Shown: one piece after another, positions 1 through 64,000 of the stretch
Layout of the letters: every line of letters begins with the position of its first letter
Position numbering within the stretch: the stretch's first letter is position 1
Origin: an uncultured Clostridia bacterium
Lineage (GTDB): Bacteria > Bacillota > Clostridia > Christensenellales > UBA1242
Length of the DNA stretch: 64,000 nt
Assembly: GCA_945919375.1 (NCBI GenBank)
Contig: CAMEJD010000004.1
Span: forward strand, 27,443-91,442
Direction of reading: 5' to 3'
Notes under the pieces: generated by a model
What the model was told of the DNA's origin: nothing
The model's database searches: none
Seen by the model: the letters and a program-made list of their open reading frames with translations, nothing else
Position numbers and translations under genes: made by a program

Positions 1-2640
1 AAGCCCGTCAGGAGATTTTTTTGGGCGACCACGTTTGCCTTTTGGTTTGTCTTGTGGTTCTTCGGTTTTCTCCTTTCTTGGTCTACCACGCTTTCCGGTA
101 CTCTTTGGTTTGTCTTCTTGTTCCCCACTGGTTTCTTTTTTTGGGCGACCACGTTTGCCAGTGCCTTTTGGTTTATCTTGTGATGTTGTTTTGGCTCTGT
201 CTTTCTTTGGTCTACCACGTTTGCCTTTTGGCTTGTCTTCAACTTGTTCTTCAGTTAATTCTGTTTTTCTTGGTCTACCACGTTTACCTTTTGGTTTGTC
301 TTCACTTTGTTGTACAGTTGATTCCGTTTTTCTTGGTCTGCCACGCTTTCCTGTTGATTTTGGCTTATCGTCATCAGTTGATGTTGCTTTCTTTGGACGA
401 CCACGCTTTGCTTTTGGCTTTTCTTCAACTTGTTCTTCTTGAACTTTTGGTTCTTCCTTTGGTTCGTTATCTTCAAGTTTTATTTCCTCTTGACCTTCAA
501 GTGGCTTTTGTGTGTCGTCAACTGCAACCGGTTTTTCTTCTTCTGTTTCTGTTTTTTCTTCGGGGTTTTCAACCTTTTCAAGGTTTTCTACTTCAGCAAG
601 CTGTTCTTGCTTTGGTTCAGTTTCTTCTTCGGTTTGTTTTTGTTCTTCTTTGTCTTCAACCGGAGTTTCTTGAGTTTGATTTGGTTGCTCTTCGGTTTGT
701 TGTTCGGTTTCGCCTGTCACACTTTCGCCGGTAAGTTTTTCATATTCTTCCGGAGAAATATAGTTGCCATCTGCATCATAAATATCATTGTTTTCGTCAT
801 GGTAGTAATTATGGTTATCATAATAAGTTCCATTTGCGAACCAATAATATCCATTATCATCATAGAACCCCGGATTTTCTTCTTCTTGACTTTCAGTATT
901 TGGAGTTTCTTCAACCGGTGTTTCTACTTTATTTTCTTCTTGCTCTTGCCCCATATCTTCTACAGATTGTTCTTCTTGTTCAACCGGTGGTTCTTGAGTT
1001 TCATTTGCAGGAGTTTCTTCTGATTGAGTTTCTTCTTGTGTTTCTTGTGTTACAGTTTCTGTTTCAGGTTGAGTTTGCTCAACTTTAGGTTGCTCTTCGG
1101 CAACTTGTGGTTCTTCGGCGACTTGTGGTTCTTCTTGTTCGACTGGTGTTTCTTTTACTTCTTCTTGGCTTGCAGGTTCTGTTAAAGCAGTTTGAGTTTC
1201 TTCATTTTCAGATTCTACTGCTTGTTCTTGTACTGCTTGTTCTTGTTCTGATTGGTTATGTATCAACTCTCTAAGGTCGTTTATCACGCTATCCTTAATA
1301 TTGTTGATTTCTTGAGCCTTTTCAAGTTCTTTTTCAGTTTCTTCTTTTTGCTCGTTAAGTTCATTAAGTTCTTGAGCATGCTTATCTTGAACATCGTTCA
1401 TAATTGCTTTATAAACTTTTGTTGCAAAAGTGTCATATTCCGAAAGCATTGCATTTGTTGCATAATCTTTCTTTTCTTCAAGTTCTGCCCTACATTTGTC
1501 GATTTGTTCTTTAAGTTGAGCAGTTTCTTGGTCATAACGAAGTGTTGCGCTGTCTTGGTCTTTTTCAAGTTGTTCTTGCTTTTTGATTTCGTCTTGTTGT
1601 TGTTTTCTTATATAGTTAACTTCAATACGGTTTGTTGATTCTTCTTGTTGAGTTCTAAGTCTTTCAATATTTTCCTTGCTCGCTTGAAGTTTTCTTTGAT
1701 AGTCTTTTGATGTATTTTCGTAATTTCTTTTTAATGATTCGATTTCACTGTCATATTGTTGAATTTGAGCAAGTATTCTTTGGCGAGTGTTAAGATAAAT
1801 CTCTGACTCTTTCATTGCCCTATCCAAAATAAGAGAACCATCTATGCCAGTTTTTTCAAAGTCATAAGTCTCATGTTCAACGGCATTTTGTCTTGCTTTT
1901 TCAAGTTCTTCGGCTTCTTGTCTTGCACGTTTTTCAAGATATTCATTAAGAACAGGAATTCCGCCTTTGATTTCTTTTCTTGTGAATAACACTTCAAAGT
2001 CAACATATTTTGGAATTGTTGTCGATGCTTTGTCTATGTATCTATCAAACAAATGGAAGTTTTGATACAAACTTGAAAGTGTGAAGTTTTGAGTTGTGCG
2101 AAGCATCATCACAAACACAACACTAAAAATCATAATGATTGCTGGTGCGATAAGTGATATTGCAATTGCTTCAACTGTTAATGCCGTTTTGCCATAGTTA
2201 AGTAAAGTAAGTAAAAATGTTACAAGCATTGTTGCACCACAAATTCCCATATAATTCTTTATGTTTGCAGTGTAAGAACTTGTATGTAGTGGTTTTTCAA
2301 TACAGTTATACATACTCATGTAGTAACTTGGTGCTTGTTCACGATACAACATATATTGTTGCCAATGATATCTTAATAATTTGGGTGAAGTTTTCATAAG
2401 TCTGTTAAATTCAACCAAATTATTTTCATCAATTTGTTCGTGATTATATAACCAACGATTAAGTTTTTCAAGGCTACGATTAAGTCTACCTTCATAAGCA
2501 TAACGAGATTTTATCATAAAGTAAATTACCATAAACATGATAAAACCAAGGCTTATGTAAAATAATAAATCTTTTGTAAGTCCATTTTGGGTAAGTTTTA
2601 AAAAGAAATCCCAAATGTTATCAATGACACCTAAAAGCAT
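1..2640 (-). CDS. Partial CDS (3' end runs off the window): membrane-anchored coiled-coil protein with an acidic low-complexity linker and C-terminal tandem AT-hook-like repeats
   Basis: It is absent from the ORF track because no stop codon lies inside the window. My reverse translation from the ATG at 2640..2638 (MLLGVIDNIWDFFLKLTQNG...) was fully checked at 2640-2581, 780-721 and 45-1, where the same frame is open. The rest was read by eye with no stop noticed. The N-terminus has hydrophobic helices, followed by a long E/K/Q-rich heptad-like region, an E/Q/T/P-rich acidic region, a Y/N/D-rich patch, and then 7x KPKGKRGRP(K/R)K. Confidence 0.7.
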   Translation of the reverse strand, partial: MLLGVIDNIWDFFLKLTQNGLTKDLLFYISLGFIMFMVIYFMIKSRYAYEGRLNRSLEKLNRWLYNHEQIDENNLVEFNRLMKTSPKLLRYHWQQYMLYREQAPSYYMSMYNCIEKPLHTSSYTANIKNYMGICGATMLVTFLLTLLNYGKTALTVEAIAISLIAPAIIMIFSVVFVMMLRTTQNFTLSSLYQNFHLFDRYIDKASTTIPKYVDFEVLFTRKEIKGGIPVLNEYLEKRARQEAEELEKARQNAVEHETYDFEKTGIDGSLILDRAMKESEIYLNTRQRILAQIQQYDSEIESLKRNYENTSKDYQRKLQASKENIERLRTQQEESTNRIEVNYIRKQQQDEIKKQEQLEKDQDSATLRYDQETAQLKEQIDKCRAELEEKKDYATNAMLSEYDTFATKVYKAIMNDVQDKHAQELNELNEQKEETEKELEKAQEINNIKDSVINDLRELIHNQSEQEQAVQEQAVESENEETQTALTEPASQEEVKETPVEQEEPQVAEEPQVAEEQPKVEQTQPETETVTQETQEETQSEETPANETQEPPVEQEEQSVEDMGQEQEENKVETPVEETPNTESQEEENPGFYDDNGYYWFANGTYYDNHNYYHDENNDIYDADGNYISPEEYEKLTGESVTGETEQQTEEQPNQTQETPVEDKEEQKQTEEETEPKQEQLAEVENLEKVENPEEKTETEEEKPVAVDDTQKPLEGQEEIKLEDNEPKEEPKVQEEQVEEKPKAKRGRPKKATSTDDDKPKSTGKRGRPRKTESTVQQSEDKPKGKRGRPRKTELTEEQVEDKPKGKRGRPKKDRAKTTSQDKPKGTGKRGRPKKETSGEQEDKPKSTGKRGRPRKEKTEEPQDKPKGKRGRPKKSPDGL
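21..420 (-). repeat. Seven tandem ~60-63-nt coding repeats, each encoding K-P-K-(G/S-T)-G-K-R-G-R-P-(K/R)-K plus an acidic spacer
   Basis: The plus-strand motif ttgg(g/t)c(g/t)accacg(t/c)tt(g/t)cc recurs near positions 21, 78, 141, 207, 270, 333 and 393. Confidence 0.8.
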
Positions 2641-2786
2641 ATATTTGTCCCCTTTTTATTACATTTTTCGAGTGTAGTATAACACATAAATATTTTTTTA
2701 ACTAATATTTTTAAATATTTTTTTTGATTTTTTTAATATTTTTTTAAATATTTTTTTGTGAATTATTTCGCATTTATTTTTAAATT

Positions 2787-2817
2787 AAAAAAGTTGATGC
2801 TATTTTACATCAACTTT
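2787..2817 (-). terminator. Hairpin overlapping the addA stop codon; candidate intrinsic terminator
   Basis: A 10-bp stem pairs aaagttgatg (2790-2799) with catcaacttt (2808-2817) around an 8-nt loop. A T-rich run follows on the minus strand, but the T-tract is weak. Confidence 0.45.
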
Positions 2818-5800
2818 AATAAGTTTGCAAGGCTTTAGACTCAAGATATAACACTCGTCAATTTGTTTTGAAAGTGCATATGTTGCCGACTTTTTATATA
2901 ACATTAGTTGCTTATAGTACGTGCGAATCAAGTCACTTTCCGAATGGTTTGAAAATTTGTAATCAACCAAAATTGTTTTGTCGTTTTTTATCACAATTAA
3001 GTCACAAACCCCTTGCACAAGAACTTTGTCCGTTATATCACTATCTTCAATTTCGTTGTATGGCACTTGCATTACAAAGGTTTGTTCCTTTAAGGTTACC
3101 CCATCTTTACATAGTTTGTTTAAAAGTTTTAGGTTGTTTATGACAATGCTAATATCAAGCGCATTTATTGTTTGTTCATCAAATAAATTTTGTTCTTTAA
3201 TTTTTTCAATTATTAACTTAATATTTGAAATATTTATGTCCGAATTAAAATCATATAATTCCAAAATTTTGTGATACAAACTGCCAAGATTGTTCTTTTG
3301 TATGTTGTGATATTTATCTTCACTTGTAAGCAATTTGTTTGGCTCATAATTCTTGCTTGCGAAATCATCATCGGACTTTAGTATGCTAGATACAGAATTT
3401 TTTTCTGCAATAAATGTTGCCTTCTCATTAAAATATCCTTTTTGAATATATGTTGCAAGGTCTTTTATTTCTTTTTCGCTATATTGTTTGTTTAGAACAT
3501 TAGTATTATTTATATTACTAATACTTTGATATTCTTTTTGGTCAATAACATTGCAAGTATAATCTTTTGAGTTAAGCAAGTTAAATGCTCCAACTTTTGC
3601 ATTGATTTTTGAGATGTCTGCTTTTGGCAAAGAATTTATAATTTGACTTAAATAGTTATTACTTTCCATAATTTGCCAATCATTTTCAAATTTTTCATAT
3701 TCAAGTTTATTTGTTTGTCCAACCAAAATAAGTCTGTTTTTTGGTCTTGTTAATGCAACATACAAAAGCCTTAATCTTTCACTTATGTCGTCAATTTTGT
3801 TATATGTTTTTACAACACTAAAAAATACACTGTTACATTTTTGCCTTGACTCTTGGTCATAATATTTCAGCCCAAGACCGATTTCTTCATTCAAGACAAT
3901 TTCTGGTTCTTGCGAGTTTGAATTAAATTGTGCCGAAAGTTCTGGAATAATTACAACTGGCCATTCAAGACCTTTGCTGGAATGCATTGTGGTTATGTTT
4001 ACAATGTTATTTGATGTTATTGCTCCAACAACTTTTTGTTCTCTCACATTTTCTCTCATAAAGTTTATATATTCGGTTACTGAATAATTGTAATTTGAAT
4101 TTGTGAAAGAATTTACAAAATCTTTTACATTTTTTGCTCTTGACAACCCATTGAATTCATTTTGAATTTTATAAACATAGTTCGTTTTTTCCAAAATTTT
4201 ATTTAATGCAAAAATCAAACTTTGATATGTGGAATTATATTCAAATTCTTGCAAAAGATTTTGCATATAGTCAATTTTTCTTTTTGTTTCGTTATCTTTA
4301 TCATATAAAAGAACACACTCATAAAAGTTTTGTTTATTTGCAACACTTTTTCTAATCTCTAACATTTCATTTGCCGAAAAGTCAAACAAATTTGACATCA
4401 TAACACTTGCAAGCGAAATATCGTCCTTAAAATTTTGGCTTACCTTTATTAAGTTAATAAGAACACTTGCATCAAAAGTTTCATCAAGATTTGCATTGGA
4501 GTTTTCAAGAACTGGAATATTATAGTTGTTAAATGCTTCAATATATGATTGTTGTTTCGTTCTTGAACGAAGAAGTATTGCTATATCTTTATATTCAATT
4601 TTGCGATAACGTTTTTCGTTTATATCATAGATTTCTTCATCCAAAAGTTTTGTAATTCTTTCCGCAACAAAATTTGCCGAAGCCAAGGAATCATCATTCT
4701 CTTTATTTTGATTTGCTTGAACGCTATACACCCCACTCGCCTTTTCTTGTTCTTCTTTTTCACTGTACAAAATATCAAGTTCCACGCAAGGTGATTTTTC
4801 TTGTTCAAAATCGCCTTGACCATTGAGCATAGATTTGTCTTTATAATCCAAACCACCAGTTCTTTCAGTCATTACAACACTAAAAATATCGTTTACAAAA
4901 TTTAGTATTTGATGCGTGGTTCTAAAATTACAGTTAAGTTTAAGATATTCCGATTTTTCATCTTTTTCAAACTGTGAGATAATATTTGCAAAAATTTTTG
5001 CATTTGATTGCCTAAATCCATAAATCGCCTGTTTTAAATCACCTACCAAAAATAAGTTATCCTTACCTTTTAGTTTGTTAATCAGTTTTTCTTGAACCCT
5101 GTTTGCGTCTTGAAATTCGTCAATAAAAATATGCTTATATTTTTGTTTTATGGTTTGCAATATTTCTTTGTTTTCAAAAAGTCTTAAAGTAAGTCTTTCA
5201 ATATCGTTGTAATCAAAAAGATTTTTTGCCGATTTAATTTTTTCATATTCTTTTAAAAATCTCTCATAAAGGTCAAAAAATATTAGTGTTGTTTCTTTGC
5301 AAACAATGATAGATTTTTTATACAAATCGCCACTGCCAAATTCTTTTAAGGAATTTGTTAACTTGTCAAATCTTTCTTTTTGATATTTGATTTTTGAGAG
5401 CAAATAATCATCTCGTTTATCTTTTAGTGGTGCACGCTCAATTTTTACAATGTTTGCATTATCAATCATTTCTGCCAATGTTTTTGAATTTATTAAAAGG
5501 TCAACAAAAGATAGAATTGAGTTTGTGTAGGTACAATATTTTTTAAAATCCAAATTTTTTGACACATTGAATAAATCTTTCAATTTATCATTCAAAAATT
5601 GTGCTTGCTCTTTTGCATCTTTAAAGAAAATTTGACTTGCAAGTGGATTATCGTTTGGTTCAAAAAGTTGAATACATTTTTCTTTAAAATCTTTATAATC
5701 TAAAACCGACCTGCAAAAATCGTTCATTTTTAGCACAATTTCTTTTATTTTTTTGTCGGTTCTATTTGAGCCATAAAAATCAAAAATCTTGGAATATTCT

Positions 5801-6267
5801 TCAAAATTTGATGTTTTATATGATTTTATTGCATTTTTTATTGCTTTACTACGAACCAAGGTTTCTTCGCTTCCTTGCAACACATTAAAGGCAGGGTCAA
5901 TGTCCAACAAGTAAAAATATTTTTTTACAAGTTTTTGACAAAAACTATCAAAGGTAGAAATATCGCTATTTACAATATTGTCAAGTTCTTTTTGAATTTC
6001 AACTTTCCCAGATTTGGTTATTGCATTTATCAGTTTTTGCTTCATTTCGCTTGATGCCGAGTTTGTGTAGGTAAGCACCAAAATATCTTCAATCTTAACA
6101 TTTTCTTCTATGATTAGTTTGACAATTTTCCTAATCATAACCGAAGTTTTACCACTTCCGGCTGATGCCGAAATCGCAATGTTTTTATCGTGAGATTTAA
6201 GCACAGCATCTTGTTCTTCAATCACTTTAAATTGTTCATTTGCCATTTTTGTTATCCACCTCACCAA
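2800..6267 (-). CDS. addA: ATP-dependent helicase/nuclease AddA (UvrD/PcrA-like helicase with a C-terminal RecB-type nuclease)
   Basis: The protein has a Walker A motif (SASAGSGKTSVM), a DEFQD motif, a 1155-aa size and a C-terminal nuclease-like motif (DLIVIK..ILVDYKFS). It lies directly downstream of addB. The start may be the MANEQF ATG at 6246. Confidence 0.9.
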   Translation of the reverse strand: MVRWITKMANEQFKVIEEQDAVLKSHDKNIAISASAGSGKTSVMIRKIVKLIIEENVKIEDILVLTYTNSASSEMKQKLINAITKSGKVEIQKELDNIVNSDISTFDSFCQKLVKKYFYLLDIDPAFNVLQGSEETLVRSKAIKNAIKSYKTSNFEEYSKIFDFYGSNRTDKKIKEIVLKMNDFCRSVLDYKDFKEKCIQLFEPNDNPLASQIFFKDAKEQAQFLNDKLKDLFNVSKNLDFKKYCTYTNSILSFVDLLINSKTLAEMIDNANIVKIERAPLKDKRDDYLLSKIKYQKERFDKLTNSLKEFGSGDLYKKSIIVCKETTLIFFDLYERFLKEYEKIKSAKNLFDYNDIERLTLRLFENKEILQTIKQKYKHIFIDEFQDANRVQEKLINKLKGKDNLFLVGDLKQAIYGFRQSNAKIFANIISQFEKDEKSEYLKLNCNFRTTHQILNFVNDIFSVVMTERTGGLDYKDKSMLNGQGDFEQEKSPCVELDILYSEKEEQEKASGVYSVQANQNKENDDSLASANFVAERITKLLDEEIYDINEKRYRKIEYKDIAILLRSRTKQQSYIEAFNNYNIPVLENSNANLDETFDASVLINLIKVSQNFKDDISLASVMMSNLFDFSANEMLEIRKSVANKQNFYECVLLYDKDNETKRKIDYMQNLLQEFEYNSTYQSLIFALNKILEKTNYVYKIQNEFNGLSRAKNVKDFVNSFTNSNYNYSVTEYINFMRENVREQKVVGAITSNNIVNITTMHSSKGLEWPVVIIPELSAQFNSNSQEPEIVLNEEIGLGLKYYDQESRQKCNSVFFSVVKTYNKIDDISERLRLLYVALTRPKNRLILVGQTNKLEYEKFENDWQIMESNNYLSQIINSLPKADISKINAKVGAFNLLNSKDYTCNVIDQKEYQSISNINNTNVLNKQYSEKEIKDLATYIQKGYFNEKATFIAEKNSVSSILKSDDDFASKNYEPNKLLTSEDKYHNIQKNNLGSLYHKILELYDFNSDINISNIKLIIEKIKEQNLFDEQTINALDISIVINNLKLLNKLCKDGVTLKEQTFVMQVPYNEIEDSDITDKVLVQGVCDLIVIKNDKTILVDYKFSNHSESDLIRTYYKQLMLYKKSATYALSKQIDECYILSLKPCKLIKVDVK

Positions 6268-9200
6268 ATATATTTTTGCTTATTTTTACACCTTTTCTTT
6301 CGCCAGTTAAAATTGCATCAATACCACAAATTGATTTATATTTGCAAAATTGACACTCGCCATCAAAAGGCGAAACGGATATATTCCCGCCAATAATTTC
6401 CTTTATACCTTGCTTTACAATGTCAAGTGAATATTTTGTAATATTGTCAATTTCATCTTTTGACAAGTTTTTGCTATATGCAAATTTTTTGTTAGTTTCG
6501 GTTGATGTCTTTGAATATTTTGCCTGCAAAAATCTGCTTACTCCATTTTGCACATTAAAGGTTTTGTCCGCTTTTTCAACAAGATTTACATTATCCAAGA
6601 AATAACCATAAAGTTTATAATCGCTTTCATTTTCGTCAGTTGCATCACCATAACTTTGAACAATTGGTAAATAAAACGCACCAAAAGGTTTTAGCCCCAT
6701 TATCTTTTCAATGGCATAAAGGTACACATAAACTTGAATTTTTGTACCATAGTATACATTTTTTAAACTTGAATTTTGCTTACTATTTGAACCTGTTTTA
6801 TAGTCTATAATCCTAAAATAATCATCACACTTGTCAATCCTATCAATGACCCCAACAATTTTATATTTTTTGTCTTGATACATTACATACACATTATCGT
6901 CATTAAAATTACATTCGGTTTTGATTGGTTTAAAATCGGAGTTGTTTGCTTCATATGTTAAAAATTTGGCAAAACGAAAAATCTCTTCTTTTAGCATATT
7001 TAGAGTTATAACATTCTCTTCTTCTGCCAATTTTTTATAATCTTGCATTCCCAAAATTATGTCAAGGGTCTTTAAGACTTTTGCTTTGATTTCTTCTTGT
7101 GATAAATCTTTTAGGTGTTCTTTGTTTTCATTTACATAAATATCGGCAAACTTGTGCAAAAAATTACCAAATTCATTTGCTTCTATTGTTGCAGTCTTTT
7201 GTTCTTGCAACTTTAGACCATACTTTATAAAATGTGCAAACGGACACTTGTAATAACTTTCAATTTGACTCACTTTTGTTTTGTCAGATGTTAACATTAA
7301 GTCACCATTTGAAATGTTTTCTTTGTTTTGGTTTTCATATTCCAATTTTGTTCCAATAGAAAGCAAACTCTTTTTTATTAGCGGACTATCTTGGTTACTA
7401 TTGTTAAGGTTGCCAATTGCCTCAAAAACATTTGGACATAAAAACATTGTTTTGGTTATATCGTCCAAATCAAATTTTTCATAAATATCATTTTGCGTTA
7501 TTTTTATTTTGTCGCCACAAATTGTTAGAATGTCATTCACAAACGGACTTGACAAAACTTTTTTTCCATCATCACTTTGCAAGTGATAGAATATAAAAAG
7601 TTTTTCGGTTGCCGATGACAATAAGTCAAAAAGTTTAAATTTTGTTCTTCTGTTTATCATCTTTGAAGTTGGCGAAATTTTTATAACATTGTCAACTTCT
7701 TCAATTTCGCTATCACTTAAAAGTGCCAAGTCTTTTGTTGGCTTTGGCAACACATCTTGATTTGCCCCCAACACAAAATAATATTTTGTTTTTTCAAAAA
7801 AACTTGAACTTGCATCACCAACAAAAACACTATCCAAACTTAATGGTACTTGTGAAATTTTTATTTCCTTTAAGGCACTTATATACAACTCATAAAATTC
7901 GGCAAATGTTAGTTCATCTTCTATGCAGTCGACAAGTTCCTTGTTCAAATTTTCAATTTTGTCAATTACCTGTGAATATAATTTTTGATTAAATAAATCA
8001 TTATTTTTTGCAAAAATTCCACACAAATTATTTATTTTTTGCTTAATTTCGCATTTTTCTAATATATTTTCTAATGTTTTTATATAATTTTTGATATTGT
8101 CTTTATCTTTAAATTTTTGTGTTTGCCTTATAATTTCTCCAAATTCTTTTATGTCAAAATCTTCAAATAACCTTTCAGTTTTTTTGTATTCAATATCGTT
8201 TGTAATTATGTAATTTTGAATATCTTGCTTTTGACTCTTATCCAAATCTACAAACGAGTTACCTAGCAAATTTATCAAGCTTTCACCGTCAAGATTTTCG
8301 TTTTTTAAATCCAAAACAAATCTAACAAAATTACAAATTTCGGTGTTATAGAATTGTTTTGACATATCTATGTAATATGATATTTGATATTTATCAAACA
8401 CATTTTTAAGGTCTTCAAAATAGTCGCTTGTTGTAATTATTGAAATGTCACTATACTTGCATTTTTTTTGTTTTGTCAAACTTGCAATCTTGTTAGCACA
8501 AACTTTGATTTCGTCCTGTTTTGTTGCGAGTTCCAAAACATTAACATATCCAAAATCTTGCATAGGTTTTATACCAAAACCATACACATTTTCAAACAAT
8601 TCTTTTTGTGGAATGCTTAATACTTGATGACTTTCTTGCACATTGTATTCAAGTTTTTCTTGCTTTAAAATGTCTGTTATGTTATTAAACATTTCTTTAT
8701 CAAAAACCATATTGTTTTTGTTATTGTTTGGGAAAAAACAACCAACAGTAACATTGTTTGCAGTTTTAAAAATATTACGCAAGATTTCGTAGCCTTGTTT
8801 TGTAAATGCATCAAAACCACAAAAATAGAAATTTGTATTTTTTATGCTTTCGGTTTGTTCAATAATTGAAGTAAACAATTTTAGGGTATTTGTTCCATCA
8901 AGCCTACCATTAAGCAAATTGTCATACTCGTCACTTATCATTGACAAGTCTTGCAATTTTTTTGAAGTGCTTACACTAGTTCCTTCACCTGCCAATCGTA
9001 ACATATTTGAGTTTACTCCACTTGAACGAATAAGACTTAATATGTTTTGAATTTTTTGGCAAAGACCTTGACTTAAATTTTTTGAAAAACAAGTAAAATT
9101 ATTTTTGCACTTTTGCAATGCTCTAAACAGCAAAAATTTGCATTCGTCATTTGTCAAATAAACACAATTTAGTCCTGCTTTTGAAATGATGTCTTTTGCA

Positions 9201-9403
9201 AGTGACGTTATTCCCATAACCCGAATGTTGAAACTGCTTTTTATGTTCAGAACTTCAAACACCATTTTTTCTGCAAGCAAAGAAAATCTATCAGGCACAA
9301 CAATTATGTTTTGGCTTGATAGATTATTTTTTTTGTCATTTATTTCACTTATAACGCTTTGTGAAATATCTATAAGTTTTTGACCGGTAATTATTTTTAT
9401 CAT
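6236..9403 (-). CDS. addB: Helicase-nuclease subunit AddB (RexB-like, without an obvious N-terminal Walker A)
   Basis: The C-terminus carries a RecB-type nuclease motif (VGVIDRIDK..RIIDYKTG). Four Cys residues are arranged as in the AddB Fe-S cluster (CPFAHF ... CQFCKYKSIC). The track ORF extends to 9454, and I prefer the MIKIITGQK start at 9403. Either start overlaps or abuts the neighbouring genes. Confidence 0.88.
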   Translation of the reverse strand: MIKIITGQKLIDISQSVISEINDKKNNLSSQNIIVVPDRFSLLAEKMVFEVLNIKSSFNIRVMGITSLAKDIISKAGLNCVYLTNDECKFLLFRALQKCKNNFTCFSKNLSQGLCQKIQNILSLIRSSGVNSNMLRLAGEGTSVSTSKKLQDLSMISDEYDNLLNGRLDGTNTLKLFTSIIEQTESIKNTNFYFCGFDAFTKQGYEILRNIFKTANNVTVGCFFPNNNKNNMVFDKEMFNNITDILKQEKLEYNVQESHQVLSIPQKELFENVYGFGIKPMQDFGYVNVLELATKQDEIKVCANKIASLTKQKKCKYSDISIITTSDYFEDLKNVFDKYQISYYIDMSKQFYNTEICNFVRFVLDLKNENLDGESLINLLGNSFVDLDKSQKQDIQNYIITNDIEYKKTERLFEDFDIKEFGEIIRQTQKFKDKDNIKNYIKTLENILEKCEIKQKINNLCGIFAKNNDLFNQKLYSQVIDKIENLNKELVDCIEDELTFAEFYELYISALKEIKISQVPLSLDSVFVGDASSSFFEKTKYYFVLGANQDVLPKPTKDLALLSDSEIEEVDNVIKISPTSKMINRRTKFKLFDLLSSATEKLFIFYHLQSDDGKKVLSSPFVNDILTICGDKIKITQNDIYEKFDLDDITKTMFLCPNVFEAIGNLNNSNQDSPLIKKSLLSIGTKLEYENQNKENISNGDLMLTSDKTKVSQIESYYKCPFAHFIKYGLKLQEQKTATIEANEFGNFLHKFADIYVNENKEHLKDLSQEEIKAKVLKTLDIILGMQDYKKLAEEENVITLNMLKEEIFRFAKFLTYEANNSDFKPIKTECNFNDDNVYVMYQDKKYKIVGVIDRIDKCDDYFRIIDYKTGSNSKQNSSLKNVYYGTKIQVYVYLYAIEKIMGLKPFGAFYLPIVQSYGDATDENESDYKLYGYFLDNVNLVEKADKTFNVQNGVSRFLQAKYSKTSTETNKKFAYSKNLSKDEIDNITKYSLDIVKQGIKEIIGGNISVSPFDGECQFCKYKSICGIDAILTGERKGVKISKNIFGEVDNKNGK

Positions 9404-9455
9404 ATTTCTATGATAACAAAAATTGATAAAAAAGTAAAAGGAATACAAATCCATT

Positions 9456-10289
9456 TTAATTTATTTTTGTTATTTCTTTATTCTCAAATTTTTGAGTAAA
9501 TTCTTTTAATTTTTTATTTTTATTACATTTTTCTGCATTTTTTATGCGTAAATCTTGAATTTCTATATTTAATTTTTGATTTTTTAAACTTTCTAACCTA
9601 AATAATTTTTGCAAATTCTTAATCTCTTTTTCCTTTTCATTTATTTTGATTATCATTCGTTTTAATGCTTCGTTTGCTTTTCCGCCAAGTCCACCATTTT
9701 CTCTTATCACTCTTTCTTCGGTTTGCTTTTGAACAAGTTTTACAAGCCCCATAAACAAACTATTGATATCGCTGTCGCTTAACAAGTTTTTTGGATTTAC
9801 AAAACTTACCACATTATTAGGTTTTGCCTGTCTTTTGTTTGGGACTTCCATATTTAGTTTTTCAAGACACTTTTCATAAAGTGATTTATTTTTTACAACA
9901 ACTGCCCTAAACTTGTTTTGAAGTCTTACCATTTTATCAATGTCACCATCGGCCAGTTGCATACATGCCTTTCTTACAGAAATACCTTTGCTTGTTAATC
10001 TCAAAATTTCAAGCACCAAATTTTCGGTTTCATCTTCCGTAAATTCTTTTTGCTCAACTTTTTGATGAAGTGAAATATCTATACCCAAATTTTTTCTTCT
10101 TTCCTTATTATTTTCTAACTCATTTAATTCAGCATAATAATAATTTCTAACACTGTTTGGTTTTCTATTTGTTAATTTTGCATACAAACTAAACATTCCC
10201 GACAAATTATGATTTTGTTTTTTGCCGTCTTCTATAAATCTAAACAATTTGATAACTTCTTCATCTGTCCATTGTGAATAACTTTTCAT
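9456..10289 (-). CDS. Myb/SANT-like (RsfA-like) DNA-binding domain protein with a C-terminal coiled coil
   Basis: The N-terminus (SQWTDEEVIKLFRFIEDG...NSVRNYYY) resembles the Myb-like helix pattern of RsfA-family regulators. A second similar segment (FTEDETENLVLEIL) follows. The C-terminal K/E/N-rich heptads suggest a coiled coil. Confidence 0.45.
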   Translation of the reverse strand: MKSYSQWTDEEVIKLFRFIEDGKKQNHNLSGMFSLYAKLTNRKPNSVRNYYYAELNELENNKERRKNLGIDISLHQKVEQKEFTEDETENLVLEILRLTSKGISVRKACMQLADGDIDKMVRLQNKFRAVVVKNKSLYEKCLEKLNMEVPNKRQAKPNNVVSFVNPKNLLSDSDINSLFMGLVKLVQKQTEERVIRENGGLGGKANEALKRMIIKINEKEKEIKNLQKLFRLESLKNQKLNIEIQDLRIKNAEKCNKNKKLKEFTQKFENKEITKIN

Positions 10290-10350
10290 TTTGCCCTACC
10301 TTTTTTAAAATTATTGACAAAATAAAAAAAGTTAAACTATGCATATGCAA

Positions 10351-10380
10351 ATAAAAAAACTTGCATTTCTTATGCAAGTT
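10351..10380 (-). terminator. Intrinsic terminator downstream of 10389..11195
   Basis: The stem pairs aacttgcat (10358-10366) with atgcaagtt (10372-10380). A plus-strand A-run lies immediately upstream, which gives a T-tract on the minus strand. Confidence 0.6.
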
Positions 10381-10388
10381 CTTTTATC

Positions 10389-11195
10389 TTATCTATCAAG
10401 TTCCTCTGTTCTTTCTTTGCTATTTTGTATATATTTTTGTGTTACTTCTTTTTTGATTTCATTTGTTTGTTTTTCAAACTTTTCGGTTGTAAACAATGGC
10501 AACTTTTGACAAAGTTTTTCTTCATTCAAGTTTGTCAATTCTATATCTTTATATTTCTTTATAGATTCTGAACATTTGACTGTTGCTTTCATCACATTAC
10601 TTATTTGTGGCATTACAACTTGTTTTGCACCTTTCCATATATCTTGCGAACCACCTTTAAGAGTTTCACTATTTGTTTGAATTGGTCGTATAAGTTCATT
10701 TAAATTTTCGCCACAATGATATTTTATATCATCAACACATTTTCTATATTCTTTCAAATCTTTGTATGTAAAGCCATCTTTAAGGTTGAGCAAATCTTTG
10801 TATTTGTGTTCAAGAAGCATTGAAGTATTTTCCATTTCGTTACTTATATCCAAAAGTTTTTGAACACACCCTTCTTCTTCTTGATTATCATTATATTTGG
10901 ACTGTATAAGAATTCTTATTGCCTTTGATATCATAATAGACATTGCACCAACAACTGGCACTATCACAAGCGACAATGCAAGCATACTTGCCGACATAAG
11001 CGGAGAAACACAAAAACCAATTGCACCACCAACAAAAGCCAAAAACATCAATGTGTCAATTATCCAACCTTTATGGAAGAATGAACCCCACCCTACTTTT
11101 TTGTATGCTTTTTTTGTTTTTGCATAGTTGCTTATTTTTTCATGCGATTCATCAAGCATTTTTATTACATTTTTAATATCGTCAATCTCTTTCAT
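10389..11195 (-). CDS. Hypothetical membrane protein (two central TM helices and a cytoplasmic helical tail)
   Basis: This is a 268-aa ORF with a hydrophobic hairpin (WIIDTLMFLAFVGGAIGF...LSLVIVPVVGAMSIMI). It has its own terminator. Confidence 0.6.
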   Translation of the reverse strand: MKEIDDIKNVIKMLDESHEKISNYAKTKKAYKKVGWGSFFHKGWIIDTLMFLAFVGGAIGFCVSPLMSASMLALSLVIVPVVGAMSIMISKAIRILIQSKYNDNQEEEGCVQKLLDISNEMENTSMLLEHKYKDLLNLKDGFTYKDLKEYRKCVDDIKYHCGENLNELIRPIQTNSETLKGGSQDIWKGAKQVVMPQISNVMKATVKCSESIKKYKDIELTNLNEEKLCQKLPLFTTEKFEKQTNEIKKEVTQKYIQNSKERTEELDR

Positions 11196-11253
11196 AATAA
11201 CTCACTTTCCCTTATAGTTTAACCTTGACATAATATTTTGTCAATATACAACT

Positions 11254-11280
11254 TAAAAAAAGACTTGCAATTCTTGCAAG
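11254..11280 (-). terminator. Intrinsic terminator downstream of 11293..11946
   Basis: The stem pairs cttgcaa with ttgcaag (11264-11280). It is flanked by an A-run upstream and ccctttttac downstream. The sequence closely resembles the terminator at 10351-10380. Confidence 0.5.
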
Positions 11281-11292
11281 CCCTTTTTACTA

Positions 11293-11946
11293 TTATTTTA
11301 TGTATTCGTCATCTTTGTTGTAAATTTTTTCACTTGTGTATGTTTGTGATATCTGAGTGTTTGTTTTTTGGTTACTATTTACTTTAAAATCTTCAACTTC
11401 ATAATCTTTTATAATGATTGGTTGGTTAAGTTGTTCTTTTGACATTACGCTTGTGTCAACATCACTTAATTGTTTTAAGTCACTATCTAATTTACGTATT
11501 GACATAACCAATGCATTAAACTCTTTGCCTTGTAATCTATTTGCAAGATCTAACCAATCCGTTTGATTGTCAACATCTTTAGAATTTGCGTAATTTTCAC
11601 ATTTTTTCAAAACATCTTGCTTATAGTTATTAAGCACAATTTTAGAACGTTCGTTATATTTCTTTAATTTTTCAATATCTTTGTATGTTACATAGCCTTT
11701 TCTTAATATATTGCTATATGTCATTGACTTCCAAGGATAACTTTTTGCATTGTTTGTTAAAGCAACTCTTCCAATCTTACCTTTCCCCTTTGATGCAATC
11801 AATTCAGTTAATCCACCAAAAAATCCCGAAACCAAACCTGCTCCGCAACCCATTATCAATGCAAGAAGTATATCACCCTTTAGCAATGCAATAGGCATCA
11901 AACACAAAATTCCAATCAAACCATACGATAAAGATGCTCCACCCAT
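11293..11946 (-). CDS. Hypothetical membrane protein (N-terminal Gly-rich TM hairpin); weak paralog of 10389..11195
   Basis: This is a 217-aa ORF with N-terminal hydrophobic, Gly-rich helices. It shares a G(Y/F)xTYKD(I/L)(E/K)x(L/Y)(K/R)K patch with the neighbouring ORF. Confidence 0.6.
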   Translation of the reverse strand: MGGASLSYGLIGILCLMPIALLKGDILLALIMGCGAGLVSGFFGGLTELIASKGKGKIGRVALTNNAKSYPWKSMTYSNILRKGYVTYKDIEKLKKYNERSKIVLNNYKQDVLKKCENYANSKDVDNQTDWLDLANRLQGKEFNALVMSIRKLDSDLKQLSDVDTSVMSKEQLNQPIIIKDYEVEDFKVNSNQKTNTQISQTYTSEKIYNKDDEYIK

Positions 11947-12184
11947 ATCAAAGAAAAATGCTTTTTTGACATTTTGTCAGTTTTTTGGATTTCCTTTATT
12001 TTTTTTCTTGTAGGCATTTACACTATCACAATAGTTTTGAATATCTTGTACCAATTTTTGACTATTCATTTATTATTTCCCTTCCTTTTTCTTTCCTTAA
12101 TTTTATACCTATATCGCAATATTATCAATACCTCAGTTTTTATAAGTACTTTCATACACAAAGAATATTTGCATATACTACAAT

Positions 12185-13093
12185 ATGAAAAAAATTGTAA
12201 TATTATCCCAATTTAATTTTTTGTTACAAATTGAAAACAAAAATTATGAATTAGACAACAAGCATTTTGTTGAAGTGGAAAATCATAAACAAAATTTTAG
12301 TTTTCTTGCTTATCCAATAGCAAATACAATGTCGCTTCCTTATACAGTAAGATTTGAAGAATTAAACCCCAAAAGCACTCCTTATTACGAAATTTTTTCC
12401 TTTTCCGACAGATATGAAATCAAACTAAAATTGTTTACATTATATTCAATGGTTCCAATAGAAAACTATTCTTGCCAAATAAAAAATGTTAGGTATCTTG
12501 TAAAATGCTTTACTGATAGAATTTGCATTTCTTGTTCAAGTGGCGAATATGTTTATGAAATAAACCAAGCAAGTTGCACTTTTTGGACAAAAGGCAACCT
12601 TATATATATTATGGGTGAAAACGAAAATGGCAAAATTCTTACATTGTTTAACACCGAAAACAAGACTTTTTGCTCTCAATGCGGTGAAGAAATTGAAATA
12701 GACGACACAAAAATAAAATGTTTAAACACTCCAAGAAATTCTCTACGATGTAAAATTTTGTCAACTTTCAATATTGATAACTTGGAAAAAATAAATGACG
12801 AATTTTACAAAAAAGAGAACGAAATTGAAACAAAATATCCAACTTTTTTAGTCCCTTACAAATTTTTTGACGCAATAATAATAAAAGACTACAAAACTGC
12901 ACAAAAGTATTTAACCCCAAATTTAAAGAACACTCTTTCCACAAAAACTTTAAGTTCGTATTTTGATGGACTTGTGGAAGTAAACCTATATAAAATTACT
13001 CCACTTATTTATACCCTATATTTTAATGACAAAGCAGCAGACTACAAAATCACAATAGTAAAAGGACTTATTGACGACATAGAAGATATATAA
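12185..13093 (+). CDS. Hypothetical protein
   Basis: This is a 302-aa ORF with no recognisable motif. It has no clear Shine-Dalgarno sequence. Confidence 0.5.
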   Translation: MKKIVILSQFNFLLQIENKNYELDNKHFVEVENHKQNFSFLAYPIANTMSLPYTVRFEELNPKSTPYYEIFSFSDRYEIKLKLFTLYSMVPIENYSCQIKNVRYLVKCFTDRICISCSSGEYVYEINQASCTFWTKGNLIYIMGENENGKILTLFNTENKTFCSQCGEEIEIDDTKIKCLNTPRNSLRCKILSTFNIDNLEKINDEFYKKENEIETKYPTFLVPYKFFDAIIIKDYKTAQKYLTPNLKNTLSTKTLSSYFDGLVEVNLYKITPLIYTLYFNDKAADYKITIVKGLIDDIEDI

Positions 13094-13208
13094 TTCTAAA
13101 TTTTGTTTAATATTTTTTATATTTTAATTTAATATTCTATATGTATTTAATATTATACTGTTGATTTTTTGATACAATAGTAGTATCATATATGTTAGGA
13201 GAACATAT

Positions 13209-14183
13209 ATGGATATTTTTATAAACAACTTAAAGCATCTTGCAAAGTTGTATTCACAACACGATATTGCAGAAAAAACCGGATTTTCCAGTGGCAGTAT
13301 CGCAAATTACATAAATGGCAAAAGTTTGCCATCTGCGCAATTTTTGCTTGCGTTAAAAAGGGCATACAAAATTGACATAGACCAATTTTTAACAACAAAC
13401 ATGGATGACACAAGTTTTAATTTTGTGAAGGATATTTCATACAAAAAATACTTTGGAACATACATTGTTTACTATTACAATTCAAGTGCATATAAGGGCA
13501 AAGTTGGAAGTTACAACTACGACATCTTAACCTTTGGGATTATTTCAATTGTTGATGATGTTGACATTTCTTCCCCAAAAGGTGTGAAGGCCTATGGTCT
13601 TTTTATGGTTGACAGGCAAAAGGCAGAAGAATATTTTAAAACACTTTCTTCCTTTGATGGTGATGTTAAAAAAATCGCAGACTTTTATGCGCAATTCCCA
13701 AACTATTATTGGGGGAGTTTGGATCAAAACCCACAACAGATTTTTGTTTCGTTAAATAACAACAACGACAAGTGTATGATAATCTTAAACAATCCACCAA
13801 CACAAAGCCACTATATCGGCGGACTTGGTACAGTAAACTCAATTTCAAGAGGCAGAGAACACATACCTTGCGTGCAATATATTTTGGTTGCAAGCAAAAT
13901 TTTAAAAATTCCGGATGGCGAAATATATAACCTTCTTGCCCTTGGAATAAGTGATTTTAATATAAAAAATGAAGTAAATGAACTTATTAACCTTTTCAAA
14001 AGATTATATAGTAACCAAAAAGATAGTGGGCTTAGCGAATATCAGCAAAAAAAGATTATTGAGGACAGCGTAAAAAATATTATTTCAAACTGTATAGAAT
14101 CAAATATGTTTAGATTTGCAAAAGTAAGCAATTTTGAAGACGATAACTATTATCGTTTAATAAAGGATGCAGACTATGACTAA
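13209..14183 (+). CDS. XRE-family helix-turn-helix protein with a large uncharacterised C-terminal domain
   Basis: The N-terminus (QHDIAEKTGFSSGSIANYINGKSLPSAQFLLALKRAY) matches the Cro/C1-type HTH pattern. An aggag sequence lies about 7 nt upstream of the ATG. Confidence 0.75.
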   Translation: MDIFINNLKHLAKLYSQHDIAEKTGFSSGSIANYINGKSLPSAQFLLALKRAYKIDIDQFLTTNMDDTSFNFVKDISYKKYFGTYIVYYYNSSAYKGKVGSYNYDILTFGIISIVDDVDISSPKGVKAYGLFMVDRQKAEEYFKTLSSFDGDVKKIADFYAQFPNYYWGSLDQNPQQIFVSLNNNNDKCMIILNNPPTQSHYIGGLGTVNSISRGREHIPCVQYILVASKILKIPDGEIYNLLALGISDFNIKNEVNELINLFKRLYSNQKDSGLSEYQQKKIIEDSVKNIISNCIESNMFRFAKVSNFEDDNYYRLIKDADYD

Positions 14184-15642
14184 TTATGAACAAGAATATA
14201 ACAACATAATTGACGACCTGAAAAATAAAAATAGTGCCGACATATATAATGTTGTAAAAGCATACAATTTTGCAAAACAAAAACACGATGGGCAATTTAG
14301 AAAAGGTGGCGACCCTTATATTATCCATCCAGTTGAAGTTGCCGGCATTCTTGAAAAGTTGGACTTTAACACCGATGTTATCGCTGCAGCACTGCTCCAC
14401 GATACCGTTGAAGATTGCAAAGTCACAATTGAAGAAATTGAAAAAGAGTTCAACAAACAAATTGCCGAAATTGTGGACAGCGTTACTGCGATAACAAAAG
14501 AAAACTACACCCTTGACAGCAACAACCTTTATGCCGAACAGGACTTTTTGAAACTTGCAGTTGATGACAAAACCTATCAAAAGTTAATAAGTCTTGGCAA
14601 ACAAAACAAGTTTGGATTTTATATAAAATTTGCCGACAGAGTAAACAATCTTCAAACAATTGGATGCTTTGCAAAATATAAAAAAGAAGCAAAAGTAAAA
14701 GAAACCGAAAAATGGATAATTCCACTTGCAAAACTATTAAAGACAAAATATTTTTACGACACATTAACCAACTATTGTTTTTTGATAACAAATGAAGATA
14801 AATCGGCAAACTTTTTAAGTTTTCTAAAACGAAATTATGAGAATGCAAAGGTTTATATCTCTCAACTTATAAGTTACATAACAAACGAAATCTCGGTTTA
14901 CCTTCCTTCACTAAAATCCAACCTGTCACTATACAAAGTGATAATCAAACCAAAAACCGAAAAACAAATTTTTGACGAAATTTCTCAAAGGTTTGAAATA
15001 AACAATCTTGAAAAAATAAAAGAAAGCAACTTGGTTTTTGTTCCTCTCTATAATGTTTATATAGTATTCAATGAAAACCTAAACAATATCCAAAACCTTT
15101 CACTATTATACGAATTATTAACCGAAACAAATTTAAGCACTTTGTTTAGTTGTATTGGATTCAACCAAGACGAACTTGGAAACAAATTTTTGAAAGTTCA
15201 AGACAAAATAAGGAACCTTTATGACGTCACTTTGCTTTCTCGTCACGAATATACAATTATGCAAAATGGCACAATAAAAGGTACGGACATTGATATACTT
15301 GACGAAACAACTGCTGGGAAAATTGAAACAAAATATATATCAATAATCACACCAACCAATGATAGAATAAGAATTCCAGAAAACAGCACAGTTCTTGATT
15401 TTGCTTTTAGACTTCACAACGACGTTGGATTTTCTTGCAAATGTGCATACATAAACAATTCCCCAAATAGTTCGCCGGTGTATACAAAACTAAACGATGG
15501 CGACAAAGTTGAAATTGTATGCGAATTAAAAGACGGAATAAATATCAATATTGCTACACTAAAGTGGCTTGCTTATTGCGAAAACGAATACACAAAAAGA
15601 GCTCTTATCAAATACTTTGAAAAAAAATTTAATCATCAATAG
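14167..15642 (+). CDS. RelA/SpoT-homolog: HD (p)ppGpp-hydrolase domain, degenerate synthetase-like region and TGS domain, lacking the usual C-terminal regulatory half
   Basis: The HD motifs are HPVEVAGIL, ALLHDTVED and FADRVNNLQT. The TGS-like segment is IITPTNDRIRIPENSTVLDFAFRLHNDVG...NDGDKVEIV. The likely true start is the ATG at 14176, which gives an ATGACTAA overlap with the upstream stop codon. Confidence 0.8.
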   Translation: MQTMTNYEQEYNNIIDDLKNKNSADIYNVVKAYNFAKQKHDGQFRKGGDPYIIHPVEVAGILEKLDFNTDVIAAALLHDTVEDCKVTIEEIEKEFNKQIAEIVDSVTAITKENYTLDSNNLYAEQDFLKLAVDDKTYQKLISLGKQNKFGFYIKFADRVNNLQTIGCFAKYKKEAKVKETEKWIIPLAKLLKTKYFYDTLTNYCFLITNEDKSANFLSFLKRNYENAKVYISQLISYITNEISVYLPSLKSNLSLYKVIIKPKTEKQIFDEISQRFEINNLEKIKESNLVFVPLYNVYIVFNENLNNIQNLSLLYELLTETNLSTLFSCIGFNQDELGNKFLKVQDKIRNLYDVTLLSRHEYTIMQNGTIKGTDIDILDETTAGKIETKYISIITPTNDRIRIPENSTVLDFAFRLHNDVGFSCKCAYINNSPNSSPVYTKLNDGDKVEIVCELKDGININIATLKWLAYCENEYTKRALIKYFEKKFNHQ

Positions 15643-15645
15643 GCA

Positions 15646-15681
15646 TAAAAAAATATCTACCAAAATGTAGATATTTTTTTG
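15646..15681. terminator. Bidirectional intrinsic terminator between convergent genes
   Basis: The stem pairs atatctac (15653-15660) with gtagatat (15667-15674). An A-run lies upstream and a T-run downstream. Confidence 0.7.
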
Positions 15682-15685
15682 CTTA

Positions 15686-15958
15686 TTAGTTGAATAAGTC
15701 TTTATAAGCTTTTCCAAACTTTAATGCAGGTGCTTTTGAAGCAGGTATACTAACTTTTTCTTTTGTTTGTGGGTTAATACCTTCTCTTGCAGGTTTTTCA
15801 CGAACTTCAAATGTTCCAAAACCAACAAGTTGAACTTTTTCACCTTTCTTCATAGTGTCAGTTACAACTTCAACAAAAGCGTCATATGCAACTCCAGCTT
15901 CTTTAATTGTTAAATGGGCTTTGTCAGCCATTGCTTTAACGAATTCTCCTTTGTTCAT
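15686..15958 (-). CDS. hup: DNA-binding protein HU
   Basis: The 90-aa protein reads MNKGEFVKAMA...VQLVGFGTFEVREKPAREGINPQTKEKVSIPASKAPALKFGKAYKD. This is the canonical HU/IHF signature. Confidence 0.95.
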   Translation of the reverse strand: MNKGEFVKAMADKAHLTIKEAGVAYDAFVEVVTDTMKKGEKVQLVGFGTFEVREKPAREGINPQTKEKVSIPASKAPALKFGKAYKDLFN

Positions 15959-16005
15959 ACCTTTCCCCTTTTTTTGGATTCTTAAAGATTTCTTTAAGTG
16001 ATTAT

Positions 16006-16033
16006 ATTATACCCTATTTTATATAATTTTCAA
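16006..16033 (-). promoter_or_regulatory. Candidate sigma-A promoter for hup
   Basis: On the minus strand, TTGAAA is followed by a 16-nt spacer and TATAAT. A GGGGAAAGG ribosome-binding site precedes the ATG. Confidence 0.45.
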
Positions 16034-16135
16034 ACTAATTTACAAAAAAAATTTGCCGAACCCCTTTATTTTAAAGGAATACAGCCCATTTTTAATATAA
16101 AAAAGAACCATTATATAAATAATGGTTCAAAATTC

Positions 16136-16972
16136 TTATTTTGCAATATATAATACACCAAGAGTTTTTGGCCCACAATGTGTGCAAATTGTTGAACAAG
16201 CACGACATTCTATAATATCTTTAAAGCCATCTTCTTTTAGCATATTTACAATTGTTTCTCTTGCTGGGTCAACTGGTGATGAATATGTTACAAAAACTCT
16301 ATCCTTGTTTGGCTCAACTTCTTTTAACATATCTTTGCAATATTTTATCAAGCAACTGTTAATGCTTCCCATATATTTTTTGGTTACTTCCATCTTTCCA
16401 TTGATTAAACTTATTCTTGGTTTTATTGAAAACATTGCAGCACCAATTTTTGCAACACCACTACATCTTCCACCTTTGTGAAGATATTTTAAGGTATCAA
16501 TTAAAAATGACGCTTGAACTTTTGGGACTTCTTCATTTATTTCTTTTAATATTGTTTCAAGGTCTTTGCCTTCTTTTATCTTGTCCACACAAGACAAAAC
16601 CAAAAGTCCCGTTCCACTTGACAAACTTTTTGAGTCTATAACATACACATTGTTAAATTTTTCTGCGGCTCTTTGTGCATTACTGCATGCACTTGAGATT
16701 TCAGATGACAAACAAAAATGTATTACTGCATCATTATCCTTTAACTTGCGAGCAAAAAACTCTTCATACTCAACTTCGTTTATCGCCGAAGTCTTTGGCA
16801 ACTCTTTTGTTTTGTCGGCATAATCATACAAATCTTGTGGAGTTACATCAATTCCGTCATGTCTTAATTCTTCGCCAAGCATTACACCAAAAGGTATAAT
16901 ATCTATATTTTCTTTTTCTCTTATCTCTTGTGGAATGTCACAAGTACTTTCTGCTGTAATTCCTATCTTCAT
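16136..16972 (-). CDS. DegV-family fatty-acid-binding protein
   Basis: The 278-aa protein starts MKIGITAESTCDIP and contains the LHKGGRCSGVAKIGA motif. These are typical of the DegV family. Confidence 0.9.
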   Translation of the reverse strand: MKIGITAESTCDIPQEIREKENIDIIPFGVMLGEELRHDGIDVTPQDLYDYADKTKELPKTSAINEVEYEEFFARKLKDNDAVIHFCLSSEISSACSNAQRAAEKFNNVYVIDSKSLSSGTGLLVLSCVDKIKEGKDLETILKEINEEVPKVQASFLIDTLKYLHKGGRCSGVAKIGAAMFSIKPRISLINGKMEVTKKYMGSINSCLIKYCKDMLKEVEPNKDRVFVTYSSPVDPARETIVNMLKEDGFKDIIECRACSTICTHCGPKTLGVLYIAK

Positions 16973-16978
16973 ATTTTA

Positions 16979-17815
16979 CTACTCCTTTATGTACATTATA
17001 CCCAATGTCTTTTTTCCACAATGGATACTTATTGATGGACCTGCTTGTCCAACCAAAATTTCCTTAAAGCCATAATCTTTAAGTTTTTGTATTATTTTTT
17101 CTTCTGCTTCAACTGGGGAAGATGATATAACAAATACTCTATCCAAATTTGGTTTTGCTTCGTTTAATATATCGTCACAATACTTAATTAAGCAATTATT
17201 AATATTGCCAACATATTTTTTTGTTACTTCCATTTTGCCGTCAACAATACTTATTCTTGGTTTTATTTGTAAAAATTTTGAAAATGCTTTGGCAACGCCA
17301 CTACATCTTCCACCTTTATGCAAGTATTCCAAAGTATCAATCAAAAATGATGTTTGAATTTTATCTCTAATTTCTTCTGCGTGTTTTATAATTTCTTCAA
17401 CACTTTTTCCCATTTTTGCCCAAATTGCACATTCCAAAACAACAAGACCAAATCCACAAGAAAGATTACGGCTATCTATTGTGTAAACATTTTGCATATT
17501 TTCACTTGCTCGTCTTGCGTTTGAACCTGTGGAAGAAATTTCCCACGAGAAAGAAATATGAATTACTGCATCATAATCTTTTAATAATTTATTAAAATGT
17601 TCAGTATATTCATATTCATTATACGCTGATGTTGTTGGCAACTTACCAGTTTTTTCAACATATTCAAAAACATCTTGAGTTGTTCCTGTAACACCATCAT
17701 GCCTTAAATCATCTTCGCCAAGCGAAAATGGCATTGCATTAAGATGTATATCATATTCTTCACAAATTTCATTGGATAAATCGCATGTACTATCTGCACT
17801 AATCGCTATTTTCAT
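16979..17815 (-). CDS. DegV-family fatty-acid-binding protein (tandem paralog)
   Basis: The 278-aa protein starts MKIAISADSTCDL and contains LHKGGRCSGVAKAFS. It is colinear with the downstream paralog. Confidence 0.9.
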   Translation of the reverse strand: MKIAISADSTCDLSNEICEEYDIHLNAMPFSLGEDDLRHDGVTGTTQDVFEYVEKTGKLPTTSAYNEYEYTEHFNKLLKDYDAVIHISFSWEISSTGSNARRASENMQNVYTIDSRNLSCGFGLVVLECAIWAKMGKSVEEIIKHAEEIRDKIQTSFLIDTLEYLHKGGRCSGVAKAFSKFLQIKPRISIVDGKMEVTKKYVGNINNCLIKYCDDILNEAKPNLDRVFVISSSPVEAEEKIIQKLKDYGFKEILVGQAGPSISIHCGKKTLGIMYIKE

Positions 17816-17962
17816 TTTACTCCCCTAAACAAAGTTAAGTTTACAAAATATTATATTATTTGTCAAATATATACTTGACTTTTGCATATTTGTGATTCTA
17901 AAAATTTTTGTAAATTTTTTTAATTACTTGTTGCAACAAATTTATTGTGATATAATTTATAT

Positions 17963-18679
17963 ATGGAAACAACAGATTCATCAAATTATCACACAGGTCA
18001 CAGAAAAAGGTTAAGGCAACTAATTGACAGAGTTGGACTAAAAAATTTATCCGATGTTCAAATTATGGAGCAATTACTAACTGTAACAAATGCAAGAAAA
18101 GATACAAACGAAATTGCTCATAGACTGCTGGAAAAATTTGGGTCAATTTCCCGTATACTTAATGCAAGTTATGACGAACTTATAGAGATTCCCGGAGTTG
18201 GAGATATAACTGCAAAACTAATAACTTACATACCTCAACTGTTTGAAATATACATGGAAGAACAAAATTCAACAAAAAACTATATCAAAAATTATAACGA
18301 CCTATATAACCTAGTTTACCCATATTTTAAAAATGAGAAAAATGAATGTGTTTATGTTGCCTATATGGACAAAAACGACAAACTTTCGTTTTGTGAAAAA
18401 ATTGCAGAAGGCGACTTTAAGGAAGTTCAAATTGACATCCCAAAACTTTTGTGCAAACTCATAAAAAGGTCGGAGAAGAAATTGGTATTTGCACACAACC
18501 ACCCATACGGTTCTGTAAGTCCGTCAAAACAAGATTATGACACGCACTGCCTTTTGTCAACAACGTTAAATCCCCTTGGCTTTGAAATTTATGACAGCAT
18601 AATTATCAACAAAGATTGTTTGTATTCAATAAAAAACACAATGAAAGTTGAATGTAAACCAAACACATCAAAAAAGTGA
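17963..18679 (+). CDS. radC: RadC-family JAB/MPN domain protein
   Basis: It has an HhH segment (ELIEIPGVGDITAKL) and a JAMM-like motif (FAHNHPYGSVSPSKQD). Confidence 0.85.
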   Translation: METTDSSNYHTGHRKRLRQLIDRVGLKNLSDVQIMEQLLTVTNARKDTNEIAHRLLEKFGSISRILNASYDELIEIPGVGDITAKLITYIPQLFEIYMEEQNSTKNYIKNYNDLYNLVYPYFKNEKNECVYVAYMDKNDKLSFCEKIAEGDFKEVQIDIPKLLCKLIKRSEKKLVFAHNHPYGSVSPSKQDYDTHCLLSTTLNPLGFEIYDSIIINKDCLYSIKNTMKVECKPNTSKK

Positions 18680-18718
18680 GTACTTTTAATCATACAGGTT
18701 ATTTGTACTCACCTTTTT

Positions 18719-19381
18719 TTAATCTTTTAACAAATCTAATATTTTATGTTTTTCGATATATTTTGATATCTCAACAAACATATCTTTCTCTTGGTCTTTT
18801 ACATCTTTTGTAAAAATCGGTCTATCATTATAAATAAAGAAAGTTGATGCCCTTTTTGCTCCACGCGCTTGCAATTTTGTTATTTTTTCGCTTTCTTTTA
18901 CACATTTTTCAGCATTTTCTAATTTCATATAACCTTGCTCGTCATAAATTTTTGCTTGCAAATCGCATTCAAGTTTATCACACTTTTTTGCAAAAATCCC
19001 TTCAGGAGTTGTTCCATTATTGAAGTTATCCAAAAGATTTTCAAAAACTTCTTTTGCGACCAGACCGGAAAAGATTTTTTTGGTTGCTTCTTTACCTTGT
19101 TTTACCTTATCTTGATAACCTTTGTCAAAAGGCGTTAAATCACCAATAATAATCTCTTCGGTTTCGTGAATTGCAAGTGTAAGCAAAACTTCGGACAAGT
19201 TTACTGGTGGCAAGGTTTGTGACCAAATCCCAATAGCAAGCATACATGTACCATAAATATGTTCGGCAACACTTTCTAGTCTTTCTTTTTTTACATGCCA
19301 ATATTTCCAACCACTTCGCACAACATCTTTAAGTTTTGTTGTTTGTAAATAGTATTTTATTATGCTTTCAACTTTTTCCAT
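18719..19381 (-). CDS. HD-domain phosphohydrolase (YfbR-like 5'-nucleotidase family)
   Basis: The motifs ESVAEHIYG ... AIHETEEIIIGDLTPFD fit the H..HD..D pattern. Confidence 0.7.
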   Translation of the reverse strand: MEKVESIIKYYLQTTKLKDVVRSGWKYWHVKKERLESVAEHIYGTCMLAIGIWSQTLPPVNLSEVLLTLAIHETEEIIIGDLTPFDKGYQDKVKQGKEATKKIFSGLVAKEVFENLLDNFNNGTTPEGIFAKKCDKLECDLQAKIYDEQGYMKLENAEKCVKESEKITKLQARGAKRASTFFIYNDRPIFTKDVKDQEKDMFVEISKYIEKHKILDLLKD

Positions 19382-19398
19382 TTATATCCCCTTTCCCT

Positions 19399-20739
19399 TT
19401 AAAGAATTGGACCTTCGTCATCATCAATTTTTCTTGCCGACTCACTCTCTTCCAAACTTACTTCAACTCTTGTGTCGCCATCCATATGCACATTGTGAAT
19501 AATAGGTTTCCACTCAACTTCTTTTTTGAAAAGTGCTGTGATATACAATGGAATATACATTGCCCAGTAAAACACACTCATAAGACAACAAATAAGTGCA
19601 TTTTTGAATGTTATATTTGTGTGTTTTCTTTCAACAATAAGCATAATCATTGCATAGAAAAAGTAGAATAAATAAATTACACCAATAACAATTGCAAAAG
19701 CTCGCCAAACTTTCCATGCAATTTCTTCGTGTAGGCACGAGCCAACAATTCCTAACACAAGTGTAAACACTGCATACAAAATTGTTGATGCAAGTAGCAC
19801 CATAACCGGAAGAACACTCATTGAATATTCAAATTTGCTCCAACGGTTCTTTTTGTCAAACACTGCACTTTTTAGTAACTGCTTTTGGTACTTTTTGTTG
19901 ACTTGCCCATAACCTTTTACCCAACGGAGTCTTTGATTCCAACTTGCTTTTAGTGATGTTGGTTGTTCGTCATAAAATTCTGCATATTCGTTATAGGTTG
20001 ACTTAACATTATTTAGTGTTGAGAAAAGAGATATTTCATAGTCTTCGGTTAGTGTGTAAAAATTCCAACCGCCCATTTGCTTTAATATATCATATGCGAT
20101 ATAAAACCCTGTTCCACTTACCATAACATTGCGATTAAATCTTGCTCTGCTTTTGTTATGAAAGGTGTTAATCATAGAAAATGTTAATGCACTGCAAGAA
20201 GCAACCCAACCACCATTCCAGTTTTTGCTATTTCTGTAACCCAAGCAAAGTTTGTAACCTGCGTCATATGTGTTGTTCATCTCACGAACAAAGTTTTTAT
20301 CAAGAACATTGTCTGCATCGCAAATAATAAAAGCGTCATAAACTTTATTCTTCTCAAAAATATCTTTTATTGCTTCATCCAAAGCATAACCCTTACCTTT
20401 GTTTTCTAGGTGCTTACGAACAAATATATTTGTATTTTTGTATTTTTTTGCAATCTCGCAAGTTGGGTCATCTTCACTTTCAACAATAACATATGTGTCA
20501 ATTAAATCGTGATTATAATTTTGTTCACTAATTGACAACAGCAATTGCTCAATAACTGCACTCTCGTTTCTTGCCGGAATCAAAACTGCAAATTTATGGT
20601 CTACTTTTGCATCTGGGAATTTTTTTGCTGGAAACAACCCAAAAATATGGTGAATGATTTTTTGGAGTAAAAGTATAAAACTTATTCCCAATAAAATATA
20701 AAATATAATATTACCTATGTTAAAAATTGTGTGATACAT
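19399..20739 (-). CDS. Family-2 glycosyltransferase, membrane-integrated, processive type
   Basis: The motifs are VLIPARNES, a DAD-containing segment (IICDADNV) and QRLRWVKG (QxxRW). TM helices flank the domain on both sides. Confidence 0.8.
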   Translation of the reverse strand: MYHTIFNIGNIIFYILLGISFILLLQKIIHHIFGLFPAKKFPDAKVDHKFAVLIPARNESAVIEQLLLSISEQNYNHDLIDTYVIVESEDDPTCEIAKKYKNTNIFVRKHLENKGKGYALDEAIKDIFEKNKVYDAFIICDADNVLDKNFVREMNNTYDAGYKLCLGYRNSKNWNGGWVASCSALTFSMINTFHNKSRARFNRNVMVSGTGFYIAYDILKQMGGWNFYTLTEDYEISLFSTLNNVKSTYNEYAEFYDEQPTSLKASWNQRLRWVKGYGQVNKKYQKQLLKSAVFDKKNRWSKFEYSMSVLPVMVLLASTILYAVFTLVLGIVGSCLHEEIAWKVWRAFAIVIGVIYLFYFFYAMIMLIVERKHTNITFKNALICCLMSVFYWAMYIPLYITALFKKEVEWKPIIHNVHMDGDTRVEVSLEESESARKIDDDEGPIL

Positions 20740-20751
20740 TTTGTTATCCTT

Positions 20752-21333
20752 TTAGTATGGTTCAAATTCAATAATTTCTATTTTTGCTGTTGCCAACCTA
20801 TACGCTCGCACCAAATTTAGTTGCATCATCCTTCTATCCAAAAAGAATGCGTCAGTTCCTTCCCACAAAAATAGCCAAGCAAATATATCAATAAGATAGG
20901 TAAATTCGGTTGATGCAAAGTGAATCAGTAGCAAATAAATCGCCGAGAAAAGAACGCCTAAAATTACAAACCACATTGAAAAAATTGTTGTTCTATGCAT
21001 TTTTTCTTCTATTCCACGAACTTCATTTACATAATTTTCTTTTATAGCATTTTCAATTTCAACTCGCTTTTCTTCTGTTGCATTTTTAACATGAAATCTA
21101 ATTGTTAAGTCATAATCATAATGCACAGCATTGTTCTTTTGCCCTAAATAGTCTACCAAACTTGATGAAAGTGTGTCCCCACCTTTATAACAATGTGGCG
21201 AAAAAATATCGTCATAATTTTCTGCTCCGACATTTATAATTGCTCTTTCATCATCTATAATTACAAAGTCATTGTTATGCCTTTTGTATTTTAATTCGGA
21301 TTTAAGTTCTTTTATCCTTTTGCCAATTATCAT
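20752..21333 (-). CDS. Hypothetical membrane protein (C-terminal TM hairpin)
   Basis: This 193-aa ORF lies 12 nt upstream of the GT2 gene. It has two C-terminal hydrophobic helices. Confidence 0.6.
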   Translation of the reverse strand: MIIGKRIKELKSELKYKRHNNDFVIIDDERAIINVGAENYDDIFSPHCYKGGDTLSSSLVDYLGQKNNAVHYDYDLTIRFHVKNATEEKRVEIENAIKENYVNEVRGIEEKMHRTTIFSMWFVILGVLFSAIYLLLIHFASTEFTYLIDIFAWLFLWEGTDAFFLDRRMMQLNLVRAYRLATAKIEIIEFEPY

Positions 21334-21418
21334 AAAATATTATTATCCCTTGGTTTTTATATGTTAACATATAACAAAAAAATTTTCAACTCATAAAAAT
21401 GTTTTGTTTTTATATTAC

Positions 21419-21446
21419 AAAAAAATCTTGTCTAAAAATAGACAGG
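21419..21446 (-). terminator. Intrinsic terminator downstream of the lipoprotein gene
   Basis: On the minus strand, the hairpin cctgtcta-tttt-tagacaag is followed by a T-run. Confidence 0.55.
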
Positions 21447-21468
21447 ACTTTTTGTTTTATTCATATAA

Positions 21469-22548
21469 TTATTCAGTGACTCCACCAACATATGTTGTTC
21501 CAACGACTGCTGTTTTTTCTACAAAATTACCATTACTTTCAGTTGTTGAAATTCTTAATTTAACAATTTCGCCACCTTTAAACTCTAGTTTTGCACCATA
21601 GTTATCACCATATTCAACATATGCATTATTAAGTTTTCCACCCTTCACTGTAAACTTTCCAGGATTTGTTTTTGAATAACTGTTTGCATTGATAAACATA
21701 TTATCAACTTCGCCACCATTTATTGTTCCAGTAGCATTTGCACCAATCCAAAGGTCAGCACTGTATTTGTATGTATAATCTGTGTCAGTTTTTCTTTGGT
21801 GTCCTTTGATTGAGCCACTTATCATTTCAAATTCTGCACTTTTTGTAACATAAACACCATATGCCCATGTGTCCGCTCTGTATCCATTTTTAAGAACAGC
21901 TCCATTGATAACAAGTTTACCTGCTGCAACATACGCAACCCTTGCCTTTTTTAATGCATCTATTTCTACATTTTTTAGTGTTACAGTGGTATTTGATGTT
22001 TCCATTTCCAAAATATTCCCACCACTAAAAGTTTGACTTGCTTTGACTTTGTATTTCCCTTGACCGTCAAGAACAAATGTCTTGTTTGCCACTAAAGGTT
22101 GTGACACCACAATATCTTCATTCATTTTTATTATTCCATCTTTTTGAACATTATTAAATGCTTCCGTAAATGTTGCATAAGATGTTACGGCACTGCCGTT
22201 TGCAACAGTAAAACCTTTTATTTCCACTTCTTTGCTATCTTGATAATCTTTGTAGCCTTTTTGTGACAATTTGAAATATACTGTGTATGTTCCAACTTCT
22301 TTTAAGTCAACATCTTTCTTTTGAACAAAAGTTTCTCCATCAAGCGAATATGTCACTTGAACATCTTTGTCATCTTCATATGTAACTTCAAAAACATGAG
22401 AACTCCCATCATATGTAAATGATGTTTGACCGATTTTGATTTTATCTTTATCAAAATCTTTTTCGCCACACCCAACAAGCATTGCTCCGGATATAACAAC
22501 AACTGCAAGCATAAACACTGACGCAATAATTTTTGAAAATTTTTTCAT
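21469..22548 (-). CDS. Surface lipoprotein with an Ig-like (YDG/MBG-type) N-terminal domain and a probable beta-helix region
   Basis: The signal peptide carries a lipobox (MLVGC). The segment FTYDGSSHVFEVTY...GTYTVYFKL resembles an Ig-like repeat. The C-terminal half is rich in G/N/V/T beta-strand repeats. Confidence 0.65.
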   Translation of the reverse strand: MKKFSKIIASVFMLAVVVISGAMLVGCGEKDFDKDKIKIGQTSFTYDGSSHVFEVTYEDDKDVQVTYSLDGETFVQKKDVDLKEVGTYTVYFKLSQKGYKDYQDSKEVEIKGFTVANGSAVTSYATFTEAFNNVQKDGIIKMNEDIVVSQPLVANKTFVLDGQGKYKVKASQTFSGGNILEMETSNTTVTLKNVEIDALKKARVAYVAAGKLVINGAVLKNGYRADTWAYGVYVTKSAEFEMISGSIKGHQRKTDTDYTYKYSADLWIGANATGTINGGEVDNMFINANSYSKTNPGKFTVKGGKLNNAYVEYGDNYGAKLEFKGGEIVKLRISTTESNGNFVEKTAVVGTTYVGGVTE

Positions 22549-22612
22549 TTCCCCTCCCCTTTTTCAAAAATTATCATATCATATATCTTTTGTTCCTAAA
22601 ACTAATATTTTG

Positions 22613-23185
22613 TCATTTTTTAAATTTTTTGTTCAATTTTGCAATTGTTATTATATGATTATTTTTAAAAAATGTTCTATATCTTACAGCATCTGTATTT
22701 GTCAAAATATCTTTTATGTTAAAAAATATTGAAGTATCAAAAAGTTTTACTGTGCTTTCTTTTTTTGTCCAAATTTCCAAAAACTTTTTTGTTTTATTTT
22801 TACTATTTTTTATTTCTTCAATTTCTTTTTCATTGCAAACTTTTTTTATTAGGTTTGTTTTGTGTCCCTTTATTTCTTCCATATCTATGCCGACATTCTC
22901 TTTTGATATTGCTATAACCAAGGCATTTTTTGTGTGAGAAATTGAGAAATGCTTTTTGTTTTCAATATATGGTTTTCCATTTTTTGAATAGCAAAAATCT
23001 GTATTCCCTTTTAATTTTAAATATTTTTTTATTAAATAATATTCAATTATTTTTATTTTTTTTGTATTTATATCATTTATTTTGTCAATTTGTTTTTTTC
23101 TTGATAATGGCAAAAAAGAATATAATTTTTTATATTCTTTTTCATTTATTTTATTAAATTTGTCAAAATAAATTATTTTATCCAT
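22613..23185 (-). CDS. Sfp-type 4'-phosphopantetheinyl transferase
   Basis: The motifs are GKPYIENKKHFSISHTKN, VGIDMEEI and WTKKESTVK. Confidence 0.75.
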   Translation of the reverse strand: MDKIIYFDKFNKINEKEYKKLYSFLPLSRKKQIDKINDINTKKIKIIEYYLIKKYLKLKGNTDFCYSKNGKPYIENKKHFSISHTKNALVIAISKENVGIDMEEIKGHKTNLIKKVCNEKEIEEIKNSKNKTKKFLEIWTKKESTVKLFDTSIFFNIKDILTNTDAVRYRTFFKNNHIITIAKLNKKFKK

Positions 23186-23186
23186 T

Positions 23187-23777
23187 TTATTTTTTTAAAA
23201 AAGACAATTTACTCCTTATTCTTGACAACGCATTGTCAACACTTTTGTATGTAATATTTAGTGTTTTTGAAATTTGTTCATAACTTTCGCCCAGCAAAAA
23301 TAACTTTAATACTTTTTGCTCAAACTTTGAAAGTGTGTTTGTTATAATTTCCTTTACTTCTTGATAATTTTCATTTTCAATCAATTCTTTTTCTGGTGAT
23401 AGCACTGTTGATGGAATAATTAAATCTATTTCATCGTTATCCTCATTTTTGGAAACACTTGAAAGAGAAATTGCATCCGTAAGTATTGCATTTTTTTTGC
23501 TATGTGCACTCTTTACTGCCGACTGCACATTTCTTGTTATACACAAATATGCAAATGTTTTGAAACTTGCTTTTTCCGTTTCTTTATAACTTTTGATTGC
23601 TTTATATAAACCAATCATTGCTTCTTGCAACAAATCATCATAATCAGAACCAATTAAGAAATAACTTCTTGCAATTTTATTTGCCATTCTTTTGTATTTT
23701 TTCAATAAAAAATCGAGTGATGAATCATCACCACTATTTGCTAGTTTTACTAATTGTTCATCACTCAATCTTTCCAT
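23187..23777 (-). CDS. sigH: RNA polymerase sigma factor SigH-like
   Basis: The motifs are ARSYFLIGSDYDDLLQEAMIGLYKAIKSY, FKTFAYLCITRN and KSVDNALSRIRSKL. The conserved mrnC-rlmB-sigH synteny supports the call. Confidence 0.88.
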   Translation of the reverse strand: MERLSDEQLVKLANSGDDSSLDFLLKKYKRMANKIARSYFLIGSDYDDLLQEAMIGLYKAIKSYKETEKASFKTFAYLCITRNVQSAVKSAHSKKNAILTDAISLSSVSKNEDNDEIDLIIPSTVLSPEKELIENENYQEVKEIITNTLSKFEQKVLKLFLLGESYEQISKTLNITYKSVDNALSRIRSKLSFLKK

Positions 23778-24499
23778 TATCTTTGTTCCAAAATTTTATA
23801 TACAGCAATTCCACAAGCAACACTTGCATTCAAACTGTTAATTTGTCCTTTTTGTGCAAGTGATACCACTTCATCACAATTTTCTTTTACCAAGTGGCTT
23901 ATTCCAAAACCTTCACTTCCAACAACCAAAGCAATCGCTCCAGACAAATTAGTTTTGTTTATATCTTTTCCACCAAGTTCAAGTCCATAAACCCAAACAC
24001 CTTTTTCCTTTAAATCTGCAATAGTATTGTTAAGGTTTATAACACTTGCAATTTTCATATTTGCTGTTGCACCAGCACTTGTTTTTATAACTGTTTCATT
24101 TACAGGACAAGCTCTTCTTTTTGGAATAATAATTCCATGAACTCCTGCACATTCACAAGTACGAATAATTGCACCAAAATTATGTGGGTCTTCTATACCG
24201 TCCAAAATAACAATAAAAGGTGCTTCATTTTTTTCTTCTGCAAGTTTTAATATATCATCAACATCACAATATGCAAAATCAACAGTATCACAAATAAAAC
24301 CTTGATGATGTTTTGTTGTACTTTTTTTGTCCAAAAAGTCTTTTGAAACAAAATCAATTCTAACTTTATTTTGTTTTGCCATACTTATTATTTGATTTGA
24401 TACTTTATCATAAAGTTTTGCATTTTGAACAAAAAGTCTGTTTATTGTTGCTCCACTTTCCAATAATTCTTTTACTGGATTTTTACCTTCTACTATCAT
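23777..24499 (-). CDS. rlmB: 23S rRNA 2'-O-methyltransferase, TrmH family (RlmB/YacO-like)
   Basis: It has SpoU/TrmH motifs (LDGIEDPHNFGAIIRT, LVVGSEGFGIS, SLNASVACGIAVY). Its position between mrnC and sigH supports the call. Confidence 0.85.
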   Translation of the reverse strand: MIVEGKNPVKELLESGATINRLFVQNAKLYDKVSNQIISMAKQNKVRIDFVSKDFLDKKSTTKHHQGFICDTVDFAYCDVDDILKLAEEKNEAPFIVILDGIEDPHNFGAIIRTCECAGVHGIIIPKRRACPVNETVIKTSAGATANMKIASVINLNNTIADLKEKGVWVYGLELGGKDINKTNLSGAIALVVGSEGFGISHLVKENCDEVVSLAQKGQINSLNASVACGIAVYKILEQR

Positions 24500-24593
24500 T
24501 TTTATTTTTCCTTTTTATTTTGTTTTGTCATTTCAAAAATATATTTTGAAACTACTTTTATTTCATGTGAGTTGTCAAATCCTGCTCACAAGA

Positions 24594-24989
24594 TTATTGA
24601 ACAGAAATATCTAATATCTCGTTCATTCTTTCAGTTTGTCCACTTAAATATAAGTATCCAACAAGTGCTTCAAAACAAGTTGCTTTTTTATATTCAGTCA
24701 AATTGCTGTTTTTGGCAATATTGTTTGTCTTTGCATTTCTTGTTCGTCTTACAATGTCTTTTTCTTCTTCACTCAAACCGCTTTCAATTTTGTCAAGCAC
24801 CAAACTTTGAGTTTTTGCTTTGCAAAAGTGTGAGCAATCTTTGTTATAGTCATTCAATTTTTCAAGTTTGCTTTTAACAACAAAATCTCTAACAAAAATT
24901 GTATGAACCCCATCCCCAATAAATGCAAGCACAAGTGGGGATAAGTTTTTGATTTGATTTTGTGTTAATTTTTCTGTTTCTATTTTCAT
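24594..24989 (-). CDS. mrnC: Mini-ribonuclease 3
   Basis: The 131-aa protein carries an LAFIGDGVHTIFVRDF signature. The synteny with rlmB and sigH is conserved. Confidence 0.85.
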   Translation of the reverse strand: MKIETEKLTQNQIKNLSPLVLAFIGDGVHTIFVRDFVVKSKLEKLNDYNKDCSHFCKAKTQSLVLDKIESGLSEEEKDIVRRTRNAKTNNIAKNSNLTEYKKATCFEALVGYLYLSGQTERMNEILDISVQ

Positions 24990-24993
24990 AATT

Positions 24994-26712
24994 CTACCAA
25001 TTTTTTAGTTCACTCATATCAAATGGTTTTGAAAAATGTTCTTTATATTCATTTAACTTATCATCATCAATTCTTGCATAAAGTGGCTTTGGTGCATTTG
25101 TTTTATGATCTTTCTTTACGTCAATAAGTTTTGCATTATCCCAATAACCATCTTCACTTGGACTGCCGGCAAAATTAAGTTGCTCTGTCCAAATTTCTTT
25201 TGTACGATTGCACATAATTGGGCTTGCAACAATACACAAAGATTTTGCCATATTTAGACATAGATACAAAACTTTTTTCGCTTTGTCTATTTCGCCATTT
25301 TTTATTAGAGTCCAAGGTGCTGACTTTTCAAGATATGTGTTTCCAACACCTGCAAAATTCATAATTTGTTTAAATGCTTCCCTAAATTCTGTATGTTCAA
25401 ACAAGTCCTTTATTTTGTCCGGATAAGTTTTGATTGCTTCAATCATTTCGTTATCAAACTCATTTAGTTCAACTGTGTCATCTAACTCAAAATCAAGTTT
25501 ACCTTCAAAATTCTTCCAAATCATATTTAGTGTTCTATTAAAGAAATTACCAAATTTCCCAACAAGTTCACTGTTTGTTGTAAGTTTGTAATCTTCCCAC
25601 TTAAAGTCACTGTCTTTGTTCTCTGGGAACACTGTCACAAGATATGCTCTTAATGTGTCTATATCAATATCGCTTGTAAGCAATCCATCACAAAATACAC
25701 CAATATTTTTGCTCTTTGAGAATTTTTGACCTTCATAGTTCATAAAGCAAAAGCCTACAACATTGTGTGCCAAATTATATTCACCTTCGCCAAGTAGCAT
25801 TGCTGGGAAAAATACCGAATGGAATGGAATATTGTCCTTCCCAATAAAGTTATAAATTTCAGCATCGTCACTTTGCCAATACTTTTTAACTAACTCATTT
25901 CCACCAAGTTCTTTTGTAATTGAAATATACCCAATTGGGGCATCAAACCAAACATAAAAGACTTTGTCTTCAAACCCTTCTTTTGGAACTTTTATTCCCC
26001 AAGGTATATCTCTTGTTATTGCTCTTGGCTCAAGACCAGCATTTATCCACCTTTTTGCTTCTTTATAAACAGTTGGACGCCAAATATCTTTTTTGCTTTC
26101 TATCCATTCGTCAAGTTTTGGTGCCAATTTATCCAATCTTAAATATAAATGTTTTGTTGACTTTCTTACTGCACTATTTCCACAGAACTTGCATTTTGGG
26201 TCAATAAGTTCACTTGTTTCATATGTTTCCCCACACTTATCGCATTGGTCACCATATGCCCCTTCATATCCACATTTTGGACATTTACCTATTACAAATC
26301 TATCTGCAAGTGCAATATGGTCATGCTCACAATAAAGCATCTCATCTTCTTTTTCGCTAATATAACCATTTTCATCCAACTTTTTGAAAAATGCTTGCGT
26401 TACTTCATTATGAACTTTTGTATTTGTTCCACTGTTCAATGAATAGTCTATATTAAGTTTTTTATATATAGCCCTATGAATGTTGTCAAATTTTTTTACA
26501 AGTTCATCAGGTGTCAAGTTATTCTCTTTGGCACAAATAAGAGTTGCTGTGCCATGGTCATCACTTCCCCCAACAAAAACAGCATCGTTGCCTATGCTCT
26601 TGTTAAACTTGAAAAATATATCTGCTGGCAAATGACAACCAACAATATGTCCAAGATGTGGCACGTTGTTAATGTATGGTAGTGCCGCTGTTATCAAAAC
26701 TTTCTTCTTCAT
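24994..26712 (-). CDS. metG: Methionine--tRNA ligase
   Basis: It has a HIGH-type motif (PYINNVPHLGHIVG), zinc knuckles (CPKCGYEGAYGDQCDKCG and CKFCG) and a KMSKS-type motif (KFSKSKN). Confidence 0.92.
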   Translation of the reverse strand: MKKKVLITAALPYINNVPHLGHIVGCHLPADIFFKFNKSIGNDAVFVGGSDDHGTATLICAKENNLTPDELVKKFDNIHRAIYKKLNIDYSLNSGTNTKVHNEVTQAFFKKLDENGYISEKEDEMLYCEHDHIALADRFVIGKCPKCGYEGAYGDQCDKCGETYETSELIDPKCKFCGNSAVRKSTKHLYLRLDKLAPKLDEWIESKKDIWRPTVYKEAKRWINAGLEPRAITRDIPWGIKVPKEGFEDKVFYVWFDAPIGYISITKELGGNELVKKYWQSDDAEIYNFIGKDNIPFHSVFFPAMLLGEGEYNLAHNVVGFCFMNYEGQKFSKSKNIGVFCDGLLTSDIDIDTLRAYLVTVFPENKDSDFKWEDYKLTTNSELVGKFGNFFNRTLNMIWKNFEGKLDFELDDTVELNEFDNEMIEAIKTYPDKIKDLFEHTEFREAFKQIMNFAGVGNTYLEKSAPWTLIKNGEIDKAKKVLYLCLNMAKSLCIVASPIMCNRTKEIWTEQLNFAGSPSEDGYWDNAKLIDVKKDHKTNAPKPLYARIDDDKLNEYKEHFSKPFDMSELKNW

Positions 26713-26732
26713 TTATCCGTCCTTTTAAAAAG

Positions 26733-26968
26733 TTATCCACATTTGTACAATATGCATAAATAATCTTTTCTTTTGCACTAATTATATATTTATCCACAGG
26801 GTTTTGTCAATTAACTATTGCCTTTTTATCCACTAAAATATAGAAATGTGGAAAAGTTATCCACATTTCCACATTTGAATATTTATTCATTTTGTTAATT
26901 ATTTATGTATTTTTATAAATTGTATGCAAAATGTGGACAAAAATCTAAAAGTTATCCACATTTCCACA
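26733..26968. promoter_or_regulatory. DnaA-box cluster (4 perfect TTATCCACA boxes plus several 1-2-mismatch boxes)
   Basis: Perfect boxes lie at 26733-26741, 26790-26798, 26857-26865 and 26952-26960. One-mismatch boxes lie at 26826-26834, 26847-26855 (reverse) and 26932-26940 (reverse). The 23-nt string aaaagttatccacatttccacat occurs twice. Confidence 0.8.
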
Positions 26969-27103
26969 TACAGTTATAATAACATAACATCATTTTCTTA
27001 TTTTTATTGATATGATACTTTATTGTATTGTGTATAACTTGTTTATATACATGTGTATAAGTGTAGAAAATGTCTGTTTTCAGAATTTTTTGACGAATGT
27101 CTT

Positions 27104-28102
27104 TTATATAAATTTGAATATAACATTAAGCACCAAATACACAATGTACATAATATACAACCCCAAAAATACAAAGCCTTGCCATCTGTATGTTTTTTTT
27201 GTAATCAATATTGGTAATAGTAATAATATACTAAATAACAAGGAAAGAGCAAGCGAAATATATGCAGTTTCTTTTGTTATTATCATCTTTGAATTGAATG
27301 CCACAAGTTTTGAAACGCCCAAAATCAAAGTTACATTAAGAATGCTTGAGCCAATAACGTTACCAATTGCAAGATATGGCGAATCTCCCTTTATTGCATT
27401 CAACACAATCACAAGTTCTGGCAAACTTGTTCCAACTGCGACAATAGTAAGTCCAACAAATTCTTCACTTATTCCAACAACCTTTGCCAAAAATTCAACC
27501 TTGTCAACAAGAAGATATGCACCACCACCAATTGCACCTGCACCTAATATAAATAGTAATATAGTTAGCCAAAGTGGTTTTTGCTTTTTTTCTTGCACGC
27601 TTTTCTTTTGCGACTTTTTATCAGTTGTAACTGCATCAATATAGTTTACAACAAAATACAAAACGGTCAATGCAAGCAAAACATATGCCATTACATTTGT
27701 TATTTCAAAAAACAGTCCAAAACCAAAAATTACAAAGGCAACAACCAAACTTAAATAATACTTAAGCATTCCCCCACGAGATAAATCACAACCTTTGTAT
27801 GCAAAGCAAATACCCAAAATTAAACCATAGTTGCAAAGAAGCGAACCAACAGCATTTCCAACTGCCAAATCAGTTGTTCCATCCAAACTTGAAAATATTG
27901 CAATCAGTAGTTCCGGCAATGTTGTTGCAATACTTGCAATTGTTGCACCAAAAACAAGACTTGGAATTTTTAACCTTTTTGCAATATCTTGACTGCTATC
28001 AACAAATATATCTCCACCTTTTATCACCAAAAACAAGGCGACCAAAAGCAAAAGTACCGCAATAAAAATTTTCATAATTTTCCTTTTTTTTATTGTGTGC
28101 AA
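27104..28102 (-). CDS. Ca2+/Na+ antiporter (CaCA/YrbG family)
   Basis: It has duplicated alpha-repeat motifs (GATIASIATTLPELL/GNAVGS and VAVGTSLPELV/GNVIGSSILN). The start may be the MKIFIAV ATG at 28075. Confidence 0.88.
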   Translation of the reverse strand: MHTIKKRKIMKIFIAVLLLLVALFLVIKGGDIFVDSSQDIAKRLKIPSLVFGATIASIATTLPELLIAIFSSLDGTTDLAVGNAVGSLLCNYGLILGICFAYKGCDLSRGGMLKYYLSLVVAFVIFGFGLFFEITNVMAYVLLALTVLYFVVNYIDAVTTDKKSQKKSVQEKKQKPLWLTILLFILGAGAIGGGAYLLVDKVEFLAKVVGISEEFVGLTIVAVGTSLPELVIVLNAIKGDSPYLAIGNVIGSSILNVTLILGVSKLVAFNSKMIITKETAYISLALSLLFSILLLLPILITKKTYRWQGFVFLGLYIMYIVYLVLNVIFKFI

Positions 28103-28146
28103 AAAGGTTTTTGTTATACAAAAAAATGCATAGAATACTATGCACT

Positions 28147-29934
28147 TTAAAATTTTTGTAGATAGTTATATATTGTTATTGCAAGGTTTTTATCTATTCC
28201 TTTTACCATATTTAATTCTTCCACACTTGCCTTTTTTATTGCATCAAATGTTTCAAATTGTTTTAGTAATGCTTGTTTTTTTACTTTTCCAAGACCTTTT
28301 ATATCATCTAGCGGACTTTTTATCTCATTTTTGCTTCGTAATTGTCTATGGAATGTAATTGCAAATCTGTGCGCTTCATCACGAATGTTTTGAAGTATTC
28401 TAAGTTCACTACTCCCACGCTTAAGCATAACAGGGATATTTGAATATGGCGTGTAAACTTCTTCAAATTGCTTTGCAAGTGAAACAATATCACAATTTAG
28501 TTTGCTATGCTTTAACACTTCATAGGTTGACGACAATTGTCCTTTCCCGCCATCAATCACAAGCAAATCCGGTTTTTGGGTAAAACTTACGTCATCTCCA
28601 TCAAGTTCGCTTATTCTTCGCTTTAATGTTTGCATAAGACATTCAAAATCGTTTGGCCCATTTTGGTTTCGCATTTTAAACTTTCTGTACATATTTTTTG
28701 CCGGTCTACCTGCGATAAATACAACCATACTTGCAACTTGATTTGTTCCACTTATATGAGATATATCATAACACTCAATTCGGTTTGGGATTTTTGTTAG
28801 GTTTAATTTTTCTTTTAACTTTGACAATGCTCCAACAGTTTTGTCGTATTCTATATTTTCTTTGTATTCAATTTTGCTTAAATATTCTTTTGCATTAAGG
28901 TTTGCTGTTTTTATTAAACTATACTTTACACCTTTTTGTGGGCAAGTTATTTTAACTCCAATTTCATCTTCCAAAATATTGTCAACTCTTATGTTTGTTA
29001 AAACTTCTTTTGGCTTTTCATGAACTTTGTAATACTGCATCAAAAACTCTTGCATTGTGTCCTTTTCTTCAATTGATGCATCAATAACACTTTGATTAAC
29101 AACACCAAGAATTTTGCCATGCCTTACCGTTAAAACACAAATTGAACCAATAACTCCGTTATTTTGATAACTTATTGCATCAAGTTTTAAATCGTTTGGA
29201 AGGTCAGTTACAACCCTTTGTTTTAAGTTTTTTACCATTTTTAGCATATCTCTAATTTCAATTGCTCTTTCAAAATTTTCAACTTGACTGGCAATTTCCA
29301 TTTTCTTTGTCAAAATTTCTTCAATATTTTTATCGTTACCACGCAAAAAGTCCATTGCGCTTTCAACAATTTTTTTGTAATCATCTTTTGATACTTTTTG
29401 TGCACAAGGGGCACTGCAAAGACCCATTGAATAATATAGGCAAGGACGTTGTACCGTCTTTTTTATTGTCTGTTTGCACATTCTTAATGGATATGCCATA
29501 TTAACAATTTTAATTAGTGCATATGGACTTATGCCACTAATATATGGCCCAAAATATTTATTTCCGTCATTTTTTATTCGTCTAACGACTTCCATTCTTG
29601 GATAGTCATCTTTTGTTGTGACTCTTATATATGGATATGCCTTGTCATCTTTTAAGAGAATATTATAAAAAGGCTTATACTTTTTTATCATATTATTTTC
29701 AAGAGCAAAAGCATCTCTTTCGTTTAATGTTACATAATATTCAAAATCGTCAACATGCTCCACCATTGCCATAACCTTGTCTTGCTTTGGCGAATTGTTA
29801 AAATATTGACTAACTCTGTTTTTAAGGTTTTTTGCTTTTCCAACATAAATGACAGCACCAGAAGAAGAGTGCATAATATACACTCCGCTTTGTGTTGTTA
29901 AATTTTTGAGTTTTTCTTTAATTTTTTGATTCAT
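28147..29934 (-). CDS. uvrC: Excinuclease ABC subunit C
   Basis: The N-terminus is GIY-YIG type (GVYIMHSSSGAVIYVGKAKNLKNRVSQYF). A C-terminal HhH segment (LDDIKGLGKVKKQALL) is present, and the size is 595 aa. Confidence 0.93.
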   Translation of the reverse strand: MNQKIKEKLKNLTTQSGVYIMHSSSGAVIYVGKAKNLKNRVSQYFNNSPKQDKVMAMVEHVDDFEYYVTLNERDAFALENNMIKKYKPFYNILLKDDKAYPYIRVTTKDDYPRMEVVRRIKNDGNKYFGPYISGISPYALIKIVNMAYPLRMCKQTIKKTVQRPCLYYSMGLCSAPCAQKVSKDDYKKIVESAMDFLRGNDKNIEEILTKKMEIASQVENFERAIEIRDMLKMVKNLKQRVVTDLPNDLKLDAISYQNNGVIGSICVLTVRHGKILGVVNQSVIDASIEEKDTMQEFLMQYYKVHEKPKEVLTNIRVDNILEDEIGVKITCPQKGVKYSLIKTANLNAKEYLSKIEYKENIEYDKTVGALSKLKEKLNLTKIPNRIECYDISHISGTNQVASMVVFIAGRPAKNMYRKFKMRNQNGPNDFECLMQTLKRRISELDGDDVSFTQKPDLLVIDGGKGQLSSTYEVLKHSKLNCDIVSLAKQFEEVYTPYSNIPVMLKRGSSELRILQNIRDEAHRFAITFHRQLRSKNEIKSPLDDIKGLGKVKKQALLKQFETFDAIKKASVEELNMVKGIDKNLAITIYNYLQKF

Positions 29935-31552
29935 TATTTATATAGTTTTTTATATCACCTAAAATTTCTTGTGCTTTTTTATCTGTTTCTTCTTTGTTTG
30001 TGCCCTTTAAGAATAGATAAATTTTTAACTTTGGTTCTGTTCCGCTTGGTCTTATTATAAATTTAAGGTCACCGGCAAAATACTCCAAAAAGTTTTGTTT
30101 TTCAAGTCCTGTTTTTTCACTGTCAAGGTAATCTTTTATTTCGGTAATTTTATAGCCTGACATTTCGGAAAGTTTTTCTGTTCTTAACTTATCAACAAAT
30201 TTGCTCATTATCTTAAAAGGTTCATTCCCTGTAAATTTTATACTATCCGAAAGCGAACTCATATACCCAACTTTTTGATAGATAGAGTCAAGGTAGTCGA
30301 TAAGTGTATCGCCCTTTAATTTCTTTTCTTGTGCTATTTCACAAATTTTTAATGCTGCAAAAATTCCGTCTTTGTCAAAAACATTTTTTCTTACAACATA
30401 GCCACAACTTTCTTCATAAGTAAGAGCAAAAGCAATGTCACCATATTCTTTTGTAAGTTCTTTTGTCTTTGTTCCAAGACTCATAAATCCTGTTAATGTT
30501 TTGTATAGTTTTGCATTGTAATTTTTGCAAATCTCGTCAATTAGTGGACTTGTTACAACACTTGTTACAACAAACTTGTTTTTACTGATATTACGCTTTA
30601 AGATATAGTCTGCAAAAATATATCCAACTTCGTTTCCCGAAAGTTTTATATATTGGTCGTTATGTCTTACCATAACTCCAAGTCTGTCGGCATCTGGGTC
30701 GGTTGCAACAATTATGTCTGCTTTTTTCATTTTTGCAAGTTTTATGCTCTTTTCAAAAGCTTCAACAAATTCTGGATTTGGATATTTACAAGTTGAAAAA
30801 TTGCCATCTTTAAATCTTTGGCATAGTGGAGTTGAAAAACTAAATTTATTGTTTTTAAGCAATTTACTAACCGAGTAATATCCTGTGCCATTTAGTGGAG
30901 TGTATACAATTTTTAGATTTTTTTCAATTTTACTTTTTTTGCTAATTATATACAATTTTTCATATTCTTTTCCAAGATAAATCACATGCTTTGATAGTTT
31001 TTGCTTGTAAACTTTGTTATACACTTCAACTTCATCAATATTGTCAAAAATATTTGATATTTCAATTTGTGTTTTTGTGTCTATTTGTATGCCATTTTGA
31101 GCATAAACTTTTATGCCATTATATTCTCTTGGGTTATGGCTTGCTGTTATCATAACACCAAAATTTGAACCTAACAAATTTGTTGCAAAAACGCAAAGTG
31201 GAGTTGGTGCATAATTTTTGAACAAATATACCCTTATGTTGTTTTGCTCCAAAACTTTTGCAAATATTCTTGAAAATTTTTTACTATTTAACCTTGTATC
31301 AAAACAAACTGTGACACTTGGATTTACATCTTTTTGGCTTAAATAATTTGCCAAACTTTGAGCAAGTTTGCAAACAGTCAACTCGTTTATGTTTATTGTT
31401 CCAAGTTCCATTGTTCCACGCATTCCTGCTGTGCCAAAGGTCAAGTTATCCGAAAAGTTTTTTTCAATTTGACTTTCGGTCATTTTGTTAAGTTTTTTTA
31501 CAATACTTTTGTCCAAAATGTCGTTTTTGTAATGTTCAAAGTTTTTATTCAT
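29918..31552 (-). CDS. Phosphoglucomutase/phosphomannomutase-family phosphohexomutase
   Basis: The active-site loop is TASHNPREYNGIKVY and the Mg loop is ATDPDADRLG. I prefer the MNKNFEHYK start at 31552, which overlaps the rmuC stop. The track ORF extends to 31636. Confidence 0.88.
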   Translation of the reverse strand: MNKNFEHYKNDILDKSIVKKLNKMTESQIEKNFSDNLTFGTAGMRGTMELGTININELTVCKLAQSLANYLSQKDVNPSVTVCFDTRLNSKKFSRIFAKVLEQNNIRVYLFKNYAPTPLCVFATNLLGSNFGVMITASHNPREYNGIKVYAQNGIQIDTKTQIEISNIFDNIDEVEVYNKVYKQKLSKHVIYLGKEYEKLYIISKKSKIEKNLKIVYTPLNGTGYYSVSKLLKNNKFSFSTPLCQRFKDGNFSTCKYPNPEFVEAFEKSIKLAKMKKADIIVATDPDADRLGVMVRHNDQYIKLSGNEVGYIFADYILKRNISKNKFVVTSVVTSPLIDEICKNYNAKLYKTLTGFMSLGTKTKELTKEYGDIAFALTYEESCGYVVRKNVFDKDGIFAALKICEIAQEKKLKGDTLIDYLDSIYQKVGYMSSLSDSIKFTGNEPFKIMSKFVDKLRTEKLSEMSGYKITEIKDYLDSEKTGLEKQNFLEYFAGDLKFIIRPSGTEPKLKIYLFLKGTNKEETDKKAQEILGDIKNYINNESKN

Positions 31553-32855
31553 CGTCTTCTCCATTATCTTCATTTTCTTCACTATCAAAAGTAAGAACTT
31601 CTTGTTCTTCTTCACTTGGCGCAAGTGATGATACATTTTTTAATTTTTTATCAATTGTTCTTGATTTTTTTGTTGCAAGTTCTATTGTATTACTTGCTTC
31701 TGCAAGTTTCTTTTGAGTTTTTGCAAGCAAGTCTACAAACTTTGTAAATTCAACCTTAAATGTTGAAAGCAAATTCCAAACTTCGCTTGACCTTTTTTCT
31801 ATTGACAAACTCTTGAACCCAAGTTGTAAACTATTGAGTAATGCGGATAGTGTTGTTGGCCCGCAAACAATAATTTTGTATTGAGTTTGCAATTGTTCAC
31901 AAAGCCCATTTATACGGAGTATTTCGGCATACATACCTTCAATTGGCACATACATAACTGCAAAATCTGTTGTTTTTGGAATTAAAATATATTTTTCCTT
32001 TATCTTTTTTGCTTCTTCTTTTACTCTTTTTTCAAGGTTTTTCACTGCAAGGTCAACATCTTCTTTGTTCCCGTTTTCACTTGCGTCAACAATTCTTTGA
32101 TAATCTTCAATTGGGAACTTTGCATCAATTGGCAAATACACTTCGCCACTATCATCTTTTCCGGGCATTTTGATTACAAAGTCAACTCTATCCATATTTT
32201 TTGGGTTTATGTTCACTTGACTTAAATATTGCTCTTTTGTGAGTATTTGTTCAAGCAAACTTTCAAGTTGAACTTCGCCCCACGTTCCACGAGTTTTTAC
32301 ATTTGTCAAAACTTTTTTAAGGTCGCCAACACCGGTTGCAAGTTGCTTCATAACTCCAATACCTTCATAAACCGATTGCAATCTTTCGTTTATTATATTA
32401 AAAGAATTGGTCAACCTATTTTCCAAACTAACATTAAGTTTTTCATCAACGGTTTGTCGCATTTGTTCCAATTTCTTTTCGTTGTCTTGACGCATTGAAC
32501 TTAACCCATTTTCAAGAGTTGTTATTGCGTTTTTCATTGACTGGTCGTTGTTTTGAAGTACACTGTTAAGTCTTGTCAAAATTTCACTTTGTTGAGTAAA
32601 TTGTGTTCTGTTGTTTTGTGAAACACTGTTAAGTAGTGTGTCGTTTGAGTCTTTTATTTGGTGCAATATAAGTGAATTTAGTTGATGATTTAATTCGTTT
32701 TGACTTTTGCTTGCATTGTGAATTTCGTTTATAATCTTGTCAACATCAATATCTGTATTATCTTTTAGTGACACTTTTTTTATACTGATTAAGCATATTA
32801 TGCTCACTGCAAGACAAACAACCGAAACGACCAAACTAATTATTTCTATAATCAT
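31545..32855 (-). CDS. rmuC: DNA recombination protein RmuC
   Basis: It has an N-terminal TM helix, a long coiled coil, and then the RmuC signature TRGTWGEVQLESLLEQIL. Confidence 0.85.
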   Translation of the reverse strand: MIIEIISLVVSVVCLAVSIICLISIKKVSLKDNTDIDVDKIINEIHNASKSQNELNHQLNSLILHQIKDSNDTLLNSVSQNNRTQFTQQSEILTRLNSVLQNNDQSMKNAITTLENGLSSMRQDNEKKLEQMRQTVDEKLNVSLENRLTNSFNIINERLQSVYEGIGVMKQLATGVGDLKKVLTNVKTRGTWGEVQLESLLEQILTKEQYLSQVNINPKNMDRVDFVIKMPGKDDSGEVYLPIDAKFPIEDYQRIVDASENGNKEDVDLAVKNLEKRVKEEAKKIKEKYILIPKTTDFAVMYVPIEGMYAEILRINGLCEQLQTQYKIIVCGPTTLSALLNSLQLGFKSLSIEKRSSEVWNLLSTFKVEFTKFVDLLAKTQKKLAEASNTIELATKKSRTIDKKLKNVSSLAPSEEEQEVLTFDSEENEDNGEDDE

Positions 32856-34098
32856 AATGCTTTATCTCCCCAATAAGTTCTTCTCTTGTGTTATTTATCT
32901 CGCCGTCAAATACACGACTAAGAAGTTCTTTTAATAATTTTCCATAATATTTTTCTGGCATACGAGATTTATATTTCTTTATATCATCGCCATTAACTTG
33001 TAAATCTCTTACTCTTATTGGCACATGGTTATTTACCAAATATTTGTAAAAAAAGTTATATTTATTAAATAAAAATGGATGTTTTGACGAAATATACTTA
33101 CCTATTTCTTTAAAATTGTCAAAATACTTCAAAAAGTATTTTTTATTATTTATTCTATTTAATGCATCAAAATATCCACTAACTATATTGATATAATAAT
33201 CTTGTTGTTTGTTTGTAAAGTTAAGTCCTTTTGTCCCTAGCATATACCTTAAATAATATTCAACACATTCCGGATTGATTGCATTTATCATATCAATAAG
33301 AAGTGCCGATACTTTTTCAAGACTATTCTTTTTTACCATATCAAGTTTGATATAAGATTTTGTTGAATAGAAAAATGACCAAAGTTGCATAGAATTAAAA
33401 TAGTTTAATGCTCTTATGCAAGCACCTTTTTTGGTTATTGGATATTTTTTGTAACAATTAAGAATTTGTAATAATTCTTTTTGTTTTCTTATCCCCGTTA
33501 TATCTTTTAACCTATAACTCATTTGGTTTGCAATTTTAAATGTTTCTTTTTCTATGCCAAAATTGAGTTCGCAAGCAACCCTTATCATTCTTAAAATTCT
33601 TAGTCCATCTTTTGAAAAAACAAACTCTGGTGTTTCAATGGTTTTTAATCTGTGTTTTTTTAGATCATAAAGTCCAGAATAAATGTCTATTATCTTGTTT
33701 TTTATGATGCTGTAATAAATACAATTTATTGTAAAATCACGCCTTTTTGCATCCTGCCTAATATCATCAACAAAGCGAACAGAAACAGGACAATGCTTGC
33801 CAGAATCGTCATATTCTTCCATTCTAAAAGTTGAGTGTTCATAAACTTCATCACCAATAGAAATTGTAACAGTTCCCAATTTTTTGTTTTTGTCTTTAAC
33901 AATAAAGTTTGTTCCCGCCAAAATTTCTTTAAGTCTTTCTGGAGTAAGTTTGCTACAAAGGTCAATATCAGTTGCAGTAAAACCAAGTAGACTGTTTCTA
34001 ACATATCCCCCAACAATAAATAACTCTGCCTTATTTTTTAACTTTTTGGCAAGTTTCATTAAGTTTTCTGAAACTTGAATTTTGTTTGTGTCTTCCAT
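32836..34098 (-). CDS. cca: CCA-adding tRNA nucleotidyltransferase / poly(A) polymerase family
   Basis: The motifs are LFIVGGYVRNSLLG..TDIDL and RRDFTIN. I prefer the MEDTNK start at 34098. The track ORF extends to 34194. Confidence 0.8.
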   Translation of the reverse strand: MEDTNKIQVSENLMKLAKKLKNKAELFIVGGYVRNSLLGFTATDIDLCSKLTPERLKEILAGTNFIVKDKNKKLGTVTISIGDEVYEHSTFRMEEYDDSGKHCPVSVRFVDDIRQDAKRRDFTINCIYYSIIKNKIIDIYSGLYDLKKHRLKTIETPEFVFSKDGLRILRMIRVACELNFGIEKETFKIANQMSYRLKDITGIRKQKELLQILNCYKKYPITKKGACIRALNYFNSMQLWSFFYSTKSYIKLDMVKKNSLEKVSALLIDMINAINPECVEYYLRYMLGTKGLNFTNKQQDYYINIVSGYFDALNRINNKKYFLKYFDNFKEIGKYISSKHPFLFNKYNFFYKYLVNNHVPIRVRDLQVNGDDIKKYKSRMPEKYYGKLLKELLSRVFDGEINNTREELIGEIKHYDYRNN

Positions 34099-34366
34099 AT
34101 TTTTTATTATAGCACAACAAACAAAATAAACAAATTGATTATTATTAAAAATTTTTAATCGCCATTTTGCCTGCACAATAAAATCTTTATTCAAAATATT
34201 TTAATAATTGCATTTTTTATGGTTTAGATTTCGCCAAAGTACAACTTTTAGATGTAAGTCAAAGTGACTATTAGAAAAAATTTCCATTGAAAAATATATT
34301 GAAATATCAATATGCTACCAAAATAAATAATTTTGCAAAATTCTACATAAGATATTTTGTAGAATT

Positions 34367-35773
34367 ATGAAAAAATTAAAACCTATTACAAAGTTATGTT
34401 ATGCAACTGGGAATTTGGGATATGGTGTTATATCTCAAACAATGACAACCTTTATTATGTTTTTTGGTACAAGCGTTCTGGGAATAAAAGGTTCGCTTGT
34501 TGGTTTGTGTGTCGCATTATCTACTTTTTGGGATGGGCTTAGCGACCCGCTTATTGGTTATTTGAGTGATAGAACTGAGTCAAAATTTTGGGGTAGGCGT
34601 CTTGGCTATTTATTTTTTGGTACAATTTTTATGGCAACTTTTAACATTCTTATTTGGAGCGTTCCAAACAATTTTTCGGAAATTGGAAAATTCTTTTGGT
34701 TACTTTTTTGCTTGCTGGGAATAGAAACAGCAAACACTTGTTTTGCAACACCCTATGTTGCTCTTGGAATAGATATTGCACCGGGGTATAACGAACAAAG
34801 TATTCTTCAAGGATACAAAACAGTTTTCTTTATTTTGGGTATGGTTCTTCCTAGTCTTCTTATGATGATTTTTATGCCAAACACTGCAAATGAACCTGGT
34901 CAACTTAATCAAAGTGGATATATCAATATGAGTTATGCAACAAGTTTGCTTGGAATTGTTTGTGGTTTTATTTGTGTTTTTGGGACATTTAAAAAAGCAA
35001 GAACTATGCCAAAGTATAAAACAAGAAAAAAAGAAAAAAATGCATTCTTTAAAATTTTGTATAATTTCTTTTTGACATTAAAAGACAAAAATTATGGCAC
35101 AATTATAATTTCATACTCGGTTGCACTTATCTCTGCGGCATTTTTAACAAGTGTTGGTATGCACCTTTTTACCTATTGTTTTCACTTTAACGCAACACAA
35201 ATACCAATTGTAATGACTTGCCTTTTTATTGGGGCAATATTAAGTCAATTATTTTGGATTCCGCTTTCAAAAAAAATAGATAAAAAACCCGCACTAATTT
35301 GGGCTTATATCACAATACTAATTGGTATATTTTTAACATTTTTTGTATTTTTGTTTCGTGAGCAAATTGGGTCAACCATTTGCTTTTGGCTTGTGCTTGT
35401 TTGTATTACTTTTTGTGGATTTGGAACAGGTGCATTATATTCACTTCCAATATCTATGTTTGCAGATAATATCACAATGGATAAACTGCGAACGGGCGAA
35501 AATAAAAGTGCGACTTATTCCGGCTATATGACTTTTGCATACAACATTGCAAACTCAATAGCATTGCTTATTATTGGTGTTCTATTAGACTTAATTAAGT
35601 TTGACCCTAAAAGTCCAGTGCAGGCACAAAAAGTACAGTCTTTGCTTGGAATAATTGTGTTTGGCGGTTGTGCAATTTGTATTCTCATTGCCCTACTTGT
35701 TTTAAAACGCTATAATCTTAAACGCAGTGATATTCTAAAAGAACAACTCCTTGCAAAACAAAAGAAGAAATAA
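34367..35773 (+). CDS. GPH-family (glycoside-pentoside-hexuronide) cation symporter, MFS superfamily
   Basis: The N-terminal signature is WDGLSDPLIGYLSDRTESKFWGRR. About 12 hydrophobic segments are present. Confidence 0.85.
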   Translation: MKKLKPITKLCYATGNLGYGVISQTMTTFIMFFGTSVLGIKGSLVGLCVALSTFWDGLSDPLIGYLSDRTESKFWGRRLGYLFFGTIFMATFNILIWSVPNNFSEIGKFFWLLFCLLGIETANTCFATPYVALGIDIAPGYNEQSILQGYKTVFFILGMVLPSLLMMIFMPNTANEPGQLNQSGYINMSYATSLLGIVCGFICVFGTFKKARTMPKYKTRKKEKNAFFKILYNFFLTLKDKNYGTIIISYSVALISAAFLTSVGMHLFTYCFHFNATQIPIVMTCLFIGAILSQLFWIPLSKKIDKKPALIWAYITILIGIFLTFFVFLFREQIGSTICFWLVLVCITFCGFGTGALYSLPISMFADNITMDKLRTGENKSATYSGYMTFAYNIANSIALLIIGVLLDLIKFDPKSPVQAQKVQSLLGIIVFGGCAICILIALLVLKRYNLKRSDILKEQLLAKQKKK

Positions 35774-35859
35774 AGTTTTTACAAATTTTTGCTAAATACT
35801 TTATAAAATTATTTATTTTACCTTGTTGTTTATAATTAAGTTTTAATATATAAACTAAA

Positions 35860-36515
35860 AATATGGCTTCGCCCTTTTGGGGCTGTGTCACATTTTCAAG
35901 ATTATTCAAGCAATCTTGTCTATACTCATTGTAATAACTGTCGGGTTTCTGATTCTTTTGATATGAAAATAAATTAATAAAAAAACAAGTTATAAGTGTC
36001 TTGGGAATATTAAAAAGTTTGATAGAATAATTAAAAGCAAAATTAGAGTCTAATATTATAGTTTGATAGAAAAATATATCAATTAAAAAAAGAACCTCAA
36101 GTTCGAGGCAGGTTTGAAATATGCTAAAGTTTGGTAGAAGAATTAAAAGTAAAATTAAGGCACAGATTCTAGGCTCGCATAATAAAATCCGGCAGGAGTT
36201 TGCTAACGCAAATAGGGCTTCGCCCTTTTATCAGCGTCGCATATTTAAGATTGTGCAAGCATATTTTCTATATGCTCCTTGTAATGACTGTCGGATTTCT
36301 AATTCTTTAGATAGAAAACAAATAAATTAAAAAAGAACCTCAAGTTCGAGGCAGGTTTGAAATATGCTAAAGTTTGGTAGAAGAATTAAAAGTAAAATTA
36401 AGGCACAGATTCTAGGCTCGCATAATAAAATCCGGCAGGAGTTTGCTAACGCAAATGACTGTCGGATTTTTTATGCAGTAAACAACGAAGATGTGCCTTA
36501 ATTTTGCTTTTAATT
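35860..36515. repeat. Mosaic tandem repeat in the transporter/dnaN convergent spacer, including a 128-bp exact direct repeat and a 24-bp inverted repeat
   Basis: Positions 36086-36213 and 36329-36456 read as identical by eye, at an offset of 243 bp. A degenerate third copy lies near 35983-36080. A 72-nt module (36214-36285) is related to 35864-35935. The inverted repeat pairs 36384-36407 with 36492-36515 and overlaps the dnaN stop codon. Confidence 0.85.
36427..36472 (+). terminator. Plus-strand hairpin plus U-tract inside repeat copy B
   Basis: The outer stem pairs aaaatccggcag with ctgtcggatttt and includes one G-T pair. The inner stem is tttgc-taac-gcaaa. The hairpin is followed by tttttt. 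Confidence 0.5.
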
Positions 36516-37622
36516 GATCATACGGACAGGCAAAATCAAATACAAAAATTCTTCCTTCTCCCCATCAATCGGTGTTATAATACATGGATTTGTTGAAGAT
36601 GAAAAACTAATTTTTACAAATTCATTTGATACTGCTCTAAATGCTTCCAAGAAATATCTTGCATTGAAAGCAATTACCAAATCTTTTCCTGTGAGTACAA
36701 CATTTATTTTTTCTTTTATATTACCAATTTCACTATTTGATGTAAGATATAATGTATCTTCTTTTATATCAAACTTTACAAGGTTGTTTTGTCCAATTTT
36801 TGAAAGGAGTGATGCTCTTTCCAAAGCATCTTCCATTTGTGCCTTGTTTACTGTTATAACAGTGTCTTTTGATGAAGATGATATTATTTGGCTGTAACTT
36901 AAGAATTCGCCTTCAAGTAATCTTGTGATAATCTTTGTATCGCCAAGGTCAACCATAAGAAAATTCTTTTGAACATATACATTTACAATATCGTCACTAT
37001 CATCAAGAAGTTTTGCAATTTCCCTTAAACTTTTGTCTGGAACAATGCATGATGTTTCAAGGTTAGAAAAAGCCAAAACTTTTCTTACAAGAGAAAGTCT
37101 GTATCCATCACTTGTGACTGCTTTGATTATGTCTTGTCCAATTTCAAGTAAACAACCTTTTAAAATAGGTCTTGAATCGTCAATTGCAACAGAGAATATC
37201 GCTTTGTTTATAAGGTCTTTGAAATCTTGTTTTGTTATTCCAAAATATTCAGTTGTATTTACATTATTGAATGCTGGATATTCGTCTGGAGTAAAGCATT
37301 GAATAAAACCTTCACTATCTATATATTTTATTTTTAAACCATTCTTTTCATTTAGCGTTAGTTCAATTTTTTCGTTTGTTAATTTTTTTACAAACTCGCA
37401 AAAAAATCTTCCTGGAACAACTGTTTCGCCTTCTTCCTTAACTTCGGCTCTTATTTTCTTTTCAATAGAAAGTTCAAGGTCAGTTGCAAGCAATGTTAAT
37501 TCACTGCCTTCGGCTATAAGTTTAATTCCTTCCAAAATAGGGTTTGTTGTTTTTGATGCAATTGCTTTGCTTACCTTTAAAACTGCATCTGATAGGTCTA
37601 AACCATCACAAATAATTTGCAT
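36510..37622 (-). CDS. dnaN: DNA polymerase III beta sliding clamp
   Basis: The 370-aa protein lies immediately downstream of dnaA. The N-terminus (MQIICDGLDLSDAVLKVSKAIASKTTNPILEGIKL) is typical of DnaN. Confidence 0.95.
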   Translation of the reverse strand: MQIICDGLDLSDAVLKVSKAIASKTTNPILEGIKLIAEGSELTLLATDLELSIEKKIRAEVKEEGETVVPGRFFCEFVKKLTNEKIELTLNEKNGLKIKYIDSEGFIQCFTPDEYPAFNNVNTTEYFGITKQDFKDLINKAIFSVAIDDSRPILKGCLLEIGQDIIKAVTSDGYRLSLVRKVLAFSNLETSCIVPDKSLREIAKLLDDSDDIVNVYVQKNFLMVDLGDTKIITRLLEGEFLSYSQIISSSSKDTVITVNKAQMEDALERASLLSKIGQNNLVKFDIKEDTLYLTSNSEIGNIKEKINVVLTGKDLVIAFNARYFLEAFRAVSNEFVKISFSSSTNPCIITPIDGEKEEFLYLILPVRMIN

Positions 37623-37819
37623 AATTTTGCTTCCTTTTAATTTAATATTTTTATATCTTTAAATTGTTATATTTATTATATAGAGTGTGAAAATGTGGAT
37701 AACTATTTTTAAACACAATATATAGTTTAACATTTTGACATTTTACTTATTTTATAACAAAATATTGATTTTTTGAAATGTGGACAAGTTGTTAATAAAT
37801 TTTTTAATTTATCCACATA
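37623..37819. other. Candidate oriC segment (dnaA-dnaN intergenic DnaA boxes plus an AT-rich stretch)
   Basis: Perfect DnaA boxes lie at 37694-37702 (reverse) and 37809-37817. A one-mismatch box lies at 37779-37787 (reverse). An extremely AT-rich run spans 37640-37690. This is the canonical Firmicute location. Confidence 0.6.
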
Positions 37820-39181
37820 TTAACAATTTTCTTGAATTTGCTTTTTAATGTCGTCCAAGATAACTTTTGTTTTGTGGTCTTTTTTAAGTTTTTCTGTTAT
37901 CTTATCTCTTGAGTGGATAATTGTAGTATGGTCCCTTCCGCCAAACAATTTACCAATGCTTACAAGTGGAACTTCAAGCATATCACTAATAAGATATATT
38001 GCCATCATTCTTGGTTCAACAATTTCTTTGCTTTTCTTTTTGCCAATAATTTCTTTGTATTCAACACCATAATATTTGCTTACTGTTTGAATGATAAGTT
38101 CTGGAGTTATTCTTTTGTTTTGTTCCTCGGCTTGTTCTTTTAATGCTTCTTTTGCATCTTCCAAGGTTGCATTCTTTTTGCCAAGAAGTGTTGCAAAGAA
38201 ATATACCTTTCCAAGAGAACCTTCCATTTCACGAATATTTGTATCAACTTTTTCAGCAATGAAATCTATTGCGTCATCGTCAATAAAATATCTTTCAATT
38301 TGTGCTTTTTTCCTTAATATCGCTATTCTTGTTTCATAGTCCGGTGCTTGAATATCTTGTATAAATCCACTAACAAAACGAGAACGGAGTCTGTCGGTTA
38401 ATGTTTCAATTTCTTTTGGTGGTCTATCTGAAGAAATGATAATTTGTTTGTCTTGTTGATATAGGTCATTAAATGTGTTAAAAAATTCTTCTTGTGTTTC
38501 TATTCTTTTTGTCAAAAATTGAATATCATCAATCATCAAAACATCAACACTTCTATATTTTTCTCTAAATGCTGCTGTTCCTTTTGTTGGACCTTTATCT
38601 TTGTTTGAACCTAGAGATTCAACAAAGTCGTTTGTAAATTGGTTACAAGAAACATATTTGATTTTGAGTTTTGGGTTGTTTTGCTTGATATAGTTCCCAA
38701 TTGCGTGCAACAAGTGGGTTTTTCCAAGTCCAACACCACCATATATAAATAATGGGTTAAATTTGTGCCCCGGATTTTCGGCAACTGCTTTTGCTGCTGC
38801 ATAACAAACCTGATTGCTTTTTCCAACAACAAAGTTGTCAAAAGTATACTTTGCGTTGAACATATTTTCATCTTCTTCTTTGTTTTGTTCGTCTACAATT
38901 GTTTCTGGTTTGTTCTTTTTTAAATATTCTTCTTTTTCGTCTGGATCAAGTATTTCATATTCTGTGTCTGAACCAAAAACATCTCTAATTGCTTCACCAA
39001 GTTCTTTTGCGTGATTTTTTTGGAGTTGTTTTTTTGCTGTTACAGAGTTTGCAACCAAAATTAACTTGTCGGTGTAATCAAGAGGAACAATTGGCTCAAG
39101 CCAAAGTTCATAAGATACAATGCTGACAAGTGGTTCAATTTTTGAAAGTACCCTTTCCCACATTTGATTTAGGTCTTGCAT
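37820..39181 (-). CDS. dnaA: Chromosomal replication initiator DnaA
   Basis: The AAA+ Walker A motif is GGVGLGKTHLLHAIGN. The C-terminal DNA-binding helix region is GGRDHTTIIHSRDKI. Confidence 0.97.
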   Translation of the reverse strand: MQDLNQMWERVLSKIEPLVSIVSYELWLEPIVPLDYTDKLILVANSVTAKKQLQKNHAKELGEAIRDVFGSDTEYEILDPDEKEEYLKKNKPETIVDEQNKEEDENMFNAKYTFDNFVVGKSNQVCYAAAKAVAENPGHKFNPLFIYGGVGLGKTHLLHAIGNYIKQNNPKLKIKYVSCNQFTNDFVESLGSNKDKGPTKGTAAFREKYRSVDVLMIDDIQFLTKRIETQEEFFNTFNDLYQQDKQIIISSDRPPKEIETLTDRLRSRFVSGFIQDIQAPDYETRIAILRKKAQIERYFIDDDAIDFIAEKVDTNIREMEGSLGKVYFFATLLGKKNATLEDAKEALKEQAEEQNKRITPELIIQTVSKYYGVEYKEIIGKKKSKEIVEPRMMAIYLISDMLEVPLVSIGKLFGGRDHTTIIHSRDKITEKLKKDHKTKVILDDIKKQIQENC

Positions 39182-39371
39182 TTTTTTCTCCGAATATATT
39201 ATAACTTATCTACCCTATTTTTGCAAATATTTTTTATTAGTCTATATAATAAGGATATATAGTATATATAATTATATTAGAAAAAATAAACATATCTTTT
39301 TTTAAGTTAAATATCTACTCTATATTGACATAAAAAATTTTGTGTGTTAGTATTTAAAACAAGGTTAATAA

Positions 39372-40292
39372 ATGAAGGATAAAACAGTAAGAAGAGTATT
39401 CGTAGTGATAATTATTGCAATATTTTTGATGGCGTTTTACATAGGAATCGCATATGAAGTGGAAAACAAAAAAGTTGAAGTTATTGACACAAGTAATGGA
39501 ACAAAAGATATTGAAGATATAATTTATGATGACCAAAAAACCGATGACCAAGAAAAAAGCGAAGATAATTCAAAACTTGAAGAAGAACCTGTGAAAGTTA
39601 AAACCTATACATCAAGTCAAGGGTTCTCGTGTTTTATGGATGCAATGAAAATTTTAAAAAATGGCAAAGGTTTTGAAATTCAATCAAAGACAACTGGGGT
39701 TGCCGTTGGAGAAACTCAATGGGTTGATGAAACAATTATTATGTCAAAGAATTATTACTACAAAACAAATACTGCATACACAACAATGCCTTCTATGGGG
39801 AAAACTTACTTTAGGTATTTTTACTCAAATGATGGTGGACAAAATATAGAGTACAAAAAGACGAATTCTTTAAATAGTGATAAATCGCCAAATTGGTCAA
39901 GTGGGATTGAACAATGTATGCTAAACAATGAGAATGTGAAAGATTATGATGGCTATGCCCTAAAACCTTTTGCGATTGAACCAACTTCAAAAAAAGAACT
40001 TGTAAGTTTTAATATAACAGATGATAAGTATTATCAAATAACTTTTAAAATAAATAATATTCCAAAAGATTATATTGAGAACATAAAACATGAAGGTGAT
40101 TTAGATTGGGTTAACATTAGCACAATAAATTTGAAATTTTATATAGAAAAAGCAACAATGTATATAAGAAAAGTTGAAAAAAGTGAAGTTTATGATTCCC
40201 AAAAAATAATAAAATTTACTTGCAAAACCAAACAAGTTTCAATAATAAAACAAATTGATAAAGAAATTATTCCACAAAAACCAACAATATAA
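39372..40292 (+). CDS. Hypothetical signal-anchored protein
   Basis: This 306-aa ORF has an N-terminal TM helix (VFVVIIIAIFLMAFYIGIAY) followed by an acidic linker. A candidate promoter upstream reads TTGACA-17-TAGTAT. Confidence 0.6.
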   Translation: MKDKTVRRVFVVIIIAIFLMAFYIGIAYEVENKKVEVIDTSNGTKDIEDIIYDDQKTDDQEKSEDNSKLEEEPVKVKTYTSSQGFSCFMDAMKILKNGKGFEIQSKTTGVAVGETQWVDETIIMSKNYYYKTNTAYTTMPSMGKTYFRYFYSNDGGQNIEYKKTNSLNSDKSPNWSSGIEQCMLNNENVKDYDGYALKPFAIEPTSKKELVSFNITDDKYYQITFKINNIPKDYIENIKHEGDLDWVNISTINLKFYIEKATMYIRKVEKSEVYDSQKIIKFTCKTKQVSIIKQIDKEIIPQKPTI

Positions 40293-40367
40293 GTTAAAAA
40301 TGACAAAAAATGAGAGAGTATAACGGTAAAAAAGTTTTTCAATAAAAAAGAATGTACGCTTGTTGAT

Positions 40368-40801
40368 GTGTATGATGATGACCCAAGTTTTGATTGCGAA
40401 AAGCAATTAAAACAGTGTAAAAACGCTATAAAGAATTATGAAAAATATATAAATGATTTTGAAGCAAGTAATGATATATACAATTCAAAAATGCCACACT
40501 GGTTCAGTATTATTTGTTGTGGTATTATAATTGCATTATCTAGGGGTTTTGCATTTGCCTTGTCAAACATCCCACTTTTTGCAATTGCAATAATAAGTGG
40601 TGTCTTGGGCGAATATATTTAATTAAAAAAGCAAAATTAATAAGAACGATAAAAGAAAACAACGAAAATATTGATCTTTACAAAACTTATAAAAATAGTT
40701 TACTTGAAGAAAAGGAATATTTGGAACTTTTAACTTTTAATAAAACACATAAAGACGTAAAAATTTATAACAAGTTTGAAAAACAAACAGATTTGAAATA
40801 A
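40368..40801 (+). pseudogene. Possible frameshifted small membrane-protein gene
   Basis: An 84-codon ORF with a GTG start ends at 40620-40622. A second frame is open across that stop from 40622 to the TAA at 40799-40801. It encodes plausible sequence (IKKAKLIRTIKENNENIDLYKTYKNSLLEEKEYLELL...). Confidence 0.25.
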
Positions 40802-40900
40802 AGCATCAATAAAAATAAACCAAACAATGATAATATTTTAGGAATATGATAATAACTCTTGAAAATTATGGTAAGATGTATTATAATGTATACAAATTAA

Positions 40901-41461
40901 ATGGAGAATAATATGAGATTAAAAGAATTTGAAAAAATGAATTCACAAGATATGAAAAAAGCAATAAAAATAGTAGAAGAAGAAGGAATAGAAAATTATA
41001 CATCAAAATTGTGTGGAAGTGATTTTACCATATTACCACGTAAAACAGGTTTTATTAGGAAAAAAAGAAAGAATATTTCAATAATATTAAGCGAAGAATG
41101 TGCTCAACAAATTATCAACAGGTCAAAAATGAACAAGTATTTAAGCATTATGAAAGGCGAAAAATATCCTGTAAGATTTGACGAAAACAAAATTTATGCT
41201 TATGAAATTGGAAAAGGCATAAATAAAATAAACGAAGTATACAACGCAAAAAAAGATGATGATAACTTTGATAATCTTGTAAGAGAATTAAATGATGAAC
41301 TTTCAAGAATAGTAACTTTTGATAAAAAAGAAAAAGTTGTAACAGTTAAATTTACAAGTGAAGATATTAGCAAAATTAAAACTATTTTGGCAAAAGTAAA
41401 CATTGCATTAAATTCTGCAAGAAATGAAAAAGCAAAAGAGAACAACGAACAAACACTTTGA
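40901..41461 (+). CDS. Hypothetical protein
   Basis: This is a 186-aa K/E-rich ORF. It is followed by a strong terminator. Confidence 0.55.
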   Translation: MENNMRLKEFEKMNSQDMKKAIKIVEEEGIENYTSKLCGSDFTILPRKTGFIRKKRKNISIILSEECAQQIINRSKMNKYLSIMKGEKYPVRFDENKIYAYEIGKGINKINEVYNAKKDDDNFDNLVRELNDELSRIVTFDKKEKVVTVKFTSEDISKIKTILAKVNIALNSARNEKAKENNEQTL

Positions 41462-41467
41462 TAAAAA

Positions 41468-41503
41468 CAAAAAATATCTACCAAACTTGGTAGATATTTT
41501 TTT
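41468..41503. terminator. Bidirectional intrinsic terminator
   Basis: The stem pairs atatctacc (41474-41482) with ggtagatat (41489-41497). An A-run and a T-run flank it. Confidence 0.7.
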
Positions 41504-41508
41504 GCCGT

Positions 41509-42582
41509 CTAACACATTTCTGCAACTGCATTGTATAAAGTACCAATGCTTGAACTTGAAAATTCTTTAACACAATCCACAAAAGGTTTTTGTGTTGGGA
41601 AGTCTTTTAGATAAGCATCATAATCAAATCTATAAACTCTTACAAGTTTGTCATAGTTGACACTTTTTATTGACTTTTCAAAATTTTCTTTTTCGCCCAT
41701 AAATGCATTGTAAATATTTGACCATTTTTGAAGCATAGGAACTGTTACAGTTGTTTCTTTTGACAAGTTGATATTGTTGTATTTTTCCAAAGTTGAAACA
41801 AATTCATCTTTTTCCAAAAGTTTGTATTCGCCATTAAAACCATTTAGATATTCAATTGAAGATTTTAATGTGGATATTGAACTTTTTAAAACAGCTAAAG
41901 TTTTTTCATTTGTTATTTGAGTTTTTGAAAGGTCAATATATATGCCATTTTCAATATAACTTGTGTGTTTTGGGAAAATGTAATTTTCACAAATATTACT
42001 AAAACTGTCACAAATATCAATAACTTGATTTGTAAGGTCTATATAATCTCTTTTGTAATCTTTTATCAATTGAAGATAAATATCCTTTACCATATCATTT
42101 GCAGGAAAATCTTTTTTGTTGAACTGTTTGTCAATTTCTAAAGACTTACTTGCAAAATCTTGAATATTTGTTGTTGTTGTTTTAAGTTTGTTTGAAAGGT
42201 CTTTATATTTTTCCTTAACTTTTCCTCCAACATCTGATGGTTTTACTGCAAGAATACCTGAAAACTCGGATATAAACTTGAATGAATTTACAAATATTTT
42301 GTCATATATATCAGGAATTTGTGTGTATGAACTTAATTTCTCTTTGTTGCTTTCTGTAACATATCCGGGTTCGGTTTTTATTTTGGATATAATTGTATTG
42401 ACATTTTCGCCACGTTTTATCCCATTTGCATATTCCTCATTTTGACAAATTGTTGTTATAAAAGTTTCAAAATCTTCACTTGTTGTTTTATAAAAATTTG
42501 GGTCATTGTCACAACCATAAAATCCAAAGGATATTACAAATGCTAAACATATTATCATAAAACATTTAATAAATTTTTTCAT
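41509..42582 (-). CDS. Hypothetical exported protein, probable lipoprotein, helical
   Basis: The signal peptide ends in FGFYGC, a non-canonical lipobox. The gene lies 12 nt downstream of 42595..43566. Confidence 0.6.
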   Translation of the reverse strand: MKKFIKCFMIICLAFVISFGFYGCDNDPNFYKTTSEDFETFITTICQNEEYANGIKRGENVNTIISKIKTEPGYVTESNKEKLSSYTQIPDIYDKIFVNSFKFISEFSGILAVKPSDVGGKVKEKYKDLSNKLKTTTTNIQDFASKSLEIDKQFNKKDFPANDMVKDIYLQLIKDYKRDYIDLTNQVIDICDSFSNICENYIFPKHTSYIENGIYIDLSKTQITNEKTLAVLKSSISTLKSSIEYLNGFNGEYKLLEKDEFVSTLEKYNNINLSKETTVTVPMLQKWSNIYNAFMGEKENFEKSIKSVNYDKLVRVYRFDYDAYLKDFPTQKPFVDCVKEFSSSSIGTLYNAVAEMC

Positions 42583-42594
42583 TATGCTCTCCTT

Positions 42595-43566
42595 TTAGCC
42601 TTCCACCAAGAAAAAGTCTTTTAAAAGTGTGTGGGCACTACTTTTTAATTCTTCCGATTCTTGTGAGTTTGCCCAAGCAGTGTATGTGTTGTTTGCCAAA
42701 CTTTCAACACATATTTTTGTATCAATTTTTGTAAAATTGTTTAAAATATTATCAAAAGATTCTTGTGAATTAAAGTAAGTTTTTGATGTGTTTAGTGCCG
42801 AACTTAAAAAATTTGTGAGATTTGTGAGTGATGTTTGAATGTTTGAAATATTGCAATCTTTTTCTGATAAATTTGAAACAAGTTTTTGTTGCCACAAACA
42901 AGACATATTTATAACAAAACCAGAATATCTGTTTGTGCTGAATGTGTTTGTTAGATAATTTTGATATATCACCGAAGCATTAACATAAAAATTTGTTAAA
43001 CTGTTTAGAAAATTAAAGTAATACAAATTATTGTAGTTATCAATTAAATCAATAACTGTTTTATTTGATTTGTTGTCAATATCAATTGTGTAACAGTCCA
43101 AATATGTGTCAATATAATTTTTGCAGTCATTTGCAGATTTTTTTAAATCAATAAAACTGTTTGTCATATTTCTTTGATACTTTAACATTTTTCCGTCATT
43201 GTTTTTTGTAAATATCAAATTGTCTAACATCTTGGTGTCAATTGTTGAATAAAGGTTATATATTTTTAAAACCTGTTCAATTATTTTTCCCCTTTCACCA
43301 ATTGAATTTTTAAAAGCTTCATCTTGTTCTCTGTCTTCACAAGTGACTATATATTGATAAATATTTGTGTTATAAGATATAACTTCGTTGATGCTTTCAT
43401 CTGTTTTATAATCATAAAAATTATTATAAGGTGCATTCATATCAACTTTTGGGCTAAATAAGAAATATAACCCAATGCCAGCACCAATTATTGCAAAAAC
43501 AATTAAGATTGAAAGTAATGCTTTTTTGTTTATAAAAGAATTCTTTGCCATATGCTCTCCTATCAA
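42595..43566 (-). CDS. Hypothetical signal-anchored extracytoplasmic protein
   Basis: The N-terminal TM helix is ALLSILIVFAIIGAGIGLYFLF. The body of the protein is N/Y/T-rich. Confidence 0.6.
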   Translation of the reverse strand: MIGEHMAKNSFINKKALLSILIVFAIIGAGIGLYFLFSPKVDMNAPYNNFYDYKTDESINEVISYNTNIYQYIVTCEDREQDEAFKNSIGERGKIIEQVLKIYNLYSTIDTKMLDNLIFTKNNDGKMLKYQRNMTNSFIDLKKSANDCKNYIDTYLDCYTIDIDNKSNKTVIDLIDNYNNLYYFNFLNSLTNFYVNASVIYQNYLTNTFSTNRYSGFVINMSCLWQQKLVSNLSEKDCNISNIQTSLTNLTNFLSSALNTSKTYFNSQESFDNILNNFTKIDTKICVESLANNTYTAWANSQESEELKSSAHTLLKDFFLVEG

Positions 43567-43647
43567 GATAATTTTAACACAATTATATCAATAAAGCAAT
43601 AGTACTAAAATAAAAAATTGCCCCCAAAAAAGGACAATTTTTGATTG

Positions 43648-44658
43648 TTATTTTGCAATTGTTTCACAATTCTTGTTTGCGTTTAAATCGTTTAGCAAAT
43701 CTTTTTTTATTGATTCAGTTATCATAGTTACATAATTTTTGTAAGAAAGTGGAATCTTTACACCCATTTTTTCAACATTTTTTATTGCTTTTTTAATATT
43801 AAAATTGTTTATTGTGTTTGATAAAATTAACTTTGCATTTGGGGTTTTGTTTGCAAAATCTATAATATCTTTTTTAATGACATCATATTTTTTCTTATCG
43901 CTTTTGTTATAAGGCTTAACAGAAAATACAATATCAACTTTGTTATATAAGGACTTTATCAAATCAAAATCAACATTTTCATAAAACAAGTTCATTGCAG
44001 GTAAAGCATTTGCCAAAAATGAAAACTCATTATCAAATACAGGTGCCGGTTTTAGTTGATACATACCTTTGTTGAGCAAAAAGAAAACATTTCCGGCATG
44101 TCTATCTGTTTGCATTGTCAAAAAATCAAAAATTGCAAGTTTGTATAAATGTGTAAGAGATTTGCTGATATTTATATTATATCCACTATTTTTTAAAATT
44201 TTTAAAACGTGATAGTAATCATAAAGTGAGTTTTTTCTATCTTTTGAGTATGCCGAATATTTTATTTCGGCAGCACTTTTAAGTTGTTCATTCCCTTTTG
44301 CAACATTATAAGAAATAATACCATTTGTGCCATTTATTGTTGCTGGCTCGCAGGTCGCACAATCAAGACCGATTTGTTTGCAAAGTTCCATACACAAAAG
44401 TTCGTTTACAATTCTTGCAGGTTTTGTAATTTTTTGTGCATCAAAAGATTTGAATATGGCATCTTTGCCATTTACCTTAAACCAGTAATTACCATAAGTT
44501 TTTGTTGATATGCCAACAAAGTTAGTTGTATTATATTCGCTTCTAAATTTTTTTGGCGATTTGTCCAAAATAACACCAGTGGCAAGTTTTATATTTTCAT
44601 ATCTTCCAATATTTTTTATTATTGGATTAAACTCGGTTTTTAATGTTGCTGTGTCCAT
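43648..44658 (-). CDS. HipA_C / PI3-PI4-kinase-like atypical kinase (paralog family, member 2)
   Basis: The motifs are AIFKSF, RIVNELLCMELCKQIG, TMQTDRHAGNVFFL and PAPVFDNEFSF. Confidence 0.6.
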   Translation of the reverse strand: MDTATLKTEFNPIIKNIGRYENIKLATGVILDKSPKKFRSEYNTTNFVGISTKTYGNYWFKVNGKDAIFKSFDAQKITKPARIVNELLCMELCKQIGLDCATCEPATINGTNGIISYNVAKGNEQLKSAAEIKYSAYSKDRKNSLYDYYHVLKILKNSGYNINISKSLTHLYKLAIFDFLTMQTDRHAGNVFFLLNKGMYQLKPAPVFDNEFSFLANALPAMNLFYENVDFDLIKSLYNKVDIVFSVKPYNKSDKKKYDVIKKDIIDFANKTPNAKLILSNTINNFNIKKAIKNVEKMGVKIPLSYKNYVTMITESIKKDLLNDLNANKNCETIAK

Positions 44659-44670
44659 AAAAAATTCCTT

Positions 44671-45675
44671 TTATAATTTTTGAATTAAGTATTTTTCCTT
44701 ATTGTTTAATATTTTTTTAAGGGTTTCAATTGTACGCCTAAATTCCTTTACACTTTCACAGGTTATCATTGTAATCAAATCCTTGTAGTCATTGGAAATG
44801 GTAATGCCCATATTTTCAACATTTTTTATTGCTGTTTGTATATCAATTTTGTCAAGTGTTTTGATAAGGATTTTTTTTGCGTCTTGGTTTTTGCTTGCAA
44901 AAATAACCAAATCATTTTTTATTGTATCATATTTTTCTTTTCCACTTTCAATTTTGTTAACAAGAAGCAAATTCCTACTTGTACTAAATAAACTTTTTGC
45001 AATATTAAAATCTATTTCTCTATAGTCTTGTACGGTATTATCAAGATTAAATGAACAAAAAGCAAACTCGTTGTCAAAAATTGGCGAAAGCCTTATTTCA
45101 TTTGTTTTTGTGTTTTCAATAAACTGAATATTTTCTGAATGCCTATCTGTGTGAAGCAATAATTCATCAATAAGGCATATTTGATATAATTTTAAAGTTT
45201 CTTTCCTTATATTGATTTTATAGCCTTTGGACTTTAATATCTTTAATGCATTGTAATAAGATTTTAAGGTATTGTTATATTCATAGTCGCCTGCTTTATG
45301 TTTTAATTTAGAGCCGGTTATTAGTTTTTCATCTTTTCCCAAAACATTATAGGAAGCAATGCCACTTATTCCGTCTAAGGAAGCAAGTTTACATTTTGCA
45401 CAATCAATTTCAACTTGCTTTGAAATTTCATAAAACAAAAGTTCGTTTACAATTCTGTTTAGTTTTGTGTTTTTCATACATTCAAAAGACTTGAAAATAA
45501 CCTTGTCTTCACCCAAATAATACCAATAATTACCAAAGTGTCTTGATGAAATACCTGTTCTTGGGTCTTCCCTTTTAGTTCTTTTTTTGTTGTCAATAAC
45601 AATACCGGGGGAAAGTTTTATATCCCCAAATTTGTCAAGATTTTTTAAGATTGGTTTATACTCACAATTTTGCAT
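44671..45675 (-). CDS. HipA_C / PI3-PI4-kinase-like atypical kinase (paralog family, member 1)
   Basis: The motifs are VIFKSF, RIVNELLFYEISKQV, LLHTDRHSENIQFI and SPIFDNEFAF. Confidence 0.6.
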   Translation of the reverse strand: MQNCEYKPILKNLDKFGDIKLSPGIVIDNKKRTKREDPRTGISSRHFGNYWYYLGEDKVIFKSFECMKNTKLNRIVNELLFYEISKQVEIDCAKCKLASLDGISGIASYNVLGKDEKLITGSKLKHKAGDYEYNNTLKSYYNALKILKSKGYKINIRKETLKLYQICLIDELLLHTDRHSENIQFIENTKTNEIRLSPIFDNEFAFCSFNLDNTVQDYREIDFNIAKSLFSTSRNLLLVNKIESGKEKYDTIKNDLVIFASKNQDAKKILIKTLDKIDIQTAIKNVENMGITISNDYKDLITMITCESVKEFRRTIETLKKILNNKEKYLIQKL

Positions 45676-45756
45676 ATTTACCTTACAAAATTAGTATATC
45701 ACAAGCAAAAAAATTGTCAATATAGTATATATACTAACAAACTTACAAAATATAAG

Positions 45757-45785
45757 TTGATTTTTTTGGGGGTGTTGTATATAAT
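45757..45785 (+). promoter_or_regulatory. Candidate sigma-A promoter for the rpmH operon
   Basis: TTGATT (45757-45762) is followed by a 17-nt spacer and TATAAT (45780-45785). Confidence 0.5.
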
Positions 45786-45871
45786 TAGTTTAGTTTAGTC
45801 GCAGACTATTCTGTTTTTTATCGTGCCTGTCTGCAATTTAACTAAATAAATAGAATAGGAGGAAATGTATT

Positions 45872-46012
45872 ATGGCAATGAAAAGAACATATCAACCAAA
45901 AAAGAGAAGAAGACAAAGTGTTCATGGCTTTAGAGAAAGAATGAGTACAAAAAGTGGTAGAAATGTTTTGAAACGTCGCAGAAACAGAGGTAGAAAAGTT
46001 TTGGCAGCGTAA
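45872..46012 (+). CDS. rpmH: 50S ribosomal protein L34
   Basis: It is below the ORF-track size cutoff. AGGAGG lies 9 nt upstream. The translation is [46 protein letters not shown]. Confidence 0.95.
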
Positions 46013-46021
46013 AGGAGCATT

Positions 46022-46369
46022 ATGATTAAAAGCATAAATCGCCTTAGAAAAAACAAACACTTTAAGTATGTTTATAAGCATGGAGAAACAAAAGGTTACA
46101 AACTTTTATTATTAACTTTTGTAAAATCAAAGATAAGCGAACCAAAAGTTGGTTTCAGCGTTTCAAAAAAGATTGGCAAAAGTGTTGTAAGAAACAAAGT
46201 GAAAAGAAGGCTTAGGTCTGCTTTTTGTGAACTATACCCAAATATAAAGAAAAACTATAACTATATTTTTTCTGCAAAACAAGGCATAGAAGAACTTTCC
46301 TTTGTTGAGATAAAAGATAATATGAAACAACTTTTTGTAAAAAATGGTTTGTATGAAGAAAATAATTAA
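46022..46369 (+). CDS. rnpA: Ribonuclease P protein component
   Basis: The 115-aa basic protein contains VGFSVSKKIGKSVVRNKVKRRLR. It lies directly after rpmH. Confidence 0.92.
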   Translation: MIKSINRLRKNKHFKYVYKHGETKGYKLLLLTFVKSKISEPKVGFSVSKKIGKSVVRNKVKRRLRSAFCELYPNIKKNYNYIFSAKQGIEELSFVEIKDNMKQLFVKNGLYEENN

Positions 46370-46628
46370 AATTATATTTTTCCCAATAGAAATTATTTTT
46401 TTATTTCTTATATACCTATACAAATGGTGTATATCTCCACTGCTACCAAAAACTTGCAGGTTTTATCCGTCATGCTCAACTTATGCAGTGATGGCGATAA
46501 AAGAGTTTGGCATATTTAAAGGAATATGTTTGGCAATTTCAAGGATATGTAGGTGTCGCCCAAACGGAAAATATGGGTTTGACCCAATACCACAAAATAT
46601 CAAGGGAGATAGTAAATGGATAGTATAA
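46344..46628 (+). CDS. yidD: Membrane protein insertion efficiency factor YidD
   Basis: The signature is CRFYPSCSTYAVMAIKEFG...CRCRPNGKYGFDPIP. The likely start is the MKKIIK ATG at 46353. Confidence 0.9.
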   Translation: MVCMKKIIKIIFFPIEIIFLFLIYLYKWCISPLLPKTCRFYPSCSTYAVMAIKEFGIFKGICLAISRICRCRPNGKYGFDPIPQNIKGDSKWIV

Positions 46629-47812
46629 TTAGTGGCCTACTTGCCACCATGCCAACTGGTCTTTGGGAAAAGATTATTGTTGCATTTGAAAATGCTTTTG
46701 GTTCATTTGCTCTTTCAATTATTGTGCTTACAGTTATCATTAAATTGATTATGTCACCTATTGACTTTTTCAATAGAAGAACAAACAAAAAAATGGCAAC
46801 TATGCAACAAAAAATTCAAGGGCAAGTTGAAGCAATAAACAAAAAATATGCAAATGACAGCAAAACAAAAAACCAAAAACTTGGCGAACTCTACCAAAGA
46901 GAAAAAATCAATCCAATTAGTTCGTGTTTGACAATGCTTATCAATCTTGGTTTAACTTTTGCAATATTTATTACTTTGCTTAATGGTATGAATGCAATGG
47001 CTTCATACAAAATTACAACCGAATTTGAAACATTACAACAAGAATATGTTTTAAGTTATGTAACTGAGACTTATTCAAAAAACATATATGAAGAAGTTAA
47101 AGCAAACCCCGACAAGTCGGTGTATGAAATTTGCAAACCATATATTGACGAAATGAATGCAATAGAAAACGAAGAAACAAAAAACGGAGTTTTGGCTATT
47201 GCAAATGAAAATGTGGCAAAAAAACATAAAGAAATCAAAGAGAGTTTTTTGTGGATAGACAATATTTGGATTGCAGATAGTCCATTCCAAAATTCAATTC
47301 CGTCTTTTGATAGTTTTGCAGGGACTGCAAAACTTACAAAAGACCAAAAAACTGATGAATACAAACAAATGTATGAACAAATAATGAATCCTCTTCGTGA
47401 AACAAACGGAAGAGCTAACGGATACTTTATTTTGCTTATACTATGTGCAGGGCTTTCATTTTTGAACCAATGGCTCATGATGAAAAAACAAAAGCAAGAA
47501 AACCCACAAGCACCGGCAAACAAAGCAATGCTTGTTATTATGCCAATATTTATGGGAATATTTACTTTGTTCTACACAACAATGTTTGCATTATATCTTG
47601 TGTCCTCGCAAGTTGTAAGTATTGCTCTTACTCCACTAATCAACTTAATAAGTGACAAGTGTGACAAAAGGCAACAAGCAAAAAAAGACGACAAGCTGTC
47701 TTTGAAAAGAATGGAAAGAGTTATAACAATAAAAGAAGAAAACGCTCAACCAAAAGAAAGCAAAAAAAGTAATAAAAACAAAAAATCCGATGACGAATTA
47801 AAAAAGATTTAA
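46616..47812 (+). CDS. yidC: Membrane protein insertase YidC/Oxa1 family
   Basis: It has multiple TM segments, a MATMQQKIQ...LGELYQREKINP motif and a basic C-terminal tail. The synteny is conserved. Confidence 0.9.
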   Translation: MDSIISGLLATMPTGLWEKIIVAFENAFGSFALSIIVLTVIIKLIMSPIDFFNRRTNKKMATMQQKIQGQVEAINKKYANDSKTKNQKLGELYQREKINPISSCLTMLINLGLTFAIFITLLNGMNAMASYKITTEFETLQQEYVLSYVTETYSKNIYEEVKANPDKSVYEICKPYIDEMNAIENEETKNGVLAIANENVAKKHKEIKESFLWIDNIWIADSPFQNSIPSFDSFAGTAKLTKDQKTDEYKQMYEQIMNPLRETNGRANGYFILLILCAGLSFLNQWLMMKKQKQENPQAPANKAMLVIMPIFMGIFTLFYTTMFALYLVSSQVVSIALTPLINLISDKCDKRQQAKKDDKLSLKRMERVITIKEENAQPKESKKSNKNKKSDDELKKI

Positions 47813-48636
47813 TGGAGGGAATTATGTTAAGTGTTGAAGCAACAGGCAAAAACATTGAACAAGCAATAGAAAATGCCCTATTTGAACTAAAAGCGCCAAG
47901 AGAAGATGTTGAAATAAAAATATTGGAACAAGGTGGCTTTTTCAAAAAAGCAAAAGTATTAGTTTCAATTTCGCCAGAAGAAGTTGAAAAATACGAAAAG
48001 AGAGATAAACAAAGAGAAGAACTAGCAAAAAAACCTTCTTTTGAAGAAGAAAAGGAAGAAAAAGTTAGTTCAATTATTCCAACAAAAGAAGAACTTGAAG
48101 AACAACCAATCGAAAAAGAAAAGGATGTTGAAGAAGAAGTTGAAACAATCACATCAAAAGTGAAAGAAGACAAAAAAGAAAAAACTTTGCCAGATGCAAA
48201 GAAAGCAGAAATTTTTGTCAAAGGACTTTTGAATAAAGTTAGTTTAACTGCTGACCTTGAAATAAAAGAAACCGAAGATGAAGTGTTTATCAATATTCTA
48301 GGTTCAAGTGATTTGATTGGTTATCGTGGCGAAGGACTTAATGCCCTTCAATACTTGACAAGTGTTTATGTTGGAAAGAATAACAGACACGCAAAGAAAA
48401 TAAGAATTGATTGCGATAATTATCGTGCAAGAAGAGAAGAATCTTTAATCGCACTTGCAAATCGTATGGCAAAAAAAGTTGAGAGAACACATCAAAGTGT
48501 AAAACTTGAGCCAATGACTGCAAATGAAAGAAGAATTATTCACACTGCCCTTGCAGATAATGAATATGTTGAAACATATTCAAAAGGTGAAGAACCACAC
48601 AGATATTTAATTATTAAACCAAAAGAAAATAATTAA
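47812..48636 (+). CDS. jag: Jag/KhpB RNA-binding protein (Jag_N, KH, R3H)
   Basis: The N-terminus is VEATGKNIEQAIENAL. The R3H region is LEPMTANERRIIHTALAD. It lies directly after yidC with a 1-nt overlap. Confidence 0.9.
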   Translation: MEGIMLSVEATGKNIEQAIENALFELKAPREDVEIKILEQGGFFKKAKVLVSISPEEVEKYEKRDKQREELAKKPSFEEEKEEKVSSIIPTKEELEEQPIEKEKDVEEEVETITSKVKEDKKEKTLPDAKKAEIFVKGLLNKVSLTADLEIKETEDEVFINILGSSDLIGYRGEGLNALQYLTSVYVGKNNRHAKKIRIDCDNYRARREESLIALANRMAKKVERTHQSVKLEPMTANERRIIHTALADNEYVETYSKGEEPHRYLIIKPKENN

Positions 48637-48640
48637 CAAA

Positions 48641-48671
48641 AAGACTCACATATTTTATGTGAGTTTTTTTG
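48641..48671 (+). terminator. Intrinsic terminator after jag
   Basis: The stem pairs actcacat (48644-48651) with atgtgagt (48657-48664). A run of seven T follows. Confidence 0.75.
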
Positions 48672-48677
48672 TGAATA

Positions 48678-48706
48678 TTGACACAAATGCTCAAAAGTGG
48701 TAGCAT
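48678..48706 (+). promoter_or_regulatory. Candidate promoter for the second kinase-like gene pair
   Basis: TTGACA (48678-48683) is followed by a 17-nt spacer and TAGCAT (48701-48706). A GGAG sequence lies upstream of the TTG start at 48724. Confidence 0.4.
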
Positions 48707-48723
48707 AATTACGGAGAAAGATT

Positions 48724-49701
48724 TTGTTAAAAAACACATATAAGTATGGGTATATAAAACTTGCGAAAGGAATAAATTTGGCGGACATAAAAACCAAGTA
48801 TAGATTTTTTGGTAAGATTGGAATAAGTACGGCAGACTTTGGCAAAAAATGGTATTGCTTGCCAAATGGAAAAGGTATTTTTAAAACTTTTAATGGTATT
48901 TCTTATTTTACCATAAGAGAAAATAGAATAATTAACGAGTTTATTTGCGCTGAACTTTGCAAACAAGTTGGTATTTCCGCTCCAAAACTTGAGCCAGCAA
49001 CACTAAACAACATTAGTGGACTTATTTCTTATAATGTTATTTCAAACAAGCACCAAAAACTTTTAACGGCAGAAGAATTGTTTAACAAACTAGACTATCC
49101 TATATCAAATGAACTTGTTGATTTTAAAGCAGCATTTAATATATTAAGGAGTAAAAATTATAATATTGATGTAAAAAAATCAACATTGGACATATATAGA
49201 ATTGCAGTGTTTGACACTATAACAATGCAAACTGATAGACATATAAACAACATATTCTTTTTGATTGACAAAAAAACAAAAGAAGTTAAAGTTGCTCCAC
49301 TTATTGACAATGAATTTGCTTTTTTTGGTCAAGGAATTAAAAAGGTTATTAAAGACAAACAAACTGATATAAAAGAAGATATAATGCCTAATTATGTCAA
49401 GTTTGCAAAAATTATTCAAACATCAAGGAATATGAAACCTTTTGAGTATGATGCTCCAGAAAAGAACATTGTAGATTGTGCTCTATCCCACAGAGGATTT
49501 AATGTTGTTTTAAAGGATGTGTTAAAAAAACTTGACCCACAAAGTGCAATTGAAAATGTAAGAAAACTTGGGTATAAAATTCCTGACGAATATGAAGAAT
49601 ACATCACTGAAATTATTAACACAACAAGAAACATAACAATAAAAGAATATCAAAAGCAACTTAAAGAAAGACATCTTGAAGATGACGAAATTTGTAAGTA
49701 G
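48724..49701 (+). CDS. HipA_C / PI3-PI4-kinase-like atypical kinase (paralog family, member 3)
   Basis: It has a TTG start. The motifs are GIFKTF, RIINEFICAELCKQVG, TMQTDRHINNIFFL and VAPLIDNEFAF. Confidence 0.6.
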   Translation: MLKNTYKYGYIKLAKGINLADIKTKYRFFGKIGISTADFGKKWYCLPNGKGIFKTFNGISYFTIRENRIINEFICAELCKQVGISAPKLEPATLNNISGLISYNVISNKHQKLLTAEELFNKLDYPISNELVDFKAAFNILRSKNYNIDVKKSTLDIYRIAVFDTITMQTDRHINNIFFLIDKKTKEVKVAPLIDNEFAFFGQGIKKVIKDKQTDIKEDIMPNYVKFAKIIQTSRNMKPFEYDAPEKNIVDCALSHRGFNVVLKDVLKKLDPQSAIENVRKLGYKIPDEYEEYITEIINTTRNITIKEYQKQLKERHLEDDEICK

Positions 49702-49710
49702 GAGACATTC

Positions 49711-50697
49711 ATGAAAACAATTTTAAAGAACACAGAAAAATATAGCAACATAAAATTGGCAAAAGGTTTGCTCCTTGACGATTCAAAAACAATAAAACGT
49801 GCTGGTGAATGTGGTGTTTCAACAGGAAAATATGGACTTAGATGGTTTTGTTTGCCAAAAGGTAAAGCAATATTCAAAACATATGACGGTATATTTTGTT
49901 TTGATATAAGACAAAATAGAATTATAAATGAATTGGTTTGCAAAGAACTTTGTAATCAAGTTGGCATAGAATGCCCTGAAATTGAGCCTGCAAGCAAAAA
50001 TGGTGTTGAGGGAATTGTGTCATATAATGTTGCAAAAAACGGGAAAAAACTTATCAATGCAATAAGGCTTGGTAATATGGCACACTTTAATAGTTTTTCA
50101 AATTCCATTGAGGACTATGCTTATATGGTTGATGAACTTGAAGCATATGGCTACAAAATTGATAAGCAAAAATTTGTTGAGGATATGTACAAAATTTGCA
50201 TTTTTGATTTCATCACAATGCAAACGGATAGACACGAATGTAATATGTTTTTTATAAAGTACCCAAAAACAAGAGAAATAACAGTCGCCCCACTTATTGA
50301 CAATGAGTTTGCGTTTTGTGGGAAAAAACTAATTTCATATATAAGCAAAAGATATATAAACATTGACGAAGACATAAAAAAGACATATCAAATGTTTGCA
50401 AACCATATGACAGTAAAAAGCAATTTTGGTTCTGATTTTGATACTATGGCAACAGAAATAGTTAATCTTGCAAAAAATGACAAAAATTTTGACAAAATAC
50501 TAAAAAATATAATAGATAAATTAGATATAAAAAATGCAATAAAAAATGTTGAAAAAATGGGTTATGAAATTTCGCCAGAATACAAAGAATATCTTGCAGA
50601 AATAGTAGAATGTTCAACAAAATATATATTAAATAAATATAAAGAAATAAAGCCAAATAAATCAAAATATAACCAAGAATATGAATTATTATATTAA
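49711..50697 (+). CDS. HipA_C / PI3-PI4-kinase-like atypical kinase (paralog family, member 4)
   Basis: The motifs are AIFKTY, RIINELVCKELCNQVG, TMQTDRHECNMFFI and VAPLIDNEFAF. A GGAG sequence lies upstream of the start. Confidence 0.6.
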   Translation: MKTILKNTEKYSNIKLAKGLLLDDSKTIKRAGECGVSTGKYGLRWFCLPKGKAIFKTYDGIFCFDIRQNRIINELVCKELCNQVGIECPEIEPASKNGVEGIVSYNVAKNGKKLINAIRLGNMAHFNSFSNSIEDYAYMVDELEAYGYKIDKQKFVEDMYKICIFDFITMQTDRHECNMFFIKYPKTREITVAPLIDNEFAFCGKKLISYISKRYINIDEDIKKTYQMFANHMTVKSNFGSDFDTMATEIVNLAKNDKNFDKILKNIIDKLDIKNAIKNVEKMGYEISPEYKEYLAEIVECSTKYILNKYKEIKPNKSKYNQEYELLY

Positions 50698-50715
50698 ATA
50701 TAATAAAAATAACAA

Positions 50716-50750
50716 AAAAATCTATAAATATATTTTTATAGATTTTTTTA
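50716..50750. terminator. AT-rich bidirectional terminator hairpin
   Basis: The stem pairs tctataaa (50721-50728) with tttataga (50735-50742). An A-run and a T-run flank it. Confidence 0.4.
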
Positions 50751-50752
50751 TT

Positions 50753-52087
50753 TTATTTTCCCAAACAAAATTTTGAGAATATTGCAGTTAATATATCATC
50801 CGTTGCATTTTCACCTGTTATTTTTCCAAGTTCAAGCCAAACTCGTTTTGCTTCCATATCAACCAAATCGGCAGTACCTGTTTTTGCAACTTCAATTGCA
50901 TTGTTTGTAAGGTCAATTGCTGTTTTTATAATTTCAATGTGCCTTTTGTTTGTAAGATAAACTTGCGAAAAGTCAATTTTATTAAGCCTTGCCATTTCAA
51001 TTATACGATCTTTTATCTCGTCAATATTTTTGTTTTCGTTTGCACAAACATAAACGGCATTATCAATTTTTGTAACAATCTTTTTGTCGGTTTTGTTTAA
51101 TACATAAATAACATTTTTGTCTTTAACAAGATCAAGAAGTTTGTTATCTTCGTCATCAAGTGGTTCACTTGAATCAAACACACATAAAACTATATCACTA
51201 TTTTTTATTGCGTTTATTGACCTATCTACACCAATTTTTTCAACTACATCGTCACTTTCTCTAATTCCGGCAGTGTCAATAAAATTGATTTTAAAACCTT
51301 TATACGAAATTGTTTCCTTTAAAATATCTCTTGTTGTGCCTTTTATGTCGGTTACAATTGCTCTATCTTCACCAAGCAAGCAATTAAGCAAACTAGATTT
51401 GCCAACATTTGGTTTGCCTACAATTGAAACATTTATTCCAAACTTTATTTGCTCACCTGTTTTTGCAGTTTTTAATAGATTATTCAAAATGTCTCTTGAA
51501 GAAATTAAGACATTTTGAACATCTTTGATTGACATTTCTTCGTCATCGTGTTCTGGATAGTCAAGGGCAACTTCCAAATTTACCAAGCAGTCTTTTATTT
51601 TGTTTTGAATATCAACAACTTGCTTTTTAAGTTTTCCATCGGCAAGCAAACTTGATGCCTTAATTTCGGCATCGCTTGTTGCATTTATCATATCAATTGT
51701 TGCTTCGGCTTCATCAAGTGACATTTTCCCATTCATAAATGCTCTTTTTGAAAATTCCCCATTTTCTGCAAGTTTACAACCGGAAATAACTAACTTATCC
51801 AAAATTTTTGTTGCCAAAAATTCCCCACCATGAATTTGAAATTCAACAACATCTTCACCGGTAAAGGAAAAAGGTGCTTTAAAATATACCATCATACAAC
51901 GTTCTTTTGCATCTTCGTTAATTTTAAATTTCCCAAGATATAACTTTCGTGGTTCAATATTCTCTTTTGTTAAATTTTTTGATGAAAAAAGGTCAAAGGC
52001 AATATCTTTTGCCTTGTCACCACTCATTCTTATTATTGCAATCCCGCCACTGCCAAGTGGTGTTGATATTTGTGCTATTGTTTCCAT
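50753..52087 (-). CDS. mnmE: tRNA modification GTPase MnmE
   Basis: The N-terminus is IAQISTPLGSGGIAIIRMSG, the G1 motif is GKPNVGKSSLLN, and the C-terminus is FCLGK. Confidence 0.93.
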   Translation of the reverse strand: METIAQISTPLGSGGIAIIRMSGDKAKDIAFDLFSSKNLTKENIEPRKLYLGKFKINEDAKERCMMVYFKAPFSFTGEDVVEFQIHGGEFLATKILDKLVISGCKLAENGEFSKRAFMNGKMSLDEAEATIDMINATSDAEIKASSLLADGKLKKQVVDIQNKIKDCLVNLEVALDYPEHDDEEMSIKDVQNVLISSRDILNNLLKTAKTGEQIKFGINVSIVGKPNVGKSSLLNCLLGEDRAIVTDIKGTTRDILKETISYKGFKINFIDTAGIRESDDVVEKIGVDRSINAIKNSDIVLCVFDSSEPLDDEDNKLLDLVKDKNVIYVLNKTDKKIVTKIDNAVYVCANENKNIDEIKDRIIEMARLNKIDFSQVYLTNKRHIEIIKTAIDLTNNAIEVAKTGTADLVDMEAKRVWLELGKITGENATDDILTAIFSKFCLGK

Positions 52088-52163
52088 ATTTTTATTATAA
52101 CATAAAAAAATGTTTTGTTAAAATATTTTTATATGACAACATTTGAATTGAGATATATTATAT

Positions 52164-52191
52164 AAAAAAAGGTTGTAAGAATTTTACAACC
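52164..52191 (-). terminator. Intrinsic terminator after the aminopeptidase gene
   Basis: On the minus strand, the hairpin ggttgtaa-aattc-ttacaacc is followed by seven T. Confidence 0.7.
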
Positions 52192-52199
52192 AAATAGAA

Positions 52200-53576
52200 T
52201 TACATTTTATAAAAACTTTTATAGCATAGATAACTCTCGTATATATCAACCTTGCTTGCAATTTCCCAAGGTGCGTGCATATTAAGAAGTGGGACACCTG
52301 CATCGATGACTTCCATTCCATAGCCCGCCATAATGTATGCAATTGTTCCACCGCCACCAGCATCAACCTTTCCCATTTCGGTTGCTTGGTAAAACACATT
52401 GTCGTTATCCAAAATATTTCTTAGTTTTGCAATAAATTCTGGGTTTGCATCATTTGCATCATATTTCCCACGACTTCCTGTATATTTGTTAAATGCGATT
52501 CCTCTGCAAAGGTATGCATCAGTTTTTTCATTCATTGGCGTTGGATAGTTTGGGTCAAAGCCTGCCGTAACATCGCTGGATAGCATTCTTGACTTATTCA
52601 GTGCTCTACGCATATTTAGTTCGTTATATTGCCCTGCAAGGTTCATTATTTCGGCAATGGAATTTTCAAAAAATTTACTACTCATTCCTGTTGCTCCAAC
52701 ACTTCCAATTTCTTCTTTGTCAACAAGCATACAAATTGAAGTTGTTTTTGGATTATTAACATCAAGTATTGCATTAAGAGCAGTAAATGCACACACTCTG
52801 TCATCTTGCCCATAACCCATAATCATACTTTTGTCAAGTCCAAAATCTCTTGCTTTTCCGCTTGGGACAATTTCTATTTCGGCAGAGAACAAATCTTCTT
52901 CATCAATATTATATTGTTTTAGTATCTTTAAAATGTTGGATTTAACTTTGTCTTTTTCTTTTGTGTTACTATCCGGAATACTCCCAACCAAAACATTAAG
53001 GTCCTCACCTTTTATGTCTTTTTTGTTTTCTTTTTCCTTGCTTTCAAGGTGTGGTAATAAATCACTTATTCCAAAAACAAAATCACTATCATCTTCGCCC
53101 AAAACCAACTTTATTTTTTCACCATTCTTTTTTACAACAACACCATGCATTGCAAGTGGCAACGCTGTCCATTGATATTTTTTTATTCCACCATAGTAGT
53201 GAGTGTCAAAAAGGCAAAGGCCATTGTTTTCGTACACTGGTGTTGCTTTAAGGTCAAGTCTTGGACTATCAATATGTGCACCGATAAGATTCATTCCTTT
53301 TAACATTGGTTCGCTTCCGATTACCATAAGAAGAATTGCTTTCCCCATATTTACTGAATATACTTTGTCGCCTGCTTTTAACTTTTTGTTTTCCAAAATT
53401 GCTTTTTCAAGGTTAATAAAACCATTTTTTTCTGCAACGCTTACAGTGTATTCAATGCATTCCCTTTCTGTTTTATGTGTTGATAAAAACTTTTTGTAAT
53501 CTTCACAAAAAACATTCATTGCATTTGTTTTTTCTTCATTATATTTTATCCAAATATTTTCCATACTAACTCCCAA
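52200..53576 (-). CDS. M18-family aminopeptidase
   Basis: The motifs are GAHIDSPRLDLK, DKEEIGS and NMHAPWE. The likely start is the MENIWIK ATG at 53564. Confidence 0.8.
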   Translation of the reverse strand: MGVSMENIWIKYNEEKTNAMNVFCEDYKKFLSTHKTERECIEYTVSVAEKNGFINLEKAILENKKLKAGDKVYSVNMGKAILLMVIGSEPMLKGMNLIGAHIDSPRLDLKATPVYENNGLCLFDTHYYGGIKKYQWTALPLAMHGVVVKKNGEKIKLVLGEDDSDFVFGISDLLPHLESKEKENKKDIKGEDLNVLVGSIPDSNTKEKDKVKSNILKILKQYNIDEEDLFSAEIEIVPSGKARDFGLDKSMIMGYGQDDRVCAFTALNAILDVNNPKTTSICMLVDKEEIGSVGATGMSSKFFENSIAEIMNLAGQYNELNMRRALNKSRMLSSDVTAGFDPNYPTPMNEKTDAYLCRGIAFNKYTGSRGKYDANDANPEFIAKLRNILDNDNVFYQATEMGKVDAGGGGTIAYIMAGYGMEVIDAGVPLLNMHAPWEIASKVDIYESYLCYKSFYKM

Positions 53577-53632
53577 AATTATTTTAACCTAAAATTGCCT
53601 AAATAATCAAACAATAAACTAAAAAAGAGATG

Positions 53633-54376
53633 TTAGTCATCCCTTTTTGAATGTGACATAAAGAATAATATAAATCTTAATAGTTGCAAAATTGACACAA
53701 GCAAGGCGGCAACATAAGTTTTTGCGGCTGCGGACAATACTTTTTTTGCCCCCTTTACTTCCATTTCGTCAACGCAACCGGTTGAAACTAGCAAAGAAAG
53801 TGCTCTTTTTGATGCATTTATTTCAACAGGCAAAGTTACAAGTGAAAACAACATACTAACACCAAAGAATGCAACGCCTGCCCATAAGAATGCTTTTCCA
53901 ACAATCCCACCAATATATGCAAAATCAAGAACGATTCCGATTAACACAAGTGGCCAAACAAAATATGACATAAAATTGCTTACATGAACAAGTGCTGTTC
54001 TAACCTTCATTGGTTTATATTCTTGGGCATATTGAATTGCATGTCCCGTTTCGTGGGCTGCGACTCCCAAAGCAGAAATTGATGTTGAATCATATACTTT
54101 TGATGATAATGTGATAATGTTTGTTTGGGGATTAAAGTTGTCAACAAGTTCACTATCTTCGCTTTTTTGTATTGTAACACCAATAATTCCTTGTGACTCC
54201 AAAATTCTCCTAACACATTCTGCCCCAGTAATGTTTTTTGAAGAAACAACTTTTTCGTATTTAGAAAATGTTGTGTTGACTTTTATGCTGACAATTGTTG
54301 CATAAATAATTCCGGGAATTAAAATTAACCCCATTAGTGTGTATTCCAAATATTCAGGTGAAAACATAACCCACAT
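53633..54376 (-). CDS. Membrane zinc metallopeptidase (YugP / Zn_peptidase_2-like)
   Basis: It has an HExxH motif (AAHETGHAIQYAQ) and flanking TM helices. Confidence 0.75.
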   Translation of the reverse strand: MWVMFSPEYLEYTLMGLILIPGIIYATIVSIKVNTTFSKYEKVVSSKNITGAECVRRILESQGIIGVTIQKSEDSELVDNFNPQTNIITLSSKVYDSTSISALGVAAHETGHAIQYAQEYKPMKVRTALVHVSNFMSYFVWPLVLIGIVLDFAYIGGIVGKAFLWAGVAFFGVSMLFSLVTLPVEINASKRALSLLVSTGCVDEMEVKGAKKVLSAAAKTYVAALLVSILQLLRFILFFMSHSKRDD

Positions 54377-54391
54377 AAAATAAATCTCCTT

Positions 54392-55138
54392 TTAGTAAAA
54401 ATCATATTTTTTGACAAGCATTGTCCAACCGACAAGACTTTTTAAAAATGATGATATATATGTTAATTTTGCTGCAGAAAGCACTTTTTTTGCGTCTTTT
54501 ATGCTCTCTTCATCAAAGTCAGCATATTTTTTTAATAATTCTATTGCATTTTCTGATGCTTCTTTTTCTATTCTTATGGTGCTTAGTTTTGCAAATAATC
54601 CTATTAAAAATGTTATTATGCTTGCAACTGCAAAACTGATTGCAAACCAAAAGTTTATGAACATAAGTATTATTCCAATAACAAAAAGTGGCATTGTAAA
54701 TTTTGTAACAGTTTTTGAAATAACAAGATTTGCACTAAATTTTTTCATTTTTTTGGGTGTGTCACGATATTGAATTGCGTGACCTAATTCGTGACAAGCA
54801 ACAGCAAATGCTGAAATGCTTGAAGAATCGTATACATCTTGACTTAAATATATTGTTCCATTGTAATAGTAGTCCGACAAAAAACCTTGTGTTTTTTCTA
54901 CTGCAATTTTTCCATTAAACTCTTGATTTGAAATTGTGCTAGCAAGTTCGTGTGTCTTTAAAAAACTAGAATATGTGTTTTTGTACTGATTATACACTGT
55001 AAGCAAGTTCTCCCCGGCATAATTAGTAATTGCCAAACTTACAAGAATAAATAACACAAACACGCTTACAAGACAAATAATGATTATTGTATTTACGTCC
55101 ATACATATTATAATGTAAAATTTTGATAAAAATGTCAA
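54392..55138 (-). CDS. Membrane zinc metallopeptidase (YugP-like), tandem paralog
   Basis: It has an HExxH motif (ACHELGHAIQYRD). The likely start is the MDVNTI ATG at 55102. Confidence 0.75.
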   Translation of the reverse strand: MTFLSKFYIIICMDVNTIIIICLVSVFVLFILVSLAITNYAGENLLTVYNQYKNTYSSFLKTHELASTISNQEFNGKIAVEKTQGFLSDYYYNGTIYLSQDVYDSSSISAFAVACHELGHAIQYRDTPKKMKKFSANLVISKTVTKFTMPLFVIGIILMFINFWFAISFAVASIITFLIGLFAKLSTIRIEKEASENAIELLKKYADFDEESIKDAKKVLSAAKLTYISSFLKSLVGWTMLVKKYDFY

Positions 55139-55280
55139 ATAAAATAAATCTATATGGCAAATTTAATGAAAAAAGAATTATAGTTTCAAATATTGATTTT
55201 AAAAGAATGTTTATTTGAAATATAGTAACATATTAACAGTTGTTTAAAATTCGTCAAATTTGCATTTTTTGTTACAATTT

Positions 55281-55410
55281 TTAGTATAAAAATTAGTATA
55301 CTAACTTAAAACTCTACACACCTTTTGTTATATGGAATTAAGCCACTTTTAAATTACCTAAAATTTGCATAAAATACTGCAAAAATTAGTATAAATTTTA
55401 GTATACTAAC
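55281..55410. repeat. Two copies of TTAGTATAAAwwTTAGTATACTAAC, each containing the 12-bp palindrome TTAGTATACTAA
   Basis: The copies lie at 55281-55305 and 55386-55410. The palindromes lie at 55293-55304 and 55398-55409. They sit in the spacer between tRNA-Leu and the peptidase operon. Confidence 0.7.
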
Positions 55411-55413
55411 TAT

Positions 55414-55447
55414 AAAAAAAGAGATACAGCAAAAACTCTGTATCCCT
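55414..55447 (-). terminator. Intrinsic terminator after tRNA-Leu
   Basis: On the minus strand, the hairpin gggatacag-agtttttg-ctgtatctc is followed by seven T. Confidence 0.7.
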
Positions 55448-55463
55448 TTATTTATATGCATTT

Positions 55464-55545
55464 TGGTGCGAGTAACGAGACTTGAACTCATACGATTTCT
55501 CACTTGCCCCTTAAACAAGCGCGTCTACCATTCCGCCATACTCGC
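55464..55545 (-). tRNA. tRNA-Leu (class II, long variable arm), anticodon AAG in the canonical register
   Basis: The reverse complement is GCGAGTATGGCGGAATGGTAGACGCGCTTGTTTAAGGGGCAAGTGAGAAATCGTATGAGTTCAAGTCTCGTTACTCGCACCA. It folds with a 7-bp acceptor stem, a D loop AATGGTAGA and an anticodon stem CTTGT/GCAAG. The anticodon loop is TTAAGGG, the variable arm is 11 nt, the T loop is TTCAAGT, the discriminator is A, and CCA is encoded. It aligns well with the E. coli tRNA-Leu(CAG) sequence as I recall it. Confidence 0.9.
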
Positions 55546-55599
55546 ATAAACATATTAAATTTGTATTATTATATATGTATATATCTAATGCACTTTTGT

Positions 55600-55628
55600 A
55601 TATTAACATTAAATAAAATTGTTGTCAA
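55600..55628 (-). promoter_or_regulatory. Candidate promoter for tRNA-Leu
   Basis: On the minus strand, TTGACA (complement of 55623-55628) is followed by a 17-nt spacer and TAATAT (complement of 55600-55605). Confidence 0.45.
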
Positions 55629-56194
55629 GAGTTTTGATTAGAAAAGATTTGAATTTTTGGAATTTATACAGCAAGAATACCGAAAAGAACAAGTCTTTCA
55701 TTAAAAAGGCTGGCAATGTCAATCTCTCTATTTTTGTTTATATATGTTGACCGAATGCGAAATTTTAACATCTTTTTGCTTAATTTTGTAATTGCTATAT
55801 AAATTTTTTATATCGTCTATATTATAATGAAACATTTTTTCTTCAATTTGTACAATTGAAATATTTCCATTATCACACAAATCGAATAACATATGCTAAT
55901 CTTCTTTATTAAGATTACAATAGTATGAATTAAAGGTTGTAGCAATGTATTTATAAATTATTCTTTATTTTTATTTAGTGTACAAAATTTTATTGTTTGT
56001 TTTTTGATAAAGTCATCACAATACAAGTTAACATATCTGCAAATTTATTATATAATTCGTTCTTATCGTTATTAGTTATTATATTCAATTAAGCTTTCCA
56101 AGATGTTAAAATATGGAAAGCTATGTCAAATTTTTGGCGAATTATTTGCTTTACATTTAATTTATTATATATTAAAATATTTTAAAGGATATTT

Positions 56195-56896
56195 ATGGAA
56201 CAAATATTAAAAGAACTTTTTGAGAAATATAATCTAGAATACGACGATTCAAAAATTGCACAAATTATTAAATTTTATGACATGGTTATTGAAACAAATA
56301 AAGTTATGAATTTGACAAATATCACAGAAGAAAAGGAATTTGCCATAAAAAATATTTTGGACTGCATTTTGCCTATGAAAATTATTCCGGTAAATTCAAA
56401 AGTTTTAGATATTGGAGCAGGTGCAGGATTTCCTTCAATTCCACTAAAAATTATGCGTCCCGACCTTGATATTGTTATGGTGGACAGTTTAAACAAAAGA
56501 GTTAATTTTTTAAAAACCGTTATTCAAAAACTTGATTTAAAAAATATTACTGCAAATCATATGAGAATTGAGGACTTTGCGGTGAACAATAAGGAAAGGT
56601 TTGATATTGTTGTCGCTCGTGCAGTTGCAAGATTGAACACATTGCTTGAATATTCGCTTCCGCTTGTAAAAATCAAAGGAAAAGTAATCGCTTATAAAAG
56701 TCAAAAGGCGGAAGAAGAAATTGCCGAAGCACAAAATGCTCTTAATATTTTGGGTGGAAAAGTTACCGAACTTCAAACTGTTTTAATTAAGGAAATTGAC
56801 AGTATAAGAGTTAATATAGTCATTGAAAAGATAAAAAATACTCCAAAAGAATATCCAAGGGGGAAAAATCTTCCAAAATTAAAACCAATTATATAA
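56195..56896 (+). CDS. rsmG: 16S rRNA (guanine527-N7)-methyltransferase RsmG
   Basis: The SAM motif is VLDIGAGAGFPSIPLKI. The gene lies upstream of parAB. Confidence 0.9.
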   Translation: MEQILKELFEKYNLEYDDSKIAQIIKFYDMVIETNKVMNLTNITEEKEFAIKNILDCILPMKIIPVNSKVLDIGAGAGFPSIPLKIMRPDLDIVMVDSLNKRVNFLKTVIQKLDLKNITANHMRIEDFAVNNKERFDIVVARAVARLNTLLEYSLPLVKIKGKVIAYKSQKAEEEIAEAQNALNILGGKVTELQTVLIKEIDSIRVNIVIEKIKNTPKEYPRGKNLPKLKPII

Positions 56897-56977
56897 AAAA
56901 TTATCATTATAAAGTCAAAATAATATATAATGATTGATTTTTTTTGATATTATGATATAATAAATTAAGAGGTTATT

Positions 56978-57799
56978 ATGGGAAAAATAATTGCTTTCGC
57001 CAATCAAAAGGGTGGTGTTGGCAAAACTACAACCTGTATAAATGTTGCTGCATATATTGCCGCAATGGGGAAAAAGGTTTTGCTAATTGATATGGATCCC
57101 CAAGGGAACACTACAAGTGGCGTTGGAATTGATAAATCTAACAAAGAATTAAAAACTCTTTATAATGTAATTAACAAAGATGTAATAGTTGATGAAGCAA
57201 TATATCCAACTTGTGTTGAGGATTTGGATATAATCCCAGCAACAGTAGATTTGGCTGGCGCTGAAATTGACCTTGTTCAAATGCATTCAAGAGAACATGT
57301 TGTAAAAAATGCATTGGCAAGAGTAAAAAATAAATATGATTTTATATTTATCGACTGCCCACCATCATTAGGTCTATTGACTGTAAATGCCCTAACTGCT
57401 GCAGATTCCGTTATAATTCCAATTCAATGTCAGTTCTATGCATTGGAAGGCTTAACACAATTGATGAACACAATAAAACTTATTATTCATCACCTAAACC
57501 CTGACCTAAAAATTGAAGGCGTTGTCCTTACAATGAAGGACAATCGCTCAAATCTTGTTCAACAAGTTAGTGATGAAGTTAAAAAATTCTTTAATAAAAA
57601 GGTATTTGATACATATATTCCACAGAATATAAGGCTTGCCGAAGCACCAAGCCATGGACTGCCAATTATGCTGTATGATACAAATTCAAAAGGTGCAAAT
57701 GCATATCAAAGTTTGGCAGAAGAAATATTGGAAAGGAATAATCAAAGTTATAAAAAAATAACTAAATCGACAAAATTTAAAGTAAGGAGTGAACAATAA
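56978..57799 (+). CDS. parA: ParA/Soj chromosome-partitioning ATPase
   Basis: The deviant Walker A motif is ANQKGGVGKTTT. The segment DCPPSLGLLTVNAL is also present. Confidence 0.93.
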   Translation: MGKIIAFANQKGGVGKTTTCINVAAYIAAMGKKVLLIDMDPQGNTTSGVGIDKSNKELKTLYNVINKDVIVDEAIYPTCVEDLDIIPATVDLAGAEIDLVQMHSREHVVKNALARVKNKYDFIFIDCPPSLGLLTVNALTAADSVIIPIQCQFYALEGLTQLMNTIKLIIHHLNPDLKIEGVVLTMKDNRSNLVQQVSDEVKKFFNKKVFDTYIPQNIRLAEAPSHGLPIMLYDTNSKGANAYQSLAEEILERNNQSYKKITKSTKFKVRSEQ

Positions 57800-58788
57800 T
57801 GGCACAAAAGAAAATGGGACTTGGTAAAGGTCTTGGGGCTTTGTTATCAATATATGATGAAGAAGTTGATGATTTGGAAAGTGACAATAAAAAACCTGTA
57901 GCGCAAGAGAAAAAAGAGCAAGAAACAACAATTGTTGAAGGTACAAAAGTTAAAGGTGGAGTTGAGGAAATTCCTGTAAGCGAAATAAGACCAAATCCAA
58001 ACCAACCAAGAAAGAATTTTGATCCGGAAGCATTAAACGAACTTGCAAATTCGATTAAAACACATGGTATTATACAACCTATTGTTGTAAACAAAGATAA
58101 AACTGGATATATGATTATCGCCGGTGAAAGAAGATGGCGCGCATCAAAAATTGCAGGGCTTGATACCGTTCCATGTGTTGTAAAGAACTACACTGAACGA
58201 CAAATAAAAGAAATTTCAATCATAGAAAACTTGCAAAGAGAAGATTTGAATCCTATTGAAGCAGCAAGAGCAATTAAACAACTTATGGATGAATATAATT
58301 TCACGCAAGAAACTGTTGCTGACAGAATTGGCATTTCAAGACCAAATATTGCAAATACTTTAAGACTTTTGGCATTGTGCCCTGAAGTTATTGCAATGGT
58401 AGAACAAGGAAAATTGAGTGCTGGTCATGCAAGATGTTTGGTTGTTATAACCGACCCAAAAGTTCAACAAAAGTTTGCAGTTGCTGCAAGTAATGGTAAA
58501 GTTACTGTAAGAGAACTTGAAAAATTAGTAAAATCATACCTTAATCCAAAGGGTAGCACAAAAAATAAGCCACCAGAACAAAGTATGGAACTTAAAGAAC
58601 TTATAAATGAAATGCAAAGAGTATTCTCAACAAAAGTTTCGGCAATTGGTAGTGATAGAAAAGGTAGAATATACATAGACTATTATTCAAGAGATGATTT
58701 GGATAGAATTGCTGAATTGTTGGAACTATTAAAAACAAAAACTTTAACACTAAAAGATTTGAGTAATTTTAATAAAAAGGTTCAATAA
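57799..58788 (+). CDS. parB: ParB/Spo0J chromosome-partitioning protein
   Basis: The motifs are GLGKGLGALL, IRPNPNQPRKNFD and the GERRWRA box. An HTH segment (TQETVADRIGISRPNIANTLRLL) is present. The gene has a 1-nt overlap with parA. Confidence 0.93.
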   Translation: MAQKKMGLGKGLGALLSIYDEEVDDLESDNKKPVAQEKKEQETTIVEGTKVKGGVEEIPVSEIRPNPNQPRKNFDPEALNELANSIKTHGIIQPIVVNKDKTGYMIIAGERRWRASKIAGLDTVPCVVKNYTERQIKEISIIENLQREDLNPIEAARAIKQLMDEYNFTQETVADRIGISRPNIANTLRLLALCPEVIAMVEQGKLSAGHARCLVVITDPKVQQKFAVAASNGKVTVRELEKLVKSYLNPKGSTKNKPPEQSMELKELINEMQRVFSTKVSAIGSDRKGRIYIDYYSRDDLDRIAELLELLKTKTLTLKDLSNFNKKVQ

Positions 58789-58806
58789 TTGATTTAAAAA
58801 ATGAAT

Positions 58807-58843
58807 AAAAAGACTGTCATAAATGCTTGACAGTCTTTTCTTA
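58807..58843 (+). terminator. Intrinsic terminator after parB
   Basis: A 10-bp stem pairs aagactgtca (58810-58819) with tgacagtctt (58828-58837). The sequence ttctt follows. Confidence 0.7.
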
Positions 58844-58852
58844 TGTTTAAAG

Positions 58853-58971
58853 TTATCCACATTCGGTTGAACAAAATTTATAAAAATAGGCAAAATTTAC
58901 CAAAAATGGGGACTAAAAAATGTCGTTTTATCCACATTTTGAGGTATAAATGTGGATAACTGTGTGGATAA
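58853..58971. promoter_or_regulatory. DnaA-box cluster (4 perfect boxes within 119 bp)
   Basis: TTATCCACA occurs at 58853-58861 and 58928-58936. TGTGGATAA occurs at 58951-58959 and 58963-58971. Confidence 0.8.
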
Positions 58972-59032
58972 GTCAAAAATTATGCATATTACCCCAATTG
59001 ATTGAGAATTTTATATTTCCTTAATAGTTTAT

Positions 59033-59048
59033 TGTTTCACGTGAAACA
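59033..59048. promoter_or_regulatory. parS site 1 (TGTTTCACGTGAAACA)
   Basis: It is an exact 16-bp palindrome matching the Firmicute parS consensus tGTTNCACGTGAAACa. Confidence 0.85.
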
Positions 59049-59106
59049 TTGGGTAAAATTTGTATACTGCTTTTTGCTTAGTATAACATATTTGAGGTGG
59101 CAATAT

Positions 59107-59253
59107 ATGATAAATGTGTTTTTGCTATTTGTGGTTATATTAGTATTTTGTATGTTTATATTTGTGTTAATATATCTTACAAGATTGAATTCGTTTTGCG
59201 ATGTAATCGGGTTTAAAATTTTTCTTGTAGAATTAGGTTGTTTTATGGCATGA
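59107..59253 (+). CDS. Candidate 48-aa hydrophobic small protein
   Basis: A GAGGTGG Shine-Dalgarno sequence (59094-59100) lies 6 nt upstream of the ATG. The peptide is MINVFLLFVVILVFCMFIFVLIYLTRLNSFCDVIGFKIFLVELGCFMA. It has no homology support. Confidence 0.3.
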   Translation: MINVFLLFVVILVFCMFIFVLIYLTRLNSFCDVIGFKIFLVELGCFMA

Positions 59254-59494
59254 ATATATCTTATATACATATTGTATTGATATTCTGATTTATATGGTAT
59301 TTTGATTTTTGTCATTATGCTTGTTTATGGTTTCAAAACAGGTAGTTTTTAATTATTTAATTTAAGTATATGTTTGTATAAAGATAATGCACTAGTTCAT
59401 TTTTATGACAGAATGGTAAAAAATGATTATTTTTAAATTTTTTCATTGCAAATTACCTAAACATTAAAATACCTGTCTTCGTGTATGTATCAAA

Positions 59495-59510
59495 TGTTTC
59501 ACGTGAAACA
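59495..59510. promoter_or_regulatory. parS site 2
   Basis: The 16-mer is exact. It lies inside a 28-bp perfect palindrome at 59489-59516 (atcaaatgtttcacgtgaaacatttgat). Confidence 0.85.
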
Positions 59511-59821
59511 TTTGATTAGAACAATTTAGTTGTTTGCATATTTTTGTATACAAACGTGTACGGTAGCAATACTCTTTGTACTAATAATGTTGTTATTGTG
59601 CAAAAATCACAAGGTGTAAACTGTTTTTATGTCTTTACTTTATGCAATTTTTGTGATTTTGGGTAATGACCGGATGCCTTTTGTATAGTTAAACACTATT
59701 ATATAAAAATATTTTGTGTTGTAACTTGGTATATATGATTGTTTAGTTCGTGAATTGTTTGTCTTATATAGAAAACTATATGTTTTTATGTTTTGATTTG
59801 CTATTTATTGTATAACAAAAA

Positions 59822-59837
59822 TGTTTCACGTGAAACA
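59822..59837. promoter_or_regulatory. parS site 3
   Basis: The 16-mer is exact. It lies inside a 26-bp perfect palindrome at 59817-59842. Confidence 0.85.
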
Positions 59838-60021
59838 TTTTTTGGTTATTTTATCAAATAAACATGCATGTGCATTGAGTTTTTGCATGGTATATGTACT
59901 TTTTTAATAAATTAATTATAAATCATATTATGTGTTTATCTTAATATATTATTAGTACAGTTACCATGTGTAGTGTAATTGTTATATTTTTGCTTAACAA
60001 TATTGCGATATGTTATCAAAA

Positions 60022-60037
60022 TGTTTCACGTGAAACA
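60022..60037. promoter_or_regulatory. parS site 4
   Basis: The 16-mer is exact. It lies inside a 30-bp perfect palindrome at 60015-60044 (atcaaaatgtttcacgtgaaacattttgat). Confidence 0.85.
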
Positions 60038-60226
60038 TTTTGATGAAAAGTATGTATTGTGCATTGTTAAATATTGTTGTTGTATGTGTGCTGTTGCCGA
60101 TTTATATATATTGTTATATTATTATACAATTAGATTAAGTCTTTTTATGTAAATAATTGCTTGTGATTATGTCTAATGTGGTTTCGGTATATTTATGTGT
60201 ATTATAAACTTTAAAATTTGAAATAA

Positions 60227-60242
60227 TGTTTCACGTGAAACA
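60227..60242. promoter_or_regulatory. parS site 5
   Basis: The 16-mer is exact. It lies inside a 26-bp perfect palindrome at 60222-60247. Confidence 0.85.
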
Positions 60243-60678
60243 TTATTATTGTATATTTTTTTGGATTTTTCTTCTGCACTGCTATCATTTTTGCAAAATT
60301 TTGCTTAAAAATATTGTTCAAAATATGCTTTGTGTGCTTACAATCATTTTAGTTAAGCATTTTATTTTAAATAATTATTAGATATGTATTGCTGTGCTAA
60401 TGGATCGTATGGTAATGACTGTAAAGAATTTTTTGTATATTTCCTTATACATTCTTATTTACATTTTTAATTTTTAGGAAATTGTTTTGAATAGTCAAAA
60501 ATGCTCTGGCTCAATTTCTGTGGTCTATAACCTTTGCATCTGTGTTATTTGTTTATAGGTAAAAGTGTTCGTTAAAAATGATTAAAATTTGTTTTGAATA
60601 AGATTTTTTAATGCCCATTTTTTGATATAATTTGGTTTTTTTGAATAAAAAAATGAATATTAGCAATAATTATATGCC

Positions 60679-61263
60679 GTGGTTTTTGATTTAACTTTTA
60701 TAATAATAATTTGTTGGTTTGCCATTATTGGATATCGAAAGGGTATGTTATACTCTTTATTTTCTATATTCGGAATTACCCTTGCTTTGTTTTTATCATA
60801 TTTGGTATCCCCAGTAATAATAAATATGGTTTGCAAATTGTTAAATAGTGGTAATAATATAGATATTGAACTAGATAGTCTATTGCATAGCAATATAAAT
60901 ATTCTAACTTTTGCAAATTATGTATTAAGTGCAAAAAATTTTAATATGTATAGTATTTCTTTGTATGCATTGATTATTATGGCAAGTTATTTTTTTGTTT
61001 TGCTTATTATAAAGTCTATACTAGGAAATGTTGCTCGTATATGCTACTATGGATGCAGTAAAAAAATCACTTTCGCTAAGTGTGATAGATTCTTGGGTGT
61101 CTTTTGTGGTACAATAAAGGGGTTAATATTCGTTTTTATGTTGTCGGTTGTAGTAATTATTGCAAAAACTATCAATATATTTGATAATAATGTAATAATG
61201 CAAATATCTAATTCAAGTTTGATAGATTTCTCGTATTGCATTTTTAATTTTATGATAAAATAA
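60679..61263 (+). CDS. CvpA-family membrane protein
   Basis: It has a GTG start. The N-terminus (DLTFIIIICWFAIIGYRKGMLYSLFSIFG) and the four TM segments resemble CvpA. Confidence 0.6.
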   Translation: MVFDLTFIIIICWFAIIGYRKGMLYSLFSIFGITLALFLSYLVSPVIINMVCKLLNSGNNIDIELDSLLHSNINILTFANYVLSAKNFNMYSISLYALIIMASYFFVLLIIKSILGNVARICYYGCSKKITFAKCDRFLGVFCGTIKGLIFVFMLSVVVIIAKTINIFDNNVIMQISNSSLIDFSYCIFNFMIK

Positions 61264-61733
61264 GTATAGACATCTATGATTATTGAAGAAAACGTTGTTT
61301 TTATCAATTGCCATAATCTGTATATGTTTAGATAACTCTACCAAATATTGTATAATTATTCCCGCAATTAAAACGATTTTTGATTTTTCCTTGAATTTTG
61401 ATTTGTCAACTTGTAAATAAAATTAATATATACCAAAAACCAAAGAATTTATAATTGTATGAGTAATGTTATTTTTTTAAATAGGTGTTATCATATATAT
61501 ATACTTCATTAGCCTTTTTTTAGCCAGCCATATTGTTATATTTGTATATTATAAATACATATACCTAATCATATGGAAAAATACATAAAATTATTTATTA
61601 TGCAAAGTACATTATAGTAAGAAAGTTATATAAATATAACAAAAATACTCACATTATTAAATGTGAATATTTTTGTTAAAATAGACTAAACATCAAAAAT
61701 GATTTTTTGCCATTGTGTTATAATGAATTTTAT

Positions 61734-61907
61734 CTAAAATAGTGTTCTTCCAGAACATCCACATGTTCCAGTTTGTGTGGTTGGTAAGCCGGCAAGTGCA
61801 AGCAATAATAGTAATAATATGTTGGTATTTGTTGCCAAATCTGTGCCAGATGCCGAAGCAATTATTCCAATTAGCATTACAAGTAATATGTCTTGTGAAA
61901 AATTCAT
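61734..61907 (-). CDS. 57-aa small membrane protein with a C-terminal CGCSG motif
   Basis: It is below the track size cutoff. A strong AGGAGG sequence lies 6 nt upstream of the ATG at 61907. The peptide is MNFSQDILLVMLIGIIASASGTDLATNTNILLLLLLALAGLPTTQTGTCGCSGRTLF. A terminator hairpin lies near 61650-61690. Confidence 0.55.
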   Translation of the reverse strand: MNFSQDILLVMLIGIIASASGTDLATNTNILLLLLLALAGLPTTQTGTCGCSGRTLF

Positions 61908-62062
61908 TTTACCTCCTTCAACAAAAATATTCTTTTTTTGATGTTTTTCAGCAAAATATGTTTATTTATAAAAGAAAGTATTTGATAAAATATAATAAAC
62001 ATATTTAAAAAACTATCATCATTATATATGTATAGAATTGTGAATATGTTACAAGGAGAAAA

Positions 62063-62389
62063 GTGGAAACATATTTATTGTTGTCAAATAGAAATCATGC
62101 AAAGTTAAAAGAATATATGCCAACTGAAGATGCTTTGCAAAAAACTGCAAATTATTTTCAAAATTTTAGTGATGGAACAAGACTAAAAATTATTATTTGT
62201 CTTGCTGTTTGTGATATGTGTGTGAATGATTTATCTAATGTTTTGAATATAAATCAAACGACAATATCTCATCAGTTAAAATTATTAAAGAGTCAAAATA
62301 TCGTTTCATACAGACGTGATGGAAAAATTTTAGTGTATTTCTTATGTGACAAAAAAGTTAATGATATTATGTATTTGGGAGTATGTTAA
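62063..62389 (+). CDS. ArsR/SmtB-family metalloregulatory repressor
   Basis: It has a GTG start. The metal-site-like segment is CLAVCDMCVNDL and the winged-HTH segment is LNINQTTISHQLKLLKSQNIVSYRRDGKILVY. Confidence 0.85.
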   Translation: METYLLLSNRNHAKLKEYMPTEDALQKTANYFQNFSDGTRLKIIICLAVCDMCVNDLSNVLNINQTTISHQLKLLKSQNIVSYRRDGKILVYFLCDKKVNDIMYLGVC

Positions 62390-62486
62390 TTGACTTTTTT
62401 GCCAAATTTTTATATACTTTTGTAAAATTATTAAGTATTTTTATAACCAAAATAAAAAAACTTAATTTTTATCAAAGGTAGGGTTT

Positions 62487-63161
62487 ATGAAAGGAAAGTT
62501 AATTGTTATTGAAGGTACTGATTGCAGTGGGAAGGAAACACAATCTAATTTGCTTGTTGAAAATTTAAATAGATTAGGCAAGAAAACGGAAAAATATTGT
62601 TTTCCAAGATACACAAGTCCAACAGGCAAGATTATCGCAGGTCCATATCTCGGTAAGCCCGATTATGGTGAAGGATACTTTAAGGAAGGGGCAAGCAATG
62701 TTGATCCAAAGGTAGCAAGTTTGTACTTTGCAGCAGATAGAAAATATAATATACACGAAATTCAAGAAAAGTTGGATAAAGGAATCAATGTTGTTGTTGA
62801 TAGATACATAGATAGTAATCTTGCGCATCAAGCTTCAAAAATTAGCAGTGAAAAAGAAAGGAAAAAGATGTTTCATTTTTTAAACACTCTTGAATATCAA
62901 CTTCTAGAACTTCCAAAAGCTGATATAACAATATTTTTATACATGCCACTCGAATGTGCAAAAATTCTAAAAAGTAATAGAGAAGAAAAGCCCGACCAAC
63001 ACGAAATTGATGAGAACTATTTGCTGAATAGTGAAAGAATGTATCTATATTTGGCAAAGAAAAAGAAATATATAAAGGTTGACTGTTCAAAAAATAATTC
63101 GCCAAAAAGTATTGAAGATATCCAAAAAGAAATAATGGGCAAAATCTCAAAAAAAGTATAA
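62487..63161 (+). CDS. tmk: Thymidylate kinase-family protein
   Basis: The P-loop is IVIEGTDCSGKETQ and the DRY motif is VVVDRYIDSNLAHQ. Confidence 0.8.
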   Translation: MKGKLIVIEGTDCSGKETQSNLLVENLNRLGKKTEKYCFPRYTSPTGKIIAGPYLGKPDYGEGYFKEGASNVDPKVASLYFAADRKYNIHEIQEKLDKGINVVVDRYIDSNLAHQASKISSEKERKKMFHFLNTLEYQLLELPKADITIFLYMPLECAKILKSNREEKPDQHEIDENYLLNSERMYLYLAKKKKYIKVDCSKNNSPKSIEDIQKEIMGKISKKV

Positions 63162-63177
63162 ATCATAGTAAAAACAT

Positions 63178-63216
63178 ACAAAAAATGCAAAAAAATCATA
63201 TTTTTTGCATTTTTTA
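63178..63216. terminator. Bidirectional terminator between tmk and 63227..63946
   Basis: The stem pairs atgcaaaaaa with ttttttgcat around the loop tcata. An A-run and a T-run flank it. Confidence 0.55.
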
Positions 63217-63226
63217 TTCGTTTTTA

Positions 63227-63946
63227 TTAAACTTTTCTTTTCTTTTTCTTTTTACCCTTTATTCCAAAAACAATTAAAATAACCGAAATGCAAGAGATTA
63301 AAGATATTATTCCAATAATCAAAGAATAATTTACTCCGTTAACCGAAAGGTCGCTTGTTTTTATGTAATAGGAAACAATGTCATCATTACTATCATAAAA
63401 AGAAATATATGTAAATTCTTTCTTCTTGTTATAGCCATCAAGTATTCTAACTTTTGTATCTTTGTTCAATGTTTTTCCTGTTTCTACAAATTCGCCAGAG
63501 TTATTTTTTGTGTAGATTATTGAATTGTCATTTTTTATCTTTGCATTAAAATCTAGTTTTTTCTTTGGTGAACTTGCATCTGCTTTCATAGTTTGAGAAA
63601 TTAGAACAAAACCATAATCATTTAATGTCTTTTCTGGAATAATATCAAGCAGACAAACCCTATAGAACATATCATCCGAGAAATTGGTGTCAACATTGAG
63701 CTTGGTGCCTACTTTAAGTTTAAAATCTTTTCCATCGACTTGAATGATTGGGTTTGTGAGTGTTGGTTTTTGTAACTCACCACCAATATATACTTCACTA
63801 TAAACATATGTCACAAGTGCAACTTTAATTTTGTTTGGTCTTGCACAAAAAACACCTTGTGCAAGGTTTGGAAAAATGCTCACACATAATATAAGTATTA
63901 AACATAATTTCATTAAAAATTTTTTCATATAACAATTATGCTCCAA
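63227..63946 (-). CDS. Hypothetical exported protein with a C-terminal TM anchor and polybasic tail
   Basis: It has a signal peptide (the likely start is the MKKFLMKL ATG at 63928). The C-terminus is LIIGIISLISCISVILIVFGIKGKKKKKRKV. Confidence 0.6.
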   Translation of the reverse strand: MEHNCYMKKFLMKLCLILILCVSIFPNLAQGVFCARPNKIKVALVTYVYSEVYIGGELQKPTLTNPIIQVDGKDFKLKVGTKLNVDTNFSDDMFYRVCLLDIIPEKTLNDYGFVLISQTMKADASSPKKKLDFNAKIKNDNSIIYTKNNSGEFVETGKTLNKDTKVRILDGYNKKKEFTYISFYDSNDDIVSYYIKTSDLSVNGVNYSLIIGIISLISCISVILIVFGIKGKKKKKRKV

Positions 63947-64000
63947 AATTAAAAACGTGTCAAGTTGTATTTATATTATAATTATTTGTATTTGTTGACA

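Follow-up and report, generated by a model that had tools for sequence, protein, structure and literature searches.

HipA of the hipBA module of E. coli K-12 is a kinase of 440 aa that includes an N-subdomain-1, and it is encoded next to the HTH antitoxin HipB and an operator. In HipBST systems (E. coli O127, Legionella Lpg2370) the kinase HipT is short (about 310–340 aa) and lacks N-subdomain-1; hipB and hipS lie upstream, HipS is the antitoxin, and conserved Ser residues beside the Gly-rich loop of HipT are autophosphorylated (PMC8262856). HipI-HipN (hipIN), listed by PADLOC as candidate PDC-M03, pairs a short, core-kinase-only protein with a Gly-rich loop near its N-terminus (PMC8262856) with a HIRAN (HipS-HIRAN) protein, encoded by a required second gene (PMC13245101, PMC8262856). 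The monocistronic Hip kinase HipH/YjjJ has no separate antitoxin gene (PMC8262856); its N-terminus is extended by ~100 aa that include an HTH domain, for which an action in cis has been proposed. CtkA (JHP0940) of Helicobacter pylori (PDB 3AKJ/3AKK/3AKL), a single-domain kinase of about 325 aa with neither N-subdomain-1 nor antitoxin, is encoded on the tfs3 ICE and needs a T4SS and a charged C-terminal signal (PMC5536186).

The window, i.e., the whole 64,000-nucleotide stretch of DNA analysed here, comes from an uncultured pig-gut Clostridia bacterium. Two tandem pairs of kinase genes (K1-K2 and K3-K4) flank its rpmH-rnpA-yidD-yidC-jag operon, beside dnaA (Table 1). It is likely that these are orphan HipA/CtkA-family kinases in two operons, and that the neighbouring exported pair (E1-E2) is separate. 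An earlier note on K1, K2, E1 and E2 had not recognised them as a described system, which holds for the gene arrangement but not for the protein family: antitoxin-less kinase pairs flanking rpmH-yidC-jag are an arrangement undescribed for any known kinase family.

Table 1. Positions of the kinase genes, the exported pair and associated sequence features in the window.
Feature	Position	Strand	Description	Basis
E2	41509..42582	-	357 aa, probable lipoprotein, all-alpha; matches no known fold	ORF
E1	42595..43551	-	318 aa, N-terminal membrane anchor; no known domain	ORF
K2	43648..44658	-	336 aa HipA/CtkA-like kinase	ORF; K1 paralog
K1	44671..45675	-	334 aa HipA/CtkA-like kinase; first gene of K1-K2 operon	ORF
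rpmH-rnpA-yidD-yidC-jag	45872..48636	+	Housekeeping operon	ORFs; Pfam families of L001 orthologs
K3	48724..49701	+	325 aa paralog, TTG start; directly 3′ of jag	ORF
K4	49711..50697	+	328 aa paralog; 9 nt after K3	ORF
Hairpin terminator after E2	41469..41502	-	Fold -17.7 kcal/mol, z -6.7; common to convergent gene 40901-41461	
Promoter-like site, E1-E2	43571..43599	-	TTGCTT-17-TAAAAT, TG before it	Read from sequence
Terminator-like hairpin plus T-run after K2	43605..43642	-	Fold -13.1 kcal/mol, z -4.35	
Promoter-like site, K1-K2	45693..45720	-	TTGACA-16-TATACT, with TG; 11/12 matches in scan	Consensus match only
Hairpin plus T7 terminator after jag	48644..48671	+	Fold -19.6 kcal/mol, z -7.9	
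Promoter-like site, K3-K4	48678..48706	+	TTGACA-17-TAGCAT, with TG	

Kinase genes and exported proteins

The four minus-strand ORFs of the earlier note were all found at the coordinates it had given. K1 and K2, which are 12 nt apart, are indeed paralogs (41% identity over 312 aa, tblastn E 2e-73). Two additional paralogs, K3 and K4 (48724–50697), had been overlooked, and are 33–40% identical to K1 and K2.

E1 had been described as a signal-anchored protein spanning 42595–43566. The N-terminal hydrophobic anchor is present, but translation probably starts at the ATG at 43551, which has a GGAGAG ribosome-binding site and gives 318 aa, and not at the TTG at 43566; the counterpart called in a related genome (L001) is likewise 318 aa. 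E2 was rightly taken for a probable lipoprotein, as its Gly23-Cys24 lipobox is the same in all 10 homologs compared. The AF2 model of E2 has a pLDDT of 87.5, and its best PDB match by Foldseek has an E value of 0.09. Among relatives E1 is always paired with E2, and the E1-E2 junction is spanned by one RNA contig.

Kinase family, fold and active site

K1 and K2 score above the cut-off of the HipA_C profile (34.3 and 41.0 bits; cut-off 30.5), while K3 (27.7 bits) and K4 (26.6 bits) both fall under it. The PADLOC model PDC-M03A matches K1 with an E value of 3e-18 and K3 with 2e-13. In a Foldseek search with the AF2 model of K2 (pLDDT 75, pTM 0.80), the top match was CtkA (3akj, E 9e-8), followed by HipA and HipT, with a probability of 1.00 for all three. 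Profile and fold thus agree with the HipA-superfamily membership proposed for the first two kinases. A profile built from 100 relatives matched CtkA (E 1.8e-8) and HipT of Legionella (E 2.6e-4), placing DRHxxN on D155-R-H-N-G-N and D209 on D179 of CtkA. The likeness to PI3K/PI4K that had also been suggested is only remote, with a PF00454 match of 17 bits in K4 alone (cut-off 27.1) and Foldseek TM-scores of ~0.3.

The motifs, in K2 numbering, are IFK70SF, RIVN85E86LL, TD185RH187xxN190 and PxFD209NEF. Among the 100 relatives (25–40% identity), conservation is 90% or higher at K70, N85, D185, R186, N190, D209, N210 and F214, and E86, D185 and E211 never vary; H187 is replaced by Asn in one subclade. 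The helix Glu of the signature noted previously (RIVNELL..E) is conserved, but corresponds to E86, not E91. Catalytic residues are kept in 31 of the 31 core-family copies from the fetched loci, with K1–K4 intact and no pseudokinase among them. This conservation, across both the diverse relatives and the core copies, is not due to chance.

By homology to HipA, HipT and CtkA, ATP would be held by Lys70 and Glu86, Asp185 would act as the catalytic base, and Mg2+ would be bound by Asn190 and Asp209. The conserved Gly49-x-Ser51 loop is the putative Gly-rich loop; it was aligned to HipA Ser150 or HipT Ser57/59 by Pfam register and visual inspection, not by structural alignment, and lies within the N-terminal 60 residues of the K2 model, where confidence is low (pLDDT 30–68). 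Ser51 is kept in all full-length core members except one, and its autophosphorylation would constitute an intrinsic off-switch. We infer kinase activity and autophosphorylation from homology, and regard K1–K4 as orphan CtkA-like Ser/Thr kinases that are probably self-limited via autophosphorylation of the Gly-rich loop.

Absence of partner genes

None of K1–K4 matched Couple_hipA or the HipA N-subdomain, and no neighbouring gene matched HTH, HipS or HIRAN models. Searches with Pfam, NCBIfam, PADLOC and PHROGs found no antitoxin-like neighbours, and no credible small ORF is present 5′ of K1. The earlier view that the kinases have neither an adjacent antitoxin or HTH gene nor a HipA N-terminal domain is borne out by these searches. 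K1–K4 are not mobile; there were no matches to viral contigs or plasmids, and one weak phage match.

Transcription units

RNA evidence was taken from unstranded assembled contigs of low depth (2–30x), which could contain DNA. K1-K2 are covered by a contig spanning 43572–45673, and contigs of X8 and X25 stop at 45673. The hairpin plus T-run between K2 and E1 is conserved in four relatives (L001, L007, L008, L042), and the promoter-like site of E1-E2 is mostly preserved in four relatives, three of which have TAAACT as the last hexamer. Contigs of E1 begin at or below 43546, and the gap from 43547 to 43571 is bridged by no contig of four pig-gut metatranscriptomes; it is bridged by a contig of X2, for which the library type is not recorded and which is contiguous like DNA. 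Some distant relatives carry E1-E2 without kinases (L038, L040), and kinases are found without E1-E2 in L012–L016, L023, L044 and L045.

Taken together, the hairpin and promoter-like site, the unbridged RNA gap and the decoupling in relatives argue against one operon or system of four genes that would include the exported proteins, as had been envisaged. That idea is weak; the block consists of two adjacent transcription units, and the exported pair appears separate. Because kinase-E1-E2 adjacency is retained throughout the genus-level clade, and the K2-E1 hairpin is absent from the sister lineage L046, a functional link between the kinases and E1-E2 is still conceivable. On this reading E1-E2 are an envelope gene pair with its own transcription, encoding an all-alpha lipoprotein and a protein anchored in the membrane, and together with the gene at 39372–40292 (306 aa) they belong to another gene set near the origin.

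On the other side of the housekeeping operon, contigs of X24, X25 and X26 end at 48589–48617, by the jag terminator, and X8 reads through, with one contig covering rpmH through K4. K3-K4 are bridged by an RNA contig, and their depth is lower in the three of four RNA runs that break at the terminator. K1-K2 probably form a bicistronic operon of paralogous, single-domain, cytoplasmic Ser/Thr protein kinases in the HipA superfamily, within its CtkA-like branch, and K3-K4 a second such operon directly 3′ of jag.

Distribution and evolution in related genomes

A kinase gene after jag recurs among relatives, with one, two or three copies there. More distant members of the family are single genes, found after jag (L016, L023), after rsgA-rpe (L012, L015) or after scpAB (L044), and one adjoins rpoBC (L014). 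The kinases have diverged about 10 times faster than their housekeeping neighbours, with dN of 0.07–0.34 versus 0.003–0.03 for dnaA, dnaN, rnpA, jag and mnmE. Their dN/dS values are 0.08–0.22, and they are therefore functional genes under purifying selection. Kinase alleles are shuffled among genomes; compared with L007, dS is 1.57 for K3 and 0.28 for jag, an excess that indicates allele replacement. Variation is concentrated in residues 126–170 and 216–262, and in the C-terminal helices.

Proposed role and alternative explanations

We propose that K1–K4 are autoregulated orphan kinases, the off-switch at Ser51 substituting for the absent HipB, HipS or HIRAN antitoxin and permitting constitutive expression. 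The four paralogs would differ mainly in substrate-facing segments, so that their targets or triggers are probably not the same. All characterised bacterial Hip kinases suggest, by analogy, that a translation-related protein is the likeliest target, with conditional growth arrest as the outcome, and a conflict-driven trigger (phage, for example) is suggested by how fast alleles and copy number turn over. This explanation as a whole, with two operons, a translation-target or conflict role and E1-E2 separate, is in our judgement evenly balanced between right and wrong; the growth-arrest or conflict role by itself is put forward tentatively. Fixation in a core housekeeping operon and expression similar to that of the neighbours would be unusual for a growth-arrest toxin. 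The stable position by jag across a long divergence is no less suited to a housekeeping role than to one in conflict.

K1–K4 could instead be housekeeping signalling kinases that phosphorylate the products of their own operons (Jag/KhpB, RsgA, ribosome or cell-elongation factors), in place of the PASTA/Hanks kinases (StkP/PrkC) of other Firmicutes. A kinase comes right after jag even where Jag is only 59–70% identical to that of the window (L011, L016, L023), L045 has the same order, the X8 contig runs from rpmH through K4, and the kinase genes are expressed and under purifying selection. Other members come after rsgA-rpe. The rsgA-rpe operon of B. subtilis carries prpC-prkC, and in L015 rsgA comes directly after rlmN, no Hanks kinase separating the two. 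Jag/EloR of S. pneumoniae is phosphorylated at Thr89 by StkP (PMC6403258). This reading is nonetheless unlikely, given that divergence ~10 times faster than Jag and a copy number of 1 to 3 are atypical of a core regulator, that contigs from three of the four RNA runs stop at the jag terminator, with lower depth on K3-K4, and that the window genes scanned included no phosphatase gene. Characterised chromosomal Hip kinases are all toxins with a linked antitoxin (PMC8262856), and an unrecognised antitoxin might be supplied here by the adjacent paralog, one kinase neutralising the other, or by E1/E2. The tight spacing within the pairs (12 and 9 nt) and the retained K-E1-E2 adjacency would fit such a classical toxin-antitoxin system, but it is improbable: many family members are single, without partner or E1/E2, and the full set of catalytic residues is intact in both kinases of each pair. 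E1 and E2, being membrane-anchored or exported, are also poorly placed against a cytoplasmic kinase, have their own promoter-like start, and occur without kinases.

In form the DRHxxN loop equals that of PI3K/PI4K, and this, together with weak matches to PF00454 and Fam20C profiles, weak Foldseek matches to PI4K2 and PI3K, and envelope proteins encoded adjacent, would fit lipid or small-molecule kinases of PI3K/PI4K-like chemistry acting at the membrane with E1 and E2. We consider this very improbable, since TM-scores are ~0.3 to PI3K/PI4K versus 0.6–0.7 (target-normalised) to CtkA, PF00454 stays under its cut-off, and the DRHxGN loop also occurs in CtkA, described as a Ser/Thr kinase (PMC5536186); moreover, K1–K4 have no membrane-binding segment, and E1-E2 are decoupled from them in phylogeny and transcription. 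That CtkA comes closest in sequence and fold among relatives of solved structure, that the organism is gut-dwelling and that the genes evolve fast might suggest secreted, host-directed effectors. This is extremely improbable for proteins with no signal peptide, no T4SS or ICE context, and C-termini without the charged KRRR-type signal needed by CtkA (PMC5536186), encoded by genes embedded in core operons.

Comparison with described Hip-type kinases

With HipA of hipBA, the window kinases share the kinase fold and the set of catalytic residues, and they differ in the absence of N-subdomain-1 and of HipB with its operator. They resemble HipT in their short length, lack of N-subdomain-1, fold and Ser beside the Gly-rich loop; unlike HipT they have neither hipB nor hipS, and their catalytic loop is DRHxxN rather than DxHxKN. 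HipH similarly lacks a separate antitoxin gene, but in K1–K4 the Gly-rich loop is preceded by only ~45 residues, HTH models give no match, and the NCBIfam YjjJ model reaches just 14.7 bits (cut-off 401). The PDC-M03A kinase models fit K1–K4 better than Pfam HipA_C does (up to 64 bits), as short core-kinase-only proteins, whereas no K1–K4 neighbour matches a PADLOC or Pfam HIRAN/HipS-type model. The window kinases differ from CtkA in being chromosomal core genes, in lacking its charged C-terminal signal and in having no secretion system in the vicinity, and only about 14–16% of residues are identical in the structural alignment. CtkA is the best PDB match by both profile and fold: the profile match spans the kinase core and the C-terminal helices, the target-normalised TM-score is 0.70, and the proteins share a single-domain architecture of about the same length, the absence of N-subdomain-1 and antitoxin, the DRHxxN catalytic loop and the (A)PxFD Mg-binding motif.

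Kinase Genes around the Replication Origin

The window is chromosomal core DNA surrounding the replication origin, with a G+C content of about 30%; besides the genes in the table, it encodes addAB, metG and uvrC. Near-identical DNA is present in pig-gut metagenomes, and the nearest genomes are MAGs of uncultured Clostridia, one of them labelled Christensenella sp. UBA5893. The four minus-strand ORFs described in the earlier note (kinases K1 and K2, exported proteins E1 and E2) were all found at the coordinates claimed for them. The paralogy of K1 and K2 was also borne out: the two genes are 12 nt apart and their products share 41% identity (tblastn E 2e-73). Two further paralogs, K3 and K4, had gone unreported; they are 9 nt apart and show 33–40% identity to K1 and K2 (E 1e-47 to 1e-61). 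The rpmH-jag operon is flanked by the two kinase pairs, with K2/K1 directed away from rpmH and K3/K4 following jag.

Features of the window (window positions)
Feature	Position	Strand	Description
dnaN and dnaA	36510–39181	-	
X306	39372–40292		306-aa protein gene
X186	40901–41461		186-aa protein gene
E2	41509–42582	-	ORF, probable lipoprotein
E1	42595–43566 as ORF; likely ATG start 43551	-	membrane-anchored protein, 318 aa from likely start; GGAGAG ribosome-binding site
K2	43648–44658	-	ORF, 336 aa, kinase
K1	44671–45675	-	ORF, 334 aa, kinase
rpmH-rnpA-yidD-yidC-jag	45872–48636	+	
K3	48724–49701	+	tblastn paralog of K1/K2
K4	49711–50697	+	tblastn paralog of K1/K2
mnmE	50753–52087	-	
rsmG, parA, parB	56195–58788		

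Perfect DnaA boxes (TTATCCACA) occur in three clusters: upstream of metG (26733–26960), in the dnaN-dnaA spacer (37694–37817) and after parB (58853–58971). The dnaA-rpmH interval, which holds kinase and exported-protein genes, carries no perfect DnaA-box cluster. A contig from metatranscriptome X8 joins position 40327 to 40824, which implies a strain variant with 496 bp missing (40328–40823), the small ORF at 40368–40622 among them. Elsewhere in the window (13209–15642), a gene for a 324-aa HTH_3 protein overlaps the start of one for a 491-aa HD_4 plus TGS protein, and the latter gives no hit to the RelA_SpoT synthetase domain.

Kinase Fold and Active Site

The earlier assignment to a HipA/PI3-4K-like group holds for its HipA half. 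K2 and K1 score 41.0 and 34.3 bits against Pfam HipA_C (PF07804; gathering score 30.5), with K3 (27.7 bits) and K4 (26.6 bits) slightly under that threshold. Pfam PI3_PI4_kinase (PF00454) was matched by K4 only, at 17.2 bits against a cut-off of 27.1, and NCBIfam gave no usable hit. A single-sequence search of the PDB with K2 returned nothing meaningful, and H. pylori CtkA was reached only with a profile of 100 relatives (E 1.8e-8, covering the kinase core and C-terminal helices); the same profile matched Legionella HipT at E 2.6e-4. The AlphaFold2 model of K2 (pLDDT 75, pTM 0.80) agrees with this, its best Foldseek match being CtkA (3akj; E 9e-8, target-normalised TM-score 0.70), followed by HipA (3dnv, 2wiu, 3tpv) and then HipT (7ab3-5, 7vkb, 8ezr), all with probability 1.00 and E values from 9e-8 to 1e-3. 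PI3K, PI4K-II and CotH were far weaker matches, with TM-scores of about 0.25–0.35 for PI3K/PI4K.

In the profile alignment, the DRHxxN motif corresponds to D155-R-H-N-G-N of CtkA and D-M-H-L-K-N of HipT, and D209 (K2 numbering throughout) to D179 of CtkA. Across the 100 relatives, which are 25–40% identical, E86, D185 and E211 are invariant, and F69, K70, R82, N85, D178, Q183, R186, N190, D209, N210, F214 and Y306 are at least 90% conserved. The ATP-binding Lys, the catalytic Asp/Asn loop and the Mg-binding Asp proposed from motifs (K70, D185, N190 and D209) are therefore all among the invariant or highly conserved positions. The catalytic set is intact in 31/31 core-family copies of the fetched loci, and Ser51, in the G49-x-S51 loop, is present in all full-length members except one. 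Since every copy retains the catalytic set, these proteins look like active kinases, none of them a pseudokinase, and a model in which a pseudokinase acts as antitoxin was rejected.

A library-wide profile search, counted as clusters at 50% identity, gave 114 at E <1e-30, 311 at <1e-10 and 1391 at <1e-3, the best hits being nearly all 310–370 aa in length. The family appears to be restricted mainly to uncultured low-GC gut Clostridia. It is already known as a protein family, being tagged HipA_C in precomputed Pfam annotation. Related loci were collected with a 25-sequence alignment. A more distant member (28% identity to K2; L025, 110–1201, in ERZ808240) sits on a different contig from the same sample as the UBA5893-like contig, with matching coverage (14.2); these genomes probably hold additional, more divergent kinase copies at other sites.

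Search for Partner Genes

As had been noted, the kinases have no adjacent HTH gene: Pfam, NCBIfam and an ORF scan gave no HTH hit in flanking genes and no small ORF. A HipA N-terminal domain is likewise missing, with no Pfam hit to Couple_hipA/N-subdomain-1 at E values up to 1 and only about 45 residues ahead of the Gly-rich loop. Nothing but the divergent promoter region of rpmH lies upstream of K1, and K3 is preceded by jag; neither K1 nor K3 has a hipS (~100 aa) or hipB ORF nearby. E1, E2, X306 and X186 had no match in Pfam, NCBIfam, PADLOC or PHROGs.

Two loci with weakly related HipA-like kinases (L019, 9518–10860; L017, 9902–11465) have downstream ORFs of 106 and 137 aa, respectively, the former having the length expected for a partner of HipS type. 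Both loci resemble classical short Hip modules, in contrast to the window family.

Transcription Units

K1 is preceded by a sigma-70-like site (TTGACA-16-TATACT, with TG). A hairpin and T-run lie 3′ of the K2 stop codon (-13.1 kcal/mol, z -4.35), followed by TTGCTT-17-TAAAAT, also with TG, and the ribosome-binding site of E1. Across four relatives, this K2-E1 spacer shows 89% conservation, more than the flanking proteins do. Another hairpin lies 3′ of E2 (-17.7 kcal/mol), and the hairpin plus T7 at the end of jag is strong (-19.6 kcal/mol); TTGACA-17-TAGCAT comes between it and K3.

Assembled RNA contigs from four pig-gut metatranscriptomes (unstranded, low depth, possible DNA carry-over) cover all six genes and span the K1-K2, E1-E2 and K3-K4 junctions. 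Positions 43547–43571, between K2 and E1, were bridged by no RNA contig of the four; a contig from a further run (X2) does bridge them, but the library type of X2 is unrecorded, and it is contiguous like DNA and of similar depth. The depth of K1K2 versus E1E2 reverses between runs, from 18 against 8–10 in X8 to 8–10 against 17 in X25. In X8 a single contig spans rpmH to K4; the contigs of the other three runs end at 48589–48617, and these runs have lower depth across K3K4. These data are read as three transcription units, K1-K2, E1-E2 and K3-K4, with some read-through from jag also reaching K3-K4. There is high confidence that the kinases are arranged as two bicistronic operons and that E1-E2 form a unit of their own.

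Conservation of Gene Neighbourhood

The genus-level clade comprises the window and the homologous loci L001 (identical to L009), L007, L008 with L010, L042 and L046. The order dnaA, X306, X186, E2-E1, kinase(s), rpmH to jag, kinases and mnmE is kept throughout; L046 has a single kinase upstream of E1 and lacks the intervening hairpin. Farther out, E1-E2 and X306-like genes occur without kinases (L038, L040), and kinases occur without E1-E2 (L012–L016, L023, L044, L045). The earlier grouping of the exported pair with the kinases thus survives as adjacency within the clade, but not as a unit, the two being decoupled in distant relatives and unbridged in RNA. Because the two occur apart, the kinases have a conserved link with the post-jag position rather than with the exported proteins.

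Distant kinase genes are single or tandem in housekeeping contexts and have no HTH, HipS or HIRAN neighbour. They follow jag as one copy each in L016 and L023 and as three copies in L045 (5850–8993); L011 has two copies, with two unknown genes between them and jag. Other copies follow rsgA-rpe (L012, L015) or adjoin rpoBC (L014), and a 26%-identical family member begins 8 nt after scpA-scpB (L044, 8001–8975). In L015 (3228–7112), rsgA comes directly after rlmN, with no Hanks kinase or phosphatase in between, and in L012 (8373–14821) the genes after the kinase encode two GLUG-motif exported proteins, paralogs of about 620 aa.

The predicted features of the exported proteins were confirmed, E1 having an N-terminal hydrophobic anchor and E2 a lipobox (Gly23-Cys24) conserved without exception in 10 homologs. 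The 318-aa length of E1 equals that of the gene called in one relative. The E2 family comprises 10 clusters, and its AlphaFold model is an all-alpha bundle (pLDDT 87.5) with no significant fold match in the PDB (best E 0.09). No relationship was detectable among E1, E2 and X306, and these three and X186 have no known domain. E1 and E2 look like lineage-specific envelope proteins. X306, which is membrane-anchored, and X186 accompany E1-E2 beside dnaA in L040, L041 and L046, and the set is also found in kinase-free lineages; in L038 it is not beside dnaA, and L040 carries the 306-aa gene in three tandem copies.

Evolutionary Rates

Between the window and three relatives, the housekeeping neighbours show 95–99% identity, with dN of 0.003–0.03 and dN/dS of 0.007–0.06. 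The corresponding values for the kinases are 54–91%, 0.04–0.34 and 0.08–0.22; E1 shows 67–72% identity and dN/dS of 0.26–0.34, and E2 78–90% identity. Against L007, the dS of K3 is 1.57, far above that of the adjacent jag (0.28) or rnpA (0.015), indicating that a deeply diverged allele was swapped in, beyond mere faster drift. A neighbour-joining tree places K2 and K3 in two allele classes apiece, in combinations that differ between genomes. Variation in K2 is found mostly in residues 126–170, 216–262 and the C-terminal helices, while the Gly-loop/Lys region and catalytic core remain conserved.

A mobile-element origin of the kinases was considered. Relatives were found neither in a viral-contig scan nor in a plasmid search; phage genomes gave one weak hit, a HipA-domain protein from a C. 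difficile phage that aligns with 44% of the query at 29% identity, and a BFVD fold search returned only distant PI3K-like or fusion proteins. This origin is unsupported by these results, and there is high confidence that the kinases are a lineage-specific expansion, fixed vertically beside the origin.

Proposed Role of the Kinases

K1–K4 are, with high confidence, four HipA-superfamily kinases of the CtkA-like branch that are expressed and functional and lack an antitoxin. They would carry out ATP-dependent Ser/Thr phosphorylation of one or more intracellular proteins. Activity and expression without an antitoxin, the latter suggested by the metatranscriptomes, would require some other control: self-inactivation, regulation by the paralog or a non-toxic substrate. 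An intrinsic brake would be provided by autophosphorylation of the Gly-loop Ser51, for which Ser150 is the analogue in HipA. The serines that are autophosphorylated in HipT (PMC8262856) offer a second analogy.

A conditional growth arrest or conflict function is tentatively favoured, because the family is of toxin type and resembles PDC-M03A, and because its alleles and copy number change rapidly in substrate-facing regions. The chief alternative would be endogenous signalling tied to Jag/KhpB or RsgA. The repeated placement of family members behind jag, rsgA-rpe and scpAB hints at this, and pneumococcal Jag/EloR is a substrate of StkP (PMC6403258). In its full form, which is considered improbable, antitoxin-less kinases fixed by a lineage of gut Clostridia in the rpmH-yidC-jag operon and after rsgA-rpe and scpAB would have Jag/KhpB or ribosome-assembly factors as their phosphorylation targets and would functionally replace the PASTA/Hanks pathway. 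If signalling were nevertheless the true role, a 'toxin' fold would have turned into a core regulator with rapidly diversifying paralogs. Unless the link to Jag or the ribosome is real, the impact is moderate, as the family is small and seems limited mainly to uncultured low-GC gut Clostridia.

Comparison with Known Hip Systems

Hip kinases are classified by antitoxin context, and ten gene organisations have been described (PMC8262856). In hipBA, an adjacent HipB HTH antitoxin is combined with a HipA that carries N-subdomain-1, and K1–K4 have neither; HipBST has hipB and an upstream hipS, similar to HipA N-subdomain-1, both missing at the K1–K4 loci. The best family-level model is PADLOC PDC-M03A (up to 64 bits; K1–K4, E 3e-18 to 2e-13). 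PDC-M03 is a two-gene candidate system of HipA plus HIRAN (PMC13245101) that corresponds to the hipIN type (Gerdes et al., PMC8262856); its second gene (PDC-M03B, HIRAN/HipS-like) was not found by PADLOC or Pfam among the neighbours E1, E2, X306 and X186. CtkA is the closest relative by sequence and structure, but is found in an ICE/T4SS context (PMC5536186), whereas the window kinases adjoin dnaA, rpmH, yidC, jag and mnmE, and their C-termini (...ETIAK, ...LIQKL, ...DEICK and ...YELLY) do not resemble its charged secretion signal.

Searches of the literature on CtkA with HipA, orphan HipA-like kinases and PDC-M03 turned up nothing on such an arrangement. The suggestion that this is not a described system is therefore correct for the arrangement, which lies outside the ten Hip organisations (PMC8262856), but not for the protein family. 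Tandem, partner-less, single-domain kinases flanking rpmH-jag, in core operons near the origin, are an undescribed organisation and, if active and expressed with no antitoxin, would extend the range of the bacterial HipA fold past toxin-antitoxin modules and the CtkA effector.

Follow-up and report, generated by a model that had tools for sequence, protein, structure and literature searches.

Why should four perfect DnaA boxes stand between parB and the chromosomal centromere, away from dnaA, and does this locus belong to the replication origin, to the segregation machinery or to the control of the initiator itself? We addressed this question in a window of 64,000 nucleotides (contig C4, positions 27443-91442), by which we mean the whole stretch of DNA that was analysed, within an assembly of 1.16 Mb distributed over 26 contigs and having about 30% GC. 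All the evidence is sequence-based and comes from metagenome-assembled genomes. Unless another sequence is named, positions are those of the window, and the features that define the locus are the following:

45872-46012, + strand: rpmH, with about 6.5 kb of other genes between dnaA and it
57799-58788, + strand: parB (spo0J-type), NCBIfam parB_part 190 bits (cutoff 58)
58808-58839, + strand: rho-independent terminator of parAB, a stem of 12-13 pairs and then a T run
58853-58861, + strand: DnaA box 1, perfect TTATCCACA
58862-58927: AT-rich spacer of 66 bp from box 1 to box 2, constrained in length and unconserved in sequence (by-eye alignment and spacing table), AT fraction 0.68-0.86
58928-58936, + strand: DnaA box 2, perfect TTATCCACA, facing box 3
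58951-58959, - strand: DnaA box 3, perfect TTATCCACA, invariant in the genus
58963-58971, - strand: DnaA box 4, perfect TTATCCACA in this genome, in tandem with box 3 across a 3-bp gap
59033-60242: parS array, the chromosomal centromere, with five perfect sites at 59033, 59495, 59822, 60022 and 60227

The parB gene closes the origin-flank block rpmH-rnpA-yidD-yidC-jag ... rsmG-parA-parB, and its product is closest, among named records, to proteins from uncultured Clostridia MAGs, one of which is labelled Christensenella sp. UBA5893 (97% identity). Past rpmH the order is rnpA, yidD, yidC, jag, two further genes, an inverted mnmE, a tRNA-Leu and then rsmG-parA-parB on the + strand; downstream of parB come the boxes, the parS array within a gene-free spacer of 1.9 kb and a gene of the CvpA family (60679). 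Such an order is the classical origin-flank block of Firmicutes, with the cluster at its far end. The cluster is predicted to lie outside the parAB transcript, and a comparable hairpin ahead of box 1 was recognised by eye in relatives.

Two parts of this neighbourhood vary among genomes. The inversion of mnmE falls in the interval 50753-55545, where mnmG, absent from the contig, is replaced by an M18 aminopeptidase, two unnamed genes and the tRNA-Leu(AAG); genome G003 has mnmG between mnmE and rsmG. The spacer behind parB (58789-60678) is G- and T-rich on the + strand, with a GC skew of +0.25, and spans 1.9 kb with parS sites 200-460 bp apart, while that of G003 measures about 0.5 kb and has its parS sites closer together.

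An earlier note on this DNA had described two forward and two reverse perfect boxes within 119 bp, beginning just past the parB terminator, ending about 60 bp from the first parS site and at least as dense as those of the dnaA-dnaN spacer. This description proved correct: all four boxes are present at the coordinates listed above, box 1 begins 14 nt after the stem of the terminator, box 4 is 61 bp from parS1, and the four perfect boxes compare with two perfect (37694 and 37809) and two one-mismatch boxes in the dnaA-dnaN spacer. The note had also warned that such groupings might simply be frequent in a very AT-rich genome, which turned out not to be the case. Shuffling predicts 0.88 perfect boxes for the window, which contains ten, a number attained in 0 of 100 shuffles. 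Across the assembly there are 24 perfect boxes, 14 of them singletons, in agreement with the approximately 14 expected from base composition over the whole assembly; the other ten fall into three clusters, all inside the window, namely four boxes at 26733-26952, two in the dnaA-dnaN spacer and four at the parB-side locus. When one mismatch was allowed, a whole-assembly search for at least three boxes in 300 bp returned the same three loci and, in addition, only one weak site on contig C8. Confinement of the clusters to three loci in 1.16 Mb is what defeats the explanation by base composition. Within the 1.9-kb spacer the parS sites were the sole repeats, with no trace of the boxes having been duplicated from a longer unit, and Rfam and tRNA scans of the spacer behind parB found no RNA family.

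In order to establish how well the arrangement is conserved, parB was located in 40 related genomes and the DNA behind it was read; the genus, delimited by ParB identities of 78-100%, provided 18 assessable species. The same layout (terminator, box 1(+), box 2(+), box 3(-), box 4(-), parS1 and then 2-6 more parS sites) is kept in 16 of these 18 species, the remaining two being a variant (L011) and a species without boxes but with parS (L005). Its recurrence in many independent assemblies makes misassembly unlikely. In all carriers of the module the boxes lie between parB and parS1. Measured from start to start, box 1 and box 2 are separated by 65/66 bp in seven species and by 74-76 bp in nine, box 2 and box 3 by 22/23 bp (33 bp in the variant L011, counted by hand), and box 3 and box 4 by 12 bp (13 bp in one species). 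Box 2 reads TTATCCACA or TTGTCCACA in every module-carrying species and box 3 is perfect in all of them, while box 4 is degenerate in many relatives, where it reads TGTGTATAA, TGTGTAAAA or TGTGCAAAA. Between box 4 and parS1 lie 5-17 bp in 11 of the 16 species and 45-63 bp in the others, including the focal genome (61 bp).

The spacing classes differ by about one helical turn, a pattern that would fit a phased protein-DNA complex but is suggestive only, because the two length classes may stem from as few as two indel events, which makes the support for phasing thin. By contrast with the spacing, the sequences between and around the boxes showed no conservation across the species of the genus when aligned by eye, with no -35/-10 or other element in common. 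Fixed spacing over unconserved spacer sequence suggests a protein-DNA architecture rather than a promoter or an RNA. It is consequently very improbable that the boxes form a DnaA-controlled promoter or operator, whether for the cvpA-like gene (60679), for some small ORF of the spacer or for an antisense transcript running into parB. DnaA does act as a transcription factor at several of the DnaA-box clusters (DBCs) of B. subtilis (PMC3245932), and the other cluster in this genome sits upstream of an operon; nevertheless, promoter-like matches at 58.7-60.8 kb numbered 22 against 19 in shuffles, with only the parB terminator standing out, and the next gene is 1.7 kb off, past five parS sites.

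Outside the genus the centromere persists and the boxes do not. Among 80 family loci, the seven with ParB identity of at least 77% all have boxes; in the other 73 a small near-parS cluster was found only once (L128), and most of them keep 2-7 parS sites behind parB. Since the boxes are limited to the genus and the parS array is family-wide, the module appears as an innovation of the genus grafted onto the family centromere. We also sampled 401 genomes across the order, including a single genome of the focal genus, itself one with the 61-bp gap, and found two in which a perfect box and a perfect parS come within 30 bp of each other, about the number expected by chance, implying that tight juxtaposition of box and parS is not widespread in the order. 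We rejected the idea that the boxes make up for a large separation of origin and parS, given that the mnmE-to-parB block and a parS array occur without boxes in most genera of the family.

Several loci of this wider survey deserve separate mention. At L128 (4941-5216), with a ParB identity of 58%, three DnaA boxes, two of them perfect, lie just past the three parS sites of that locus, and this may be an independent case of boxes beside parS. In another family of the order (G092:C8:48182-48213), 7 bp separate TGTGGATAA from the perfect parS that follows it, as at the junction in the focal genus, although this is within chance over 401 genomes. In L056 and L058 (1100-5300), from a sister genus (e.g. 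Candidatus Caccopulliclostridium), the order is dnaN<-dnaA / parA->parB->parS array with no rsmG between, and the dnaA-dnaN spacer has 3-4 perfect boxes at about 3.6 kb from the centromere, so that origin and centromere are almost adjacent.

The number of boxes raises the possibility of an origin. Four perfect boxes, more than at dnaA-dnaN, stand beside an AT-rich spacer (24-25% GC), and boxes are absent upstream of dnaA (39182-39371); the earlier note had entertained a displaced or second origin, to which the distal half of a split origin can be added. We consider such an origin at parB extremely unlikely, for reasons that concern the following region as much as the cluster itself:

36510-37622, - strand: dnaN
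37623-37819, - strand: dnaA-dnaN spacer, most likely the origin unwinding site, with tandem boxes, a perfect box, triplet repeats and an AT-rich tract before dnaN
37820-39181, - strand: dnaA

The architecture of the dnaA-dnaN spacer is conserved in four species. Read in the direction of dnaA, it comprises TTATCAACA, a 2-bp gap, TTGTCCACA, about 85 bp, a further box, triplets of the type TAC/TAA/TAT, an AT tract and dnaN. The same part of the spacer in genome G001 reads ATTTCCACA-CC-TACTACTAATAATACTACTAT-TTAAAAAATAAAAAATAAAATTAAAAGG and closely resembles the DnaA-trio region of C. difficile oriC2, 5'-CACCTACTACTATTACTACTATGA-3' (PMC7561715). The basal unwinding system consists of a box, a spacer, DnaA-trios and AT-rich DNA, the trios being expected within about 16 bp downstream of a box in the TTATCCACA orientation and the AT-rich unwinding element after them (PMC8287927). 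The dnaA-dnaN spacer has both trios and unwinding element; at the parB-side cluster, inspection of both strands showed all four boxes to be without DnaA-trio triplets behind them, and no unwinding element is conserved.

Strand composition leads to the same place. The large contigs display monotonic cumulative GC skew and 76-93% gene co-orientation with C4 as the sole exception, and there the cumulative minimum, which the earlier note had proposed as a check on a displaced origin, is found at about 38 kb of the window, i.e. at dnaA and not at the cluster. The raw curve is ambiguous on its own, being flat from 34 to 56 kb, and was resolved by regressing out gene strand. As skew strongly tracks gene strand, the gene-level skew was fitted as the sum of a strand term and a replication-direction term, which took values of 0.126 and 0.059, respectively, on the nine monotonic contigs. 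The strand-corrected scan of C4 placed the change point at 35.8-37.8 kb, the best position being 35.8-36.5 kb, with the dnaA-dnaN spacer at -0.26 log-likelihood units and the region 58.8-60.7 kb at -12.3. Free-parameter fits to C4 and to long contigs of three other species gave -0.05 to -0.38 for dnaA-dnaN in all of them and -3.2, -3.8, -7.0 and -9.0 for the parB-side cluster, a minor secondary origin being beyond the reach of this type of test. Furthermore, in most members of the genus dnaA, dnaN, rpmH and rnpA through parB all point one way, toward the cluster, and an origin at the cluster would therefore leave the whole dnaA-to-parB block head-on to the fork. A displaced or second origin is thus unsupported: in four species the skew change point maps to dnaA-dnaN, where the unwinding module also resides. 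Replication most likely starts in the dnaA-dnaN spacer, at a distance of 21 kb from the cluster (11-12 kb in three relatives).

With no boxes upstream of dnaA, the origin seems to be the dnaA-dnaN spacer alone and hence one-part, unlike the two-part origins of B. subtilis and C. difficile. In G003, dnaA lies downstream of nrdD-nrdG and only 42 bp separate it from the mscS-like gene that precedes it (L031:8782-8823). The dnaN-dnaA block (36510-45675) is inverted in the focal genome and its two closest relatives with respect to most of the genus (L031, L042/L043, L047), and one end of this inversion adjoins the dnaA-dnaN origin spacer.

If the boxes do not mark an origin, a second locus in the same genome is informative about what they may be:

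26733-27060, + strand: second DnaA-box cluster, with four perfect same-strand boxes and five one-mismatch boxes

It lies upstream of a metG-mrnC-rlmB-sigH-like operon (mini-RNase III, SpoU methylase, sigma factor), or directly upstream of mrnC where metG is absent, and across the genus it is retained with fixed distances of its own (95, 67-69 and 57 bp) and with no parS there. The genus has exactly two non-origin DnaA-box clusters, and the conservation of the second one indicates that the genus makes use of such clusters. In three relatives the origin spacer has one-mismatch boxes only, the perfect ones being in the two clusters, a distribution that fits a titration design. The genus member without the parB-side cluster (G016) still has two perfect boxes 95 bp apart at the second cluster.

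We therefore favour the reading that the parB-side boxes are probably an origin-proximal, high-affinity DnaA assembly site outside the origin, of the DBC or datA kind, which abuts the centromere. What is observed in this reading is the sites, their rarity, their conservation, their geometry and the fact that the locus is not the skew-defined origin. The cluster has several consensus boxes, is intergenic and lies near the origin, as non-origin DnaA-box clusters do. The closest known examples are the six oriC-proximal DBCs of B. subtilis, which include the thdF-jag spacer (Okumura et al., 2012; PMC3245932) and regulate initiation negatively. Clusters of this type are marked by stable binding of DnaA in vivo and a negative effect on initiation, both of which are predictions for the present locus. 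Deletion of all six leads to early initiation, is synthetically severe with deletion of spo0J and is suppressed by deletion of soj, and a single re-inserted DBC rescues best when placed near the origin (PMC3245932). The cluster described here resembles them in having consensus boxes in intergenic DNA, outside oriC yet close to it, in a Firmicute host; moreover, the thdF-jag DBC belongs to the same rpmH-to-parB origin-flank block. It differs in being small (3-4 boxes), with strictly conserved spacing and orientation, and in abutting parS1; it follows a terminator instead of occupying a promoter region, and its role here is a predicted one. The constant placement against parS1 is what separates it from the B. 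subtilis DBCs.

As an assembly site, the cluster would work as follows. DnaA would fill boxes 1-4 as one phased complex, made up of the facing boxes 2 and 3, of box 4 as a head-to-tail continuation of box 3, and of box 1, which would join them by way of the bendable AT-rich spacer. At 11-21 kb from the origin, the cluster would be duplicated soon after initiation, and the duplicated cluster would hold or modify DnaA and in this way hold back the following round of initiation or set its timing. Lying against the sites at which ParB loads, the cluster would put a pool of DnaA beside ParB/ParA (Spo0J/Soj), and the Spo0J/Soj machinery regulates DnaA in Firmicutes. The earlier note had suggested DnaA titration or a regulatory hub tied to ParABS; the conserved, fixed geometry between parB and parS1 and the existence of the DBC class are consistent with this proposal, of which the function itself stays a prediction. 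We infer occupancy by DnaA, a regulatory effect on initiation and a functional coupling to ParABS. Three observations count against the assembly-site reading or limit its form: L005 has parS without boxes and can thus dispense with the module; the distance from box 4 to parS1 varies, which argues against a rigid DnaA-ParB complex; and four boxes would make a small DnaA sink in comparison with the B. subtilis DBCs or datA.

The proximity to parS admits a different role, in which the boxes serve the centromere and DnaA beside parS acts on segregation and not on initiation. DnaA could license or trigger the movement of ParB/parS, or it could be a roadblock to ParB-CTP clamps (or SMC) from parS1 entering parAB, biasing their spreading away from the operon. 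We regard such a role as possible, if on balance unlikely. The unvarying position of the boxes between parB and the first parS, at 5-17 bp in most species, and the retention of the parS array in the same place throughout the family speak for it, as does a precedent: in Caulobacter, DnaA occupies boxes of the parS region, and translocation of the centromere requires DnaA-ATP (Mera et al., 2014, as reviewed in PMC6399470). DnaA boxes adjacent to a parS region, as in the Caulobacter type, are likewise found here, and in both cases boxes beside parS near the origin provide a direct link between initiator and centromere. The two systems differ, however, in that C. crescentus is an alphaproteobacterium with another parS architecture and a translocation trigger in a polar PopZ-based system, whereas the present one consists of four phased consensus boxes limited to one genus. 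More directly, most genera of the family, and L005 within the genus, have the same parS array without boxes, which implies that the centromere functions in their absence; a specific contact is made less likely by the variable distance from box 4 to parS1; and a roadblock needs neither four phased sites nor a second, parS-free cluster.

The geometry of boxes 2-4 brings to mind the DnaA-reactivating sites of E. coli. The core of DARS1 and DARS2 (Fujimitsu et al., 2009; PMC6868365, PMC5742627) has box I opposite boxes II and III and a head-to-head interaction (PMC5742627, PMC6868365), with a facing gap of 5 bp (PMC6868365). We read DARS1 directly as TTATCCACT, 5 bp, TGTGGATAA, 3 bp, TGTGTATTA; boxes 2-4 of the genus run TTATCCACA, 13/14 bp, TGTGGATAA, 3 bp, TGTG[G/T]A[T/A]AA. 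Box 2(+), box 3(-) and box 4(-) thus have the orientation of box I against the tandem II-III, and DARS1 is matched further in the 3-bp gap of the tandem pair, in a middle box that is perfect and in a third that is degenerate. On this basis the boxes could be a DARS-like reactivating site, or a datA-like inactivating one, in which the facing pair and the tandem third box force a head-to-head contact that changes the bound nucleotide. We judge this quite improbable. The facing gap is 13-14 bp in the species of the genus and not 5 bp, and the orientation pattern is one of only four classes, so the match to DARS is weak evidence. DARS and datA are reported to be absent from B. subtilis (PMC13220808), the cofactors IHF and Fis are, going by B. 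subtilis, not expected in the present organism either (PMC13220808), and our literature search turned up no DARS-like element for Firmicutes. Unlike DARS1 and DARS2, the cluster is without an IHF/Fis region. A DARS promotes the release of ADP from ADP-DnaA, as the cluster would have to do under this reading.

A comparison with datA of E. coli concerns the other half of the cluster. Boxes 1 and 2 point the same way on either side of an AT-rich spacer constrained in length, an arrangement which, compared by layout alone, recalls datA as an origin-proximal, high-affinity cluster with two same-direction boxes and a long bendable spacer whose length matters. E. coli datA needs an IHF site, located between its essential same-direction boxes, and promotes the hydrolysis of DnaA-ATP. 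No IHF is expected here, and the number and layout of the boxes differ. Taking both halves together, the phased tetrad might switch the state of DnaA in the manner of DARS or datA, as the first such element in Firmicutes, having been recruited to a ParB loading site where ParB/ParA would gate the release of active DnaA or its sequestration; this version is rather unlikely.

The communication between ParA/ParB and DnaA is still unsettled, and Firmicutes are without known datA- or DARS-like loci (PMC13220808). The class to which we assign the cluster, that of non-origin DnaA boxes, is already known; here it is represented in a genus of small uncultured gut Clostridia, in a constant place beside parS. 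In about 200 bp, the locus offers a compact natural module made up of a terminator, four phased DnaA boxes and parS, which sets initiator and centromere protein side by side, and the genus supplies natural controls in L005, which is without boxes, and in the variants whose boxes stand about 10 bp farther apart. The module lends itself to tests of the effect of DnaA on the loading and spreading of ParB, or of the effect of ParABS on the occupancy and nucleotide state of DnaA. Should the tetrad prove to switch the state of DnaA, it would constitute a hard-wired cis link from segregation status to the licensing of a new round of initiation; were its role confined to titration, it would be a clean example of origin-proximal DBCs extending to Clostridia with very small genomes.

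What the first reader, a model, noticed from the sequence alone, without database searches (positions are those of the whole stretch)
59033..60242. Array of five perfect parS sites in an ORF-poor spacer immediately downstream of parAB
The 16-mer TGTTTCACGTGAAACA occurs exactly five times, at 59033, 59495, 59822, 60022 and 60227. The spacings are 462, 327, 200 and 205 bp. It matches the known Firmicute parS consensus (tGTTNCACGTGAAACa). Four of the five copies sit in longer perfect palindromes of 26-30 bp, and copies 2 and 4 share ATCAAA(A)TGTTTCACGTGAAACA(T)TTTGAT. In well-studied Firmicutes, parS sites are scattered singly over the origin-proximal domain and often lie inside genes. A dedicated intergenic array right behind the ParB gene looks more like a plasmid-style centromere. 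The flanks extending the palindromes suggest selection beyond the 16-bp core.
Basis: partly seen in the sequence, partly recalled or inferred. Interest (0 to 1): 0.72.

Follow-up and report, generated by a model that had tools for sequence, protein, structure and literature searches.

The report
Chromosomal parS centromere array behind parB
Five perfect ParB-binding (parS) sites sit in an untranscribed, gene-free spacer just after the parAB partition genes of an uncultured pig-gut Clostridia bacterium; this is its chromosomal centromere, an arrangement shared by its whole clade and a compact example of a known kind rather than a new one.

Summary
TGTTTCACGTGAAACA occurs exactly five times, at the stated coordinates. 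There is no other match in the 64 kb even at two mismatches (0.08 expected).

The sites lie in a 1.9 kb non-coding spacer between an rsmG-parA-parB operon and cvpA, about 20 kb from dnaA/dnaN. ParB is a canonical chromosomal CTP-type ParB with the parS-specific HTH residues.

In 80 related genomes (uncultured Clostridia, ParB 57-97% identical), 60 carry 2-7 parS sites just downstream of parB, and 196 of 197 such sites are intergenic. Against the closest other species, spacer homology is lost except for the parS islands. Gut metatranscriptome contigs cover rsmG-parAB, stop at the terminator hairpin after parB, and leave the spacer uncovered.

So this is a conserved, dedicated, probably transcriptionally silent centromere, not a decayed gene. 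"Plasmid-style" is unnecessary: tight parS clusters next to parAB are documented on chromosomes (Caulobacter, Corynebacterium, Pseudomonas).

Two extras:
- A conserved cluster of four perfect DnaA boxes sits between parB and parS1, only in the closest (probably genus-level) clade.
- Palindromes extending beyond the 16-mer are in clade-wide excess (46 observed against 8.4 expected).

Verdict: real, functional-looking, a new member of a known kind. Interest is modest.

The parts
56195..56896 (+). rsmG (gidB) 16S rRNA methyltransferase, first gene on the RNA contig that runs through parAB
   Evidence: Pfam GidB E=2e-51. RNA contig spans 56227-58820.
56978..57799 (+). parA/soj, chromosomal-type Walker ATPase (273 aa, KGGVGKTT, no N-terminal HTH extension)
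   Evidence: Pfam AAA_31 E=6.5e-71 and CbiA/ParA. Translation.
57799..58788 (+). parB/spo0J. It carries the N-terminal LGKGLGALL ParA-interaction motif, the GERRWRA CTP motif and ENLQRE. The HTH reads GISRPNIANTLRLLA...LSAGHAR.
   Evidence: Pfam ParB_N E=1.4e-35 and HTH_ParB E=1.7e-34. Best PDB matches are Myxococcus ParB 7BNK and B. subtilis Spo0J 6SDK, both above Noc. Specificity residues are defined in PMC7383237.
58808..58839 (.). Bidirectional intrinsic-terminator-like hairpin (12-13 bp stem, T/A runs on both sides) ending the rsmG-parAB transcript
   Evidence: Terminator scan. A hairpin is retained in most close relatives. RNA contigs from three runs end at 58805, 58810 and 58820, and the fourth at 58752.
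58853..58971 (.). Cluster of four perfect DnaA boxes TTATCCACA: 58853 (+), 58928 (+), 58951 (-), 58963 (-)
   Evidence: 10 perfect boxes in the window against 0.88 expected, all in three clusters. Box positions and spacing are conserved in L001-L007 while the sequence between them diverges. Density is 4.75/kb against 0.35/kb background; the cluster is absent in L008-L080.
59033..59048 (.). parS1, a perfect 16-mer with no palindromic extension. It is the last element of the block conserved with L001 and L002.
   Evidence: Homology with L001 and L002 runs to about 59050.
59489..59516 (.). parS2 (core 59495-59510) in a 28-bp perfect palindrome
   Evidence: (I22).
59817..59842 (.). parS3 (core 59822-59837) in a 26-bp perfect palindrome
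   Evidence: It is a conserved island in the alignment with L001.
60015..60044 (.). parS4 (core 60022-60037) in a 30-bp perfect palindrome
   Evidence: (I19).
60222..60247 (.). parS5 (core 60227-60242) in a 26-bp perfect palindrome
59049..60524 (.). AT-rich (24% GC), G+T-rich filler DNA between and after the parS sites. It is non-coding, weakly constrained or unconstrained, and not detectably transcribed.
   Evidence: No homology to L001 except the parS islands. No conserved peptide, no decayed gene and no repeat elsewhere in the window. No Rfam match at E<=1. Within-species divergence is about 4-5.5%, against 1.2-1.9% in parB. No RNA contigs.
60525..60678 (+). Conserved upstream region of cvpA with a TGATATAAT extended -10-like element
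   Evidence: Homology with L001 resumes at 60525. Sequence. The promoter reading is an inference.
60679..61263 (+). cvpA-family membrane protein gene, the right border of the spacer
   Evidence: Pfam Colicin_V E=1.4e-12. The gene is syntenic in most of L001-L007: found in L001 and L003-L007, not detected in L002.
36510..39181 (-). dnaN (36510-37622) and dnaA (37820-39181), with DnaA boxes between them. This is the inferred oriC region, about 20 kb left of the array.
   Evidence: Pfam. DnaA boxes at 37694 and 37809. Cumulative GC skew reaches its minimum at about 37-39 kb.

Best explanation
The five 16-mers are the chromosomal centromere of this bacterium, an uncultured low-GC Clostridia species from pig gut.

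Inferred mechanism, from the established ParABS/CTP-clamp model:
- Each perfect parS is a loading site where the ParB encoded immediately upstream binds through its HTH.
- ParB then closes into a CTP-bound clamp and slides onto flanking DNA.
- Five loaders within 1.2 kb give a high local ParB flux. This builds one partition complex that activates ParA (Soj) and probably recruits SMC, about 20 kb from oriC.

Shown here:
- The array sits in a dedicated non-coding spacer. A bidirectional terminator insulates it from the rsmG-parAB transcript.
- No RNA was detected over the spacer. Inference: RNA polymerase therefore does not sweep ParB clamps off it.
- The filler DNA itself is free to drift. Only the parS cores, plus a short A(4)/T(4) flank preference, are held.

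In the window's closest (probably genus-level) clade, a conserved cluster of four consensus DnaA boxes lies between the terminator and parS1. The most likely role is a DnaA-binding site, either titrating or regulatory, placed beside the ParB/ParA hub. This step is the least certain.
For: Sites and proteins:
- Exact consensus parS x5, found only here in 64 kb.
- Cognate ParA and ParB lie directly upstream.
- ParB aligns best with solved chromosomal ParBs. It carries GERRWRA and ENLQRE, and has R, T, A and G at the four specificity positions that distinguish parS binders from Noc.
- The locus is origin-proximal. dnaA and dnaN are about 20 kb away and GC skew is positive on both sides of the array.

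Conservation:
- 60 of 80 relatives have at least 2 parS within 2.5 kb after the parB stop.
- 197 of 217 parS sites in 866 kb of relatives' DNA lie in that zone.
- 196 of those 197 are outside any ORF of 100 aa or more.
- Footprinting against L001 (coding DNA about 88% identical): homology is lost after parS1 except for the parS cores.

Non-coding and untranscribed:
- No coding or RNA-family signal in the spacer.
- Four metatranscriptome runs give contigs covering 56227-58820, 57062-58805, 57390-58810 and up to 58752. They end at or just before the hairpin at 58808-58839 and cover nothing of the spacer.

DnaA boxes:
- Four perfect boxes with conserved order and spacing in L001-L007.
- Literature precedents: clustered intergenic parS; DnaA bound at the Caulobacter centromere; B. 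subtilis DnaA-box clusters acting together with Spo0J.
Against: - There is no binding, localisation or genetic evidence. The organism is uncultured.
- The rest of the genome could not be scanned, so it is unknown whether these five are the dominant parS sites.
- Absence of RNA contigs is weak negative evidence. Logan contigs drop low coverage, and cvpA is also uncovered.
- One parS is enough for segregation in several species, so any benefit of five sites is inferred.
- The DnaA-box cluster is missing from the more distant relatives that still have arrays, so it is not integral to the centromere.
- ParB has Ile where K171, a conserved parS-contacting residue, normally sits. The effect is unknown.
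Confidence: 0.85

Rival explanations
1. The sites mainly act as transcriptional operators. ParB bound and spread from the array would silence or tune neighbouring genes (cvpA downstream, or parAB itself), as plasmid ParB/KorB proteins do and as P. aeruginosa ParB does at parS3/4.
For: P. aeruginosa ParB represses promoters next to intergenic parS3 and parS4 (PMC7022226). parS5 lies about 380 bp upstream of the conserved cvpA upstream region. cvpA gave no RNA contigs where parAB did.
Against: The array is downstream of parAB, beyond a terminator, not at its promoter. In more distant relatives the arrays persist without cvpA as neighbour. Five perfect sites spread over 1.2 kb is excessive for an operator. 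Regulation could be a side effect of the centromere rather than an alternative to it.
Confidence: 0.07
2. The DnaA boxes plus the AT-rich spacer are (part of) the replication origin or a second origin, and the parS sites are embedded in it.
For: Four perfect DnaA boxes are followed by 1.7 kb of 24% GC DNA. The dnaA upstream gap (39182-39371) has no DnaA box within 1 mismatch.
Against: GC skew is positive on both sides of the locus, and the cumulative minimum lies at about 37-39 kb near dnaA-dnaN, which has its own boxes. In L003-L007 box 4 abuts parS1, leaving no room for an unwinding element. The boxes are absent in most relatives that keep the array.
Confidence: 0.03
3. The array is the centromere of an integrated plasmid or other mobile element (the 'plasmid-style' reading taken literally).
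For: Arrays of iterated centromere sites directly flanking the par operon are typical of plasmids. This point rests on general knowledge.
Against: The sequence is the universal chromosomal parS. ParA lacks the N-terminal HTH of type Ia plasmid ParAs. parAB lies on one RNA contig with rsmG in the conserved origin-region gene set of yidC, mnmE, rsmG, dnaA and dnaN. Synteny holds in 80 genomes. No mobile-element genes or repeats are present.
Confidence: 0.02
4. The extended palindromes, not the 16-mers, are the functional unit (for example cruciform- or hairpin-forming elements or bidirectional terminators), and the parS match is incidental.
For: There is an excess of long perfect palindromes (46 against 8.4). 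The A-run/T-run flanks give a terminator-like shape.
Against: Copy 1, the one copy in the deeply conserved block, has no extension. 92 of 221 clade sites have none. Extensions differ in sequence and length, whereas the 16-mer is invariant. The stems are GC-poor and the region is not detectably transcribed.
Confidence: 0.03

Closest known systems
Corynebacterium glutamicum chromosomal parS cluster (ten identical 16-bp parS in 35 kb; PMC7083940)
   Same: It has multiple identical consensus parS sites in one origin-proximal cluster, nine of ten of them intergenic. ParB zones and SMC loading emanate from the cluster, and a single site suffices for segregation.
   Different: The array here is about 30 times more compact (1.2 kb instead of 35 kb). 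All sites lie in one gene-free spacer directly after the parB stop codon. No experimental data exist.
Caulobacter crescentus parS cluster next to parAB, with DnaA binding at the centromere (PMC5815017; Mera et al. 2014 as reviewed in PMC6399470)
   Same: At least five parS sites are clustered beside parAB a few kb from ori, and ParB covers about 10 kb. The initiator DnaA binds DnaA boxes in the parS region.
   Different: The phylum and cell-cycle logic differ. Here the DnaA boxes are four perfect consensus boxes in a separate block adjacent to the parS sites, and they occur only in the closest (probably genus-level) clade. DnaA binding has not been tested.
Bacillus subtilis Spo0J/Soj with 10 parS sites and extra-origin DnaA-box clusters (PMC7022226, PMC3245932)
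   Same: It shares the parS consensus, and ParB is of the same family with the same motifs. ParA-DnaA crosstalk is known, and DnaA-box clusters outside oriC act together with Spo0J in controlling initiation.
   Different: In B. subtilis the parS sites are scattered singly over the origin-proximal domain, eight of the ten there; from general knowledge, several lie inside genes, including spo0J. Its DnaA-box clusters are not adjacent to a parS array. Here all detected sites are intergenic and contiguous.
Plasmid and secondary-replicon centromere arrays (F sopC, P1 parS, Burkholderia Bsr clusters; PMC5450999)
   Same: Iterated ParB sites lie in non-coding DNA directly flanking the par operon.
   Different: Those use replicon-specific sequences and type Ia ParA proteins with an autoregulatory HTH. 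Here the sites have the universal chromosomal sequence, ParA is the chromosomal type, and the locus sits in the core origin region.

Membership tests
Chromosomal ParABS centromere (parS) | 16-bp palindrome matching TGTTNCACGTGAAACA | tested here: met
   Five exact matches. 221 sites across the clade share an invariant core.
Chromosomal ParABS centromere (parS) | Cognate ParB with ParB_N and HTH domains and parS-type specificity residues (R173, G201; positions 179/184 not Lys) | tested here: met
   Pfam. PDB alignments. The motif GISRPNIANTLRLLA...LSAGHAR gives R/T/A/G by position mapping onto the scheme of PMC7383237. The mapping was done by motif, not by a printed alignment to 6T1F.
Chromosomal ParABS centromere (parS) | CTP-binding/clamp motif GERRxRA and the ENLQR catalytic region | tested here: met
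   GERRWRA and ENLQRE align to Spo0J 6SDK and Myxococcus ParB 7BNK.
Chromosomal ParABS centromere (parS) | Adjacent chromosomal-type ParA (deviant Walker A, no N-terminal DNA-binding domain) | tested here: met
   273 aa, KGGVGKTT at residues 11-18, with the AAA_31/ParA domains starting at residue 3.
Chromosomal ParABS centromere (parS) | Location in the origin-proximal domain | tested here: met
   dnaA and dnaN lie about 20 kb away, and the skew minimum is at about 37-39 kb.
Chromosomal ParABS centromere (parS) | ParB binding and spreading at the sites; segregation defect when they are removed | not testable with these tools
   The organism is uncultured. Indirect support only: strict conservation of the sites in drifting DNA.
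Plasmid-type (Ia) partition centromere | Carried on a plasmid or mobile replicon, with a replicon-specific repeat sequence and a ParA with an N-terminal HTH | tested here: not met
   Chromosomal core-gene context with parAB on one RNA contig with rsmG. The sequence is the universal parS. ParA is short.
Extra-origin DnaA-box cluster (DBC / datA-like) | Several consensus DnaA boxes within about 150 bp, outside oriC | tested here: met
   Four perfect TTATCCACA boxes in 119 bp. The arrangement is conserved in L001-L007. The locus is not at the skew switch.
Extra-origin DnaA-box cluster (DBC / datA-like) | DnaA occupancy and an effect on initiation timing or neighbouring transcription | not testable with these tools
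   No experimental data.
oriC | Strand-compositional switch at the site, plus an unwinding element next to the DnaA boxes | tested here: not met
   Skew is positive on both sides. Box 4 abuts parS1 in L003-L007.
Noc-binding sites (NBS) | ATTTCCCGGGAAAT-type palindrome with a Noc-type (Q/K/K/R) protein | tested here: not met
   The sequence is parS, not NBS. The protein has R/T/A/G and scores higher against ParB than against Noc structures.

The most novel reading that the evidence does not exclude
In this clade of close relatives the centromere is a composite cis-element. A fixed-geometry cluster of four DnaA boxes is joined to the parS array in a transcription-free spacer. DnaA occupancy and ParB/ParA (Soj) activity would then be coupled in cis. 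One form would be DnaA licensing or timing segregation, as proposed for Caulobacter. Another would be the ParB-ParA hub controlling a local DnaA reservoir. Either would be an independent Firmicute invention of initiator-at-centromere crosstalk. In addition, the extended palindromes could be selected to modulate ParB clamp loading or release.
Probability: 0.2. Interest if true: 0.6.

Novelty: new member of a known kind. Interest (0 to 1): 0.33.

Why it matters
The finding shows that a large, uncultured group of gut Clostridia organises its centromere differently from the Bacillus textbook picture. It uses one compact, intergenic and apparently untranscribed parS array right behind parB, instead of sites scattered through genes.

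This gives a clean natural substrate for studying how the number and spacing of parS sites affect ParB clamp loading. Copy number ranges from 2 to 7 and spacing from 34 to over 600 bp across relatives.

The adjacent conserved DnaA-box cluster offers a testable case of replication-segregation coupling in Firmicutes.

For annotation, parS arrays after parB are a reliable origin-region landmark for these metagenome-assembled genomes.

Tried and rejected
- **Decayed gene in the spacer.** All stop-to-stop segments of at least 25 aa were searched against the 80 relatives, and 1295 ORF products from the window and relatives were searched against the spacer. Only the DnaA-box block and translated parS cores matched. 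Rejected.
- **Mobile or repeated filler DNA.** The spacer has no copy elsewhere in the window, and the repeat finder gave nothing beyond the parS family. Rejected.
- **Non-coding RNA.** No Rfam match at gathering score or at E<=1, and no RNA contigs. Rejected.
- **Promoters in the spacer.** 22 promoter-like sites were found against 19 expected. Uninformative.
- **Assembly artefact.** Independent metagenome contigs are collinear with the array. The 'joints' are short parS-only matches from other community members. Rejected.
- **Exact-protein look-up of ParB.** Not on record.
- **Livny et al. 2007 (PMC2168934).** Not held, so its survey is cited only through reviews.
- **Literature on chromosomal parS arrays in Clostridia.** The search found nothing specific.
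Full report
**Observation**

The 16-mer TGTTTCACGTGAAACA occurs exactly five times in the window, at 59033, 59495, 59822, 60022 and 60227. No other match exists on either strand at up to two mismatches. Shuffles give 0.08 matches on average and never five.

Reading the sequence and the repeat tables confirms the flank claims:
- Copies 2-5 are embedded in perfect palindromes of 28, 26, 30 and 26 bp.
- Copy 1 has no extension.
- Copies 2 and 4 share ATCAAA(A)/(T)TTTGAT arms.

The sites lie in a 1890-bp gap (58789-60678). Its longest ORFs are 92 and 83 aa.

**Context**

Pfam identifies the neighbouring genes:
- rsmG (56195-56896), parA (56978-57799) and parB (57799-58788) lie upstream.
- A CvpA-family gene (60679-61263) lies downstream.
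- dnaN (36510-37622) and dnaA (37820-39181) are about 20 kb to the left.

yidC and mnmE lie in between. Cumulative GC skew reaches its minimum at about 37-39 kb and is positive on both sides of the array. The locus is therefore on the chromosome, in the origin-proximal domain of the right replichore. It is neither at the origin itself nor on a plasmid.

**The proteins are cognate**

ParB matches solved chromosomal ParBs best: Myxococcus 7BNK at E=4.5e-55 and B. subtilis Spo0J 6SDK at E=3.5e-54. Both score above Noc. It carries:
- the N-terminal LGKGLGALL motif;
- the GERRWRA CTP-binding motif;
- ENLQRE;
- an HTH reading GISRPNIANTLRLLA...LSAGHAR.

Mapped by motif onto the scheme of Jalal et al. 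(PMC7383237), the HTH gives R173/T179/A184/G201. That is the parS-binding signature, not the Q/K/K/R signature of Noc. One oddity is Ile at the position of the conserved DNA-contacting K171.

ParA is a short chromosomal-type Walker ATPase (KGGVGKTT, no N-terminal HTH).

**Relatives**

A genome-collection scan with ParB returned 80 loci. All are uncultured Clostridia MAGs, variously labelled Christensenella sp. UBA5893, Ca. Caccovivens, Ca. Caccopulliclostridium and Pumilibacteraceae. ParB identity ranges from 57 to 97%.
- 60 of 80 carry at least two parS sites (up to 1 mismatch) within 2.5 kb after the parB stop, and 67 carry at least one. Twelve loci are truncated there.
- 197 of all 217 parS sites in 866 kb of relatives' DNA fall in that zone.
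- The median is three copies over about 155 bp. Start-to-start spacing is never below 34 bp.
- 196 of the 197 sites lie outside any ORF of 100 aa or more. The ORF-free gap after parB has a median of 719 bp.

A dedicated intergenic array directly behind parB is therefore the norm in this clade. The window and L001, with five copies over 1.2-1.4 kb, are at the expanded extreme.

**Footprinting**

Against L001, a different species whose flanking coding DNA is about 88% identical, homology runs from parB through the terminator hairpin, the DnaA boxes and parS1 to about 59050. It then disappears until about 60525, upstream of cvpA. The only exception is the parS cores with a few flank bases, which stand out as islands.

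Further checks on the spacer:
- No peptide in it is conserved in any relative.
- No protein of the window or the relatives matches it.
- It has no copy elsewhere in the window.
- Rfam finds nothing even at E<=1.

The filler is therefore weakly constrained or neutral non-coding DNA (24% GC, G+T-rich on the leading strand), and the 16-mers are under strong purifying selection. The 'decayed gene with unconserved sites' refutation fails.

**Independent samples and transcription**

Near-identical DNA occurs in many pig-gut metagenomes. Their contigs are collinear with the window through the array. The spacer diverges by about 4-5.5%, against 1.2-1.9% in parB.

Four gut metatranscriptome runs give RNA contigs covering 56227-58820, 57062-58805, 57390-58810 and up to 58752. 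All end at or just before the predicted bidirectional terminator hairpin at 58808-58839.

Nothing of 58840-61600 is covered, apart from 18-24-nt parS-only matches from other organisms' contigs. This points to three conclusions:
- rsmG, parA and parB form one transcription unit.
- The unit terminates at that hairpin.
- The DnaA-box/parS spacer is not detectably transcribed.

The caveat is that assembled contigs drop low coverage, and cvpA is uncovered as well.

**Mechanism**

The first two points below are shown here:
- The sites are exact, cognate, conserved and origin-proximal.
- They are insulated from the parAB transcript.

The rest is inferred from the established ParB-CTP clamp model (reviewed in PMC7022226; PMC8367383 and PMC7053999 listed):
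- Each site loads ParB clamps that slide onto the surrounding DNA.
- Five loaders in 1.2 kb raise the loading flux and give redundancy.
- A transcription-free landing pad avoids RNA polymerase stripping the clamps.
- The complex activates ParA and probably loads SMC.

A single parS suffices in several species, so multiplicity is best read as robustness or dosage, not necessity.

Four perfect TTATCCACA boxes lie at 58853 (+), 58928 (+), 58951 (-) and 58963 (-), between the terminator and parS1. The window holds ten perfect boxes against 0.88 expected, all in three clusters: 26.7 kb, the dnaA-dnaN gap, and here.

In L001-L007 (ParB at least 77% identical) the boxes keep their order and spacing while the sequence between them changes. 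Box density there is 4.75 per kb against 0.35 background. More distant relatives have none.

This block is not an origin. Skew does not switch here, and in L003-L007 box 4 abuts parS1.

It resembles the extra-origin DnaA-box clusters of B. subtilis, which act synergistically with Spo0J in initiation control (PMC3245932). It also resembles DnaA binding at the Caulobacter centromere (Mera et al. 2014, via PMC6399470). Whether it titrates DnaA, couples DnaA to ParA/ParB, or blocks ParB sliding toward parB is open.

**Flanks**

Across 221 clade sites there is a symmetric preference for A at -1 to -4 (81% A at -2) and T at +1 to +4. Perfect palindromic extensions of at least 5 bp occur 46 times, against 8.4 expected when right flanks are shuffled among sites; 0 of 2000 shuffles reach 46.

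The longer extensions have site-specific sequences, for example ctgaga/tctcag in L002 and a 10-bp arm in L004. Palindromy itself is therefore in excess, not a specific extended motif.

This fits either of two explanations:
- selection, for example on DNA shape or hairpin/cruciform propensity at loading sites;
- a mutational process in which a perfect palindrome promotes hairpin template-switching that 'corrects' its flanks (quasi-palindrome mutagenesis, from general knowledge).

Copy 1, the most deeply conserved site, has no extension, and 92 of 221 sites have none. Extension is therefore not required.

**Comparison and novelty**

Clusters of identical, mostly intergenic parS sites near parAB are documented on chromosomes:
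- C. glutamicum has ten in 35 kb, nine of them intergenic (PMC7083940).
- Caulobacter has at least five clustered, with a 10-kb ParB zone (PMC5815017).
- P. aeruginosa has parS1-4.
- Streptomyces also has a cluster (cited).

'Plasmid-style' is contradicted by the sequence type, the ParA type and the gene context.

What is particular here:
- the compactness;
- the placement of every site in one gene-free, apparently silent spacer right after parB;
- the clade-wide conservation of that layout in a Firmicute lineage;
- the attached DnaA-box cluster in the closest relatives.

This makes it a new member of a known kind, of modest interest. A literature search found no description of chromosomal parS arrays in Clostridia. 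How far the layout extends beyond these 80 relatives was not tested.

**Limits**

No whole-genome parS census was possible and there are no binding data. The RNA evidence comes from assembled contigs. The mapping of specificity residues was done by motif.

Noticed in passing
window 1-2640, minus strand (ORF runs off the window start): A protein of at least 880 aa with N-terminal membrane segments, a long coiled-coil-like E/K/Q-rich middle and an acidic linker. It also has a C-terminal array of at least 7 'KPKGKRGRP(R/K)K' AT-hook motifs (Pfam AT_hook, 30.5 bits against a cutoff of 17.4). It could be a membrane-to-DNA tether in this 30% GC genome, about 35 kb from dnaA.
   Followed up: partly
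window 26733-27060: A third DnaA-box cluster (4 perfect boxes plus about 6 one-mismatch boxes) lies in the gap between metG (24994-26712, -) and a Na/Ca-exchanger gene (27104-28102, -). GC skew is strongly negative on both sides, so it is probably an extra-origin DnaA-box cluster, not oriC.
   Followed up: partly
window 39182-39371 and 37623-37819: The gap upstream of dnaA is very AT-rich but has no DnaA box within one mismatch. The dnaA-dnaN gap has two perfect boxes and one one-mismatch box; a further one-mismatch box lies just inside dnaA at 37912. The exact position and architecture of oriC remain unresolved.
   Followed up: partly
window 60679-61263 compared with L001: CvpA is only 64% identical between the window and L001, whereas ParB is 97% identical (DNA about 71% against 88%). 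Divergence is thus sharply uneven across the array. The cause could be relaxed constraint on cvpA or a recombination boundary at the array.
   Followed up: no
window 57799-58788 (ParB residue in GISR): ParB has Ile at the position of K171, a residue described as conserved and parS-contacting in ParB and Noc (PMC7383237). Whether this relates to the A/T flank preference of the clade's parS sites is unknown.
   Followed up: no
relatives L001-L080, parS flanks: There is a clade-wide excess of perfect palindromic extensions beyond the 16-bp parS (46 sites with at least 5 bp, against 8.4 expected), with site-specific arm sequences. There is also a symmetric A(-1..-4)/T(+1..+4) preference.
   Followed up: yes
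window 59050-60525: The filler DNA is strongly G+T-rich on the + strand (C 8.7%, T 46%; GC skew +0.28, AT skew -0.22). This exceeds the third-codon-position skews of the neighbouring genes. It is consistent with unconstrained leading-strand mutational bias, but that was not tested.
   Followed up: partly
window 53633-55138, minus strand: Two tandem paralogous Zn_peptidase_2 (putative neutral zinc metallopeptidase) genes lie here, followed by a tRNA gene at 55467-55545 (-).
   Followed up: no
L011, L013, L030, L038, L052, L063, L064, L067, L072: In a minority of relatives the parS sites lie upstream of parA or rsmG. Some have one site at about -1.8 to -2.0 kb relative to the parB stop; others have a cluster at -2.5 to -5 kb. 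These occur instead of, or in addition to, the downstream array, so the array's position has shifted within the clade.
   Followed up: no
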